Assembly (NCBI GenBank): GCA_905178155.1
Contig: CAJINV010000002.1
Location: 7,923,650 to 7,987,649, forward strand
Origin: Amoebophrya sp. A120
Lineage: Eukaryota; Protista; Dinoflagellata
Reading direction: 5' to 3'
DNA: 64,000 nt
This document shows, one piece after another, positions 1-64,000 of this stretch (the first letter of the stretch is position 1; every line of letters begins with the position of its first letter). A model generated the notes under the pieces. The model searched no databases, had not been told where the DNA came from, and saw only the letters and a program-made list of their open reading frames with translations. The position numbers were made by a program, and so were the translations under genes.

Positions 1-704
1 AATAACCTAAAACCTGTATCCCGACCGGAGAGTTTTTGTCACAACTCTCGTCTCAATTCTCGGATACTCTGTCTGACGATTGATTCAACAACGATTTCAC
101 TACCTGATGTCACAACCTTAAACCTTTTGTCTGTATATCAACCTGTGTCTGATGAAGATCATGATCTTTCCTCGATTACTTTGGAGCAACTTCCAGGAAG
201 CTTGTTCTACTTGTGTGAAGATGCTCCTGGCCCATACAAGCACACCGTTAACGTTCAACCGGAGTTGGCGACTCCAGGAAAACGAGCGGTCCTTGACAAG
301 GCAAGATACTACTGCAGTCCAGACAATGGAACCGCTCTGTGTACAAGCTACCAGCGCTGCTGTGCCTATATCAATGGCCAGCACTGTGCTATTGCTATAT
401 TTTTCTGAGTCTGATTCGATAAAAGTTTCAGATTTACAAAAAGTGTGCAAGCAGGATCGCGAGCACTATAACTGTGAACTCATAAAGTAAGAACCTTCCG
501 TGAGCGTGAGCAGTTCCTTCCATTCTTACCTTTTCCGCCTATGGAGGAGTCAGCTGAGACAATCTCAACTACTACAATGACGACCTTTTATGACGTAGGT
601 CAGGCACCTCATCATTGTGGTCGTGTACTTATGTCTCAAACCATGCTGCTAACCAACGTCGATGCAAAACCGGTCATGCACAATCACGAACTGCAAGCTG
701 CAGG

Positions 705-3700
705 TTAGTTTCGCCTCAACAATATTGCCGCAGAAGATGCAAGATAGATTCTTGCGACTGACTCTACTACGTTGTCATTACAGTTGAGATTGTCCTCGCA
801 GCTGAGCAGGCCATACGTCCGAAGTTTCGCGTTTTTCCTTGCTTGGTAGAATGTGTAGGCCTCGTCGTCGCCCTGAAACCGCTGCGCTTCCAGCATGTCG
901 TACTGCTCTTTGGAGTCCCGCGTTTGCGCCATCTGCATGGAGGCGGCCAGCGGCGAGCGCGAGGTCACGTTCGTGTTCGAAAACTTCTCGTACTTCGCAG
1001 CATACCACTGCTCGAAGGCCTGCACCAACTCCCGCTTGCACACCTGCATCTCCTGCTCCCCGACGACGATGGCCTGGTCCAGTTGTCGCTTCTCCTCGAG
1101 CATTTTTCGGTGCTCGGTGCGCTCCTTCTGCTTCGTCGACAGGAGTGCAAATTCCTCCTCGTCAATCAGATCGGACTGCGCGCCGCCGGCGCCGCTGGCA
1201 GACGCCCCTGTCGTCGTGGAGATGATCAATGCTAGTAAACTCTTTTTAACTGGCTGTCGGTTAATATAATTTTCTCAGAAGTTGTCACTGGCTGGCGCCA
1301 GTTCTAAAATTTCCTGTCATCATGTTGACCGCACTAGTGTGCAGCTCTTCTCATGGAATCGGAAATCTGTCTTGAGCGACATGACAACATCTCCAGCTCC
1401 CGCAACAAGAAAATAAGCAGTAGTTCATTATCATTTACAAATCTCACAGTACTTTGCGTTATTCTCTGGTCCAGCGCTTCCACGGTTTGCTTTTTCTGGT
1501 TCAGTTTCTGGATCAGCAGCTTGCACTCCTGTTTGCGCTGCATCACACTCGATTTCAAATTCTGGAACTGCCTCTCGAAAGCGCCGCCCTCTTTCCTCTT
1601 CCAAGACAAGAAAACTGCTGCCTTGTCCTCGGGTGCACGGGAGGCCTTCGCAGATCCGGGACGCTGTGGCCTCCGCGGCGTCAGCACCTCGCCTTCCTCG
1701 CCTGCAAAATAAAAGTGTTTTTAGTGGGATCATGGATCATGCTCACTTAGTCACTCAGTTAATTACATGGCGCAACTACTCGCTCATTTCGACATGTCCA
1801 AGCTCAGTGACAATTTCCACTGGCACTGCACCAGCTGCCGAATACGATACTTTACGTTTCCTGCCTCAACAGATTGATATTTATCCGGTCTAGTAGATGA
1901 AACACTCGATAGACACTACGCTGCAGACATGACCTCCACGCTGCACACTGAAATAATAGAACGCGATAATATCATCCCGAAGCAACTATACCGTCCCCCG
2001 CCGCATCGGTGGGCTCCTCCATGGGTCTTGATGTGGCTACGCCGATGCCAAAGCCCTGCTGCTGGTCATCATCGATACCGACCTGGTCCTCCGGTGGCGC
2101 CAAGCCCTGCGGCTCGCCCCCATCGTCGATCGTCGCCGTGAAATATGAGAGTGCACAAGAACTCCCCCGCCCCCCTCTCGTTTGTTGTCATGCAAAATAG
2201 TACCCAACTTATCATCCACGTCTTGCCTTTACGAACAACTGTCTGCGGCGCGACAAATTTAGATGCAAACTCAATCAGTACTACAGTCCGTATGCAGATT
2301 TGTCGTGCGGCCGTAACTACATTTCTGCCGTTGCTACTTGCGTTGCTGCTCATGCCCTTGCACGAGAGGAAACTACAATCGTGCGCTCTCATATGCGCTC
2401 TGACGCCGCCTGCGGTTGCAGCGTTGGTCGCTCGCGGAGCTCCTTCTGCAGATCTGATTAATTTTGTGGAAAAATTGTCGACAAACTTGCATGTGTAAAT
2501 TGCAGCCAGCAGCGCACCATGTACAGCCCAAGACTAATTCACAATCGCCCGCTTCCAAATCCAAACGCCCCACGACGGACTGAAGGGGATCATGCAGAAG
2601 ATCACAACAACGTCAGTACTACGAGAGTAGGTACTTTGGATCATTTTCCGGAAGATCGCGAAGGACTCGTGCACGCTTTTGATCGACACTATCTCCAGCT
2701 GCTCCACGTCGCCCTCCGTGTACTGTTTTATCTTCGCCTCAAGCGCCCGGATCTCGTCCGGAGAATAATCGGCGTACTGTACCCTCCCTCTACCAGCCAA
2801 AGTGTCGTGCATCGCCAGTTCCTGCTTCAAATCCTTGATGTCGCGCTCATACCTTACAGTCGACAGTGTGGTGCTTTCATGTAGGTACTGCTACTGCTGC
2901 TGCTGCTACTGCTTTAGCATGATCTTCCTCTACTTCGTCTTTATTTTCATCATCAATTTAGAAATATAAACGCACGAAAGTACGTACTTTTTCAGTAGCA
3001 GCCCCTGGTCCATGTGCACGTTCACGTTGGGCTTGTTCACCACCTTCATCATGCTGGTGGCGAATCTCAGTGTGGTATCAAAGTGAAAAAAGCCCCCTCC
3101 CCATATCGAAAAGGTACGCCGCAGAAAATTTGCAATGCTGATTTGCGACCGCAAATCATCTCTGTCTTGCAAGAAGGCAACTCCACAGGCTCCGCCACAT
3201 CCTGCAGGCGGTTTGTGATGCTGCTGGGCCTACAGCGCAGACGTTTCGCATGCTAAGCGCCCAGGCCGAAACCTCTCTACTCAGGCTTGACATGGCCCTG
3301 CAGTCCTGTCCAGCAAGACAAATCTGATTTGTGTACGCAAATCCAGCATCACAAGCGTCGTTTTGACATGGGGAGGGGGGATTTTTCTTTTTGATATGTG
3401 GACCCGGACTCCTCCATAAATCTCGCTTCGGGGTAGATGTTGGCAATCATGGTAGTCTTGCAGTTGCCACCGAGACTGTCCTATGGATTGCAAAAATGTC
3501 TGCGTCTGGAAACCTGTGATGCAAGAAGGGAATAGCGAGCACACTATGATGCGCTCCCCAGCATGACAAGTTTTTCGGTGCTTCTCCGTTGCGTACTCCG
3601 CATGAGAAGCCGCGTTTTTGCATGACAGAGAAGAGGACCTCTTCGCGGGCACGCAATACAGAGTTTAGAGTCATGCCAGAATAGCATGACAAGTCTCAGA

Positions 3701-5621
3701 ATCTTCCAGACCCAGACATTTTTGCATTTGATATGTCCTTCAAAAAGTGTGTCAGCTTCGACTGTCGGTACGGCACGTGGTCGCGGGCCTTGTCTGCCAA
3801 GGCGCGGACAACCTAAAGATGGGCGTTCGCGTTCAGTTGTTTCCAAAAGTACAACGTGGAAGATATTTCGCAGAAGTGGACCCTCGCGCACACCAGGGCC
3901 CGGCCTGAGGCTGTTGCTCTTTGACTTCGTTTAGAGCTGCAGGTCACTACTTGATGTTGATCAACGTGAAGATCGAAGTAAGAACGGCATGCATTCAATT
4001 CAATAGATACCTGCTCGAGGAACGTTAAACTTTTGTTGATAAATCCGGCCTCCCGCAGGGTGCCGCCTTCACTATTTGTCTTTTTCAGGCGTTCACTACC
4101 CGCCAAATCGACTAAGTGAAATTTCGAGCTGGTAATCTTCTCCGACGACCTGATTATTTTTATATTCAAAACCTCATGATTCTCTTTCATCTTCATTTTG
4201 AATGGATGCAAGGGCTGATATCACGATAGAATACACACCGCATCAGAGCAGCATGGGCAGCATCTTCACTAGTGAAGGAATTATACTCCACTCGGCTCCT
4301 GCTGTCGACGTATATGGTCAAAATGGTGTGCGACCGTGATGAGGCTTCGTTGAGGGCGTGTTCTGCCAACGCTTTCTGCGCGTCCCCTTCGAAAAAGATG
4401 TTTAGCGCCGCCTCCTCACTAGGGGCGGACTTCACCATCAACTGTCGGCAAACCTGATTTGGATTCAGTAGAGAGAACGGAAAATCCACCTTGAAGAATG
4501 CAATGTTTATTCATCCATGACAGTGATACGACTAGTCGTGCTCGTGGCTCTTCTTGGATGTTGTCCCCGAAAATCTGCAATGCCACGGATAGGAAAAGCA
4601 TCAGACACGATGTCGAGATGAATTCATTGCACGGCATCTAATCCGCCGAATCAAATCACGACGTAAGTAAAAAGTACTATTGCCCCCTTTGTGTCTTCCT
4701 GCACGATCATATCGCCCTTTTGGTCCTTCACAGGCGTTCTTGAAAGCAAATCGAACATCAACTCATTGTAGATTTCGATGTACCTGGTAAGTTGTTGTAA
4801 AAAAATGTGATATTATATAGAAGAATACGAATACAGCCTGCTGTTGTCTCACCCGGAGAACATTGACAGCGCAATAGCAACTGCAAGTACGGCAACACGG
4901 ACGCTTTGTTTCGCATGCTTACCCTTCAATTTCTGAAAACCACCTCACAGAAAGGATGCCACTACTTGCACTAAGCAACAGTTGTATTTTCATCGTAAGT
5001 ACGAGAGTCGCACGGAGATGATGTTCTCTGGTCTGGCCTGGATCTCCGCGAACGTCCTACTGATCGCTCTTGGCACCACGCCGCGCTGTGCGAAGCCCTG
5101 CCCTCCGGAGATGGTGAACGTCTTCCCGGCCCCGGTTTGCCCGTAGGCCAGCACGGTACCGTTGTAGCCCTCCATGACCCCCCGCACGATCTCATCGCAC
5201 GCCGCACCGAAAACGGTCTCTTGGGTCGCATTCACGATCAGTTTGTCGACCTGAGAGCAAATAAAAGCGTGTCGGTATCAAAAATGGAGTGTATGTTATC
5301 GTGGTAGGCTCTATCACTTTGTTCTCCACGACGATGAAAGGGAAAACCGTTGCCGTTGGCTTTGTGATAGGTAAGTGCAGAAGCAGAACGACGACGGGGA
5401 CGGAGAATGCAAACAAAAATGGATCTATGTGGTCCATCGAGCAATCAGTGACCTACTTTGAAGTGATAATTTTCCGGCCCGTTGTTGACCGCTCCCTGGC
5501 TTGGGTCTGCGGCGTGAATGATGTCCACGCTGTCTGTGTCCTCGTGGAATTTGTACACGTTGGTGGCAAAGTTTGACGTCGGCCGCACCCGCACGATTAC
5601 CTTCACCCGGCCGCCCGTCAT
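705..5621 (-). CDS. KIF9: Kinesin-9 family motor (KIF9/KLP1-like), multi-exon
   Basis: Exons give MTGGRVKVIVRVRP, GYNGTVLAYGQTGAGKT (P-loop), [70 protein letters not shown] and a coiled-coil tail. Mix of GT-AG introns and two introners. 3' end approximate. Confidence 0.9.
3076..3396. mobile_element. Introner family A (321 bp), TSD TGTGG
   Basis: TIR TATCAAA..CCCCCTCCCCAT / ATGGGGAGGGGG..TTTGATA. TGTGG at 3071-3075 and 3397-3401. Removal gives [11 protein letters not shown]. Confidence 0.95.
3482..3733. mobile_element. Introner family B (252 bp), TSD TGTCC
   Basis: TIR TAT..TGCAAAAATGTCTG.GTCTGGAA / TTCCAGACCCAGACATTTTTGCATTTGATA. Removal gives FLKD|SLGGN. Confidence 0.95.
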
Positions 5622-8015
5622 GATCGATCAATCGAGATCTTACCTACAGATACAGTCGTGTGTGGTGGTGCTCCGTCAAAAAAAATATCACACCCCCTCG
5701 GCGGGCATGCTTCCTGCAGCCCTAAGAACTGCACTTACAGTCCATTGCACGACGCAAATAATTGTCACTCCTGGATGGTGGCAAGGGCTCGACTAGTATA
5801 ACCGTCCAGGAGCGGAGGCTTCACCCAAAACGAGAGTTCCGTACGATGGAAATTTTTTGAACGACACGACACGCCTGACCTTCCGCTCCTAGAAGTGCCG
5901 GCAAAAAGTATATGCCCACGCGATGATTCCCGTCGCGGCAACTCTCTCTCTCTCTCTCTGTCCCCTCGCAGTAACGCTCCACTCACTTGATAGACAGGCG
6001 AACGATCTTTTGCCCTTCCGACCAGCAATTTGCGGCTGGAACTAGGAAGTGCTGCGACACGATGCGTCCACTTCTTTACGAAAAAAAAAAAGGTATGCGA
6101 CGAACAGCGGCCAATATTGTCCTTACGATTGAACAGCTTGGCCCCATCATGTCCGGTTTTTCTCCGACCACTTCTTCTTCTTTGGCTTTGCATCCCTATT
6201 GGATCACGTAATTACCCGACCTGCAGATCACTATCAATGTCAATCACTTGTAGTTTCGCGTCAAACAATTCTGTCGCAAGATGTTATTCGCTATCAAGTT
6301 GAAGTTGCACGACCATGTTGCAGATTTAGTCTGAATAAAAAAACACGTTTTTGAGCGACCGCGACGACGTCGGTAGACGTAAAACAGTACTGCGTTAAAA
6401 AGCAGACTTGTTCCCAGTACTTATTCTAGCACTCATATCATTATCAGCTATCATCTCTGCAAGGACGGTAGGTACGTTGCTTGCGTAATGAAAATACTGC
6501 AATCAAAATTGCTGCGAGTACGTCCAGACCCCCACCATTTGAAAATGAAAATGAAAGCTACTACTACATCAACCCAGTCAGACTAAAACCCTCCTGTGTC
6601 CGCCTTTCCGTGATAGGAGCCTCGCGTGCGCCGCGAGGATATCGATATCCTTGCGGAGAGCGCTGACTGCTCATCTGAAGAACGCCGGTGGAGTGAGACG
6701 TAGTCGTCCTTGGGATATTGCACGCACGATCTGTCGCGGCTGCCTCCGATGTCACCGAGAACCGAAAGCACCCGTTTTGTTTGGCGTGCACCACGACCCT
6801 CTGCGTCTTGCACAGCACCACGGATTTCTTTCGGCCGCGATCCCGATACCTAGCCAAACATCGCGGTCCATTCATTTCTGTTGTCTCGTCATCGTGTGTG
6901 GGCGGCGGTACGTAGTAGGTCATTTCCTCATCCAACCTGTTCGAATGGAGGACCTAGCAGACTCTAGCAGGACCACGGTTCTTACCGCCAGGTGTGGACG
7001 AACCGCTTCGGCTTCACCAAGAAGAGACCAAGACCCCGCTACAGACCAAACCCATGTTCAAGACCCCACTACAGATTGGCACTTCGTCTCATTCGGTAGC
7101 AGCATCGGTTCGTGGACGTACCTGGAGCTCCTGTCCTGCTGTGAGGTAGCTTTCACTTGAAGCTGCTACGACAGTCATGTCCCTTAAATAGCCTATCTTT
7201 CGTCCTTCTCCAGCACCATTCCCCACTTTTTTTCCACTTTCGTCGCCTGGCCCCCATTTTCATTTCTCTGTCTTCCCTACCGTGGCTCCACTAGTGCCGC
7301 GTCTTTACTACAGGCCAAAGCAGTTCATGTTGCCATGGTACCACGCCCGCGTCGCACTTCGATCCCTGCCAAATAAATGCACTGAACTCTCGACCCCAGA
7401 ACTTACCTCTTAGCGGGTCTGCGTGGGACGCGATTATTTCGAGGACGTGGTGGATCCCGATTGCCAAGCAGATAAACTCAGTCCAGAGCCAGAGCCAGAC
7501 ACGTCCGAGTCCGTCTTTTCCTCGCATGATAAACGCTAGCCAGTCGCCGGCGTGGATGTTGATAGACCCAAACGACGAAAAGCAAGAGTACTTATGTTGT
7601 TGCAGTCACCACTTGCTCGAAATTTCCAACTCTTCACGTCGCGTCCCATACCATCATCGACTACCTCCTCGCAAGCGCAGGTGCCGAGCCCGAGGACATG
7701 GTAGCGTTTGTCGGTGTCGGCGTCGCAGACGCGGCTTTGGCTTCCGCCTGCAGAATGATGGTGATCCCGTTGAAAGCCACCTCGCTCACGGTATGCAAAT
7801 GAAAAGAGCGCGACTTCAGTGCTTAGGTCTCCAGACAGTAAGCGATTTGTGAGCAAGCCAGTGACGAGCATGTTGATCTTACAACATCGCGATTTGCGAC
7901 GACGAGAAATGCAGAGCTACAAGGAGACCCAATTTCTGCCCTGTCAGAATGAAGAACGTGCAAGGGCGAGAACCTGGCTGTAGGTGACCGCACCACGGTA
8001 GCGGTAGTCAAACTA

Positions 8016-11000
8016 CTACACTAGGTACTTGATATCAAAAAACCGGTCAGGCAGCGTCGTCAAGAAGCGCTCGCATGGATGTGTCTTCGGATAAAGCGCG
8101 CCGAAACCGTATAGCGTCTTGGTTTGCTGCAACAGCGAATCCCGGGCCTCCTGTCGGGTACGCAGCAGATCCGGGTCCACGGGCTCGGGGCCGTTGTTCT
8201 CTATCGCTCTCTCCGGCTCCGGGGCCTTTTGTGGTTTATAGATTGTGCGGCATCGAATGAAATTGATAAGAAATTCTGCTGTTTTTTGTTTTGTTCCGCC
8301 CCAAACGGCGCGACAAAAAGCAGTGCACAGGCAGCAGTCCAAAGGCAGCAAAGTGCTCTTCGTGAGAACTGGAAGAGCGAGAGCCACGCAGTTATTCCGC
8401 TGCCTGTGCCTTGCCTCTAACGAAGTACAGAAGCGAAAGATCAGGACACTCGTACTGCTTCGAAGAGAACCAAAGGCAGCTCATCATGGTTTTTTCTCTG
8501 GCTCTGCGAGCGAAGCGCGTGCAAAAATTTTACATGGTCGTGCCCAAAGAAACTACAACTCCAGACCTTTATTGGCAAGCTCAGCGAGGCGGAGGGGATG
8601 GAGCTAGTTGAGGAGGAAGTCGTCTGCGAAGTTTTGCTGTCGGTCCGCAGGTTCGGGGCCGCAGCCGCCCTGTCCGCCAGCACCGTCTGTATTCCACGAC
8701 GGTTCTCAGTGCGCTTGTTCGACCGCGAGCGCGACCTCCTCCGCCGGTCTCGACTTCGCGTTCGGCGCGACGCCTCTCGCTCACGACCTTCCCGTCCTGA
8801 CCCGTGATTCCCTCCACGTTCTTCCTTCTCGCCCCGCTTTATTCTTGCTGTCCTCTCATGGTCCTCTTTCTCAACACCTTTGTTGCTGCGACCTCCGTGG
8901 TGGTCAACATCTTCACCTCGTCTACCTTTGTCTTTATGTTCATCTCTGCCACCGCGCCCGCCCGATTTTTCTTTGTCCGCCAGCGCTCGATCGCGCCGCT
9001 CGCGCTCGGCCTTCCTCGCGTCCCGGTCTTGCTTCCGCGCCGCAATTATGGATTGTAAAAATGTCTGGGTCTGGAAACTTGTGATGCTGGGTGGCGTATC
9101 ATGAAGAGGCCACAAGTGCTGGCTCAGCATGACAAGCTTTCGAGCTTGTAGGTGTTGCCTATTCTGCATGACAAACGCTTAGAATGACTAACCCAATGAA
9201 AGCGGTAGCGAGTAACTAATTGCACAAGTAGGCAGCCTAACTGAGAATAGAAGAAATAAGACAGAATGGCAAAAATGGAGGGCATGAAGATAGCGGAGGA
9301 GGAGACGCTACTGCCACGAGAAGAAGAGGAGTCGAGTGGGACAAGAAATGAAGAAAGAAGAGGGTGGCAGGAAAACAGTAACAAAAGAGACAAAAAAGAA
9401 GAAAAAGAAGGAGACGGACTGGGAGGAGATAGAGAAGAAAAAAGCGAAGACGAGAGAGAAATAACAGAAGAGGAGGGAGCAGACGCGCAGGAAGGAGACG
9501 AACTAGATGAGAAAAAAGAAAGAGAAGACGGAAGCGAAGAAATGAGGCGGGAGCGCCACCTTTTCTGGAACATAAATGGAGTAAAGCGGCGAAATGCGCT
9601 ACGCCTGCTAAAAGCAAACACAAAGATAACGCCAAGGCTCACAGGAGCCAGCTGCGCAGAGCTCAAAGTAGCAGCGCTAACAGACGAGCAAGCAGCTTTC
9701 CAACACGTTGAAGAGGAACGGAAGGCGTTGGGGATTCCAGACACGAGACCGGCAATGTACTTTGCGGCGGCGACAAATATGAAAAAAGTGGCCGCGGAAC
9801 TCAATGCGGGGGCAGTGGGGGTGATATACATAGAAGAGCCAAAGAGGCTGCCTGGCAGTATATATAGTGCGGAGATACTTCGGAAAGATATGGGAGGGAC
9901 ATTCCTGCGGAAAGACATAACCAATAAAGAGGACGCTTTGCTATGGATGGTAGCAGCGCAAGACGAAAGAGGAATGCTGGTCGTGGTCTTCTACCGCAGG
10001 CCAGCGAAGGACGCACCCATAAAAGACAGCGAAGAGGCGATGTTTATTCGCAAGCAAATGGCAGAAATGACCGCAAAGCTCGAAAAAATGATAGAAGAAT
10101 GCGGAATGGCAATAATGACGGGAGACCTGAACTGTCAGTACGCAATAGAAGAAAGAGGAAAGATAAAATTTGAAAGAGAAAAAACAGGGGTGCAGAAGAT
10201 ATATTTCGAGGAGGTGATAAAGCCATTAGAAAACATGCTGAACAAGCATGCGGAGACACTGCCAACAGGAGGGCCAACATGCTACCGCAGCCAAGAAAAC
10301 CCAACTGCGATTGACTTCATGGCAATAGCAGGGAAAAAGGGCAGGGTGGTGGCGAAAGTTTGCGAGAGGGTGCAGATACCGCAAGAGGTAAAGCAGGACG
10401 AGGATCAGAATCAGGAACAAGATGAAAATCAGGAGGAGGAGTCGGACCACGTAGCTCTACTTGCAGACGTGGTATGGATACCGCCCCCGAAGTGCATAGG
10501 GGAAGTGCAAAAAGAAAAGCAAGCGAAAGAACAGAAGCGATGGGCCTTCAACGCACGGCACTCACTCATGGCGCCGACGGTGGAAAGCGCAAAAGGGAGA
10601 ATAGAGATAATCAGGGGGAAGAGAAAATTCCAAAAAGCCAACCCGGTGAGACAGGTGGCGAAGTGGCCGCGGAAATCGATAACACTAGAAAGGCTTCAGG
10701 AGACGATGGAAAAAGCAGGGACAATACCAACAGAGCAGAGAACAATGCTGGGAGTACAGAAATGGCTCATGGACAAACTGAACGAGGCGGGAGTCCTCAA
10801 GGTGCAAAAAGTAGAAAAGGGAGGGAAGTTTAAGGCTCAATGGCAGAAGCAAAATAGAGAGAAGCGGAAAGAAGAGAAAAACATAAAGCAAGAAGAAGGA
10901 GAGCAAGGCGAAGAGGAAAAAGAAAAGGCGGAGGCAGCCGAAAAGGAGTGGGCGCAGTCATTTCTGCAAATGCCAAAAAAGGGGCAAAAGACGGAAAAGG

Positions 11001-14000
11001 AAATATACGAAACAGCAAGAAAAGTAAAAGAAGCAATATGTGGAGTAGGAAGGGGAATGCCAATGGGAGAGGCAAAAGAAGTGACAGTAGGCGGAATACT
11101 AGTGAAAGGGGTAGAGGCAGCGACGGAGAGGATCGCTAGCAGCCACCTGCTAAAGTGTGAACTCACGAGGAAGGAGAACGGAAAGAAGCACACCTATGAC
11201 GCAAAGGAGCTAGCGAAAGCACTGGGACAGCTAACGCAAGCATGCAGGGAGGTTAAAAGCTTACGCTTTACCGGCCCACAGTTAAAGGAACACGTAAAAA
11301 GACTCAATCCTGAGGCCGCCGGTATGGACGGCCTCAGGATGGGAATTTATAAAGCACTCACGCCGGAGCAATATGAGATCCTGGCGGAGGTGTTTAATAG
11401 ATTCTTAAAAGAGGTAGAGGAATTTGAAATGAAGCAAAACGCAAAGAAAAACCAGCCGGCGTTGCTGGAAGAGCACCTGAACGCGGTGCAGGTAGAGCTG
11501 TTGAAAAAGCAGACAGCAGCAACGACGGCAATAGAAAAAATTCGGACGGTGATACAGGGGACAGCGATCACGCGAGTGCTGCTCAGTGTGGTAGTCTTCG
11601 AAATGGTGCGCGTAGCCGACAAAAATGATGCGTTTACAAGGTGTGGATCGGCGTCAAAGCCAGGGGCTAGCTGCCAAGCGACAGCGCTACAGGTATTACA
11701 GACATGCCACGAAGGAGGTGGGGTAGAGAAACAGAAGGAAGCACAAGAAAAAAAGGGAGAGGAAAGAAGTAAGCAGGAAACAATTGTGTTCGGGCTAGAT
11801 GCATCCAATTACTTCAACAACATTGGAATACCGAGAGCAGTAGAAGCATACAGAACAGCAAAGCTGCACCCGTGCTTTATAAAGCTGATAATAGTAACAG
11901 CGTGGACAAAAGACCTATGGATAAGAAATGGGGATTGCTACGGCCACGTAGTCAGACATAGAGAGCTCATCCAGGGCGCAGTGGAGACGATGCTCGGGGG
12001 GACTCTGATGTTTCTCCCGGGCGTAGAAATTGTAGCAGAATTTTTGGAAGAAGTTTTTGATGAAGAAGGGAGAACAAATAGAGAAAGACTGCAGAAAGCA
12101 GAGGCTAAGCTGCGCACGAGAGTAGCAAGGCTATACAAGGGAGGGGACATAGACACAAGCTTTCGGGACTACGACCACCGGACGGAGGTGGACGAAATAT
12201 ACCAAAAGGAGGCCGGCCCACCAGTAACGGGATATAGGAGAGGAGAAAAAGTCACAACAGGGCAAGGGAAAGAGAAGAAGGGCGAAAAAGCAAGAAAGAC
12301 GGAATTTCGATACTACATGGGAAAGCTCCCGCATGACAACAACAGAAAATGGACCCTAGCGGTTCAATATGTGGACGACGGGACCATTGTCCTGAAGTTT
12401 TTTGTAGAAGATATAGAAGTGGTAGCGGCAGCATTGAGAGCAACAAGCTGGGCGTACCAAAAAATCTATGAAACAGAAGGACAATTCCTGGCGCCCCTGA
12501 AGTGTGAACTTGCCACGTCGCTGAAAGACCCTGTGAGAATCAGCATTCTGCGGCAGGCTTTCCAGCCTTTTGGAATAATGTTCGAAGAGAAGGACTTCCT
12601 GAAGATCTTAGGAATAAGGATAGTGCCAACGAACAAGGAGGGGCAGCGCAAGGCTCTCAGGAGCCAAGTTCAGCAGAGCATAGGAATAGGGCAGCACCTG
12701 GCTTACCAGCTAATGTCAAGACGGAAAAAGCTAGAGGGGGAGGAGTTGGCGTGGATAATCCAAGTGCTCTTTGTGTCGTCGATGATATACTTTCTACCGG
12801 TGACGCAGCTCTATTTCGATCGGTCGGAGCCGGTGCCGGCCGCGGCCGTGCTAAACCGGGGCTATTTTTTTGCCCGTCCAAGAATTTTCAAAGAAAAATA
12901 ACCCCCGAAAAGCGCCAACTCCCCACCCCCCCTTTTGGCCCGATTCCACGGGCCCCCCTTGCTAATTTGCTTGCTAATTTCGTTGCTATTTCGCTTGCTA
13001 ATTTGCTTGCTAATTTCCTTGCTAATTCGCGTGCTAATTCCTTTGCTAATTCGCGTGCTAATTCCCCTTGCTAATTAGCGTTCTATGCCCCCCTCCCGAA
13101 TTTCCCCAAAAAATCTGCCCCNNNNNNNNNNNNNNNNNNNNNNNNNNNNNNNNNNNNNNNNNNNNNNNNNNNNNNNNNNNNNNNNNNNNNNNNNNNNNNN
13201 NNNNNNNNNNNNNNNNNNNNNNNNNNNNNNNNNNNNNNNNNNNNNNNNNNNNNNNNNNNNNNNNNNNNNNNNNNNNNNNNNNNNNNNNNNNNNNNNNNNN
13301 NNNNNNNNNNNNNNNNNNNNNNNNNNNNNNNNNNNNNNNNNNNNNNNNNNNNNNNNNNNNNNNNNNNNNNNNNNNNNNNNNNNNNNNNNNNNNNNNNNNN
13401 NNNNNNNNNNNNNNNNNNNNNNNNNNNNNNNNNNNNNNNNNNNNNNNNNNNNNNNATTTCGACATGCAGGACTGGGCGACAATGCTAGGAGAAATATCGC
13501 TAACAATAGCAGAAACGATAGGGATGACAGAGGAAACGGTGGAAGAACTGATGAGAAAGACGAACACAAATGCAGAAACCTTCTACCGCGTAGTTTTCGG
13601 GGCGAATATGCTAGGAATTACAGACCCTTTCACGCTGGGGCTGAAAACACTAAGAGCAACAGCCCAAGCAAACTATTTGACAGACCCGGGGGGTTTCATC
13701 CAAATGGCAACAATGCCACTCAAAGTAGTGGGGGAATCGAAGGCAGGAATAGCAAGAGCTGTGGAAAGAAAAATAATGAAGAGAAAAGAAGCTGACATAG
13801 CACTACTGCAAGCACTCAGAGACGGAGCATCGGTGAGGTTGTCTGCGGGGAGCGACCTGCGGGGGGTAGGAATAGTAAGAAAAAATAACAAAGCAAAACC
13901 GCAGATGGTACAAAGCCAGCACGTGTACAGATGCGACAGGAGTCTGCTTGCGGACAAAATAAGACAAGGGGGGAAAGGAAAGAAAGGGCAGAGTGACTAC

Positions 14001-17000
14001 ATGACGAAAATATGGGTAAAACACACGGAAAAAGAAGAAGCTACGATGGTAACAGTAGAGGAATGGAAGGGGAAAGAAGAACACATGGCAACAATTGAAA
14101 CGAGGCAGGACCACCTAAAGACAGAAGTTAGGACAGAAGAGCGAAAATTCGTAGCGTATTGCAATAACGCTATAAGAGCAATAGAGATGGTGAAGAAACA
14201 GCAACACGAAGGGAGTGGAGGAGTGTGCGTGTGCTTGCTGGATTACGACGAGATGAAAGAGAAAACGCGGGGGCTTCTGCGGAAAGAGCAAGGGATAGCG
14301 TTAGAGCTGCAGGAGGAAATAGAAAAAGCAGAGGAACAGATTCCGGGCTTATCAATAGTCAGGCGCTGGGGGAAGCAGAACGCGCCAAAAACCCTCGCAA
14401 AAAGAGAAGCACAAAGGGGTTATACAGAAGTGATACCCTTAAAGGTGGCAAACGTGTCGAAGCATGATGATGAATATACTGAATGGGTTCAGTACGATTT
14501 CGGCGAAAAAAATGTACCGACAAAACCGATCTGGGAATGGCCGGAAATGTCAAAAATAGAAAGACAAGTGTACATATACCGGAAGATTATAGGAGACGAA
14601 AAGAAAGACGGGCAGAAAGCGGAGGAGGGAGGTGGTGACGGCGAGGACGACAGAAGGAAAGGCAGCACAGGAGAGAGGAAGGGGAAGGGGGAAAGTAGCA
14701 GGGCGAAGGGGAAAGCTCGCTGCGGAAAAGGCCCCAAAGAGAACACTGCGACGACAGACACGAGCAGGGAGATAGTCAGCGGGTCACTAGCAGAAACAAT
14801 CAGAAAAATGGTAGAAGGGGAAAAGATAAGAGCACAGAAAGAAGGAAACGAAATGTTGCAGAGGGCGCTGGACATAATAGGAAGAGCCACGGACCTACTA
14901 GAAACAGCCGAAGACGTTCCATTAGAATCGCGCGCGACGTCGAGCAGCAGCAACAGGAGGGACGTGCCGGAAATAACAGAAGAGCGAAAGGAATCAAAAG
15001 AAGAAGAAGAGAACGAAATAGAAGAAGATGTGTACTTCTCCCCGGCGCAGGAGTACCAGGGAAGCCGCTCAGGATACGTGTACAAACTCGGGCGCTTTGG
15101 CCTGGGGTATTATAAGGATCAAGGACCGGAGGAGGCAACGCGGGAGATGTTCCAAAAAATTACGATAGGGGGGCCAGGAGGAAAACTGCCTAAGAGGGAA
15201 ATCCCGAAAGAACAGAAAACAGCGAAAAAAGAAGTCACTGAAGACGCGACGCGACAAGAGAAGAACACGCAGCAAGTGCGCCAAGTGGCAGAGGAGGAGG
15301 AGGAGCTAGAAATGACATCACGAGAAGCAGAAGAACCAGGCGGAGAGGGGAGATCAGGAAGTCTGAGAAAGAAAATCGTCAAAGACATAAGCGAAACAGT
15401 GAGGGACAAAGAAGATAAAAAGGAAGAGGAAAGATTTCCAACACTGGAGGAGCTGAACGAGAGGGACCGGAAGCGGGACCGCGAAGAGGCAGCAGAACGG
15501 GAGGAGGAGCGCAAACGGCAGGAAGAAAGGAGATCTATGAAAAGACTGAAGTATGATAATTCATTACAGGAAGAGTTAGCCCAGATGTTTAGGAACAAGC
15601 ACTGAGAAACGATGATGAAAGAGATGTTGAAAATAATGAAAAGAAAGAAAGAGAACGAAACAGAAGGGCGAAAAATGGGGGAGCAGTGTTCTGGGTGTTG
15701 GCGGAGGGAAGAGGAAGCAGAGGAAAGAAAAAGAAAGAAAAAGTGGCTCCCTTGGTCGTCTCAGCTAGCCTGCAAGGGCTCCGCTTCCGCCAGCTGAAAG
15801 GCACGGCGCTGCTAATCATCTCGTCCTCGCCAGCCAATAGGCACGGCGCTGCTATCCCGTCGTCGTCAACGCGTCCCTTTTACTAGTAGGTGGGAACAGG
15901 GTTGCCAATTTAAAGACTGCGCTAAGGCAGCACCCCCCTTCCCCAAGGGGTCCCCCCGGGGCGGGCGCGGTGGCGGCTCTGCTAGCGCGGAGCTTCAATG
16001 TCCGATTCTACCTATGCGCATAAAAAGGGTGCGCGGATGCAGGTCGGTAAAGTGCTTGAAAGGGGCATGCTTTGGGGTTGCCCGTCATCGTGATAGGGTC
16101 AACGTGTGTGACCAATAGACCCCCTGTATATCTAGCGCGCAACCGACCACAGAAGCTGTAGTGCTCAATGTTTGTAAGAATAACCCAACAAGGCAACACT
16201 GGAGCTCCACCTTGCTCGAGGGCTTGGATGGTAAATCAGGTCAGCCACATCTAGCGCCCACTGGCCGTACTCATGCGTAAGCAATCGCAAGCGGTTCGGC
16301 GGATGCGGTCGGGTGGTACCTGTAGGACGTGGAACGGGTGTCCACCTAGGGGTATTGGCAGAGGCTAAATCTGTTCTAACGCCACGGTATTGGCAGAGGC
16401 TAAATCTGTTCTAACGCCACGGCATTGGCAGCGGCTAAATCTGTTCTAACGCCACCCTGACAGGAGTCAAATGTCAAAACGATACGATACGATACATGAC
16501 AGCAAAATGGGGCTCTTGGGTAACGTGCGTGACAGATTTAAGAGTCATGCCAGACTAGCATGTCAGATGTCGCATTCTTCCAGACCCAGACATATTTGCA
16601 TTTGATAGCAATGACGCGGTCGCGCCGCGATTTCGACGTCTGATGCCGACCCCGGTCTACTCTGGTGTTGTCTCGTTCCCCACCAGCGGCCCGTCGGGGG
16701 CTCCGAGACTTCTTCTTTCGCTCGTCTTTATCCCGGTCCCCGGCGCGCCGTGGCGTGGGCAGGCTATCAAAAGGAGAAATCCCCCCTCCCCATATCGAAA
16801 TGGAAATCCGTGATGCAGGATTTGGGTACACAAATCGGATTTGTCTTGCAGTAAGGCATCGCAGCCAGATCCTTGGCCTAGGTAGGGGCGTATAGGTCTA
16901 GTTGCTTAGCATTGCAAACGGGTGCCCCCTAGCCGCAACAGCATGCCAAATCGCGTCCATAATGGTGCGGAAGCCTCTGCGCCTGTCTTCTTGCAAGACA

Positions 17001-19997
17001 GACGTGATTTGTGGCCTCAAATCAGCAACACAAATTTTCAGAAACATACCTTTTCGATGCGGGGAGGGGGGATTTTTCACTTTGATACAGGCTGTGACTT
17101 CTTCTCCTCTCGCGACCCACAATCGCTCTACCTGGGGTCCCCCGACTGCTCACGTGGTCGTGCTTTCGCCTCTTCTTCTCCTGTTCGCGCGTCGGACCCC
17201 CAGCCCGCGGCGTCGCGTTCTTGCCGCGGTCGGACCGGAAGTCCCTGTCCTTGTTTTCCACGACGGCACTCTCGTCCGCCACACTACTTGAAGTAGATTT
17301 GGACACTATCTTTTCCAAAAGGCCGACGACACTGCCACTATTCGTAGTTTTATTCACATTGCTTGTTGTTCCACCAGCCGCAGCTTTTTCTTGCGCGGCC
17401 GCCGCGGCGGCTCCCGAAGACACGAGGTGCGGGTACGGAAACAAGGGCTTCAGAGAAGAGGCGGGCTTCTTGTTGTTCCCGTCCATTTTGTTGACAACTC
17501 CTTCCGGTCGCAGTACCGCTGCCGAAGTAGTAGCCGACGTAGCGCCAGCAGGCGGTGGTCGGGCGGAAGTGGAAACGTCACTTGTCGCAAGTGCGGGGGC
17601 CTCTGCTCCTCTGTGCGTCGTGCTTGCCGTCCCGCGTGCAGCTGCCGCTGCGCCACTGCCTGTAGCCAGATCTGGCGTCACAGTGTTGGTCGTTGTCGTG
17701 GACTTGTTGCCGTCAAAAAACGCCGCGCTGCGCAGCTGCCCGGTTGGCTCGGGCCTCTGTTCTGTCACTCGACCCGAAGAGGTCCTCCTCGCAGGCCTCT
17801 TCTGGTCGCCAACACGATCTTCATCCCCCTGACCTCGTCGCCCTGGTGCATAATTGTCACTTTTATTCTCCGACTTTCTCAGCGTTTCCAACTGCGTTGT
17901 TGAGAACGTGGCCCTGCCATCGGTCGCAGCAGCAGAGGGGGGCACTTGTGGACAGATCAGCGCATTCACTGGATGCGACGTCGCTTTATTGTTTCCCTGC
18001 GGAACTGGCTTGATGGGCTGATGTTTTTGTTCAGTTTTTCAAGATACAACTCTAGCTATTCTTAAGCAAGAGCTATGTGTCCAAACCAGCTGAGCTATGT
18101 GTCCACTGCAAGAGCTCCTGCACAGAACATACCGAGACCACTATCAACGCGGCGAAATAACGAAAACGATCGGCATTCCATTAGGCTGCGCGAGGTAAGC
18201 AACATGTTGGCAAGTACGCTTCTAGTTCCGGTTCCCGCGCCCGAGACTCCCGATGCTGTGGCGTCTCCCTTTCGGTCGGACGTTTTCCGGGATGGCGGGC
18301 GATGTGGAATGTAACTGAGGCTGCTCTTGCAACATAGCGAATTTTGCTGCAACAAATGAATCCACAGGCCCCGTGTGCTAGATGCCAACTGAAACGTGGG
18401 GACGCAAGTACGCCTCCAGAGCACACGAATACATAACACACTCACAACACATCGAAAGCAGTTTATTATAACGCATAAGTAAAAAACGGTTTAACTGCAC
18501 ATCAAATAGTCGTCTGACCGAGGATTCTTTTCACTGATAAAAGGACAACCCTCGCATTCATCCATACACCCGACTTGTTACCCTCGCCGGGCCGGCTGTC
18601 AACTTTCCTCTCGAACCTCTGGTAGCGGTACCGATCGCCGGCATTGTTTGCGACATGGTTGCTGCTGCTCCCCGCGCTTGTCTGCGCGCCGACGACCACC
18701 CCCTTGCTGACGCGCTCCATGCTGCTAGCCGGCGGCTTCCCGTCGCGGCCGTACTTCCGAAACCATTCCTCGGTCTTGCGGTCGAGGAACGCCTGCACGC
18801 GGTTGGCTTCCTCCTCGTCCAGGGGCTCCCAGCGCTCGCAGACGCGCTCGTGCACGGCGACGTACATCTCCAGTTCCGGTTCCACGTGGCAAAACGTGCA
18901 CTTGTCCCCATTGGGACAGTTCGGAAGGTACTTGCAAACATCGAGCTTGTACAAGTTGTTCGTCGCAGCCAGGTATGCAGGGCAAATATGTCGTGTAGGT
19001 CGGGCAGGAATTTCCCGACGCCAATTTGTCCAAAATAAATCTGAGCGGGGGCATAAGCAACAACTCCAGCTCTTGCCAACTTTTTGCTATGAGGTTTTCG
19101 TGCAGGAGGCGGTCTTCAGCTTCAGGCATGGAGATGATAGTCTTTGCAAAACCTGCAAAAATTATTCAAATTCATAAGTAATCATATGCAGACGTTTCAT
19201 CCAAAAAATGCATGACAAACGAGAGTATACATCTTCCAGTCAGACCCGGACATATTTGTATTTCATATCAGCTCGTACTCCGAATGCGCGTCGAAACAAC
19301 CAACCTGCAGGTTTTTTCCAGGAAATGACGTTTCAGCTAAACAACCTGCCTTCACAGCAACTATGCAAAAAAATGAAATTGCAAATGTAAAAACACAAAC
19401 ATTGAAAGCTGCCTACCACATCGCAGTCCCGGTACATGCAGCGCCTCCGCTTGTACTTCTTGTCCCGTAGCTCCGGGCGGATTATCTCGCGCTCACTGTG
19501 GGCGTAGGGGCACTTGTCACCGAGGGTGCAGACGAACAACCGCGGACAGATTTCCTCCTTCGTCATCTTGAATTGATGTTATGTAAATATTCTGTTTCGG
19601 TTTCCGCACGAATGGTTGTATCTCGTTTCTTGCTTACTTTCTTCAATGCTAGTGTGCCATTTTTCCAGGCATCAGTCTACCTGCTGCATCTATACCGCAC
19701 CACCCGGAAATGTATGTTGACATCACATGTTGCTACTTCTTTGTGGATCGTGATGTGCTCGCGTTCACTGCAGCGGAAAAATATGATGTAGCTCTACTGC
19801 TTTTCCTATTGAAGAATAGAAGCTCCCCGCCAGAAGAAAAAACTCTTTCGAGAGTGGGGAGGATAGGGATCGGGATGCGGCCAGGTTGTACTAGACCAGG
19901 TGAGTACTAGAAGTGGCAACCGTACATGAGATAGAGTAGTACATGGCAAAAAATATTTGGTCTTCATCGTCTTCACACTTCTTTGAAGCTTCTCCAT
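8016..19997 (-). CDS. Multi-CCCH zinc-finger protein with long Arg/Ser/Lys-rich low-complexity region (probable RNA-binding protein); exon model approximate
   Basis: CPRLFVCTLGDKCPYAH, CMYRDCDV|VGCFDAH, CKYLPNCPNGDKCTFCH. ORFs 17022-17969, 16538-16831 and 8441-9169 join in frame across two introners (SHSL|PTP, RVIA|ARK). The link between the ZnF exons and the RS-rich exons, and the 3' end, are inferred. Confidence 0.6.
12958..13078. repeat. Degenerate 12-bp tandem repeat (TTGCTAATTnnn), about 10 copies
   Basis: Recurrent TGCTAATT core at 12-bp period, next to the N gap. Confidence 0.9.
13122..13455. other. Assembly gap (N run)
   Basis: Run of n characters. Confidence 1.
16351..16455 (+). 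repeat. 3 x 35-bp tandem repeat in retroelement 3' UTR
   Basis: GGTATTGGCAGAGGCTAAATCTGTTCTAACGCCAC at 16351, 16386 and 16421 (third copy has 2 changes). Confidence 0.95.
16765..17087. mobile_element. Introner family A (323 bp), TSD CAGGC
   Basis: Family A TIRs. CAGGC at 16760-16764 and 17088-17092. Removal gives SHSL|PTP. Confidence 0.95.
19210..19267. mobile_element. Decayed family B introner end
   Basis: GCATGACAAA..TTCCAGTCAGACCCGGACATATTTGTATTTCATA resembles the B TIR and abuts exon VGCFDAHSEYEL. No clean partner TIR. Confidence 0.65.
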
Positions 19998-20593
19998 TTC
20001 AGAAAATGTTTATCTATCCGCCACTTTTTCTCGGTACTTCTGCTTGAAACTACTTGCACTTACCCAACAGTTCATACGGTTTACGGATACGCACGCTTTT
20101 CTGAAGACGTCCCCAAATTTTCCACTTTTTTCAAGAACAGTTCTGAGCCTTTCTGAACTCACGGCCGAGCACCGAACACGCGCGCGCTGCTAATGAAATC
20201 CCAAGACTTGCAGATCGACGTACGTCATAACACAACCGATCCATTTCATTAATTTCCTACATCTTCACGAATTGTCCATAAGCAAAAATGAAACATGAAA
20301 CGCAAGAACTCCGTCAGTACCAAAATCTACTCAAAAGCAAAAGCTACAATCAGGCAAAGCTAAAAAGAAGGCTTGCATGATCCTCACAGATTCTACAAGA
20401 AACTGAATATTGCCTCTTGTTTCTTGTAGTTTGTACTCGCAGCCGCAGCAGTTGTAGCTCGGTGCGAAATAAATGATCTGTCAGTATTATCAGAAGAAGA
20501 GTTTGTCAACTATCAGCAGTAGAATGATGATGTACCCAACTGTGGGGTCTAAGTAAGTACTTACTTTACTGACCCTTGCTTTGCGCCTTCTTC

Positions 20594-23500
20594 TTAACTT
20601 ATTGCCTTCGTTACTATTGGCTCGGTGTTTTCCATTTGCAAAACGATCTTTTTTCTCAAATAATCCTCGTATTTTTTCAATTTCGCGATCTCCGCCACCT
20701 CGCTTGCTTCGTAACTCTTTTTGTCCTCCTGCATCTTCTTGTTGAACACCTGTCCGTGTTCGTCCATCGGCCCGCCCCGCTTCTCTTGGTCCGCGAAGTA
20801 CTGTGCCGGCTTGTTGTTCATTTTGTCGAGACCGTTGATCTGCCCCACAACCACCGGCTCGATCCGCACCTGCGTTGCCTCCCGAATCACCGCCTTTTCG
20901 TCCAGCGGCCCCTCGGCACCCACGCGGACGAATTTCTCGTGTGGCTCCCCGGGGCCGTCGAGCGACGGTGGGTAATCTGGCGCGTTCTGCTCCACCATGT
21001 GCTCTGCGAAGGAGGATGAAACAGCGAGTCCTTGCATTGTTCTACCGTTTCGTTTATTCAACCGAGCTGCTTTCATGATCACAACGCCACGCGATCTTCT
21101 CGGAAGTTGCATGTCCGCGTCGCAGCCTGGCTGTTTCGCCTTTTGCACGAGCCTGATCTTCAGAGGCTCACCTTCGAGATGTTGAAAGCTCGTCGCAGAA
21201 GATTTATTTGCAGATAAAACCATTGGAAAGCCAGCGCGCATTCCCAGCAGCCCTGGCTTCGTCCTTCTGCTTCTGGTTATTTCAATATTTCCTCTGGAAA
21301 GAAAATTTGCAACACCTGCTCCAGGCCCCGCTCTCCGGACGGCAGTGGTTGCAGAAACATCACGCTGATACAACCTGGCGTTGTCTTCCCCCGCCTCGCT
21401 TACCGGCGTCGCGCGGGTATCTAAAAAGCTGCTTAGTTTGACGTTCATCATGCTGCTCGGAATTTTGTATCCTGAGCAAAAACGTCCCCACACCATAGTC
21501 AAGATGGGGAATCGGCTAGACAAATCCACAAGTTTTGGCTGTTTTGCATGACAAATTTGGATTCGTAGTGTAGTGCTGTTTGAGCTAGCTCAGCAGCATC
21601 ACAGATCTAGCCTACCATGCTGATTGGAGCATGACAAATTGCAAAACACGGCTGGAACTGCTTCTCATGGGGCTCCGCATGAGAAACATGATCAGCATGC
21701 AGATTTGCATTACAGCTATGGGGTGGGGACGTTTTTAAATAGGATATTTTGTTGTCGATCTTCAGCAGAGTGTCCTTCTCCATCCCGGACGCGATATGAA
21801 AGAAAAAAACTGTGTAAGTGTAAATCTGTGATGCAGAAAATGCAAAACAGTTACACTTGTCATGCTCGATATGCATGATCGGCTCGCTTCCTATGTGTCT
21901 TCCCTTCCTATCTGCGCATAACAAGTTTTTCCTGTCATGGCAGACAAACTTGTGATGCTGTTTTCCCAAAAGACTTACACTAACACAGTTTTTTTCTCGC
22001 GATACGCGACCTCCTCCAGGTAGTATGGCTGCTCCAGCGGTCGCCACCCCGGGGCACTGCAGCCCTTGTGCAGGCCGTTGCACAGGCAGAGCGCCGTGTT
22101 CTCGGTGTTGCGGACCACCATCATCACGGACTGGTGGATCCGCCCGCTGCTGTTGCCGGAGAGCATCAGATTTTTGTCGTCCTCCGAGTCGACGCGCAGT
22201 TCCATCACCCGGGACTTGTCCTTCCCCGTGTTCCCGCAGATCGGGGAGAAAAAGTCCGACTGGTTCCGCATCAGGGGCTTCGCGTCGGTGGGAAGCTTGT
22301 CGGTCGGGGAGAAATACAGCGTCGCCGTGCGGGTCGTGGCCTGTGCGGAATCTGGTGCCTCCGAAACTGCTGTGGCACTTGTTCCGTTCGTCTGCTCTTC
22401 CTCTGCTTTCGCCAGCTCCTCGGCTTCCGCGCCTGACTTTTCCGCCGGCACTTTTGGCACCCGTACTTCGGTAATGGACGAAGGGTCGCCGTCCACATTT
22501 CCCGCGTTTTCCGGGAGGTACTTCTTGACCAAACTTGCCATCAGTTGCGACGCCTTAGGACCACTACTGCCACCTGTCCCGAGCCCCGGGATGCGCGACG
22601 CGAGCGAACTGAGCGAATTTGTCACATCGGACACGGAGGGAAGCTGTTGTACTATTCCGAACCCCCCGGAGCCCGCCTTTGCCAGCGCGTCCGCCGCGGC
22701 TATTTCCTCGGCGGACACGTTCTCGTCGACGGGTTTCGCGGTGTGCAGATTGTACAACACGCTGCGCAGCGGGAAGTGCTGCGAGGGCTGCAGAAACGCG
22801 GTCTGCGCCTGGCCGTAGTCCTCCACGATCGCATTCAGCACGTCCAAATCGTCGTCCGTCAGCTGGTCGCTTTCCCGCGGGTTTTCCAATTTTCGCCGCA
22901 TCGCCATCTCGTCTTTTTGCAAAAACAGCTGGAAGTGGCGGTTGGTGCCGATACTGGCACTGGTGCTGCCGCTCGTTTGATGCCCTTGTGGCACCCCCAC
23001 TCCTGCCACACCCGCTTCCCCCGCCTTCGCGGAGAATCCCGCGTTCGAGAACCCCACACTGGAGCTCTCCAGCGCCTTGTCCCCGTTCTCCGCCAAGTGC
23101 TGCGCGCTCAGGCCCATCTTTTCGTTGCGAAACGGAAGGATTTCTCGCAGGTAGATCGCCTTCTCGAACTGCAGCCGATCCAGGCGCCCCACGAAAAACC
23201 GCTGGTCGAAGTGCACCACCGGCGCCAGGCCCTTCGCGTCCGTCGAATTTGCGTGCTCGGACCCGGTTTTCACGTACTTCACAAACTTGCCGCTTTTCAC
23301 CTTGTCCTGCACCTCCTTCACCGTCGCGCCCGTCGGACTGTCGTCGATCGCGCTCGACGGGTCCTGCGTGTTGTCCTCCGAGGCGTCGGCGTTCTTCAGG
23401 TACCCGATTTCGCGGAGCTGCACCCGCACGGGGCCGAACAGCGGGTAGCGAAACGTGAACTTCGGGTGGAACTTGACCGCGGTCTGCTGGTACTCCGGGT

Positions 23501-24345
23501 CGGTGTGCTGCAGATCCGAATCGTCGAAAAAGGGGTGGTTGCGGACTTTCGCGACCACGTCCTGTTTCGCCGGGTCGGAAAGGACCGCCTCCTCCCCGCC
23601 GAGCAGCTTCCGCACCGCGTCCTGGGCGGCGGCGGGACACCGCCTGCTGCCGACGAAGCAGGTGTTGTCCAGATTGAACATGTCCGTGGTGGCGATGTAG
23701 TTCGGCGCGTTGTTCAACGAGCTGTGGCATCAAATGCAAAAATGTATGTGTCTGGAAGGATGCGAACTTGTGATGCGTACTTGGATCACACAAAGATCTG
23801 TCATGCTTAGACAGCAAAGGGAGCACTCCATTTCCTGTCGCCGAAAGAAGGCGTTTGTCATGCGGATTAAGCATTGGGAAACCGTCTCCAAACCTGTGAT
23901 GCTAGGCCTTGCATGGCACACCTTTCGTGTCAAGCAGACACAGCATCACAAACCTCACCAATCTTCCAGACCCAGACATTTTTGCAATGCATACATGGCC
24001 GAACAGGATCGGGCTGGCGGGGCTGTCGAACCCCAGGTCGGAGATCAGATCGCCGACCTTGTCCGGGTGGTTCGGGTCCGGCGGGTGGAGCACATTGATG
24101 GAGTGAAACACTGGCGGCGTCGAAGCTCCCGTCAGGCTGCTGAGGAAAGAAGTTCTAGTACAAGAACGTGGAGGCCGCGGGGGTGATGAAAATGAGGGAA
24201 AAACAAATTCGGGAGAAGACGGCGATTTGGCCGGGTGAGCAGGTGGTCGACGCCCAATGTGCGGTTGGTGGAAGTGATCCTGCAAGAAACTGGTGAACAC
24301 CTGCGAGGACAAGGACATCATGTTTGTTGGTGCTTGCCAAATCAT
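20594..24345 (-). CDS. Hypothetical protein, multi-exon (possibly the 3' half of the EF-hand gene)
   Basis: ORFs 23902-24345, 21975-23717, 21607-22083 and 20594-21529 join in frame across three introners (LFGH|SSLNN, EEVA|SGMEK, IDNK|IPSS). No recognised domain. Confidence 0.7.
21468..21746. mobile_element. Introner family C (279 bp), TSD TTTTG
   Basis: TIR TATCCTGAGCAAAAACGTCCCCAC / GTGGGGACGTTTTTAAATAGGATA. In-frame join. Confidence 0.95.
21795..22004. mobile_element. Introner family D (210 bp), TSD CGCGA
   Basis: TIR TAT..AGAAAAAAACTGTGT / ACACAGTTTTTTTCT..ATA. In-frame join. Confidence 0.95.
23728..23993. mobile_element. Introner family B (266 bp), diverged TSD TGTGG/CATGG
   Basis: B TIRs (left end starts CAT). 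Removal of 271 bp restores the frame. Confidence 0.88.
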
Positions 24346-25124
24346 AGATCAAAATCAATTATGTTCTAGGAACAGAAGATGTGCTCGATCACAGCGTCGG
24401 GCTGTTGTTAGGCACGAAAAATAAGCGACGCGCAACAAAAATTTTCACACAAAACTTGCCTCGCCAGGACCACAGATGATCGGATTCACTTGATAGACCG
24501 TTCGACACAATAGCACTGCAATCAGACACAGCATAGGCATACTCGGTAGTTGCAGAAGACAATGGCCCGACCTGAATACGATTTCCAGGCATCGCTCAAA
24601 CGACAAATCCGCTCTACATTCGTCCGTCCAGTCGCAGTTCGTAGTGGACTGCTAAGCAAATAGACGATGAAAACCTGACACTCTCTACTGATCGCTCGCC
24701 AGCTGTCTCGAACAACCTAATGCATCTTCATTTTCTCAAGGCACAATAACAGTGCTTCTTTTTCCAATGTCCGATTAAAAGACAGTGCTATGGTAGACAA
24801 CGACAGCCGTCACGTGTTACGGGATTGATTCTTGGAATGAGCAGAAAAGTTCTGCAGCAGTAAAGAGAGGGGTGCTCGATCTCTCAACATGATCCATAGG
24901 AGCTTTTACTAGATGAGGGTACTTAATGTAAACAATGTAAGGAAGAAAAAAAACTAAAATGCAAGCAGGCTTTCCCTGCTTTACTTTCGTTAGGTGTAGT
25001 AACTTTCTAAAGCTACAAAATGCCTCATGTCTGATTTCACGCCTGCTGGATGATGTTGCACGACCGAACCGGCGAGTCAGTAGACAGAGGCATTGCGGTG
25101 CAGCTTCTTTTCCAGTCCACCGGC

Positions 25125-28100
25125 TTAAGAGATCCGCCAGATTTCCTTTGGTTTTCGGTCTGCGTCGGTTTCTGCGACGATTCTCTCGCCGTGCGCATCG
25201 ATCCCCATGCGGTCCCGCGATTTCAGGGTTCGGATTTTCCGGGCCTGCGCCAGTGCGTCCTGGGTGGTGTTGGTCATCTCCTTGGGCGCCGGCGTCCGGT
25301 TCGCGACCGACATCACCCTCCCGGCCAGTTTCGAGTTCAAAAAGTGCGGCTTGTCGTGCTGCCAGGAGGAGAGACGCAGGGTCTTCGTCCCCACCAGGCT
25401 CCACCAGTCCGTCTTGAAGTCCTGCCCCAGTAGGTCGTCAATGTGGTCCAGGATGGACAGCTTGCACGTGGGCTTCATCAGGTCCTTCTTGTCCCGGACG
25501 TACTTGCCCATCCGCTTCTTGTCTCGGTCGAAGCTCCACTCGCGGACGATGGCCGCGAAGTCCCCGCAGTTCTGCTGGAAGCACGCGCCCATCCAGTAGT
25601 TCACGTCGTACTCGTCCATGTGGCGCGGGTCGATCTCCAGCTCGTCGCGCAGCCGGTCCATCTGCCGCAGCCGCTCCCGGCTGATCTGCTGTTCGAGCCC
25701 CATCGCGGCGAAGGCGTCACGCAGGTTATCCAAGAAAAAAACTGTGTTAGTGAAACTTTCTTTGGTTGACAGCATCACAAATTTGCTCTACATGACAGAG
25801 AAAACCTGTCATGCGCGGCTTGTAAGGGAAAACACACACGAAAAGAGGACTTCATGGCTGTCTGGCATGACAGGCGCATACTCTGTTGCATGTTCTGCAA
25901 CACAAATTTACACTTACACAGTTTTTTTCTTGCATACAGGTCCGCCACCGTGTACACCTCCTCCGAGGGCTTCGTGGACAGCTGCACCGACGCGTCCTAT
26001 CCTGTGTAAAAACATCCCCATCCCAGAGCTGTGATGCAGATCTGCAAGCGCAAGAGCGTTTGTAATGCGCATCCCCATGAGAGGCGTTTCCCATTGTGTT
26101 TTGGAACTTGTAATGCTGTAAACAGGATGAGGAGATGGATTTGGTATGCGGATTCCCTCGCTAAAATGCACTACACTACAGCCTGCAACTTGTCTTGCGT
26201 GGTTCCCAAAACTTCAAGGTTTATGTTGCAAAATCCCCATCTTGACTATGGGGTGGGGATGTTTTTACATGGGATACGTCCGCGCTGTTCTTCAGCGACT
26301 TCAGCGCGTACAGCCACTCGTCCTTGAAGTACCCGGGCAGGAAGTCTTCGTACCCGTGCTCCACGATCTTCAGAAACGTCTGCGCCCGCAGCGTGTCGTC
26401 GAAGCGCTTCAGCAGGTAGCAGAACTCCTCGAAACTGGTGACCCCGTCCTGGTTGATGTCCGACTCGCGGAGCAGGTCGATGAAGCCGGACTGCTCGTCG
26501 CCCGGGTCCACCGGAATGCCGCCCCGCTGCATGATGTTGAACACCCGGCTGTTCGGAACCTCGAGCGGCTCGCCGGAAATGTTGGTGGGAAAGATCTCCA
26601 TCAGCTGCGACACCACGTTCTTTTGCCACCCCCCCTGCTTCTGGAACCGCAGCCAGAGGATGCGGCAGATTTCGCACACGACGCAGGCCGTGTCGAAGTT
26701 CACCTCCAGCGGCGTCTGCGCCTGCTGAATCGGGCTCGTCTGCGAAAACGCAATCTCCAGCGCCTTCAGATACATCGCCGGCGTCAGCTGATTGTCCTCA
26801 ATGTACAAATCGCGGTTCGGGAAGCGGAACTCCAAGAACGCCCCGCACACCGCCTGCAGCTCCGTGATGCTGATCCACCCGAACTGGCCGGGCTGGAACG
26901 CGTCTTCCTCCTGCTCCTCCTTCTTGTCCTTCTTTTTCGCCGCTGCTGCACTGGAGGCCGACCCTGCTGCCGCCCCCTGCTGCCCACCGGCTTGCTGGTT
27001 ATTTTGTGCGCCACCATTTCCGCCGGTGTTAGTACTTGACGACGCTCCTTCGATTTCCACCACCTGCTCACCCCCGAACCGGACGTGGCCCGCCTGCCCC
27101 TGGCCGTCCTCCTGCGCCTGATGTTCGACACCCCCAGTCGGAGACCCGTCCGCCGCCGCGCCGCCACTGCTGTTCCCCCCGGCGCTCCCGGCGTTTTCTG
27201 TCGCGGCCGCTGCGCCGGCACTTTGTTCCGAAGTTGATGTGTTCATCGCACTCTTCACCAAGCCCAGCCCCAGCTCCGGGTACTCGCGGCTGAGGTGCAG
27301 CATGACAAATTGATCCGCCAACCAGTTGAGATCGTTCAGCGGGTGCAGTTGCTCCAACTTGCTCCATCGGTTCTCGTATTCCTGCACGGACTTCAGCTGC
27401 CGCGAGCTCATGGACACGTATTTCCACCGGGAGAGAAAGGGGCGAAGATCCCCCACGAGCGAATTCAGCAACACCGGCTCGATTCGCGTGAAGTCCGTCA
27501 ACAGCTCCAGGTCCGTGACCCCGACCGCGGCCGGGTGCTTCTTATGCAAGCGTCAGGTTTGAAATCGACAAAGTTGAAATGATTTGCCATGCATAAAATG
27601 GATGCCAGTTGGGGCCTCAGTTTTCAAGTGGCGCATGACAAATTTCGGCAGCACCAAAATCCAGTCTGTCATGCTGTTTGGGCAAAGAACGCTGCTCCTG
27701 TCATGCTACTCTGGCAGCACATCGTCTTTCCCTAAACAGGCTCGCAATCGGTCTCCTTTGCCTCCTCCCCAACACAGGCCACACGTGCCCTACATTTTAC
27801 GCATCACAAATTATTTCAACTTTGACGATTTCAATCCTGACACATCCATACTTCTTCCCGTCCCCGTAAAGCCCGTATCCGGTCAGCGACCCGAGCTCCA
27901 GCGCCAGCAGCTCGGCCATCGTGGCGATGATCTGCTTCTTCACGTCCATGGCCTGGCTGCGCATCTTCATCTTGGAGTCCTCCTGCTCGCTGTCGGAGTC
28001 GCTGCCGGCTGTCTTGCCCCCGCCGGAATTGAAGTCCACGTTGGAAACCGAAAACGCGATCCCGCCGGACTTCTCCATGGGGTTGGCCTTGCCGCTCGCG

Positions 28101-28960
28101 ACCGAACTGTTGAACTCCGCGCGCAACTTCTCCTCCTCGCTCTGCTTCCACAGCTCCTCCTGCTTCTTCTTCAGCTCCGCGGCCTCGCGCTTGCGCAGCC
28201 GCTCCTCCCGCAGCCGCTGGGTCCGGACCGACTCCACCACCTTCCACTTGCCGCTCGCGCTCCACCAGCCCCCGCCGTGCGACAGCTTCCGCGCCGTGAT
28301 GTTCTTCCGCAGCGCCTCGGCCTTCAGGTTTTCCATCGCCTCGGTCGCCCACATGTCGCGCTGCACCAGCACGTCCTCCTCCTCGTCCTCATCGTCATCC
28401 TCATCCTCGTCGTCCTTCTTCTTCTTTTTCTCCTTGGTCTGCGAGGTGGTATAGTAGCACTGGGGGTTCCCGAGCGTCTGCTGCAAAAACTTCCGGCGGA
28501 TCAGCTGCGGCGTGATGTTCTCGCCGATCAGATTATCGTAAAGAAAGATTCCCCCTCCCCATATTGAAAACGCATCCGTCTGAAAATTTGTGATGCACAT
28601 TTGTCACCTCAAATCTTGTCTGTCTTGCAAGAAGGCAAGTCTGGAGAGCCCCCTGCATTTTGCAGGCGGTTTGTGATGCTGTTGGGCTTAGAGCATACAC
28701 TTTTGCCATGCTAGGTGCCTACGTCAAAACCTCTCGACCGAGGCTTGACATATGCCTGCAGTCCTCTACTGCAAGACAAATCTGATTTGTGTACGGAAAT
28801 CCAGCATCAGAAACTTCGTTTCGATATGGGGAGGGGGGATTTTTCCTCTTGATACAGATTCCGTTTCAACCGCCGGTGCAGTTCCTCCATGTACTCCAGA
28901 TTTTTCTGTCCCACCGCATGGTGCTTCTTCATGGAGGACTGCTGCGCCGCCGCGTTGCGG
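25125..28960 (-). CDS. Large EF-hand-containing protein, multi-exon; ends approximate
   Basis: EF-hand loop DINQDGVTSFEE. Exons join in frame over four introners (KRNL|IGEN, DGKK|HPA, NSAD|ASVQ, VADL|RDAF). Confidence 0.75.
25727..25936. mobile_element. Introner family D (210 bp), TSD CAGGT
   Basis: D TIRs. Inverted relative to the 21795 copy. In-frame join. Confidence 0.95.
25998..26276. mobile_element. Introner family C (279 bp), TSD CGTCC
   Basis: C TIRs. In-frame join. Confidence 0.95.
27543..27850. mobile_element. Introner family E (308 bp), TSD CTTCT
   Basis: About 50-bp imperfect TIR TATG..GTCAGG.TTGAAATCG.CAAAGTTGAAAT.ATTTG. In-frame join DGKK|HPA. Confidence 0.93.
28534..28854. 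mobile_element. Introner family A (321 bp), TSD CAGAT
   Basis: A TIRs. In-frame join KRNL|IGEN. Confidence 0.95.
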
Positions 28961-31207
28961 GACATGATGTGCTAGGACAAAGAACTGTCGCTCGTCTACT
29001 TCGGTAATATTAATGTAGCAAATGTAGTACGTGCAAGAACGTCAGTGGAGCAAAAGCCGAACATATCGTACTTACATGATTTCATTTTCAGGGTACCTGT
29101 CATATTTATGTTTCTGACATAGTTGGTTTGAGGAGGGGGCCTGGTGACAGATGATGATGGGCATGATTGCGTAATGGTACTAATATGGTCGCAAATATAT
29201 AGTAGTCTACTTGCAGCGAGCACGACTGTGCTGACCAACACAAGGCCAGACGCAAATGTAACTTCTTCCGGACGAAGACGAAAAGAGAAGAACGAATGCA
29301 CGACAGTAGTACCGACATTAGCCTAGCTTGTTGAAATGATGAAAAGCGCTTTTCAGTAAAATATCTTCACCGACTCCTGGTTGTTCTTCGCACGAAAGAT
29401 GCTAGTACCGAGGCGTCGACATCTGCATCTGCTACAGCTGCAATATACAAGGTGAACCGAAGATCCTGTGCTTGCATTGCTACGAGTACGATTACAGGAG
29501 CGGGTCAAAAATCATATCAACGAACAAACCGATCCCTTTTGCGTCGCACGAATATGTTGAAATGCAGAGAGAGTATGGTGAAAGAACCTGCTGAACGATC
29601 ATGCCATGCTACCGCTCCCACTGGTCCGTGCGGTCAATCTACTCGCCCGTCAGGGAGACAAGCCGAGTAGGCTTCTCTTCCGTAGCGAGAGTTTGCTAAT
29701 TTTTCATGAAAGAAGTTTGTACCTATCAATAGCGTGAAAAGTTCTTTTGCCGTCAAAATACTCGTCCGAAGTGCTTGTGTTGGTAGTTTCATTTTCGAAA
29801 GAAATCACATGTAATGCGGACAAAATTTTTTATCAAGCAGGGACTTCTGAACTACTGAATGGCCCCCGTAACAAGTTGCATTTCCGCAGTTTTTCTCAAA
29901 AACAAAGTAGTACGAAAACCGACTCAATAACAGAGCTTAGCCGAAAGATACGACACAGCAGCCTGGATCACGTGACTTACTCGACAGCCTGCCGTGTCTA
30001 TCTGCTTGGAGTATTTGAGTGCAAGTAGGATCTCGCGAAACATTTGTTACCGCATCCCTGCGACAGATTCTACTGAATCGACGCAGGTGCGCGCGAGCGT
30101 ACCGGTTGATAGCAAATTCATCATACAGAAAAAAACACAATATATCAAAAATGGACAGAAAAATGAGGCTGCACTATTCGAGTGAATAGGATATCTAAAT
30201 CAGCAGGCAGAATTTGGAGCGAAATAAAAAACCGCGAAATACTACTGCGGGTGCGCACTGCATGGCGGCGCACTTGTCGCGTTTTTACATGGTAGAAACT
30301 TTCCCTGTACCATCCCGATCTGTGGAATGTTGTACGCAGAAAAATGGAAGATTGTTTCATTCAAAAAGGCCTTATGTTTATGAAACTCAGCTACATAAAA
30401 AAATCACGAGGAAAACACAAAACTGTGTGGCGAAAAACAAGGAAAATGTGGACGAAAAGTGTTTCTAATATGAAAAACTTGTGTATGAAGAGTTTTCCGC
30501 CACAACAGAGAAGTGAAATACACTAAGCAACGATGACTACATCGCTATTCAGTGTGGTTTTTGAGATTTTCTGGTGTACTGTTTCAAAACCCAAATTATA
30601 CAGCGTGTAAGTAATCTGCACAGACGAGAATGAGCAAGAGACGATCTCCCTTGCTCCATCCTCGAAAATTTTATATCACGTTCACACAAAAGATCAATCT
30701 GCCGTGCTAGACGCTTCTGGACCTACCGCCGCACACCGCGTGCGCTTTTGAAAAAAACCAACAAAACCTGTTGGAGCGCTACGACAGTCGCGATAAGGAA
30801 AGATTTCTTGGTAAAGCCATCGCAATCTCTAGCAAAGGCAAAAACGCGCTTGACTTCGATTCGCCGATCCCCAAATGAATTAAGACCGAGCGAGATAAAA
30901 GACAAAATAATTGGTGATGTTGTGTTGATGTAGAAAGAAACTAGTCTCGGAAAAGTAAAAGGACAGGGACACAGAGGTCCTGTTCAATATGCCTTGGCGC
31001 TTTGACATCATTCAAAGTTCGTGATAGAATTCGTCGACAAAATGCGAATTGATTTTCAGGTCGCCCTGTCTTAGACATACCATCAAAAAGCGAGCGGGAA
31101 TCAACAAAAGATTTGGAAGTCGACAAAAAAATTCTGCGTTGCTTTTCTTTGCAGGTTTGAAGTTTGAAGATGTTGAGTTAGAGTTGACCACCGACAGTAC
31201 AATTTTT

Positions 31208-34200
31208 TTATCCAGAAATTGCAGCATGAGCTGTTGTAGAAGTAGTTGCACAACTACCGGTCGGCACCGGAGGACCTCCAGCAGCTCCACCAGTGGTGCT
31301 ACTATTTGCCCCCGCCGCAAGAACCTGTTGATTTCCGTAGAACACGCTCGGGTCGAAGGTACCGCGGGAGGACGGGTAGGAGACGGCGTCCTCAGATCCG
31401 CCGGTGATGGTCGACATGGTCGCCAGCGAGTCCACGTCCTTGCCGTGATAACCACCGGCAGAAGTCATGTCAGTTTGCCCGATCAGAGTGCCGTTCGTCG
31501 TGGACCCGGAGATCCGGCGCAGAAACTCGTCCGTCGGGGGCGAGTAGAGGACTGCTGCTGATTTAGTGTTCGCTGGCGGCGTTTGATGGGGCGCCAGCAC
31601 ATGATCGTGATACTGGCCCTGCGCAGACTGTAAATTAGAAGTGTTGTTGTACCTGCTGGAACAAGTCGAAGTTGTACTATTTTGCATGATCTCCGGTGTC
31701 AACGCTATCGGTCTGTTGTGCGCTGGCGCCCGTTGAAGATGTTGCTCAGGAATTACCATATCAGGTGTTGAGCAGTCGTTGACCGCCCGCCGATCCGGAT
31801 GCGCTATTTGCTGGTGCTGGTGGGGGTTGAACAACGACTCCTGGGTATTGTTGTAAAAAGTTGTACCATGTCCATGATGATGATCTACTCCAATTGATGC
31901 TGAAGAAGTGTTATTGCCGCTGAAACTCGTGACTGCGTGACTGTGGACCGTGCGCTGATGCGGATTTGGAAAGCTTCCTGTAGTTGTACCATGCTGCTGG
32001 TTGTTCAACGTGCTGCTCATTCCGTAACTCGGGTTGTAGCTCGGTCCAGCTGGTGCTGCACTACTGTTGCTCATAGTGTTTCCGTACATCTGTTCTGAGG
32101 AAGACGCTGGATTGTACTTCCTCCGTGCATTTGGATGGTGATACGTCAAACCTGGAGGTCCACCGGCGCCTTGTTGTCCGTTACTGTTGCTGGACACGTA
32201 GGAGGATTCGCGCACAATCGGAGGACCCGTTGGGACGATCATGCTGCTGCTCATGCCGTGGTGGTCTACACCAGCTGCACTGCCGATGCTGGTTCCGATG
32301 CCGAATCGGGAGTTGCACAGCGCCCCGCTCATGAAGAAGTCGGCGTTGGTGATCGCATCGTACACGGGGAGGTTCCGCCTGGTCGCCTGCCGGATCACCT
32401 CCGAGTAGGGCGGCAACTCCGTGCACTCGATGAGGAAGACCGCGACGTTGGGATGCTGCGTCAACACTTTCTCCGTCAACTGCTCGAGGCCGCGCTTCAC
32501 CTCCCCCGGGTTCAGCGGCTTGCCGTACTGCAGCGCCTCGTGCAGCCCCGGGATGCGGGAGCAGGAAACCACCACCAAGCGGTTCAGATTCACGTGCGAC
32601 AAGCCGGAAACCTTCTGGATTTCCGGCAGCTTGGGGAGCAGGTCCCGGCCGGACGCCGTGAAGATGGCGATCTCCGCCTCCACCGGCGTGGAGCAGGCCA
32701 CCGCCGGCAAGTGCGCAAAGACAGACATGAAGACCGGGATGTGGAACAGGGACCGCGACCGCACGTGCTGCTGTGCCTTCTGCTGGAAAAACACCATGAA
32801 CCCGCAGTCCGAAGTGATCCCCGACACGCGAAACTGAAAAACCAACTGGTCCAAAACGCGGTAAAAGGAACGCTCGACCTGATAGGGTGGAAAGAATTTT
32901 CATTGCGGATAGCAGCTAAGGACTTGAAAGTTGTGACCCTGTTTTTAGGTTCTTATCGTGCCTGATAGATCGATGCACGTTGTTGCGGCCATAATTCTAC
33001 CAAAACATCATGATCCGAAGTACTAGTAAGTGGCGTCCTTCTGAGAAATAAAGATTTGCGAGACAAGAAATGGAAATCAAACGAGAACTACAACAATTCG
33101 TACCTCGCGACTCATGACGCCCCTGCGGCACATTTCGAAGGTCAAGCCCGGCACCATCAAACTGACCGAGCGGTAGCTGTAGCTGGACGGGTGTGCGATG
33201 TTTCCGGGAACCGGGTCGTAGTCGTGATCAATGCGCACAATACCCAGGGTGGGTGACGGATTATCCTCCACAACTTCGACGAAAGTTACCTGGTGCTGCC
33301 GAGCCGCCACCGGCTGCTGCGATTGCTGGTGCGGGTTGTGCGGCTGCTGTGCTGGGTGCTGCATGAAGGAGTTGTGGTGCTGCGACGTCGTCGTCGGAGC
33401 CTGTGGTCTGTTTAACATCATGCGTTCATATTGTTCCCCGCGTTGTTCCTCCTGATCATGGCCCTGCCTACTACTTCCTGCTGTCTGTAAAAATTCCTGC
33501 ATCTCTACCCCCTGGCTCTGCTGCTGTTGTGCGTAGCCGCGGGAGGTGCTGCCGGAAGCTGCAGGAGCCTGTTGTCCTGGTGAGACTACAACATCGTGTT
33601 CGTCAAAGCTCAACCTCTGCCGAATATTTACGTCGGTATCGAATTCCTCTCGCGCCGCACTGCGTGTGGTGCTTCGGGGAGACGAAATGTCGCCTTGTTC
33701 AAGCATGTAATTATTCACACAACTACCACTATTCCTTGCCGCATTTTTCGCACGAAACTCGCTGAAGGTGGAGATCACTTCCGAGTGCGGTGTTCCGACG
33801 ATCGCTCTGTAGTTGCCGCTCCTGTGCTTCGACGAACTGCCACTCCGGGGCTGCTGCTGAAAATGATCTTCATAAGGTGCATGATGGCGCGGAGGTTGCT
33901 CATTCGAAACCCGGCTGCTTGATGTCCTACACCCGCTTTTTCCACCTGGTGCGCCTTGCTTGTCAACGCAACTCCGCGGCGTGCTGGTGATGGACTGGCA
34001 GGGCGAAGAGGAGGAGTATCCGTTCAGAGACAAAGCGTTCTTTCGGTGTTGGGTCATTTGCGGTTCGTGCTGTGTTGCGGAACGGAAAAGGACGTCACTT
34101 TCTTCATATTGCGAGCTTAATATGCTCAGATCATGGGGTGACGCGCGTTGGCTGTGTTCCACGTGGTGCCTGTGCCGGTCGTCGTTGATATTGTTCTGCG

Positions 34201-35083
34201 CAACGTCGTGTCTTGTCGAGCTGAAAGCGCCACGATCGTCCCCGTTCCCCTCGGCCTCCTCTTCCTGATCCTGCAAGTGATCGCCCTGCAGTGCGCTCAC
34301 GAACTTCCGTCGGGGAACTGCTCGCGGGAATGTTCCAACAACATTTCGGGGCACTGATTGATGTTCCGTAGGCGAAAAGGATTCCGGATCATCTTCGTCG
34401 TCATAATTCATCGCGTTAAAAATAAAACCACTTCTACTGCTTTCACGATCGACAACTCTCGTCTCCGGCCCTCTACTCCTTCCTGGCTTGGAATTCTTAA
34501 GCCGCTTGCGGCAGGAAGTCGCGCTAACCGCTTTCGCCAGAAGATTCTGCAGAACATCTGCAACGCCGGCCCAGTTGGTGCTTGTAGTACTGCCCGCTGA
34601 CGAAAAATCCTCTGCCGTTCTTCTCCCATCCTCCTCATCACACTCATCCTCGGTCGGTTCGCGGTCGTGCCCCGAGTGATGCACATCGAAGCAGTCGCGA
34701 TCTCGACCAAGCACTTTATGTTGTTGTGGACTTCTCTTCAGATAAAAATCTTCGCGACCAGAACCACGATGATGTCCTCGTGACTCTCCGCGAGAGGACT
34801 TTTCGAAATTTGCGGACCCGGTGGTTTTTGCACTTGATGCTCCGGCGGGCCGAACACACGTGGGGACAGCTGGAGCGTAATTTTCCGTTCGTCGTTCATC
34901 TTGTTCATCTCGGTGTACTAATCCTTTCCGGTTGCCAGCCATGATGAGCTGGCGAACTCCGGTTGTGGTCACCCGAGACCGAGAACTTCGAACTCCTTCA
35001 GCAAGAAGCGAACAGCAAAGAGTGCTCGTAGGTCTCGCACATCTCGCCCCGTGCTTTCTCCCCGAAGTCAGCGGATGAACCAC
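31208..35083 (-). CDS. Asp/Glu/hydantoin racemase-family domain protein with long low-complexity N- and C-terminal extensions
   Basis: LGIVRIDHDYDPVPGNIAHPSSY, GITSDCGFM, FLIECTELPPY, PVYD: the two-cysteine racemase-fold pattern. Intron(s) at about 32850-33100. Confidence 0.75.
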
Positions 35084-36038
35084 CTGCGCTGGTTGCAGTC
35101 GCCGCCATGTTCTTGATTCCTATTTGATATTAAATCAGTGTCTGCTGCAGCCACCACGTAAAAGCAGTACTATGACGCTCGTGCTGTTTCCGCGAGCAAG
35201 AATTGGTCGTACTATTTTTCTACTCGTGTTTTAACACCTGAGAAAAAACAAGATACTCGCGTGCTCGCACCAGCAAGCGCGCTCACGCGCTGCACTGGCG
35301 TTCGCAAGACTCCTAGTAGTACACTGGGTTCAACAAGTATGAAAATGATCGGAATCGTGTGTCTAGAAGTGGAGTTTCCGTGTCGAATCAACAGAGGCGG
35401 GGCCGTTCACAAGTATATCATGAGGGAGAACGATATCACGGGGTATGGGTATGGGTATGGGGTTCCGCTCCTGGAAGAAAGGTTTTTTTGATAGCAAATC
35501 GATCAAATCCATGTGATTTTTCGATAGCATCAGCAGGCGTACGATAACGATTGGCACAGCCGAATTTTTTCAAGAACGAAGTTAAGCCGTCACTGTAGGC
35601 ACGATACGAGTTTTTAAATCATAGTGCATTCTGTCAAGTTTGGGCAATAAAAAAAGACACCCTCTTTACCGAGCTTCACCAAGCGAGTGAAGAACCGACT
35701 GTATCATATATGCTTCAGAGGCTCTTCATCACATCATTGTAGACGCTATGCATATTCATCTCTCAGCGAACCAACTAGTGTGCAAACTTTTGTACGATGA
35801 GGTGCAAGTGGCCAACTTGACCTTCTTTCCGGACGAAAAAACAAGCGCTCGTAACTGCAAAAATACCACCCGAAAACCAGGTATGGCTGCCGAAGATCCT
35901 GTTCATTTTCTTCCTCTATTTATGATGCGCAGATCAATCACTGCAGGATAGTAATTCCTTTCACATGACACGAAAAATGTAAGGTCGTCGTATAAGTACC
36001 CTGTTCTCCCGTGAGTAACAGACCAAAAACCGAAAATT

Positions 36039-39000
36039 TCATGTCGCAAAAGTTACATTACCAGCAATTTTGTCCTCTGCTGTGACTAAACCTGCAGGTC
36101 CATGTAGATGTACTTGCCCGCCGGTTGTGCCAGTTGTACTGCCATCTACCGTCCCGGGATCGAAAACTACTACAGCGTCGCCACAGTAGAGAAAGAGCAA
36201 GGAGAGTAATCTTTCTATGGGCCGGAAGAAATTTGAACAGAGGAAGGAAATGAAGACCAGAGCAAATATTTTTGTACACGAAAACACGTACTTGTTCCCG
36301 CATACACTACCACAACAAGTACATAACAAGCCTAAAATTGGTATGACCAGCTCCAAAACCACCTTGTTCCAGAAAAACACAACCGCTTTCGTAGCACAGC
36401 CGAATATCCCCCGCCCGAGTGTTTGTAGGAAAGACCGTAAACAGCTCCCTAGAGTGGCTCCAGTGGATTTTTTTTCCTGCTTGTTTGCCTGTTCTGTACG
36501 AAATGTAACCGTTTTCGACCCTTGCCGGGACTTGCTCGAGAAGGGACTTGACGCAGAAGACCTTGTTGTGCTGGTGGTGCCGTAGTAGTTGTAGTACGAC
36601 CCAAAAGCGTTGTAGAAGCCTTGTTCGACATTTCCCGTGAGACCTGTACTAGTAGAGGTGGACCCATTTCTACTAGCAGTACCTCCGAGGTGGAAAAAGT
36701 CCTCCTGCCGCGCTCTCCCCCACTCCCTTTCTGAAAGCCCCAGCTTCTCGTGGTGTTCCTGTGCCAGTGGATGCGTGAAACCAGAGACGTAGGTGCGGTT
36801 CAAGTTTGTTTCCTTCGCATAGAGGACCCCAGAAGCACGGCTTGACGTGGGGGTCATCTCAGTCACAGTACTAGTCGCGTGCTGAAACCGGTGACTAAAC
36901 GCCGCGAGCCGCCGCTCTTTGCTCGTCTTCTCGATACTTCCGGGGCTAATGGTCGCATCTAGAGACGGGGAGCTGCTCGGTGAACTGCTCTCCGCAGCGC
37001 TGGGCCTAGATGTGGTTGTACTCCCCACTGGCGGCATTCCTGCTTCTGGTTTTGTTTTACTACTCTTTCTTATTGGGCTATCTTTACTCGTTTTTCTCCG
37101 ACTCGACGGAGAAGCTCCGCTCCTTTCGGGCACGATCTCCGCAGTACTAGCTCTAGCGTCCGCATGACCCTTAACCTTATTTGTGCTGCTGTGATTGTTT
37201 GATAAGATCTTCCCGGCTGGCGGTGATGTACTATGAAAATCATGATCAGGTCGTGTTCCACTACCCAGCATCCCTCTCCGTGAGTTGCCCTCGGGGTCCG
37301 GGTCCGTGATTCTCCGCTCGGCCTGGTGGTAGAAGCGTGCGGTCGGAAACTCCGGCTCCCCCGGCCCCATGGTGCAGACCGGGAACTGGTTCGAACCTCC
37401 GTACTCGAAAGGCAGAATTTCCTTGGGAATCTTAGTGAACAGCGCTTGTTGCAGAAACGGAAAATTCTCCTCGTCCCCGACAATGGTGTCCCGCGAATGG
37501 AAGGGGATCTGCAGAAAAAAGATCTTTTTGCAGGTATTCGAGGGCGCGAACGCGCGAAAGATGCTCCACGCGATCTGGAACAATGGTGGCGCGTTGATGA
37601 TGAAGGTGCCGCGCTGGGTGCCCGGGTAGTGGTTCAGCAGGAGTTTCACCAGCGTCTTCTGCAGCGCGGAGTGCTTGGACAGGCGGAAGGTCCACCCCGA
37701 GAAGTCCATCAGCACGTAAATCTGGAACGTGGGCAACTTCTGTATCCTATGTAAAAACGTACCCACACCAGAGTTGTCATGCTAAACAAAATGCGACACA
37801 CTTTGCCCCCCCATTGTGCCATAGCCGCAGATGGCCTGAGACGCAGGGCGGGTGGGTCAGGCGGACACCTAAGTGCCATCGCCATCATCTCCCGGCCACT
37901 ATATTCCAACTCTGTTATCGCCACCAACCATACTTCACAACCATCCATACTGTGCCAACTTGCCATCTGAACAACGCCTCACTTTTTATTTGCCAACAAT
38001 TCCTTACTCTGATTCTCGCAAACTTCCAACTCGCAACCACTATAACGGGGATGTACAGCCAGGCCCACAACTACAAGAGAAAGCTGCAGCCTGCGGCAAA
38101 CCAGTTGTTACTGTCTGGACGAATGCATTCACTGGAGGCACTAAGCGACAAGCGCCAGCCTGAAGTGATGTTTAAACATCCAAACTAAAGGTAAGAGGTG
38201 CGAGATTTAATGCTGATCTACCAGACCGCCGGATTTGGCGATCATGATCGGCGACTGCTTTACACATGACCGAACGTGCGGGGTACAGATACACGATTGG
38301 CAAGGCTGCTCAAGTAGAGCACGTTTCTGCACGCGGACCGCTGCCCACGCGGGAGCAACACAGAAGCGCAAAACATCGGCGCCAGGTTCATTCTCGATTC
38401 CACGGCGGGAATATTCCCGCGTCGTGGGCAACACCATCTCCCCCAGCGCTGAAAAGCCTTGAGCTCGCATCTATTGCGCGCCCCTACATCGCATCTATTG
38501 CGCTGGGGAACACGACTCGATTGAGCTTGTTGCTACTGGCTTGGGCGAGCTGGGGGGCATCCACGCTCGCGAAGCCTCGACCTGGTGTCCGTCTGCCGAA
38601 GCCTACCCGAGCTGCTTAATCCACCGGCGGCATGGTGGACTTAACCCTTTCCAGAACTCCTGCCCAGGTCTGATTTCGTATTCCGGATCTGCTGCGAACA
38701 TGGAGAAGTTGCTGCCCATGCCCGTCAGACTAAGCGAGGACCTTGCTGCTGCGCAGGATGGTGCGTGGACGACTGCTGCAGGATTCAGGCGCCGTGCCCG
38801 GGCGGGGAGGAGGTCATTTTTAGGAGGGGTACTCCGCAGCGCGGGGCGCTGGTTCTGAGATCTCGGCTAGTGTAAAAAAAGGGGGCCTGAGATCTAGTAG
38901 GCTACTGTAAAGGGGGGCACAGCGGACCCGCCACGCTCGGGTGTTTATCTACTTCTTTCGAAACTCCTCTTCAGGGAGTCGGGGGAGATACCGACGTGGT

Positions 39001-40688
39001 GTCAGTGGTGGTAAAGTGATTGTGAGTTATTGCATCTACTCTACGGCATAGCTCCCCCCTACTCTACGGCATAGCACACCAGAGTTGTCATGCAGATTTG
39101 CATGCCAAAAAGGTTTCCCATGCGGAGCCGCATGAGAAGCGTTTTCTAATCGTGTTTGAGAATTTGCGATGCTCTAATCAGCATGATATGCTAGATCTGT
39201 GATGCTGCTTGAGGTAGCTAAACAGGATTACACTACGGGGCCAAATTTGTCATGCGAAACAACCAAAGCTGGATAATTTGTCTAGCAGATTTCCCATCTT
39301 GACTCTGGTGTGGGGATGTTTTTACACAGGATATTCTGCCGCTGGAGGCAGACCCGCTTCAGCGCCTCCATCATGTAGATAGTGTTGTTGCAGTACATCG
39401 TGTATCAAATGCAAAAATGTCTGGGTCTGGAATGTTGCCGGGTTTGTCATGCATACTTTGCATGACCCAGGATGTCTGTAATGCACGACCTAGCATCACA
39501 GATTTCTAGATGGCTTCCTGATGCCTACTCCGCATGACAAATGCCCTCCCCGCGTAGCACAAACTAGACTCCTCTTGCTGGTCATGCAATACAGATTTTT
39601 TTAGAGTCCAAAGTTCGCATCACAAGTTCCGACCTTCCAGACCCAGACATTTTTACAGTTGATATCGTGAACTCCGGGTCGTTGGGGTCCACCAGCTCCG
39701 GCCGGGAGAGTCGACTGTCCGACCAAACTACCGGATAGCCGTCGTGAGCGAAGCCGAGGAACCGCGTGCTGCCGTTGTTCATCAGCAGCCGTTCCGGGGG
39801 CTGCAACGCGGTGGGAAGAAAGTTGTTCTTCGCGTTCCTTTTCCGCGCCTCGCGCCACCGGACGGTGGCGCGGAAGCTCCGCACGGCCGCAGGCACGTCG
39901 TTCTCCGTGGACGCGAGAAACCGGAGAACTTCCTCCCGGGTGTATCAAAAGGAAAAATCCTCCCTCCCCATATCGAAAACGAAACTTGTGATGCTGGATT
40001 TCCGTATACAAATCTGATTTGTATTGCGGTAGAGGACTGCACGCAGATCGTAAGCCTAAAGAGGGGCCTCTTGGTGTAGGGGCCTAGCATGGCAAACGTC
40101 TGCCCTATAGGCCTTGCAGCATTACCAATCGCCTGCATATCGTGGGGGAGTCTCTGAGTTTGCCCTCTTGCAAGAGAGACAGGATTTGTGGTCACAAATC
40201 AGCATCACAACTTTTTAGAAACATACCTTTTCAGTATGGGGAGGGGGGATTTTTCCTTACGATAGGGTGTAGATGGTTTGCTGCTCGTCCGCGAACAGCA
40301 GCTGCTCCCAGTCCTCAAGGGGCACGCCTGGCGGGGGTTCTTGCTGCTCCTTGCCTGCTTCTATGTTATTGTTGGGTGCTGCCGTTTTTGAAGCCACTTG
40401 ATCTTGATGACGCGCTATCGGAGCTGCATCATCTTCTTCGGCGTTGATGCGTCGGAGCTCAAGCAAAAACGCCTGGTAAACTGAATCTTCCCTGGCATCG
40501 GGCCGCTGCGCCTCCAGCTGGTGATTCACCCGAGCAGGTGCTGCTGCTTTCTTTTCTCGTCTTTCTTTTCCCCCTGCTCCAGGTGGTCTAGACCGGGGGT
40601 GGTGCCAGGCCTTTTGGCTTTGTTCCAACTCGTCCTGGACATCGAGAGGTCGTCGGGCAGTTCTACCATCCATGATCTGGGTCGACAC
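36039..40688 (-). CDS. CRAL-TRIO (Sec14-like) lipid-binding protein with C-terminal hydrophobic segments; start uncertain
   Basis: EVLRFLASTENDVPAAVRSFRATVRWR (CRAL-TRIO_N), LMDFSGW, NHYPG..IINAPPLF..AWSIF, ILPFEYGG. Joined across three introners. Confidence 0.88.
37743..39333. mobile_element. Introner family C carrying a 1.29-kb insert, TSD TTCTG
   Basis: C TIRs at both ends. 1591 - 1292 - 19 = 280 bp, the family C size. Join LQRQ|KLPTF. Confidence 0.95.
37783..39074 (-). mobile_element. Non-autonomous internal-deletion derivative of retrotransposon 2
   Basis: 37783-38008 matches 47004-47236, and 38009-39060 matches 55987-57034. 19-bp TSD CACACCAGAGTTGTCATGC at 37764-37782 and 39075-39093. 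Confidence 0.93.
39403..39664. mobile_element. Introner family B (262 bp), TSD TCGTG
   Basis: B TIRs. Join PEFT|MYCN. Confidence 0.95.
39943..40264. mobile_element. Introner family A (322 bp), TSD GGGTG
   Basis: A TIRs. Join TIYT|REEVLRFL. Confidence 0.95.
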
Positions 40689-41833
40689 TAGAATCCGCCG
40701 GCCACGCTCGGGGCAACGCCCGAGGCGGAATTGCCTTGTTATCGCGGATCTCTAGCAGGGAGGAGATCTTCGTGGCGTGATCACTACATTTTAGCGCTGC
40801 GCGGGCACCAAAGATGGCACTCCCAAGAAAAACGAAACAGTACAAGCGAGGCAATTAGGTGCAGCCAATACACCAAGTCGTGTTCTTGTGCTCAAATTTT
40901 GTTTTCTCATCCTTCATTCCCTTGCTGCATCGGCAAAAAATTTTCGTCTTTGATCACTTACATATTTTTGTGAGCATACTTGTGAGTCAAAATAAAAGTG
41001 GGGTCCTGAAGATGCACCACGTGACGTAATTGTTGCTGTGACACGATTCTTCTCGACCGCCAGTTAAAGACACAGAAAAAACCCTGAGTTACCTTTCGTC
41101 CCCAAGGGTCAAAAAGCAGGAAAAGAAATACACCGAACATCTGTGCGCGCCTTGCTGTCACCGAAAGTGAAAAACAACTGACAATCAGCCGAGTAATTGT
41201 TATGTTGATGCAAAAAGACAAATTTGAATTTCCTGTATGGTGCAATCCGGGATATCATTATCATCCATCTCGCGACCGAAAGAGACTTGATAAAAACATC
41301 ACGCATTTTTTGAATTCACTGTGTTACACAGTAACAAAAGCTGGATAAAAACTAAGTACACCGAAGAGGTTTACTGACGGCGACGCCGATACTTTGCTCA
41401 GACCACACGCAGCAAGCCCAACCACAATCAAAAGTATCACAGAGGAAAAGACATCATCACCGAAGAGATTTTTCTATGAAACTTCCATACACCTGCTTTT
41501 TGTTCAGGAACAAACATTTGTGTCGAGAATCCTCCTGTTAAGTATAACTGGCATATGGAGACGAGCACTAGCATATTTTTTCCAATTTTGGGTCAACTTG
41601 AATGACTGAATGCCAACATGTACCAGATCATTGCCCGCTGTCACTTTTGGTAAAAAAGAGCGCTTCGCTCATGTCGTATGTCGTTCTGTTGCTAACCTTT
41701 CCTGACGTTCACTTGTTCCAGCAAGAGCAGCTGTTTCCGTTTTATTCCAGTCGTATCCTCAACCCCCACCCACCCTGCTCTGCGCTTGCCCCTGCGCACC
41801 AGGAGGACTGTTTTCGGAGAAAAACGAGCACAC

Positions 41834-42490
41834 CTTTTCGTATTTTTTATCCGTAGCCAGCAGCGACTGCGTGTTTCGGCACTGCTGCTCCACAGCTAGA
41901 AGTTCGTCGTACCCACCGACATGCAGCTGCTCGATGAAGATGTTGGGAACCTGTTTATTGCGGAGATAGATTCACCTCAATAGTTGTACCAGTATCTCCA
42001 TAAGCAACCTCTCTTCATCTGCTACAGTGTACCGTGTCCCCAAGAACGCGTCTAGTTGCGCCGCCAGCTGCACAAGCTTGGAGTTAAAGATAAAGACCCA
42101 CTCTTGCACTATAGACGCGATCCTTATCTCTTCGCAGCCCAACGTGCGGCACTAAAAACGTAAGCGAGACATAAAGTTAACATTTTTCAGTTTATTCCGA
42201 TAAAACACCTAGAGCATCAGTTCCTTTCCCCCTGAACTCTAGTACCGTCCGCTGGTTTGTCACAGCGGTGACCACCGCGCCTAGAAGTCGGTTGTTTTCT
42301 TCGTCCAGCTGGATGGTGTGGCATTTTTTTCCAAAATGCTGCAGAAAGTCTTTTGCGTAGTGACAGTAGGGACAGGACTTGGTCGAGAACATGAGGCAAC
42401 TGTTTTTTGCCACCGCGTCCTCCATTTTCGCGAACGTATCCCGCACTTGCTTCTCCTGCTCCTGGTTGGCCCCGGCACCGCTTGCCGGCT
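41834..42490 (-). CDS. Dithiol glutaredoxin (CPYC); ends approximate
   Basis: MFSTKSCPYC..., QRT|VPNIFIEQLHVGGYDEL across a GT-AG intron at 41951-42245. Confidence 0.9.
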
Positions 42491-43523
42491 ATCCTGTGGA
42501 ACAAAGTACTTACTCTTTCTTTTTTTTCTGCTGTTCTTGTTATTTGTTCATGCCCGAAGTTGACAGGTCGGTATGCAACAAATATTAAAAAGTCTGATAT
42601 GCATCGACCTACATCTCTTGCGCTAATTTCTTGTGCTACGCCCCTTGTTCTCTTCTTTCTAGCCGTGCAAGCTGGTTTCAAGTGATTCTTGGACGCTGAA
42701 TAAACTGAAAGTACACAAAAGCTGCATTAGAATGTCTGTTACGTCAGGATTAGAGGTCGTTGTCTGTTGCACACGATAGCGGGCCAGGAGGGTGCACCAC
42801 CGAGTTGGCGCCAATCATTTAGTTCCTTGCAAATCCACCTACTCCAAAAATTCGTTCAGCTATATTCTGCGGACTTCTTGCTACTTCGCTATTTGTATTT
42901 CTCTTAGATAAACAGGCATATCAATTCAAGAATAGCGCGGCAAAAAGTAATGCAAGCAAAGTATTAATTCTTCAACTTCAACTACGACTCAACCATGGGC
43001 TTTACTTTTCCCAAAGTTGCGTCGAAAAATCCGTCTTCAATCACTGCAAAACGGTGTCAAACACGCAACGAATTGCGCGTCAGAAGCTCAGGAAGAACGT
43101 CTCGTTTTCCGATCTACAAGGTGTAGTAGAACAGAGCAAAAATTCAAACTAAAGAGAGCTCGCGGCAGGAACAGCGCAAGAACTCTGAGACATGAGACTC
43201 ACCCGAGGCAATCGCAGTCATTTGCTGGTGGTGTTTTATTTTCTCGGAGGTGCGTCGATATTTTGATTACGTGATTAATACGACCACCGGTATACAAAAA
43301 ATTGATCCTGCACTTAGCGTTTCCGTCCCTCGCTCTGTCGAGCATTCGCCCATTCAATCCGAGCCCCCCTAAGTACCTACCCCAAAGCGATTTTCTCTAG
43401 TACAACGGGGCCTTGGCCGATCTCCCGTAAAAAGCAGGCCCAACATCGAGAGTGATAGAACAAGTCCGCTCGTGAAAATGAGGAACTCCAGCACGGACAG
43501 GACGCGGCGGCGCGTTTCGTCAC

Positions 43524-46500
43524 TTATATGCGGCAAACGTAACTGCAGCTCTGCGTCACGTACCGCACCCAGCGGTAGGGGTTGTAATTCTGGTGCTGCT
43601 CCGCGATGCGCAGGTACCGCACGCCGATCTTTGACAGAGAAAACATCGGAATCTCGAAATTCACCGAGATGGGCCCGAGGTTCAGCTTCGCCGACGGAAG
43701 TTGCGATTCTCGGACAAGTATCAAGGTGCCCCTGCAAAGGAGCGGGATGCGCTGTCACGGTCGCGTGAATCTCGTACTTCTACCCACTTGAAGCCAAAGC
43801 CAATCGATAGCGACATCTCATGCAGATACGGGACGCAAGTCCATGTTGGCTTTGGCATTGCGATTCTTTTTAAAGAAAATTTACGTCGAAATAATGACAT
43901 AACCCACGACTGTGACAGTTGCAGTTCCCGCCCCGGGAAAATAGATGTTCTACTTCGGTCCCCTCGCATAGAGTTCAGTCGAGTTTTCAGGGTGAATTCG
44001 CTGTTGCCCGGGAACTTCTTCAGCTGCCACACAAGCTTGTTTTCGTTCGGTAGAAACTCGACCTGTTTCTTCTGCTCGGTGTTCTGTGCCGCGTTCGCGG
44101 ACCCGGACCCGCCGCTGCTGGACTGAAACACCTCGGTGGCGGAGATGCTCGCGTATTAAGAGGAAAAATCCCCCCTCCCCATATCAAATGGGAAATCTGT
44201 GGTGCAGGATTTGCGTACACAAATGCGCGCTGTCTTGCGGTACGGCATCGCAGCCAGATCCGCAGCCTAGGGAGGGACGTTTGGGTCTAGTTGCTTAGCA
44301 TTACAAAGGGCTGTCCTCTAGGCCCCACAGCATGTCAAATCGCTTCCATAAAGGCGCGGAAGCCTCTGCGTTGGTCTTCTTGCAAGACGGACGTGATTTG
44401 TGGTCTCAAATCAGCAAGACAAATTTTGCGAAGCATGCCTTTTCGATGTGGGAAGGGGGGATTTTTCCTTTTGATATCGCGACGAGGTTCTTCGGGAACT
44501 GACACTGAAACACGACGTTGCCCCCGTAGTTGGTGTCGGGCAGCTCGGCTCGCGCCGTGATCGTCAGCTCGCAGGAGGTCACCTTGTCCGCCTGCTGCTG
44601 GGGCGGGAAGGAGACCCGGGGAAAAATCCGGAAGGGCACCTTCAGCTCGTTCGTGATCCGGTAATTCATCACCGCAAACTCCCCGTCGGGTGGGAAAAAC
44701 GACAGAATTCCTGTTGTAGAAAAGTAGAGTTCTTGTGTACCACTAGTACCTGCTTGGTTATATTAGCATTCTGCACAATCGAACTCAAATCGAAAATTTG
44801 AAACAAGTATTTTGCTGAAGAAATGTTCCTCATGACAACGTTGTAGCGAGAGCAATACTTTGGTCGTCAAAGTCCCGGAGGTCCACGCACTCGTGAAAGT
44901 TGCAGTCGTCGAGCTGTACACTTGCAAACCGATTATTTGCTGTATCACGATGGCGAAATGCATTCTGCTTCTGATTCCCAGAGTTCAAGAGGATAAGAAT
45001 CAGCGCGTTCCACGCCGGAAGGTAACTCGAGATGGACTAACTGCGGAAGAGCTGCTTCATAACAGACTCATCTCGCGCCTACTTTATGGTTTTCTTTCTC
45101 ATCAGGATCACGCCGCCAAGGGAAAGGGGCACAGTTTTCAGCATGGCTCCTGGTGCATGCCGATGTGTTCCTCCCGTGAGCTGCATGCACCTCCAATAAA
45201 CGAACTTTGGTCTTTGCTCTCTTAGAATCAAAAGAAGCTTGCAGATTTCCTGTTGATAGCCGGAGGCTGCGCCGATGACCAGGTCCTCGTTGAGCGCGAG
45301 CTTCAGTTCGGGATTTCCGGAGAGGTAGCTCTTCATTTGAATTGACCCGTCCACGCACGCGTTCAGAATTTGCCTATCAGTTTTATTGCGGTTTTTTGCG
45401 TGCTTTCGAGTCCTTTGTTTCTCGCTGAGTCGCACTTTTTCTTATACTTATTTCGCGTCATGCGAATGATCAATTACAGTTTTCAGCAGCTAAAACACGA
45501 GAGAAAATGTGTCACGTCGGAGGGCACAGGTTCCGCGATTCCATTCTGCTAGCGGGTGGCTTAGAATAGAAGAACAAAGTAAGAATTATGTATGAAAAGA
45601 TACACTTTGATACCCGCTAGAGTTGCAATATCACACGAAAAAGCTGTATTGCAACTGCCGGGTGCCTTGTTTGCGCCACATTCTTGCACTACTCCTTTCT
45701 TTCCAACGCCCACTGGCCCAATGCAAAAACCTTCGAGGCAGTTGTAATGCAGTTTGGTTCTATTTGGATATCATAAGCACGGTGACGCGCTCGAGGATGT
45801 CTACGAAAATTTCGTTTTTTGCGACGATCTTGTCTTGTGTAGGCCCGACCGGCCGGTGAACCGCGTTGCTCGGCACAGTTCGCGCAGTCAGGTTGGGTAA
45901 CGCCGCTACGCCTTTCAGCGCACCACCTGACAAAAGGAGAAATTTGTAATTGCTTTTATTTCCGTGCATATACCTGCAGAATTTGTGTCTGTTCCTTCTA
46001 GGCTACTGCTGAACTTCCGGAAAGTGCCTTTTTCAAAGTCAGTCTGTAGAACAAAGAGTGGAACTAAAACTCTGAAGAAGAATAAGCACCTCCCAGCGCA
46101 TTGCTGACTGCGGTCCCGGCGCTCCACTATCGAATGCAAAAACTCGGTCAGACCCAGAAGAGTCATACGTAAAACAGCGGAAACAAACAGTGCTTCTAGT
46201 ACATGAAAAAATGGACTTTATTTGCTGGCAATCTTTACAAACAATTCACCTTGGCGCGGAGGATCAAAACACTAAAGAGCTTGTTCGCATGCCGATCTCA
46301 CTTTTGAAAAAGCGCACAATGCCTAGCGGGTTGTCTCGAGATGAAGCTGGACGACCTGTGCATGAAGAACTATCTCAGGTGTAGTTGTTTCCCTGTTATG
46401 TCTGTAATCATGTAAGTATGGTATGCGTATAACTCGTCCGTGGACAAGAACATTCTTCCTGGTGCGTATCTGCAGGCCACTGGCGACTGTGTTTTCGTTC

Positions 46501-49500
46501 AGCACCGCGGCGGCTTCGTTGTGGACACAGAGCCGCAGCTGCTCCGTGGAAGTAGTCTGCGGGTACCCGAAGTCCAGCATTTCGTCGAGGAGTTCGTAGA
46601 GGAGCACAAAGTTCTTCCGTATGGACTCTTCGGTCAGCGTGCCGCAGTAGTCTTTGAACACCTTGCAGATATGCATTGCAAATATGTCTGGGTCTGGAAG
46701 ATTGCACCTTGTCATGCTACATCTGGATCGTGGAAAAATTTGTGTTGCGTGATTACCAAAAAAGGCCCACTTTTGAACAAGTTTACAGGCAGTTTCTCAT
46801 GCAGGAAAGGCATGATAGAGATCTCACAGAACCTGTCATGCTAGGCCGTGCATGCCAGACCGGGTGGGTCATGAAAAAACTGCATGACAAACCTAGCAAT
46901 CTTCATCCAGACCCAGACATTTTTGCATTTGATAGCAGATCTTCGTGAGCAACTCCAGCAACATATCCTGAGGAAAAACGTACCCACCCCAGAGTTGTCA
47001 TGCTAAACAAAATGCGACACACTTTGCCCCCCCATTGTACCATGGCCGCAGATGGCTTGGCACGCAGGGCGGGTGGGTCAGGCGGACACCGAAGTGCCAT
47101 CACCATCATCTCCCGGCCACTATATCCCAACTCTGATCTCGCCAACCAACCATACTGCGCCAACAACCATACTGTGCCAACTTGCCAACTGAACAACGCC
47201 TCGCTTTTTTTTTTTTTTTGCCAACAATTCCTTACTGTTCAATTCAATTCATGGAGCGGCCCCGTGCTGGAACACTTCTGGTGGTGGACGTGAGCACGAG
47301 ATTTGCGGCTTCGCGCCGCGACAACCAAATGGGGGTCCCTTCCCCCCCCCTCCGTTTTCAAAAATCCCGTTTGTGCGTGCATGATGCAAAGGGCCAACAT
47401 CGGTGGTCGACATGGATGAACTCGAGATCAAGCTCGAAACGAAAGCACCGGCCACAAAAAGAATAAGCGAAAATCTTCGGCGAGGATCGGAAGACCGCAA
47501 TTTGTGATGCCAATGGCTGCTAAAACCCGAACGGCGGGGGGGTATCTACCGCGCCGAGCGCGCGGATTCGTTTTCCTTTACGTGTCGAGCCGGTAGCAGC
47601 GGCACACGCCACATCTCTTCCATCTTGCAGCGTCCGGACGGATGTGTTGGGGGCATAGCAGTGCGGGGGGATACTAACTTACTGCGGCTTAGCAGGGCCG
47701 GATTTGTCATGCAAAATTTGTTTTCGGATAGTGCTGAACGAACTTTTTTCCTCTTTCTAGAGCTAACAAGTCACCGCGTCACGCCTAGGTGACACCCGCA
47801 AGCTATTTAGTAGCTGCGCCGCCTGAATGGTTTTTTAAGTACTGACCCGGTAGCAGCGGGCGAAAGATCTTTTTTAGGAAACTACACCGGCAGCTTCGTG
47901 CAGCTACCGCAGATAGCGAGCAGGGCGCCGCTAGTAAAACCAATAAACTCTAAATAATTTGTCATGCAAAATTGGAATTTGAATCTTGTAGTACAGCAGC
48001 TTCGGGACCATCCGGGAGAGAAAACTCCGCTTTGCCGCAGCTGCAGGTGCCTTCGTCGCGGTCGAGGATGTCTTGCATGGCATCGGCTCACGCTGAAGTC
48101 GAAGTTGCAGATCGGCGCGCGGGGAGGACGGGCTTGAGACTGGATTTCTACGTTTCGCCCAGCTGGCTCGAAGGGACCCGGCAGAAAAGCAAGATGGGCT
48201 TCACGAGGCCGAAGTACAGCTATGTAGTGCGGTCCGACCGGTGATCTGGATGAAAATGCGCTACACCGCACCGGCCGATCCGGATAAAAAAAAAAGTGGC
48301 GCAACAGCATCGCACTTTCACGCTATCTGGATGAAGATGTGCTGCCAAACCGCAGCCCGGTAGAAGGACAACATGGCGAGCTCCGAAACGCGGCCCGGCT
48401 CCGGTCCAGGCAAGTAAGATTCCGGCTGTTCCCAGGGCGGCGGCGTGGGCCCGATACGCCGCGGGGTCTGGTAGCGACGGAAACCGGCGCCAGGTGGGGA
48501 TTCCTGTTCTGCGAAGGCGTAAACAGGGTCAGCAGCTGGTTTGGCGGTGTTGGTGCCCTGTACACCGGTTTTCTGGCCACTAGGCGCGATTCGGGCGGAA
48601 CAGACCGAAGCTGTTCTTTTTTCCTTTATCTCCGTATTCACCTGCTACCACGGTGAGTTTGTCGCAAGTGAAGCAGCTGCTGCTTCGTGGTCACCTCCAC
48701 GTCGTCAGGATCAGGTCGTGGCGGAGTATTATGGATGGAAAAACCGAACGGAGAAATGCAATATTAAAACTGTACGCTATCGAGATGCTGGGGACACCGC
48801 CGGCAAGTCAGCTCGGCGGCATTGCTTTTATGGTGCTATGATGTGACTTCCATGTTCTGAATGCTTCGAAACTGAGACCCGTGCCCAGAACTGAAACCCT
48901 GAACCGAAACCCGAACCGCAAACCCGGGCCCGACACCCGGCCGCAACCGAGACGGGTGTATACCGTCGGAAGTGCAGCTGTGTTTTTGCACCGACCGGAG
49001 GAGAGCGACTAGGACTAACCCTGACGAAGGCGTACAGCCGGGGGAAGAAAGTGAGTCGAGGAGGGGTGGGGAAGCGAGGAGGGGCGACAAGAGTCCAGGC
49101 AGCCCAGGACGGAAGATCAGCAACAGAGACGATTGCTCCCCCGGAGCGCCAGCTGATGACCCGGGAATAGAGGCAGGTTGGTGAAGACCAACAAGAAAAA
49201 GAGATATAACCCGGGCGGAGTAGGGCGACCTTATGAGAGGCCTGTAGCAAAATATATTTTGTTGCGCGATTGCCGAAAGTCCACTTGATCCCTAGTAGAA
49301 AATGCCCGCGGGCGGGGCAAACTCACAACTGTGGCGGTCTCATACCGTCCTAAGTGCTATCATGTTTTGAACTTATCAAAAAAACCCAGCCGTGCTGAAA
49401 CCCCGAGAAGCCGAAAGCTTATGGCACGCACGTTACCCGGAACGGAAATCCCCCGGAACCGAAGCCCCCGGAAGGGCGGGAAGAGGACACAGTGGTTCTG

Positions 49501-52500
49501 GCAGGCAGCTAAGAACGGGGGAAACTAACGCTCCACCGCAGCGCAAGCGGAAGACCTGGGAATACAATAACCAACAGGTCAGTGAAGACTAACAAATACT
49601 AGTAGAAAGTCCCGCCAATAGATTCAATACGATACTCGTGACGGGGTATATGAGTACATCAAATACAACATGGAATCTGCATGACAAATTGATTTTTATC
49701 CGTTTGGTTTGTGTGTAATCCCCGCCTTTTTCGGCACTGGACATTCTGCGCCGAATATCCGCTTCCACTACAGATGTGGGCTAGAGCCGGTGGCGCGGTG
49801 CCCTTTCGCGGGTTGGTCGAAGAAGTTGCAAAAGGGGCGAAGACAGGTCGACGAGCCGTGTGCTTCCTGAGCAGGTTCAGCTTGCCCGGGCCGCCATAGT
49901 ATGTTCACCGCCTGGCGGGGGATTCCTGGCATCGCTGCTGGTGTGCGGTTCTAGGTGTTTTTATACAGTGGGAAAGCTGACGGACGCACGTTAGTAGCAG
50001 TTTGTCATGCTTAAAGTATTGCAAATGCAGGAACACGCAGTGGAAGTGCTGAGAGCGAAGTATTTCTCGACGGGCATTTGTTGCCGAAATAAGATTTATT
50101 TTAGACGCTATGGGTAAGCGATGGCATCGCAGAGATCATGCACACAGTGTGGGCTTAGTCATTAGCACTGGCGAAATTTAAAATGTCTATTTTACGCGCG
50201 CCGAACTAGATTAGAACTACACACGAGCGACGAACTTTATTACAGGACCAAGGAGAAAACTTCTTGCTTGTTTTTTCTTTTACTTTTTGTTTGGTGCGCA
50301 TGACAAACTGCTACCGTGGTAGTGTCCGTTCTTAACTTCAAGGAGAGTATGCTGCTACTCCGTCACCGGTAGCTGGGTGCTGTGCCTCGGATGGTCGCAT
50401 CCGCGTTGTCGCCAGTCCGGCTGTCTACTTGGTCACGTCCGTCGTGCTGCGGTGGCATAGTAGCAGGTAGTCGGGGGTGTGAGATTAGAGATACACGCAG
50501 AACGACACACGAAACGCAACGACACTTCGAGGGATATATATTTTCCTCTCGATATCTCCTCCCGCTGCACCGGTCACACCACACAGTCCTCGTTGGGTGC
50601 CACTCTAGCGCTAATTTCTACTCTTTCTATCTCAACTACTACTCCCTGCTCGACTTTACTTCTGTTACAACAATGCTGATTTTGAGATTCTGCATGGTTG
50701 CTGCCTTTTAACCAAGAGAGCGTAGCTGGTCCTCTACATTTTCTTCTTTTTTGCTGTATCTACCAACTTTGTGTACATGAAAGAGAACCAAGTAACCGTC
50801 TAGCTCCAACAGTATCACATACATCTTGCGCAACTTTAATTTCCTCTTAGCATAATAATGACGCTGGCAGTTCATATACTTCTCAGCACGGCATTCGGAC
50901 CTTTAGCTTGTAACTTAGTTCGTACTTGTTGGCTTTTCGTTTGCATATTCGGATATTCTATTTGCATAATTTTTTGGTATTATCATATACTAGAAGGCTG
51001 AGCAGGTGAGTAGTGGTTTACAGATAGACTTTTTCATTCCTCGCCATGTGGATCCTGGGTCTCCGCGAACGCTGGCATGTCCTCCGGGTCCTGAGTGGCA
51101 GGAGGCGGTCGAGATGAGGACGCAGCAGTCGCGCCGGTCTTCCTCGCCTTCCGTACCTGGGGGGACTTTGCAGCTGCTGTTCTCTTCCCCGATGCTGCTG
51201 CCGCAGCAGTGGTCTTTACCGGATATTTCTTCGCCGGTACTGTTGTTGCAGCAGTGGTCTTTGCCGCAGTTTTTCTCCCCGGTGCTGCTGTCGCCACAAC
51301 AGTCTTGCTCGCCGTAGGATTTTCCTTTTCAGAATTGCTGCTTGCAGGCGGCAGGCCCGGTTCCTGCGTGTGGGGGGGGATTGGAGGTTGCGGCACCAGC
51401 GTCCCTGTTGGTTCGGTCTGCGGGCCCGCCCCAGTCCCTGTCGGTGGCTTTGGTGGTACCAATTTTGCCATGTTGGTGCGGATAATTTTCGCCAGCTTGT
51501 ACTTGTGCATTTTTTGCGTCAGCTCCTGCAGGCAAATAGGCAGCTTGAAGCTCCGCCGGGGCCAGTCCGCATACTGGTCGCGGCCGGACAACTCCAGGAC
51601 CGAGGTCGTCGCCACGTGGGTGTTGTGCGCCCCGATGCCCTTGGTTTTGTTGATGTCCAAGTCAAACCGCTTCGCGGAATGCAGCCAGATCCTGTCTTTC
51701 CACTCCATCGTCGCAAGCCAAAACTCACGGAAGACACCCGAGCCCCGGACTTTGTCGTTGATTCCTAGGCCTTCGACGATCACGTGGGGCCGGAAACCCG
51801 AGATACTCGCCGCGGTGGACATGCGCCGCAGCGCCTCGGTAGCGGTCTGCAAGTACCTGAACCGCGCCGCGGTTTGTGGGCAGGGTATTCCCACATGGTC
51901 CGTGGACTTGATCGCCATCCTGGATGTTGAGTCGGTGTTCAACACGATCGCGCTGTTGGTCGATCGGCATGCCGTGATGACATACGCGCCTGGGATGTAT
52001 CGCGGGCCCACGCCACCGGGAGCAACATGGGGGAAGGGGCACACCTGCTGCAGTTCTGTTGTCAGCGTGTCGCACACCCCGGCGGGGCTGGTAGTGATAA
52101 ACCCCGCTCCTGCTGCGTTGTGCTGGATCGTTAGTTCGAGACTTTTATCGGCCAGATTGGTGGCGTTGATCCAAGTACGGGCCGACTCGTCAACAAATCC
52201 AGCGGGCCCGTTCGTGGGCACCCTTCTCGTAATTTCTGGCAGAAACTCGCTTTGCCCGGTAAGTGCAGTCCATTTCCCGGCCGCCTGCCGCAGTGCCTTG
52301 GTGGCCTGTAGCCAGGGGTCCACCGCGTTCACGAGATCGGTAGAAAAAGCCAGCTTGTACAGGGCCTCCGCGTCAAGCTTATTCAGCGCCAGCAGGTCCA
52401 CGATGTGCTGGTTGCTGAATCCGAGAAAATTCATGATGGAAGTTGCGACTTGGTGCAAGTACTTCTTCCATTTTTCCGTCGACCAAAGCTTCACAGCAAG

Positions 52501-55500
52501 GGGCAGCAGGTGAGCGACGGAGGAGGTGTAGGCCCAAATCACGAGCAACCGGAGCATCGTCCCCGAGAGCGAGACCATGCCGGAGTACACCTGCTCGACC
52601 ATGGATCGCGCGGCCCCAAGTCTGCCTGCCAACTGCTTCCACAAAACATCCTCCGGCAGTTGGTTGATTGCGAAGAGACAGCCGAGGAAGAGCGTGGAGC
52701 TCTTGATTTGGGGCACGATCCCCCACGGGTTCAACGCTTTCACGATCGTGGAGCGGAGCTGTTGCAATTTCGCCGCATTGGCCTCGGCGTTGGGGCTGTT
52801 TTGCTGGAACGGGTTGCCCGGCATAGCTTCGTACTTGTCTTTGCCCGCCAGGTACACGCCCATTTTGGAAAATTTCCGCTCCTCGAATTTTGTCAGGGTT
52901 TCCATAATCAGCTGGATGTTGCCGTTGTCGACGTCGTCTTTGTGTGCCCGGAACCCCTGCGCGCGGTCGTCCACGCAACTTCCCAGAACGGCAGGCGGTT
53001 TGTTCTCGTACGGGTGCACCCGGCCCCCGGATGCTGGCGGGACTGCTTCTGCTGTGAAAATGTTGGTCTGCTTCACTCGGCGGGGGGGCTGTTGGTGGAT
53101 ATGGTGGCACGGATGGACATCCTTTTCTAGGGTGTAGGGCTCCCAAGAGTAGGGCGAAGTAGTATCCTTGTCCATTTCTGCCAGCAATGCTGCAGCTGCT
53201 GTCTCGATTCTACTTCGACATAACCTCCGCGTTGCCGGATCGTAACAACTCACCAAGAACCAGTGCAGCAGCTTCATGTACCTCATGGACAAAATGCATC
53301 CCGCAATCATGACTTCGGTGCTGCCCTGGATGCATTCCCAGAATGATGGAATTAAGGCGTATTTTCGTCCGTTCCGGATGATTATCCGTTTGTTGAGGGT
53401 GGCCGCAAACCAAAGCAGGATGCCGGGGTGGCATTTTGTCTGCCGGAGGCACTGCAACATCGCGACGCCGGTGATGGTATTGTAGTAGTTGCAGTAGTCC
53501 GTGGATAGGTAGATCCAGAACTCATCGGGGCCTAAGCTAAGTAAGCAGTCCAATAGTTTGAGAACCAAGATGCACAGAGCCACTGTGGGTCTTCCTCCGT
53601 GTCCGTAAATTCCCATGACGTTCGTATCCTCCGCAGCCTGCATTATCCGGCGGCCGAAAACTCCGCTGATGGTCTTCAAAGCGTACCCAGTCCGTGTCAC
53701 GCAGCGGACCTTGCGGATTTCTTCTACCTTTCCCCCTTTTCCCAGTAGCTCGATCTGCTGCGTTCTCATTGGCTCCGGTATGGAGGTTGAGAGAAACCGT
53801 GGGTCGGATGAAGTCACTTTCTGCACCAGGTTGTTGCTCGCGGTCGTAAAGTTTTTCTTTAGTTCCCGCGGGGCGGACTGCAACAACTTCGTCCTGGCGC
53901 CCGACACTCCCTGCGCTTGAGAATTTGCGTTCGCCATCAAGTCTTCAACCTCCGGGGTGGAAATCTGAAGCGGCTTGCACTTTCGGGCGGCGCTTGCAAG
54001 TTCTTCTTTCAGTCGGATCCAGTTCTCCTGGGGCATCTGCGTGGGGAGTCCGCAGTCCTTTCGCATTATTGATGATTTCAAGATATGCGATTTCCCAACT
54101 TCGACCGCGACTGCTTGTGCTCCTGAGATCACACGGGCGCCGGATTTTACGGAATCGATCTGCGGAAGCGGTGCGCCTTTTTTCACCCCGGTCACCTTCG
54201 TCCGAACAGCCGCTTGCATCTCGAATAAGCCATCCATAAACACACTACGCCCCGGCGTAGCTTCAGCTGGGAGGATGGCGCCGCCGGCATCTCGCACCCA
54301 GCTAATGAACCTCTGGATCTTGCCCGAGACATCGGCGCGGGATAGGTACGCGGCGTTGCCATTGTTGGCCGGACCCTGCTCCGCTGGCGGCTTTTCTTCC
54401 GGCGGTGGTCTCGGCTGGTTTTGGGTGCCGCCCTGTTTCGGAGGTTTGCGCGATACTTGCTGCGCCGTTTTTGCAAGATTCGCTGCGGTGGCTGCCTCTG
54501 CAGACCAAGTCTCAAAAGCGAATGGGCAGTCCGTGGGTGGTGGTGTTGTCTGCGCGTAGTCTACCTGGGCAGCAGCCAAGGCGGCCGAGGTACAAGCCGG
54601 GTCGTCGCGTCGCATCAAACATCGCGTCTTGATGCCCGAGGGAAGTGCGTCTGCGAGACTCCGCACGGCAGAAATGGGGGCTGTAAGTGCCGCGCCATAT
54701 GTGTACGGCATCTGGTGCTTTTCGTATGACGCATAAATATTTTCCTGCGTGATAGTGCTGTTTATCACGGCTGCCGGGTCTCCGGTCGGGTCGGGGTTGT
54801 GCGCAGTCGGCAAGCTATTTTCTTGCGTGCTGGGCTCCTCATCGTAAAAACCGGAGAAGACCAGCGCAACATGGTCGCAATTGTACATGCGGACGTACTC
54901 CGCGGTCTCCGAGCCATCCAAAATCTCGCTTTGCCCCTCAGTGGCGTCGGCCGGGTTGCGGTAAATCAACGCGCGCGCAACATGCACCTGGTTGAAGCCT
55001 CGCGTCGCAATGTGGTCGATCGTACTGCCCTCCGTCTTGTGAAAGCACGTCTTGCCCCCAACGTCCTGAAACTCGTAGTGCAGCTTGACCCAGTTCAACA
55101 GCGGCACCAGGACATGGTCCCGAACGTCGGCCGAGTGGTTTTCCCACGACTCAAAGTCCGAGTTCCAGTCTCCACACACGTACCCGCGGGCCGTGGAATT
55201 TGTCATGCCCGTGAGCTTGGTGAGCATATTCTGCATCTGCCTATCGAGCGAAACCTTCTCCGATGCGGAAAGGGGCTTCGATCGTGGGGGTGCGTACAGC
55301 ATAATCTTCAGCGTGCCGGCGATGATCGTTCCGGTCAGAAACAGAAGAAAGTCCTCCGGGTCGTCGGAAAACCACGATACCAGCTGGTCGCCTTGCTCCT
55401 CCGGGTTCACCTTGGATAGTACCCAACTACCGGAATTGTGGTCACCAAGCTCCGGAAGAAGATCGGGGTGGGCGAAATGTTCAAAGTGGGCAACGTGGCC

Positions 55501-58126
55501 ACTTTTGCAGTTTGTCATGCTGCTGTTGGTAGTTTCGTTTACCACCGCCCGTAGCTGGTCATCGCGAAACTGCGCCCGGTCTCCTTGTGGGACCCCGGCT
55601 GGGATTTTCGTTTCGCAAAAGAGCTCCGCGGTGGCCTTCTCCGCTTCCTGCAGCTGCTGGGCGAGTTTCGACCGGTTGTAGTCAAAAGAATTCCAGATAA
55701 TGGCTTTCTCGCACCGCCCATATTCTTGTGCCTCTGCATCCTCGTCGGGGATTTCGTAATACCGGACTTCCTCCTCCTGCAGGTGCGGGTCGTGGAAGTC
55801 GTCGTCTTCAGCTAGTGGGTCCTCGAGAACCAACTCCTCGTCAGCGTCGACAAGAGTCATGCGCGCTAATTTTGAAATGGGCGCCCCGTTCCCCGTGCAT
55901 CAACTTTTCTTTTTTACGACATCCTGCAGCACTTATCACGTCGCGGCGTGAGCAAGCGGAGATAAACAACAAAAAAAACAAAATTACTGATTCTCGCAAA
56001 CTTCCAACTCGCAACCACTATAACGGGGATGTACAGCCAGCCCCACAACTACAAGAGAAAGCTGCAGCCTGCGGCAAACCAGTTGTTACTGTCTGGACGA
56101 ATGCATTCACTGGAGGCACTAAGCGACAAGCGCCAGCCTAAAGTGATGTTTAAACATCCAAATTAAAGGTAAGAGGTGCGAGATTTAATGCTGATCCACC
56201 TGACCGCCGGATTTGGCGATCATGATCGGCGATTGCTTTACACATGACCGAAAGTGCGGGGTACAGATACACGATTGGCGAGGCTGCTCAAGTAGAGCAC
56301 GTTTCTGCACGCGGACCGCTGCCCATGCGGGCGCAACACAGAAGCGCAAAACGTCGGCGCCAGGTTCATTCTCGATTCCACGGCGGGAATATTCCCGCGT
56401 CGTGGGCAACACCATCTCCCCCAGCGCTGCCAAGCCTTGAGCTCGCATCTATTGTGCGCCCCTACATCGCATCTATTGTGCTGGGGAACAAGGCTCGATT
56501 GAGCTTGTTGCTACTGGCTTGGGCGAGCTGGGGGGCATCCACGCTCGCGAAGCCTCGACCTGGTGTCCGTTTGCCGAAGCCTACCCGAGCTGCTTAATCC
56601 ACCGGCGGCATGGTGGACTTTACCCTTTCCAGAACTCCTGCCCCGGTCTGATTTCGTATTCCGGTTCTGCCGCGAACATGGAGAAGTTGCTGCCCATGCC
56701 CGTCAGGCTAAGCGAGGACCTTGCTCCTGCGCAGGATGGTGCGTGGACGACTGCTGCAGGATTCAGGCGCCGTGTCCGGGCGGGGAGGAGGTCATTTTTA
56801 GGAGGGGTACTCGGCAGCACGGGGCGCTGGTTCTGAGATCTCGGCTAGTGTAAAGGGGGGCCGGAGATCTAGTAGGCTACTGTAAAGGGGGGCACAGCGG
56901 ACCCGCCACGCTCGGGTGTTTATCTACTTCTTTCGAAACTCCTCTTCAGGGAGTCGGGGGAGATACCGACGTGGTGTCAGTGGTGGTAAATGATTGTGAG
57001 TTATCGTATCTACTCTACGGCATAGCTCCCCCTATTCTAGATTTGTTGGATCTCAGGCAACAAGGCAAAGCCTTGAGCCAAAAAAACCCCAGAGTTGTCA
57101 TGCAAATCTGCATGCCAAAAAAGTTTCTCATGCGGAGCCCCATGAGAAGCATTTTCTAGTCGTGTTTTTGAGTTTGTGATGCTAGAATCAGCATGATGTG
57201 CTAGATCTGTGATGCTGCTGAACTAGCGAAACAGGATTATTCTAGGAGGGCAAACCTGTCATGCGAAACAGCGAAAGCTGGTTGATTTGTCTAGCAGATT
57301 TCCCATCTTGACTCTGGTGTGGGGACGTTTTTACTCAGGATACAACAATGTGGCGTTACTATTGGTGTTAAATGACGTGGTTGCGACGAAGTAAAGTTAT
57401 CATATGGAAAACAAGCACCGCCGGAAGAATGCGTTCGTTCCTCGAAGAACTACATACATGAAGTGTTCTATAATTGCTCAATCTCCGACAGCAAAAGCAG
57501 AGAGGCGCTGTATTTACGACCTTTTTCTACAAACATCACGAAAAACCAATAGGGACATTTGTGGTACGTCAGCCGTGCTAGCGCCGGTACGATAGCTACA
57601 CCGGCATTCATCAATTTTCAGTTCAATGTACTTATTTCATGCAAGTAGATAAAACACTGTGCCACGCTTTGTCTTCCCTTCTCAGACTTGCATTTTTTTG
57701 TTTTTCAATGTGATATCAATCCGTTTTTCTTCAGAAAATAGTAGTTATCGCACAGAAAAAAGCAGGCATGCATATTCGTAATGCAAAAAAAAATAGCAGA
57801 AAAATTACATTTAGTGGTTTAAGTCTAGAAGTCTGTGTCTATTTTTGCATTACAAATATGCCCTGCCTGCTTTTTTCTGTGGGATAGTAGTTGATCCCGT
57901 GCTGGTGAAAGACCGGGGGACAGTCCTCCCCGTGCTGGAACAAAGTCACCTTGCGGAAAAACATCTCAGCTGTGCCCTTGACCACGTCCCCGCGGAAATC
58001 CCGGGTCAAAATGGTGTCTCCCCGCGGCGACAGAACGTAAAACTGGCTCATACATTGGAAGACGAGCGGCTTGGTGGCCCGCAGGTGCGGTGGCGGAGCC
58101 GAGGAGCTGCTCGAGGTGGTCGCCAT
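43524..58126 (-). CDS. AP4M1: AP-4 adaptor complex mu subunit, multi-exon
   Basis: [122 protein letters not shown]. Confidence 0.92.
44154..44476. mobile_element. Introner family A (323 bp), TSD TCGCG
   Basis: A TIRs. Join NLVA|SISATE. Confidence 0.95.
46670..46934. mobile_element. Introner family B (265 bp), TSD GCAGA
   Basis: B TIRs. Join TKIC|KVFKDY. Confidence 0.95.
47004..57085 (-). mobile_element. Non-LTR retrotransposon 2, apparently full length (10.08 kb)
   Basis: 18-bp TSD ACCCCAGAGTTGTCATGC at 46986-47003 and 57086-57103. About 1.2-kb 5' UTR, one 1608-aa ORF, about 4-kb 3' non-coding region, no poly(A). Confidence 0.92.
51034..55860 (-). CDS. APE endonuclease-reverse transcriptase polyprotein (1608 aa, uninterrupted)
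   Basis: EEP motifs IIWNS, FCETK, CGDWNS, STIDHI, CDHVAL. RT motifs [21 protein letters not shown] (52966-52977), LFLG. Ala/Lys/Thr-rich tail. Confidence 0.9.
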   Translation of the reverse strand: MTLVDADEELVLEDPLAEDDDFHDPHLQEEEVRYYEIPDEDAEAQEYGRCEKAIIWNSFDYNRSKLAQQLQEAEKATAELFCETKIPAGVPQGDRAQFRDDQLRAVVNETTNSSMTNCKSGHVAHFEHFAHPDLLPELGDHNSGSWVLSKVNPEEQGDQLVSWFSDDPEDFLLFLTGTIIAGTLKIMLYAPPRSKPLSASEKVSLDRQMQNMLTKLTGMTNSTARGYVCGDWNSDFESWENHSADVRDHVLVPLLNWVKLHYEFQDVGGKTCFHKTEGSTIDHIATRGFNQVHVARALIYRNPADATEGQSEILDGSETAEYVRMYNCDHVALVFSGFYDEEPSTQENSLPTAHNPDPTGDPAAVINSTITQENIYASYEKHQMPYTYGAALTAPISAVRSLADALPSGIKTRCLMRRDDPACTSAALAAAQVDYAQTTPPPTDCPFAFETWSAEAATAANLAKTAQQVSRKPPKQGGTQNQPRPPPEEKPPAEQGPANNGNAAYLSRADVSGKIQRFISWVRDAGGAILPAEATPGRSVFMDGLFEMQAAVRTKVTGVKKGAPLPQIDSVKSGARVISGAQAVAVEVGKSHILKSSIMRKDCGLPTQMPQENWIRLKEELASAARKCKPLQISTPEVEDLMANANSQAQGVSGARTKLLQSAPRELKKNFTTASNNLVQKVTSSDPRFLSTSIPEPMRTQQIELLGKGGKVEEIRKVRCVTRTGYALKTISGVFGRRIMQAAEDTNVMGIYGHGGRPTVALCILVLKLLDCLLSLGPDEFWIYLSTDYCNYYNTITGVAMLQCLRQTKCHPGILLWFAATLNKRIIIRNGRKYALIPSFWECIQGSTEVMIAGCILSMRYMKLLHWFLVSCYDPATRRLCRSRIETAAAALLAEMDKDTTSPYSWEPYTLEKDVHPCHHIHQQPPRRVKQTNIFTAEAVPPASGGRVHPYENKPPAVLGSCVDDRAQGFRAHKDDVDNGNIQLIMETLTKFEERKFSKMGVYLAGKDKYEAMPGNPFQQNSPNAEANAAKLQQLRSTIVKALNPWGIVPQIKSSTLFLGCLFAINQLPEDVLWKQLAGRLGAARSMVEQVYSGMVSLSGTMLRLLVIWAYTSSVAHLLPLAVKLWSTEKWKKYLHQVATSIMNFLGFSNQHIVDLLALNKLDAEALYKLAFSTDLVNAVDPWLQATKALRQAAGKWTALTGQSEFLPEITRRVPTNGPAGFVDESARTWINATNLADKSLELTIQHNAAGAGFITTSPAGVCDTLTTELQQVCPFPHVAPGGVGPRYIPGAYVITACRSTNSAIVLNTDSTSRMAIKSTDHVGIPCPQTAARFRYLQTATEALRRMSTAASISGFRPHVIVEGLGINDKVRGSGVFREFWLATMEWKDRIWLHSAKRFDLDINKTKGIGAHNTHVATTSVLELSGRDQYADWPRRSFKLPICLQELTQKMHKYKLAKIIRTNMAKLVPPKPPTGTGAGPQTEPTGTLVPQPPIPPHTQEPGLPPASSNSEKENPTASKTVVATAAPGRKTAAKTTAATTVPAKKYPVKTTAAAAASGKRTAAAKSPQVRKARKTGATAASSSRPPPATQDPEDMPAFAETQDPHGEE

Positions 58127-60000
58127 TTATTCACCGCTTATTTCTCAAGACTCGTAGCACGTATTCTTATATCTTCTTCGCGCCCGCAGTCGCTTTCGGC
58201 TTCGCTGGGCTCACCCCTATAGTCGATCCGGTTTCGCTCTGTCGCCGTGTTGGTTGCAGACCGCGCGCTGCCTTCACTACCTGGATGTGGCTGCTTCTGT
58301 CCCGTCCTGATTCTTCGTTGCGCTAGATCCTTCGTGTCAGGAAAATGAGACCCAAAGTACTGCGAAATTGTGGGCTTGGGACAACGAGCTGCCAATGCCA
58401 TTTTTCGTCATTATCTGAGAGAGGACTTAGTAGTGACTTCTTTCGCGTTCGTCGAATGTGGACTTTTCAACAACCAAATTTAGTGTGGTGAAAAAATAAG
58501 TATACGGAACTTTACTCCGGAAATACTGCTTCCAGCCAGCTTGTAAGTGCCTGTAAATTATATCAGTTCTCCATCTGGTGAAAAAAGATAACTTCACGTT
58601 GCCACGGACTGAAAAAATCAAGATTTGAATCTTTTTTGTTCCGGAAAATACGCAGAGATATGCAGTCGTGGGCCAAAAATGCGAATAAACGAATTGAAAA
58701 AAGGACTAAGTGCAAAAGCAGATCAGACACAGAACACTTTGCGCGCGAAGCGTAGCTGCAGGCTCGTGAGAACATACAATGCGGTGGTGCGAATACAGAA
58801 CCTGCGGCGAGAAAATTGATTTTCCCGCGGCGCATTGAAGCAAAAGTTGTTACTTACCATCGGTGCTTTCATTACGTCGTGCCAGCTGCTTTGTACATAT
58901 GATTGAAGCTGTTTGTTCGTCGGAAACCCCTAATAATTTTCGCGTATAATTTGAAATTATCCCGCGGTTTACAATCACGCAGCGTTTGAATTGGTTCAAG
59001 CAGCAAACTTTCAATCGTCCAAATCTGATTTGACGCCCACGGCAGCAAATACTCCTGTACTTAGCTTCATTTCGAAAGCCTGACCCTTTCCATAGCTACA
59101 GCTTGGCGACGACATAGCATACAAAATTGAGAAATCTTTCAAAAAAGTGATACGCGTAATAAACAACATTTTTTTTGCTGCACGGCCTCGATAGTGCAGA
59201 GATCATGCAACCCTCCGCTCTTCATGCTCGCAGCGTCTTGTCTTCGGAGGATGATACCAAGGCTCGCGCCTTCGCTGACGTAAAAAGAGACCGTCTTTCC
59301 CATCAAAGATGAATCAATGAATAGATACAAACCCTCAAAGAAGTCGACCCCTTTGCCCTGAAAGCAGGTAAAGTTTTCACATGACAGGCCTTATTTCTTA
59401 AACATCACTCATTACTTGCCATTGCCTTCCTTATTCTTATTTCGATACTTTGAATTCCAAATAAAAAAAAAACCATGCTCAGGTGTTCGTTAATAGTGTG
59501 GGTGTCGGTTTCAAGTTTGTGCACAATGGCGAAAACCTACCTTCAGAGAAAAAAAAAAAACGAGCAAATAAATCTACCTTCTTCGAACCACAAAACACCG
59601 ACTTCCTTTCCCTAGTCGTGATAAAAACTTCAGCTGTATGCTCAAGAGAAAACTATACTACAGAAAAGCTTCCAACTCCATGGCTCCTTCGCATAACAAA
59701 AACTAATGAACTTGACAAAATGTAAAAAATACGTCCCTGGAAGAATGCTTGCGCTCCTAGTACCGCAACCATGAAATAGCGACTGACATTCGACTTCGAA
59801 TTGCGAGAAAATTGAAATCACAGTGCTATGGTATCACTTGCAAAAGAACTGGCGGCGGTACAGGTAGACAAAGTGAACTTCAGAGAAATTGTACGACACA
59901 GATACTGAAAGATTAACGGTACACAAGCTACGTTTGAAACCACGCTGATGCAATGCTCACGCAAACGCTGACGCGCATCCCGAAGGAGCTCGAATCGCGT

Positions 60001-63000
60001 TTACAGTGAGACGATAGTACTCTCTGCAGTTTGCGGCCAGCTTTCACCTGTAACCTCCTGCTCCTCTGCTTTCGGCGACGTCCACCACGAAGTCGCTGCA
60101 GTTAAAGCATTACTCAATTGTTGTTGCGCTTTTGCAAGGTCTTCCCGCGTTTTTGCAACGACCACGTCAACATCCTTTTGCAGTTCGTTGAAGCCATAAT
60201 CATCCCATGACTGCTGAGTCGTGCTGTCAGCAGTCCCCGTCACTGGAATACGTGCACCGCCAGCACGACCTGCCGCCTCCTTCATCCCCGACTGCCCAAT
60301 GCTAGGCGGCATCTCCGAGATGGGCCCCTCCTCCGGCACATCACCCAACTCATCTTCTAACACATGCTCCACCCGCACCTCCTCAGCCCATTGTTCCCAA
60401 GTTCTCCCTTCAGACTCTTGACACCATGCGATTATTTCCGTGGCCAATTTATCCCGTGCAGCCTCGTTTTTGCTCAGTGTGTCTTCTACGAATTTTCTCC
60501 AGGGAGCATTGCGGGTCGATTCGCCTCGAGACCACGCGCTGATTGCTACGAGATTCAACACGTAAGACACCTGCTGCACATTGTTGTTGGGGTTCCGGTC
60601 CTCTACCGCTTTAGTTAGCGCCTCTCTCATGCTTTGCTGGGATTCCGAATTTTTCAAGGCAGACAGCATATCTGCGCCAAAGTTCTTCATGAGCGAGTAT
60701 TTCGCCTTGTGCGTATCACGATGAAAACGCCCAGCACTCATTACGACCCAACGAAAGGTTTGTGACGATTCTTGAGTTGCTCAATATTGATCATGCAAGC
60801 CCACGCAAAAGTACTGCCCATAAATTAGTTACAGGGGGTGAAAGCCCCTGCCAGTCGAGGTGCGCTCTGCCCGACAGCAAAGACGTCTGCCACGCCGAAG
60901 AACTTCTAAGGACACTGTCACATACGTGAGTGGAATGATTTGAGGAACAAGTAATGCGTCACAGATCTCCTTTCGAAAATGGGTATGGGAGGGCGGTGGG
61001 CTTTTTAATCGGCTTGGATAACTCTCGGCCAACTCCTTCTGCATCTCGTCGATCCATTTTTTCCACTCTCCGGGGTTGTAGCAAAGCTCAGCCGCAACTT
61101 GCTCCAGTACTGCTCGGTTCCGCCTGAAGAGGAGATCCGCAAGGATTATCCTGAGAAAAAATGAATAAAATACCCTCTCCCCACACTCGGCCACAGCTCG
61201 TGGCCATAGGAGATCCTACGTGGAGAGCCAGCGTTGATACGCAGGGCGCGCCTCTATCGCATGGCACCAATCAAAAATGTCTCATTCAGTCGAGCTTGCG
61301 GCCGATTATACGCCGGGCAGCAAAGAAACTAGTACAATCCGCATGCTGTTCCTTCTTTTGGCCTGTGTGTACACAAATAAATGTCGCCAACTGCTTTGTT
61401 TTATTGAGCATGCTGGAAATTGGGGAAGTAAGAGCTTATACATTTTTCACTTGAATAAATTCATCATTTTTCTTCTCAATATTTTGTTCGACCGCGGCGT
61501 CGAGCAGAACCTCCATCACCTTTTTCTTGGATAGTTCCTCTGCTTCAGCCGCGGGCCCCTTTTCGCCACGGGCGTTGCCGTGGTCCCGCACCGCCTTCAG
61601 TGCGTCCGAAGCTTCATCCATGCGTTTCGTCCATGTCTGCTTGAGCTGGCCCTCTCCCGACATGGCTGTTTGGACAAGATGTTTTACGCGTTGCTTCATA
61701 GTCTCCGGGCTCAAGGGGGCCGACTGTTCTTGGTGTTCAGGAGAATCCGACTCCTGAGGATCGTGCCGCCCGTCCGCCCAATCTGCCAAGTCCTTGCCAT
61801 CTTTGTCCCACTCGATCAAGTCCTCGGCGGCTTTGTCCCAGTTGTGCGGCTGCTCCGATGCGCCGGCGACAGGATCCTCCTCGACATCCTGCAGTGCTTC
61901 TGCTACTTTTTCACGGCTTTCCAAGGCCAACGCGGAGAGAAGTTTCCCCTCCCACCTGCGTGCCCCTGCGTCGTGTCCCGCCCCGTCCACCCGAGTGATT
62001 TTTTGCTTCACAAGTTCTTTGGCATGTAGAACATCCTTCTGCTCTTCCGAGGCCCAATGCCTCCAACTCTTCCACGAATGATCTCCCTGATTCCGAGCCA
62101 GACCCGCACCCGTCTTCCGTTCCCCCTGGCACCAATCGATAATTTCCTGGGCAAATATCCGTGTTCGTAGAGGGTCCACGGCGAACACTGTGCCTGCGAC
62201 ATCTTTTTCTCTCCGGCTCAACTGGCATTTCTCTTCAAACCCAGGCATCATGGCTACACCTACAATTTTTTTCAACGAAGTAGCAAATGAATCCGGATTG
62301 CGAAACTGGACAGACTCGTCGAGCCGAGCAATTGGATCTTGAAGCCCGTCTGGTAATTCTGCGCCGGTAATCTCAGGCCCTGTGGCTGAGATCTTGAACC
62401 CGTCAGAACCACCTAGAGCAACAAAAATTTTGGAGGCGGCTTTCTTCATCAGGCTCTTGCGGGTCATTTCTTCTGCAATCCAATTTTTCCATATCTCCGG
62501 ATCACCAGCAAGCTTCTGCGCAATCTCCTCCAGTTTAGGCCGGTTCTTCCTGGAGACAAAGGTTGCGGGCACGAAAAGCTCACTGCCAACGTTGTCGAAC
62601 GCCTCGTCGAGCGCGGCCTCCAGCAGTACCACCAGCAACGCTTTCGCGCGCTCGTCTTTTACTTCTGTGGGAGCTGCACCTTTCATTTTTTCCGTCCATT
62701 TGTCTGGGTTTTCAGCCACGACGAGTTGAACAAGACGCTTCACTTTTTCTTCCGTCAACTCTTCAACGCTGGCCGACTCAGGCTTTCCCGCCGGCCAGTC
62801 CGCCCACTCATAGCCTTGTTCGTCCCACGCGATCAATTCCTTGGCGGCCTGGTTCCAGTCGCTGGTCCAAAGGTCTGACCCAAACAAGACGCTGTCGGAT
62901 AGTACCTGGGCTACTTCTCTTTCAGTGCTTTTCCGGGCCAAAGCGGGTACGATTCTCAGCTCCCAATCGCGTTTTACACTTCCGCGTGGCCGTGCCGCAA

Positions 63001-63892
63001 GCCTTCGCACGAGCGCTTTGGCTTTCTGCACTTCATCGCTTTGCTGTTCCCCGTCACTGGGTTTTCCCGTCGAAGCAGGCTGTGGATTCCCCTCATTAGG
63101 ACCCGAACGTGCATGAGAGTCTGGATGATGCCCTGGCTGAGGCCCCACGGATGCTCCGTCCTCCTGCGAGCGGTTCAATTCCAACTGCTCCCTCGTCAAC
63201 ACGTCAGCCACAGCCTTCTTCCAAGCCGCCACCCCCTGTTCCTCGTCTTTGTCCTGTTGTTTTTGCACAAGCTCCTGAGCAATTTTCCGTAGCTTCGCTC
63301 CAGTCTTTCCAGATACAAGATCTACCGCAGAAGCACCGTCCGCCTGCTCCGCCGGATCCCTCCATTTCCGGCTGCTCAGCGCGATCTCCAGAAGTACCGC
63401 CAGCATTTCGTTTCCGTTCGTTCCGGCGTCCCCTTCTGCTTGGGGGGCAGAAGCTGCTTTTCCCACTTTCGTAACCCATGTGGCGGCTTCCCGTTCGTCG
63501 CCGTTCAGAACATCCACCGCACACTCCACGACAGAATGTACAACTCGGCTTCGCACTGGCTTGCCGCGACAAGACTCTGAGCAATTTTCGAGTGGCCACC
63601 CCCACTGAAAAAAGTCCTTCCCGTCTTTAACAACCCAGTTAATCAACTCCTGGGCCGCCTCTTTCAGTAGATCCTCCGACGCTGCGGAGATTACGCTGAA
63701 CTCCCCATAAACGGCATTAGACAACCCCCTTTCCTCACTGGCCAAATTTTCAGCTTCCGTGCGCAGAACCTCTGCCACCTCGTCGGCACCCCGGACCGTG
63801 GCAGGGATGAGCTTTTTCAAGAACTCTTGATTCGACCATGAATGCTGCTGCACAAACTTTTGCGCATACTTCCGCACGACGAGCTTGCGCAC
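60001..63892 (-). CDS. Hypothetical alpha-helical internally repeated protein (probably starts beyond the window)
   Basis: ORFs 61436-63892, 60829-61194 and 60001-60741 share recurring modules (AAxELIxW..G..W..W; VLLEAA; IAQxL..W). Confidence 0.7.
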
Positions 63893-64000
63893 GTTGTTTT
63901 TTTCGGTGGTGCTCGCTGCGTTTTCTCTTAATGACCATAGGCGCTGCTTGACATGGAACTCCTGATTGTCTGCGCAAAATTGTTCCGCTATCGTTCTAGC

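Follow-up and report, generated by a model that had tools for sequence, protein, structure and literature searches.

A divergent, probably site-specific LINE inserted in terminal-inverted-repeat introners of Amoebophrya sp. A120

Element 1 and its host introner

The window considered here, a 64,000-nucleotide stretch of the Amoebophrya sp. A120 genome, contains a 5'-truncated APE-type LINE (element 1) that occupies positions 9174-16494 of the plus strand and splits a single family-B introner. The 5' half of the introner (9047-9173, plus strand) carries a terminal inverted repeat (TIR), TGTAAAAATGTCTGGGTCTGGAA, from 9054 and ends in a first motif, GCATGACA (9166-9173), immediately before the LINE. 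The 3' half (16495-16607, plus strand) starts one base into a second motif, (G)CATGACAGCAAAATGG (offset +1 relative to the first base of motif 2), and has the right-hand TIR at its end. Comparison with 27 uninterrupted family-B copies, which show 94-99% identity and read straight through the insertion point, identifies the two flanks as halves of one introner, as a preliminary description of this DNA had proposed. The (CGATA)3 microsatellite tail of element 1, CGATACGATACGATA (16480-16494, plus strand), is directly followed by CATGACAG at 16495, and hence adjoins CATGACA as the same description had stated. Open reading frames suggest a host gene on the minus strand at this locus.

TIR-type introners number ~12,000 copies of ~250 bp each and make up ~2.7% of the genome. 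A genome search with the TIR pattern gives 12330 matches in forward and 12372 in reverse orientation (~12,350 pairs) against 31 and 29 for the control, the intact copies that were aligned measure 236-254 bp, and five copies were counted in the window. These elements are multicopy and possess TIRs, and one of them (in L023, below) has a TGGAG direct repeat at both ends and is excised exactly from an RNA-like contig, in agreement with the description of introners in PMC7789003. An uninterrupted copy at 39412-39666 (plus strand) displays the empty target, CCGCATGACAAATGCCCTCCCC^GCGTAGCACAAACT, and is predicted by folding to form a long hairpin (z = -7.7). The intact family-B site has the order GCATGACA-AACTGCGTTTCT-GCATGACAGC, from which it follows that the two CATGACA sequences bordering element 1 are distinct introner motifs, 12 bp apart, and that ~10 bp of target were lost. 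Both of the arrangements offered previously, a 7-bp TSD with the element starting at 9174 and a blunt insertion with the start at 9187, are rejected by alignment to the intact family-B consensus.

At its 5' end, element 1 is matched from 9175 by another copy, L041, which runs at least 922 bp further upstream than the window copy, and bases 9174-9178 (AACGC) form a microhomology between the start of the LINE and the introner spacer. The long open reading frame is divided into two parts on the plus strand. Part 1 (9266-12819) encodes amino acids 1-1184, runs two bases into the following codon and includes the endonuclease, a linker and the fingers and palm of the reverse transcriptase (RT), whereas part 2 (13463-15605) supplies the third base of the split codon, amino acids 1186-1898 and the stop. 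Between them lies a nested MITE-like insert (12820-13455), with ATTTCGA on either side of it (12813-12819 and 13456-13462) and 12-bp tandem repeats within it. The assembly gap at 13122-13455 falls within this insert and thus outside the LINE sequence proper. Three copies that lack the nested insert (L040, L041 and L049) join 12819 directly to 13463, so the LINE frame is continuous across the gap, and the gap cannot be read as an interruption of the LINE. In L040 the two parts follow one another with a single codon in between; L041 carries a similar insert of its own (614 bp), which has inverted ends and is accompanied by a duplication of 6-7 bp. By frame arithmetic, 9266-12819 and 13463-15605 together make one open frame of 1898 codons, or 1899 counting the stop. 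The 3' UTR (15606-16479, plus strand) contains three 35-bp tandem repeats at 16351-16455, and its last ~600 nt are common to sub-lineages that differ in their upstream parts.

The encoded protein and a second lineage

Conserved motifs and predicted folds confirm the candidate N-terminal APE-like endonuclease and LINE-type RT of element 1. The endonuclease domain (9554-10465, plus strand) presents the motifs WN, E, GDxN, D and DH, and residues W16, E47, G201, D202, N204, D265, D309 and H310 are invariant (alignment A3). Its model, although weak (mean pLDDT 49), has EEP folds as all of its leading Foldseek matches, among them the endonucleases of L1 and R1Bm, and Pfam Exo_endo_phos or Exo_endo_phos_2 is matched by element 2 (see below) and relatives. 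The RT core (11303-12819, plus strand) has motif A (D845) at 11798 and motif C (YVDD, D1037-D1038) at 12374-12379, with an insertion of ~110 aa separating motifs B and C. Residues D845, N848, N851, G904, D1037, D1038, K1079 and G1116 are invariant (alignment A1), of which D845, G904, D1037, D1038, K1079 and G1116 correspond to RT motifs; motifs A-E are invariant. The best Foldseek match of the RT model (mean pLDDT 65) is human LINE-1 ORF2p (E = 3e-8), followed by R2, and a protein atlas returns RVT_1 clusters at 0.95.

Pfam searches with both parts of the frame gave nothing meaningful, and no RVT_1, at E values up to 10; the 713-aa C-terminal part has no significant Pfam match, and neither phmmer nor the alignment profile found an RT or endonuclease among PDB sequences. 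The missing RVT_1 match and the blank PDB profile mean that the enzyme assignment depends on motifs and on structure models whose confidence is modest. Within these terms, element 1 is assigned to the APE-type LINEs by its N-terminal EEP domain with catalytic residues and by an RT that is of LINE type in motifs and fold, not by sequence search; the N-terminal, APE-like endonuclease separates it from R2/RLE-type LINEs, which have a restriction-like endonuclease at the C-terminus and zinc-finger or Myb DNA-binding domains at the N-terminus. A phmmer search of 1.84 billion representative proteins returned 7 relatives only, all from Amoebophrya, which leaves no alignable outgroup for a tree. An RT so divergent that Pfam misses it implies that annotation pipelines for transposable elements probably overlook the clade.

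A distant lineage, element 2, occupies 46964-57342 of the minus strand. The proteins of the two elements are collinear over ~1160 aa at 21% identity (E = 4e-24), in keeping with the earlier remark that they are only distantly similar. The 3' junction of element 2, TTGTTTA followed by GCATGACAACTCTGGGG, lies at 47004/47003, past the end of BLAST identity at 47011. Read on its own strand the element ends in TTGTTTA and is followed by GCATGACAACTCTGG, and the short copy below 37790 has the same junction; the preliminary description was therefore right that its 3' end adjoins the motif. Elements 1 and 2 share the genome, the protein architecture and insertion at one introner site, but differ in 3' end, tail and target. 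Element 2 sits at a comparable site, but in a different introner family of ~2,400 copies (1199 forward and 1184 reverse genome matches of the target sequence against 0 for the control), whereas the target of element 1 is the TIR superfamily of ~12,000.

Insertion sites across the genome

The 3' ends of element 1 copies were scored for the best 40 of 113 candidates, 38 of which could be evaluated for their junction; these represent element 1 together with its (TAC)n sub-lineage. In 36 of the 38 the 3' junction occupies the same homologous point of a TIR introner, namely where motif 2 begins, with deviations that mostly do not exceed 2 nt, and the orientation is identical in 36/36. The host introners belong to at least four families whose junction 8-mers differ (GCGTAGCA, ACTTGGTCA, GCATSACA and GCATGGCC). 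Insertions at other introner positions or in ordinary introns are absent among these 36 copies, and the two misfits are L033, located elsewhere in an introner, and L016, with no clear introner. Junctions of L013, L019, L020, L035, L038, L043 and L044 were read by eye, as automatic local alignments trimmed or over-extended some of them. Location in introners by chance has a binomial p of 1e-40 to 1e-57 (p <1e-39 overall) and position within introners a p of ~4e-51, values that refer to fixed copies, which have already passed through selection. The possibility raised earlier that other copies might be scattered at random or lie outside introners is thus not borne out.

In contrast to the uniform 3' junction, the 5' ends are of more than 10 kinds (window equivalents 9174, 11989, 12033, 13912, 14091, 15095, 15710, 15882 and 16127, among others), and the 5' junction lies between -43 and +19 relative to the 3' junction. 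Both flanks of each copy come from one introner family, outer flanks are unrelated between copies, and the copies variously carry (CGATR)n, (AAC)n, (AC)n, (CGAAA)n or (TAC)n as their tail. Over their 3' parts, several of them reach 98-100% identity. Simple-repeat tails, frequent 5' truncation, variable target duplication or deletion, and introner halves rather than LTRs as flanks are the signs of target-primed reverse transcription (TPRT), and the recurrence of the 3' junction at one position of a multicopy target, much more often than chance allows, marks a site-specific LINE.

The feature by which the site is recognized can be narrowed down by these junctions. If the endonuclease read the 8-mer GCATGACA, common to all introner families, both lineages would cut beside it; this is consistent with the (G)CATGACA adjoining both junctions in the window, with the identity of family-B motif 2 to GCATGACA in 18/27 intact copies, and with GCATGA.AA at a fixed distance upstream of every site. 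Only 5/36 element 1 junctions, however, adjoin GCAT[GC]ACA, and most adjoin GCGTAGCA or ACTTGGTCA; unlike those of element 2, they mostly lack an adjoining GCATGACA. Exact GCAT[GC]ACA at -59, -20, +33 and +65 of the same introners has no insertion at any of these places. Plain 8-mer recognition is accordingly rejected for element 1, where it is largely refuted, and as a general explanation it is quite improbable. The scarcity of motif junctions and the unused exact motifs indicate that the site is defined by position and context, and the best-conserved neighbour is GCATGA.AA, 12-20 nt upstream of the junction. Of the earlier proposal that introner targeting is a property of the clade based on a shared motif, the targeting itself is real and common to related lineages, but the motif basis fails. 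Recognition of DNA structure, in which an extruded hairpin, cruciform or bend at the centre of the introner palindrome would be read instead of the bases, seems unlikely, although it would account for a position kept while the adjoining sequence differs between families. The site lies at ~54% of introner length, a median of 9.5 nt from the apex of predicted hairpins, and intact introners fold far better than shuffles (z of -7.7, as above), with the proviso that folding was computed for RNA, not duplex DNA. The predicted apex, however, shifts by tens of nt between copies (-35 to +82), whereas the junction stays within ~2 nt of a sequence landmark, and the fixed orientation favours an asymmetric sequence cue.

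Splicing of a LINE-bearing introner is illustrated by L023, whose introner holds a 325-bp LINE copy. One contig of run X1, a run labelled RNA by guess, skips exactly the 538 bp of introner plus LINE fragment, which documents splicing for this one short copy, and also skips a second intron of 120 bp. No such joint occurs in the DNA-like run X5, which extends into the introner from either side, and the raw RNA runs X8 and X9 give no coverage of L023 past the repeated TIR. After removal of both introns, one frame is open over all 343 codons, and the TGGAG direct repeat is present at both intron ends.

Mode of insertion and relation to known systems

Element 1 is very probably a recently active, site-specific LINE of Amoebophrya sp. 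A120, belonging to a divergent clade seen only in Amoebophrya and homing to TIR introners by TPRT. Recent activity is indicated by the near-identical 3' parts of several copies and by the window frame, which is open save for the nested insert. The element protein would recognize the central region of TIR introners, where the conserved target context is TGCcTattC.GCATGA.Aaa...c.T.T..^gc.T..Ca.aAA.t.G. The bottom strand would be nicked at the 5' edge of motif 2, and reverse transcription of the LINE RNA, primed by the freed 3'-OH, would begin on its microsatellite tail. Imprecise second-strand cleavage and 5' joining could then produce the variable 5' truncation and the microhomology at the 5' joint, as well as duplications of up to ~19 bp or deletions of up to ~43 bp. 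Because the site lies in the middle of the hairpin, both terminal inverted repeats stay intact, and the introner plus its cargo could still leave the pre-mRNA. The site would thereby constitute a safe haven in a compact genome, where even full-length copies may be neutral.

Two further readings dispense with homing. Random insertion, with survivors only in spliceable introners, draws on a gene-dense genome and on the examination of fixed copies alone, but selection accounts for enrichment in introns and not for nucleotide precision within a 250-bp element, nor for a single orientation with other introner positions and ordinary introns empty; it is rejected on site precision and has hardly any probability left. 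Amplification of one LINE-in-introner composite, copied as DNA (by an introner transposase or segmental duplication) or with the introner 3' half carried by 3' transduction, would explain five copies with common 5' ends (window equivalents 16165-16177) and the identity of L017 and L018, on two 3.7-kb contigs. The copies nevertheless reside in different introner families, each with the matching 5' half upstream; their tails and truncation points differ, their outer flanks are unrelated, and the tail lies between the LINE and the introner 3' half. Independent truncation points and site precision speak against this reading too, which is very improbable, and favour repeated homing of element 1 to its site.

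At a broader level, the probabilities being evenly balanced, the Amoebophrya-restricted clade may have radiated into lineages specialized on different introner families, with the TIR superfamily as the target of element 1 and of its (TAC)n sister and the ~2,400-copy family as that of element 2. These lineages would be obligate parasites of intron-forming transposons, their own insertions being made harmless by the unusual hairpin-dependent splicing of the host. If so, it would be the first case of a retrotransposon niche that splicing defines, and it may also explain introner families reported as non-LTR-derived. An intron-forming transposon as target would be a new kind of safe haven, in which the insertion is erased at the RNA level; it would superimpose a second level of parasitism on that of the introners and show a way in which active retrotransposons can be tolerated by a parasite genome that is compact and gene-dense. 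The two or three diverged lineages with different targets offer a natural system for specificity change in APE-type endonucleases or partner domains, a question of relevance to programmable RNA-templated insertion.

The known targets of site-specific LINEs are rDNA, telomeres, small-RNA genes and, in Xenopus, a single DNA transposon. LINEs specific for rDNA, telomeres, snRNA and spliced-leader genes (R1, including R1Bm, R2, TRAS/SART, Utopia, CRE/SLACS) resemble element 1 in that they join a multicopy target precisely at the 3' end, with 5' junctions that vary and with 5' truncation, and R1, TRAS and SART also share an APE-type endonuclease with sequence specificity. Their targets, by contrast, are host multicopy genes or repeats rather than a mobile element that is spliced out, and R2, CRE and Utopia use a restriction-like endonuclease where element 1 has an N-terminal APE-like domain. 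A redundant multicopy target as a safe haven for site-specific LINEs is described in PMC4640811 and PMC5035012.

In the same strain, PMC12130899 reports introner families 'attributed to non-LTR retrotransposons', which likewise combine non-LTR sequence with spliced, repeated introns. Such elements are treated there as generators of introns, whereas element 1 inserted secondarily into a TIR introner that already existed, a caution that the presence of non-LTR sequence in repeated introns does not necessarily imply a LINE origin of those introns.

The closest known system is Tx1L in Tx1D. Tx1L and Tx2L of Xenopus laevis (Tx1 clade) are APE-type LINEs with a fixed site inside another multicopy TIR element, and their residence in Tx1D and Tx2D is presented in PMC6719617, with reference to Christensen et al. 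(2000), as a safe-haven strategy of one transposable element within another. Element 1 differs from them in that its target is an intron-forming transposon inside genes, whose cargo is removed by splicing, and in its use of several diverged target families at a homologous position. Its protein, moreover, shows no detectable similarity in sequence to LINEs outside Amoebophrya.

Insertion of element 1 at one introner site

Element 1, the (CGATA)3-tailed LINE at positions 9174-16494 of the window (forward strand), splits the family-B introner at 9047-16607, and its flanks are the two halves of one introner with terminal inverted repeats (TIR). The census of its relatives in the A120 assembly used its 3' 495 nt as the query, which gave 113 candidates; the best 40 were scored and 39 loci fetched. 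L027, a copy interrupted by another insert, and L018, a duplicate of L017, were left out. The short contigs of L017 and L018 (G000:C152 and C153, 3698 bp each) hold one and the same LINE-in-introner locus, oriented oppositely, which is probably an assembly duplicate. In 36 of the 38 evaluable copies, counting the one in the window, the tail runs into a TIR introner's 3' half, whose start lies at motif 2, mostly no more than 2 nt off; motifs 1 and 2 are the two introner motifs that flank the insertion point. Of the two exceptions, L033 lies at a different place within an introner, and for L016 a location in an introner is not clear. At least four introner families are hit, every insertion points the same way relative to its introner, and wherever a 5' junction was available, the sequence upstream of it proved to be the corresponding 5' half from the same family. 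The LINEs themselves are truncated at many different points, and their 5' junctions fall between -43 and +19 relative to the 3' junction. By chance, location in introners would have a probability of 1e-40 to 1e-57, and the position inside them one of ~4e-51. The introner targeting proposed in the preliminary description is thereby borne out, and insertion at random or outside introners is contradicted.

That description also held that the site is recognized through a shared CATGACA motif, and this part is not supported. At the 3' junction, about 20 copies abut a GCGTAGCA-like 8-mer, 9 a ACTTGGTCA-like one, only 5 GCAT[GC]ACA and 3 either CCATTGCC or a GCATGGCC-like 8-mer. The bare 8-mer is not the insertion signal, because exact copies of GCAT[GC]ACA at introner positions -59, -20, +33 and +65 are never used as insertion sites. 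The conserved context of the site reads TGCcTattC.GCATGA.Aaa...c.T.T..^gc.T..Ca.aAA.t.G.

The two CATGACA copies beside element 1 had been considered as a possible 7-bp target site duplication. Sequence comparison shows that they are the introner's own motifs 1 and 2 and not a duplication, since 27 intact family-B copies already carry both, the insertion point in these reading GCATGACA-AACTGCGTTTCT-GCATGACAGCAAAATGG. About 10 bp of target between the motifs are missing in the window copy, and AACGC is common to LINE and target at its 5' joint.

Several individual loci show further variation. Five independent copies (L020, L022, L023, L028, and L036), in different introner families and with different tails, have 5' ends within 13 nt of each other (window equivalents 16165-16177); this near-identical truncation could arise from microhomology with the constant target, or the copies could represent a short SINE-like derivative. 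The family-B introner L055 (G000:C15:1224579-1227667) is without 20 bp between motifs 1 and 2, as if its two GCATGACA copies had recombined. Another, L057 (G000:C10:953150-956238), contains a ~95-bp insert with a 15-bp duplication, GCATGACAAACTGCG, at its edges; the insert is located just 5' of motif 1, not motif 2, and may be a very short copy from another retroelement lineage.

The introner as host and its splicing

The introners of Amoebophrya sp. A120 have been described previously (PMC7789003). The introner core pattern AATGTCTGGGTCTGGAA has 12,330 forward and 12,372 reverse matches in the genome vs. 31 and 29 for a control, a count corresponding to ~12,000 elements of ~250 bp, or ~2.7% of the 115.5-Mb assembly. 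Intact introners are predicted to form a long hairpin (z = -7.7) with the insertion site near its middle, so that the arms would remain unbroken after insertion.

Locus L023 carries a 325-bp LINE copy in an introner with open frames on either side. One 1523-nt contig of sequencing run X1, labelled RNA by guess, matches L023 at 1-307, 428-567 and 1106-1690 without mismatch, omitting a 120-bp intron and the entire 538-bp introner, including the LINE fragment. Of the frames read across the three exon pieces combined, one runs through its 343 codons without a stop, and the other two contain 11 and 19 stops. In the DNA-like run X5, contigs cross from either exon into introner sequence, and no joint of this kind was seen. 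The intron ends of L023 carry the direct repeat TGGAG, which fits the description of Amoebophrya introners (PMC7789003). To the left of the window introner, 201 open codons on the minus strand (8441-9046) encode a low-complexity protein rich in Arg, Asp, Glu and Ser; if this ORF is the host gene, element 1 would lie antisense to it.

Coding capacity and full length of element 1

The copies were mapped with a BLAST probe consisting of the LINE body minus a nested insert. The latter comprises 12820-13121 and an assembly gap, as alignments of L040, L041 and L049 to the window stop at 12819 and restart at 13456, and ATTTCGA is present at either edge (12813-12819 and 13456-13462). The insert (12820-13455) is MITE-like: its start is G+C-rich, it contains tandem repeats of 12 bp (TTGCTAATTTGC / TTGTCTAATTTC), and its target is duplicated over 6-7 bp. 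Its inverted ends are G+C-rich (TCGCACAGAGCCGCCCCCGGCG...), its host is the LINE itself, and the last base of the gap within it directly precedes the second ATTTCGA. A similar insert of 614 bp, also with inverted ends and a duplication of 6-7 bp, is found on the minus strand of L041 at a different place (window equivalents 11874 and 11868 on its two sides), and two further relatives are located in L046 (823-1091 and 1932-2200).

With the insert removed, the LINE frame is unbroken (9266-12819 plus 13463-15605, 1899 codons including the stop), and in L040 both ORF parts are adjacent (tblastn). The window copy is 5'-truncated, since L041 reaches at least 922 bp further upstream, its 5' end lying outside the fetched DNA. 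This extension includes a basic 198-aa ORF (L041:8179-8775, minus strand), ~300 bp upstream of the starting point of the window copy and probably coiled-coil, which is possibly ORF1 of the full-length element.

Neither ORF part of element 1 has a match in Pfam. The protein atlas indicates RVT_1 clusters, and phmmer against 1.84 billion representatives matched seven proteins, every one from Amoebophrya, the named relatives belonging to strains A120 and AT5.2 only. Four of the seven (P0001, P0003, P0005 and P0007) stem from AT5.2 and A25, whose introners are strain-specific. In the endonuclease alignment the APE catalytic set (WN, E, GDxN, D, DH) is invariant, and in the reverse transcriptase (RT) alignment the invariant residues D845, G904, D1037-D1038 of YVDD, K1079 and G1116 fit RT motifs A-E. 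The AlphaFold model of residues 560-1184 (mean pLDDT 65) has human LINE-1 ORF2p as its top match (E = 3e-8), followed by R2 proteins; the endonuclease was modelled with low confidence (mean pLDDT 49), the leading matches all being EEP folds, L1 and R1Bm endonucleases among them. Together, the invariant residues, the fold matches and the confinement of relatives to Amoebophrya assign element 1 to the APE-type LINEs, in a clade that stands isolated. As previously proposed, the protein is distantly similar to that of element 2, the LINE at 46964-57342 (minus strand): it is collinear with the latter's 1608-aa ORF over ~1160 residues (21% identity, E = 4e-24).

Sub-lineages and known targeted LINEs

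Tails among element 1 copies are of the types (CGATR)n, (AAC)n, (AC)n and (CGAAA)n. The same insertion site is used by a (TAC)n-tailed group with only ~83% 3' UTR identity; this sub-lineage (L024-L039; G000:C3:1456608-1463143) shows 71% identity in the 5' region, and seems to include a long copy on C3. In its 3' UTR (16351-16455) the window copy has three units of a 35-bp tandem repeat (GGTATTGGCAGAGGCTAAATCTGTTCTAACGCCAC), most of L001-L039 having fewer. In L013, L014, L019, L044 and L046 the likeness to element 1 is limited to the last ~600 nt, with differing purine-rich sequence upstream of the equivalent of 15879-15897; the 3' UTR module is thus common to otherwise different elements.

Element 2 and its short copy share the 3' junction TTGTTTA|GCATGACAACTCTGG. 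The target of element 2 occurs ~2,380 times in the genome and was never found adjoining element 1, so that the LINE lineages appear to divide the introner families among themselves.

A full-text literature search combining introner, retrotransposon and site-specific found no related account. The A120 introner families that have been attributed to non-LTR retrotransposons (PMC12130899) may be LINE-in-introner composites. Tx1L, which inserts in Tx1D (PMC6719617), is the known example of a LINE targeting a DNA transposon, and element 1 has its safe-haven logic in common with the rDNA-, telomere- and snRNA-specific LINEs.

Follow-up and report, generated by a model that had tools for sequence, protein, structure and literature searches.

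A LINE-like retroelement with a probable target site inside an introner family of Amoebophrya sp. A120

The window analysed is a stretch of 64,000 bp from contig CAJINV010000002.1 of the Amoebophrya sp. A120 assembly. Within a gene of the adaptor-complex mu family it holds a family-C introner of about 280 bp into which a full-length non-LTR retroelement, here called the master copy, has been inserted. The features of this composite, with terminal inverted repeats given as TIR, target site duplications as TSD and reverse transcriptase as RT, are as follows.

46959-46963 (left copy) and 57343-57347 (right copy): 5-bp host duplication CAACA, made by the introner
46964-46994, plus strand: left 31-bp TIR of the host family-C introner, matching the reverse complement of 57312-57342 at 28 of 31 positions
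46986-47003: left copy of the 18-bp TSD of the retroelement
46995-47003, plus strand: target motif TTGTCATGC, exact in 45 of 60 copies; the first-strand nick would fall after 47003 on the plus strand
47004-57085, minus strand: full-length non-LTR retroelement, 10,082 bp
47004-47236, minus strand: 3'-terminal tail of 233 nt, common to the derivative, with no terminal poly(A); part of it was counted 52 times genome-wide
47237-51033, minus strand: long 3' UTR
51034-55860, minus strand: single intact ORF, 1,608 aa
52678-53505, minus strand: RT core
54862-55701, minus strand: APE-type endonuclease domain
55861-57085, minus strand: 5' UTR, 1,225 nt
57086-57103: right copy of the 18-bp TSD, which restores an intact target site
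57104-57342, plus strand: remaining part of the host introner, with its right TIR (57312-57342)

The insertion point lies 40 bp inside the end of the introner (arm 46964-47003). In every copy the sense strand of the retroelement ends in ...TTTGTTTA, which abuts the target without poly(A) or a simple repeat; an A-run is located about 200 nt inside the 3' end. Defined tails of this kind, without poly(A), also occur in known site-specific LINEs. The retroelement has no LTR or TIR of its own, and it shows the variable 5' truncation and variable TSDs of a LINE. It is not itself an introner in the strict sense of an element whose own insertion creates an intron, since it has its own TSD and is situated inside a pre-existing TIR introner. 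ORF1 is absent, no ORF of at least 100 aa being present on the sense strand of the 1,225-nt 5' region, and the two-ORF layout (ORF1 plus ORF2) of the R1 or Tx1 clade is thus not present. The ORFs in the 3' UTR of approximately 4 kb contain no Pfam domain; the module at 47237-48148 is 71-88% identical to related elements elsewhere. No ribozyme or other RNA family was detected in 46500-57800 using Rfam with E-values up to 1. The master copy has no evident promoter, and it lies in sense orientation in its host gene.

A second insertion and two empty copies of the family-C introner are located in the same window.

37738-39333, minus strand: composite intron of 1,596 nt (introner, derivative and one 5-nt host duplication), missing from a transcript-like contig
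37743-37782, plus strand: left arm of the introner that hosts the derivative, in a CRAL-TRIO gene, with the first copy of a 19-bp TSD at 37764-37782
37783-39074, minus strand: non-autonomous derivative of 1,292 bp, a part of the 5' UTR (matching approximately 55987-57040) joined to the 233-nt 3' tail
39075-39333, plus strand: second TSD copy (39075-39093), followed by what remains of the second host introner
26003-26277, plus strand: empty family-C introner with a variant site
21465-21746, minus strand: a further empty family-C introner, inverted, again with a variant site

The original prediction, made from the letters of the window, described a 10,082-bp element with APE and RT domains and a 1,292-bp derivative inserted at the identical nucleotide, 40 bp inside the introner and in the same orientation. 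All coordinates were reproduced, including the two arms (46964-47003 and 37743-37782) and TSDs of 18 and 19 bp ending in AGAGTTGTCATGC (46986-47003/57086-57103 and 37764-37782/39075-39093). Both host introners have 31-bp TIRs matching at 28 of 31 positions, with 5-bp duplications CAACA and TTCTG, respectively. The two hosts differ by a C/A substitution, and each insertion carries its own host variant in both TSD copies. Compared with the master copy, the derivative is 89% identical in the 3' tail and 97-100% identical in the 5' part. The variant sites reported for the two empty copies are present at 26025-26037 and 21707-21719.

The two host genes had been named as CRAL-TRIO and AP-4 mu; the matches support the former, and the latter at the level of the adaptor-complex mu family. 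A CRAL_TRIO match (E 1e-13) was obtained for the exon to the left of the derivative, in a gene on the minus strand. Three colinear minus-strand exon matches to the adaptor-complex mu family were found between 43.7 and 45.4 kb; the first exon of the mu gene, searched on its own, gave no Pfam match. Transcript evidence consists of one Logan contig of 3,047 nt from run X1, the RNA nature of which is a guess; the run is read as spliced RNA because its word share of 0.52 equals the exon fraction of the stretch. The exons in this contig match the assembly without mismatch, and positions 37738-39333 are skipped exactly (joint 37737/39334, with a 5-nt ambiguity). The same contig also lacks two ordinary introners, 267 and 327 nt in length. 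The raw RNA-seq runs X8-X10 contain almost no reads of Amoebophrya sp. A120. The proposal that the insert leaves the mRNA together with the introner is supported for the 1.3-kb derivative, whose composite is skipped exactly in the transcript-like contig. The exons flanking the 10.4-kb composite, each translated separately, keep the reading frame and are parts of a single adaptor mu gene. We infer that the 10.4-kb composite, too, is spliced out of the host mRNA. Because both TIRs stay intact, the enlarged introner is proposed to be still removed as a non-canonical intron, with the reading frame of the host spared.

The content of the 1,608-aa ORF agrees with the predicted combination of APE and RT, the former recognised by Pfam and the latter, which Pfam misses, by fold and conserved motifs. 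The APE domain was identified with PF14529 (E 5e-7; 30 bits against a Pfam cut-off of 27.4). Its motifs comprise N (aa 57), E (aa 83), GDWN (230-233), IDH (281-283) and DH (329-330), and alignment to four paralogues shows the catalytic motifs GDxN, IDH and DH to be invariant. A distant relative (P0007) scores above the cut-off of PF03372, and the APE profile gave weak matches to exonuclease III and nocturnin among PDB sequences (E about 0.3). The RT has D at aa 788 (motif A), IQG at 844-846 (motif B), CVDD at 962-965 (motif C) and LG at 1059-1060 (motif E). Motifs A-E are conserved in an alignment of ten paralogues from the same genome, with an insertion of about 110 aa between B and C. RVT_1 was not detected by Pfam in the whole ORF, in the ORF halves or in six relatives, and phmmer and profile searches of PDB sequences found nothing for the RT. 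An AlphaFold (AF2) model built from the paralogue alignment has middling confidence (pLDDT 60). The best Foldseek match of this model is human LINE-1 ORF2p (E 2e-7); VIA-align gave Z 17.5 for R2, Z 15.4 for LINE-1 ORF2p and Z 13 for group II intron RTs. The language-model neighbours are RVT_1 clusters, with RVT_1 carried by 27 of 30 Atlas matches. By modelled fold and motifs, the ORF encodes an RT of the non-LTR type. The protein lineage is isolated, with about 32 relatives, none of them a recognised LINE, recovered when 1.84 billion representatives were searched with a profile.

Genome-wide counts were made over the whole 115.5-Mb assembly, and 60 loci were read in detail. The 233-nt 3' tail gave 41 matches, which all begin at the terminal nucleotide and reach inward to a variable extent; the terminal 25-mer occurs 52 times and its reversed control not at all. 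In 51 of the 60 copies a C-like introner arm lies directly upstream of the junction, at the same nucleotide, while the outer flanks are unrelated. The motif TTGTCATGC is exact at the junction in 45 of the 60, nearly all copies have at most one mismatch, and the bases after the nick are A(A/G)AT in nearly all. Nine of the 60 copies are outside C-like arms, and eight of these follow a (T)TGTCA(T/C)GC motif. The orientation of the insert relative to the introner is constant. With regard to the host genes, a crude guess based on ORF length, made without a control of empty introners, gave 14 sense, four antisense and 42 ambiguous cases. These copies support the view of the original prediction that the target is an introner and the element a site-specific APE-type retrotransposon. 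Insertion at random, with survivors only in introners because these are spliced out of a gene-dense genome, would be in keeping with the compact genome and spliced introners of the organism (PMC7789003); selection cannot, however, produce nucleotide-identical junctions in 51 of 60 copies or a constant orientation, and the junction table refutes this explanation, the probability of which is practically negligible.

Clean TSDs were found at 36 loci; they are 11-21 bp long, with 17-18 bp in 22 of the 36. The inserts measure 22, 23, 23, 26, 42, 49, 78 and so on up to 1,571 bp, plus the one copy of 10,082 bp. Host variants (ATAG, ACTCC, GCTG, GTAATGC) are duplicated in both TSD copies. The copies are spread over at least four host-introner subfamilies, and the main insert subfamily is present in at least three of them. 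Insertion restores the target at the 5' side, where it has been used again, with second elements at the same site or 4 nt past it (L017, L007, L025). Since TSD length, 5' truncation and the duplicated host-specific SNPs vary among copies, the insertions are read as many independent target-primed events.

All copies might instead descend from one ancestral composite of introner and fragment, the product of a single retrotransposition, which spread by introner DNA transposition or gene conversion. Loci L002 and L016 share a TSD of 12 bp and a 5' junction with the same extra 8 nt, flanks do not differ among L083-L085 (of the second family), and composites with intact TIRs could in principle still move. 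Yet L002 and L016 are in different host subfamilies (AAATCTGCATGC.. vs AGATTTGCAATGACA..), and a spreading composite does not account for at least 30 different insert lengths, for TSDs from 11 to 21 bp, for outer flanks that are all different or for host-specific SNPs that recur on either side of the insert in the TSD. The diversity of junctions, TSDs and flanks refutes it as the main process, and we consider it very improbable. Both outcomes that would have spoken against the original prediction, unrelated flanks in most copies and descent of all copies from a single spreading composite, were not observed: the introner flank is shared, the outer flanks are unrelated and the junctions differ.

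The 30-nt sequence of arm plus target was found at 3,296 sites with up to three mismatches (control 0). About 1.5% of the arm sites are occupied and roughly 98% are empty; among the first 100 perfect sites listed, five are occupied. Variant sites (ATAG.., ..GCTGTCATGC, ..TTGTAATGC) are used as well. The expectation that occupancy tracks the perfect motif consequently fails, because about 3,300 near-perfect sites are mostly empty and variant sites have been used. The two empty variant copies in the window are uninformative on occupancy, given that about 98% of good sites are empty. A variant 3'-tail subfamily (TAAAGGAATT..) is mostly found at the TTGTAATGC host variant, and another (TAAACAGAAG..) resides in a different introner family. 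The bare 9-mer TTGTCATGC occurs 68,435 times in the genome, against 716 for the reversed control, an excess of about 95-fold. The arm site makes up at most 4.8% of these copies yet has received 85% of the insertions, and recognition therefore extends beyond the 9-mer. The target is exact and long, at least 13 nt and probably more.

Other retroelements are associated with the same introners. A paralogue 38% identical to the master protein (L041), poly(A)-tailed and with a duplication of 13 bp, is located some 47 bp within the opposite arm of a family-C introner, of which an empty copy lies 700 bp away. Relatives of its 3' tail occupy that site; in other subfamilies their position is 2-4 nt past TTGTCATGC, across several introner families. 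Several retroelement lineages in A120 are thus introner-associated.

These lineages bear on a further explanation, in which TTGTCATGC is a natural nick site of introner biology where retroelement RNAs prime opportunistically, the element itself not being sequence-specific. It would fit the approximately 95-fold over-representation of the motif, its presence in several introner families, and at least two further retroelement lineages, some of them poly(A)-tailed, whose insertions fall on the motif or 2-4 nt beyond. Against this stand the 85% of insertions taken by one arm site with less than 5% of the motif copies, a nick position exact to the nucleotide, and APE catalytic motifs that are intact and conserved among paralogues. 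The regular TSDs of 17-18 bp fit a staggered double nick by an element-encoded APE; such nicks are typical of APE endonucleases encoded by elements. Moreover, the site of the 38%-identical paralogue is an unrelated sequence on the opposite arm, which is better explained by endonuclease specificities that have diverged. Opportunistic use of an existing nick is accordingly regarded as improbable.

In our preferred explanation, which we regard as very likely, a sequence-specific, APE-encoding, LINE-like family targets one site just internal to the left TIR of an introner family of about 280 bp and about 3,300 copies. The endonuclease of the element would nick the strand reading ...AGAGTTGTCATGC^A(A/G)AT. 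The 3'-OH would then prime reverse transcription exactly at the last nucleotide of an element RNA lacking poly(A), and a cut of the second strand 17-18 nt upstream would give rise to the TSD. Reverse transcription would mostly abort early, which would leave heavy 5' truncation. The one intact master copy, in the window, would supply the protein, and derivatives of 1.1-1.6 kb that keep both ends would be mobilised in trans. We infer the identity of the nicking protein, the order of the steps and the mobilisation in trans.

The master copy is the only one in the 115.5-Mb assembly to encode this protein, the next best match being 38% identical. Non-autonomous copies of 1.1-1.6 kb elsewhere share the 5' UTR at 97-100% identity over about 1.1 kb and lack the ORF. 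One derivative is 100% identical to the master copy over 1,100 bp, which points to recent activity and probably to recent mobilisation in trans.

An extension of this scheme is possible but rather doubtful: the introner may be an expression and homing device as well, the LINE retrohoming from intron to intron in the manner of group II introns, and a divergent RT clade of at least two to three lineages may be specialised on introners. The master copy would be transcribed within the pre-mRNA and freed with the excised intron. The 40-nt arm at the 3' side of the RNA would pair with the nicked arm of other introners and set the primer at the last base. Such pairing would explain why poly(A) is missing, why the junctions are exact and why specificity extends past the 9-mer. 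If true, it would also account for the published chimeras described as TIR-flanked retroelements in A120.

The host element of the insertions corresponds to the description of Amoebophrya introners in two reports (Farhat et al. 2021, PMC7789003; Gozashti et al. 2025, PMC12130899), with inverted repeats at the intron ends, direct repeats of 3-5 nt and non-canonical boundaries. TIR-flanked A120 elements with retroelement ORFs are noted there as puzzling (PMC7789003, PMC12130899), and these are discussed as possible clues to deep relationships among transposons in PMC12130899. Retroelement homing into a defined introner site is not described in either PMC7789003 or PMC12130899. Some of the published elements with TIRs and retroelement ORFs may be nested insertions. 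The introner target is multicopy, intragenic and removed from the mRNA, so a retrotransposon can occupy hundreds of coding genes cheaply. With an exact, long target and a single intact master copy, the endonuclease is directly testable.

The derivatives of 1.1-1.6 kb recall the ingi/RIME pair of trypanosomes, an autonomous LINE with an internally deleted partner, in that they retain both termini of the master copy, 5' and 3', but not the ORF. Lineage and target of the A120 element are different, and the 3' tail of the derivative is only 89% identical to that of the master copy. A likeness to group II intron retrohoming is seen in the RT-encoding insert in an intron that is copied into homologous sites by target-primed reverse transcription. 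In A120, however, no ribozyme was found with Rfam, the intron is an introner derived from a DNA transposon, and the RT element is a passenger with its own TSDs.

Known targets of site-specific LINEs are rDNA, telomeres, snRNA, tRNA and spliced-leader genes, microsatellites and one family of DNA transposons. A full-text literature search found no description of an introner-targeting retrotransposon. The A120 element resembles R1, R2, TRAS1 and SART1 in 3' junctions exact to one nucleotide in a multicopy target, in 5' truncation and in the safe-haven logic, and its RT fold is closest to that of R2 (Z 17.5). The endonuclease of R2 is restriction-like, whereas that of the A120 element is of the APE type. 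The targets of R1, R2, TRAS1 and SART1 are RNA genes or telomeric repeats, whereas the target in A120 is a non-coding mobile element present in hundreds of genes. The nearest precedent is provided by Tx1L and Tx2L, two APE-type LINEs of Xenopus laevis whose targets are the DNA transposons Tx1D and Tx2D (PMC1919474); as with Tx1L and Tx1D, the target of a site-specific APE-type LINE lies inside another multicopy transposable element. Unlike Tx1L, the A120 element lacks ORF1, its RT is too divergent for Pfam RVT_1, and its target is an introner within protein-coding genes, where the insert becomes part of an intron. The kind of LINE is a known one, and the introner is a new class of target for site-specific LINEs.

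A module in the 3' UTR of the master element, the 10,082-bp APE+RT retrotransposon (window 47237-48148, about 900 bp), recurs with 71-88% identity at about 30 other loci, all of which are without the 233-nt tail that forms the 3' terminus of the master. The tail correlates with the target and looks like an exchangeable module. The 9-mer target motif at the junction, TTGTCATGC, occurs 68,435 times in the whole assembly, about once per 1.7 kb, versus 716 times for the reversed word. The motif is also retained across unrelated introner families.

A poly(A)-tailed paralogue of the master occupies the opposite arm of a family-C introner, with a target site duplication of 13 bp, GGATGGGGATTTT. The features of its locus, L041, are:
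L041:925-8310 (G000:C1:8216000-8225999), poly(A)-tailed paralogue, 38% identical
L041 4234-7869, minus strand, ORF of the paralogue
L041 8784-9065, empty copy of its host introner

Subfamilies of this poly(A)-tailed paralogue were found inserted 2-4 nt past TTGTCATGC in several introner families (loci L072-L091), and copies of the main element adjoin some of these inserts (L025/L072, L007). The window itself holds a second RT ORF, enclosed by an introner of a different family with the TIR ...AAAAATGTCTGGGTCTGGAA:
~11003-12805, within 9047-16607, plus strand, second RT ORF, 22% identical

Only 32 relatives of the RT lineage of the master were identified among 1.84 billion representative proteins, and the Pfam model RVT_1 misses this lineage (window ORF 51034-55860 and the relatives P0002-P0032). 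The homologue P0001 (eukprot g13847.t1), from another eukaryote, shows 28-31% identity. Its annotation as a single protein with a V-SNARE domain at the N-terminus hints that its element, like the master, is nested within a gene in the sense direction. Both window copies, the master and its 1,292-bp derivative, are in sense orientation in their host genes. Across 60 insert-bearing loci, with the host-gene strand guessed from ORF length (a crude measure, used without an empty-introner control), 14 inserts were sense, four antisense and 42 ambiguous.

The composite intron of the master is followed by two features:
46930-46958, micro-exon of about 29 nt
46668-46935, another introner, directly after the micro-exon

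Introner ends read TATCCT (window 46964-46970, 57336-57343, 37743-37749 and 39327-39334). Read on the coding strand together with the neighbouring host-duplication base, the intron starts are GTATCCT and ATATCCT, which resemble the U12-type 5' splice-site consensus; the 3' ends do not match AC/AG.
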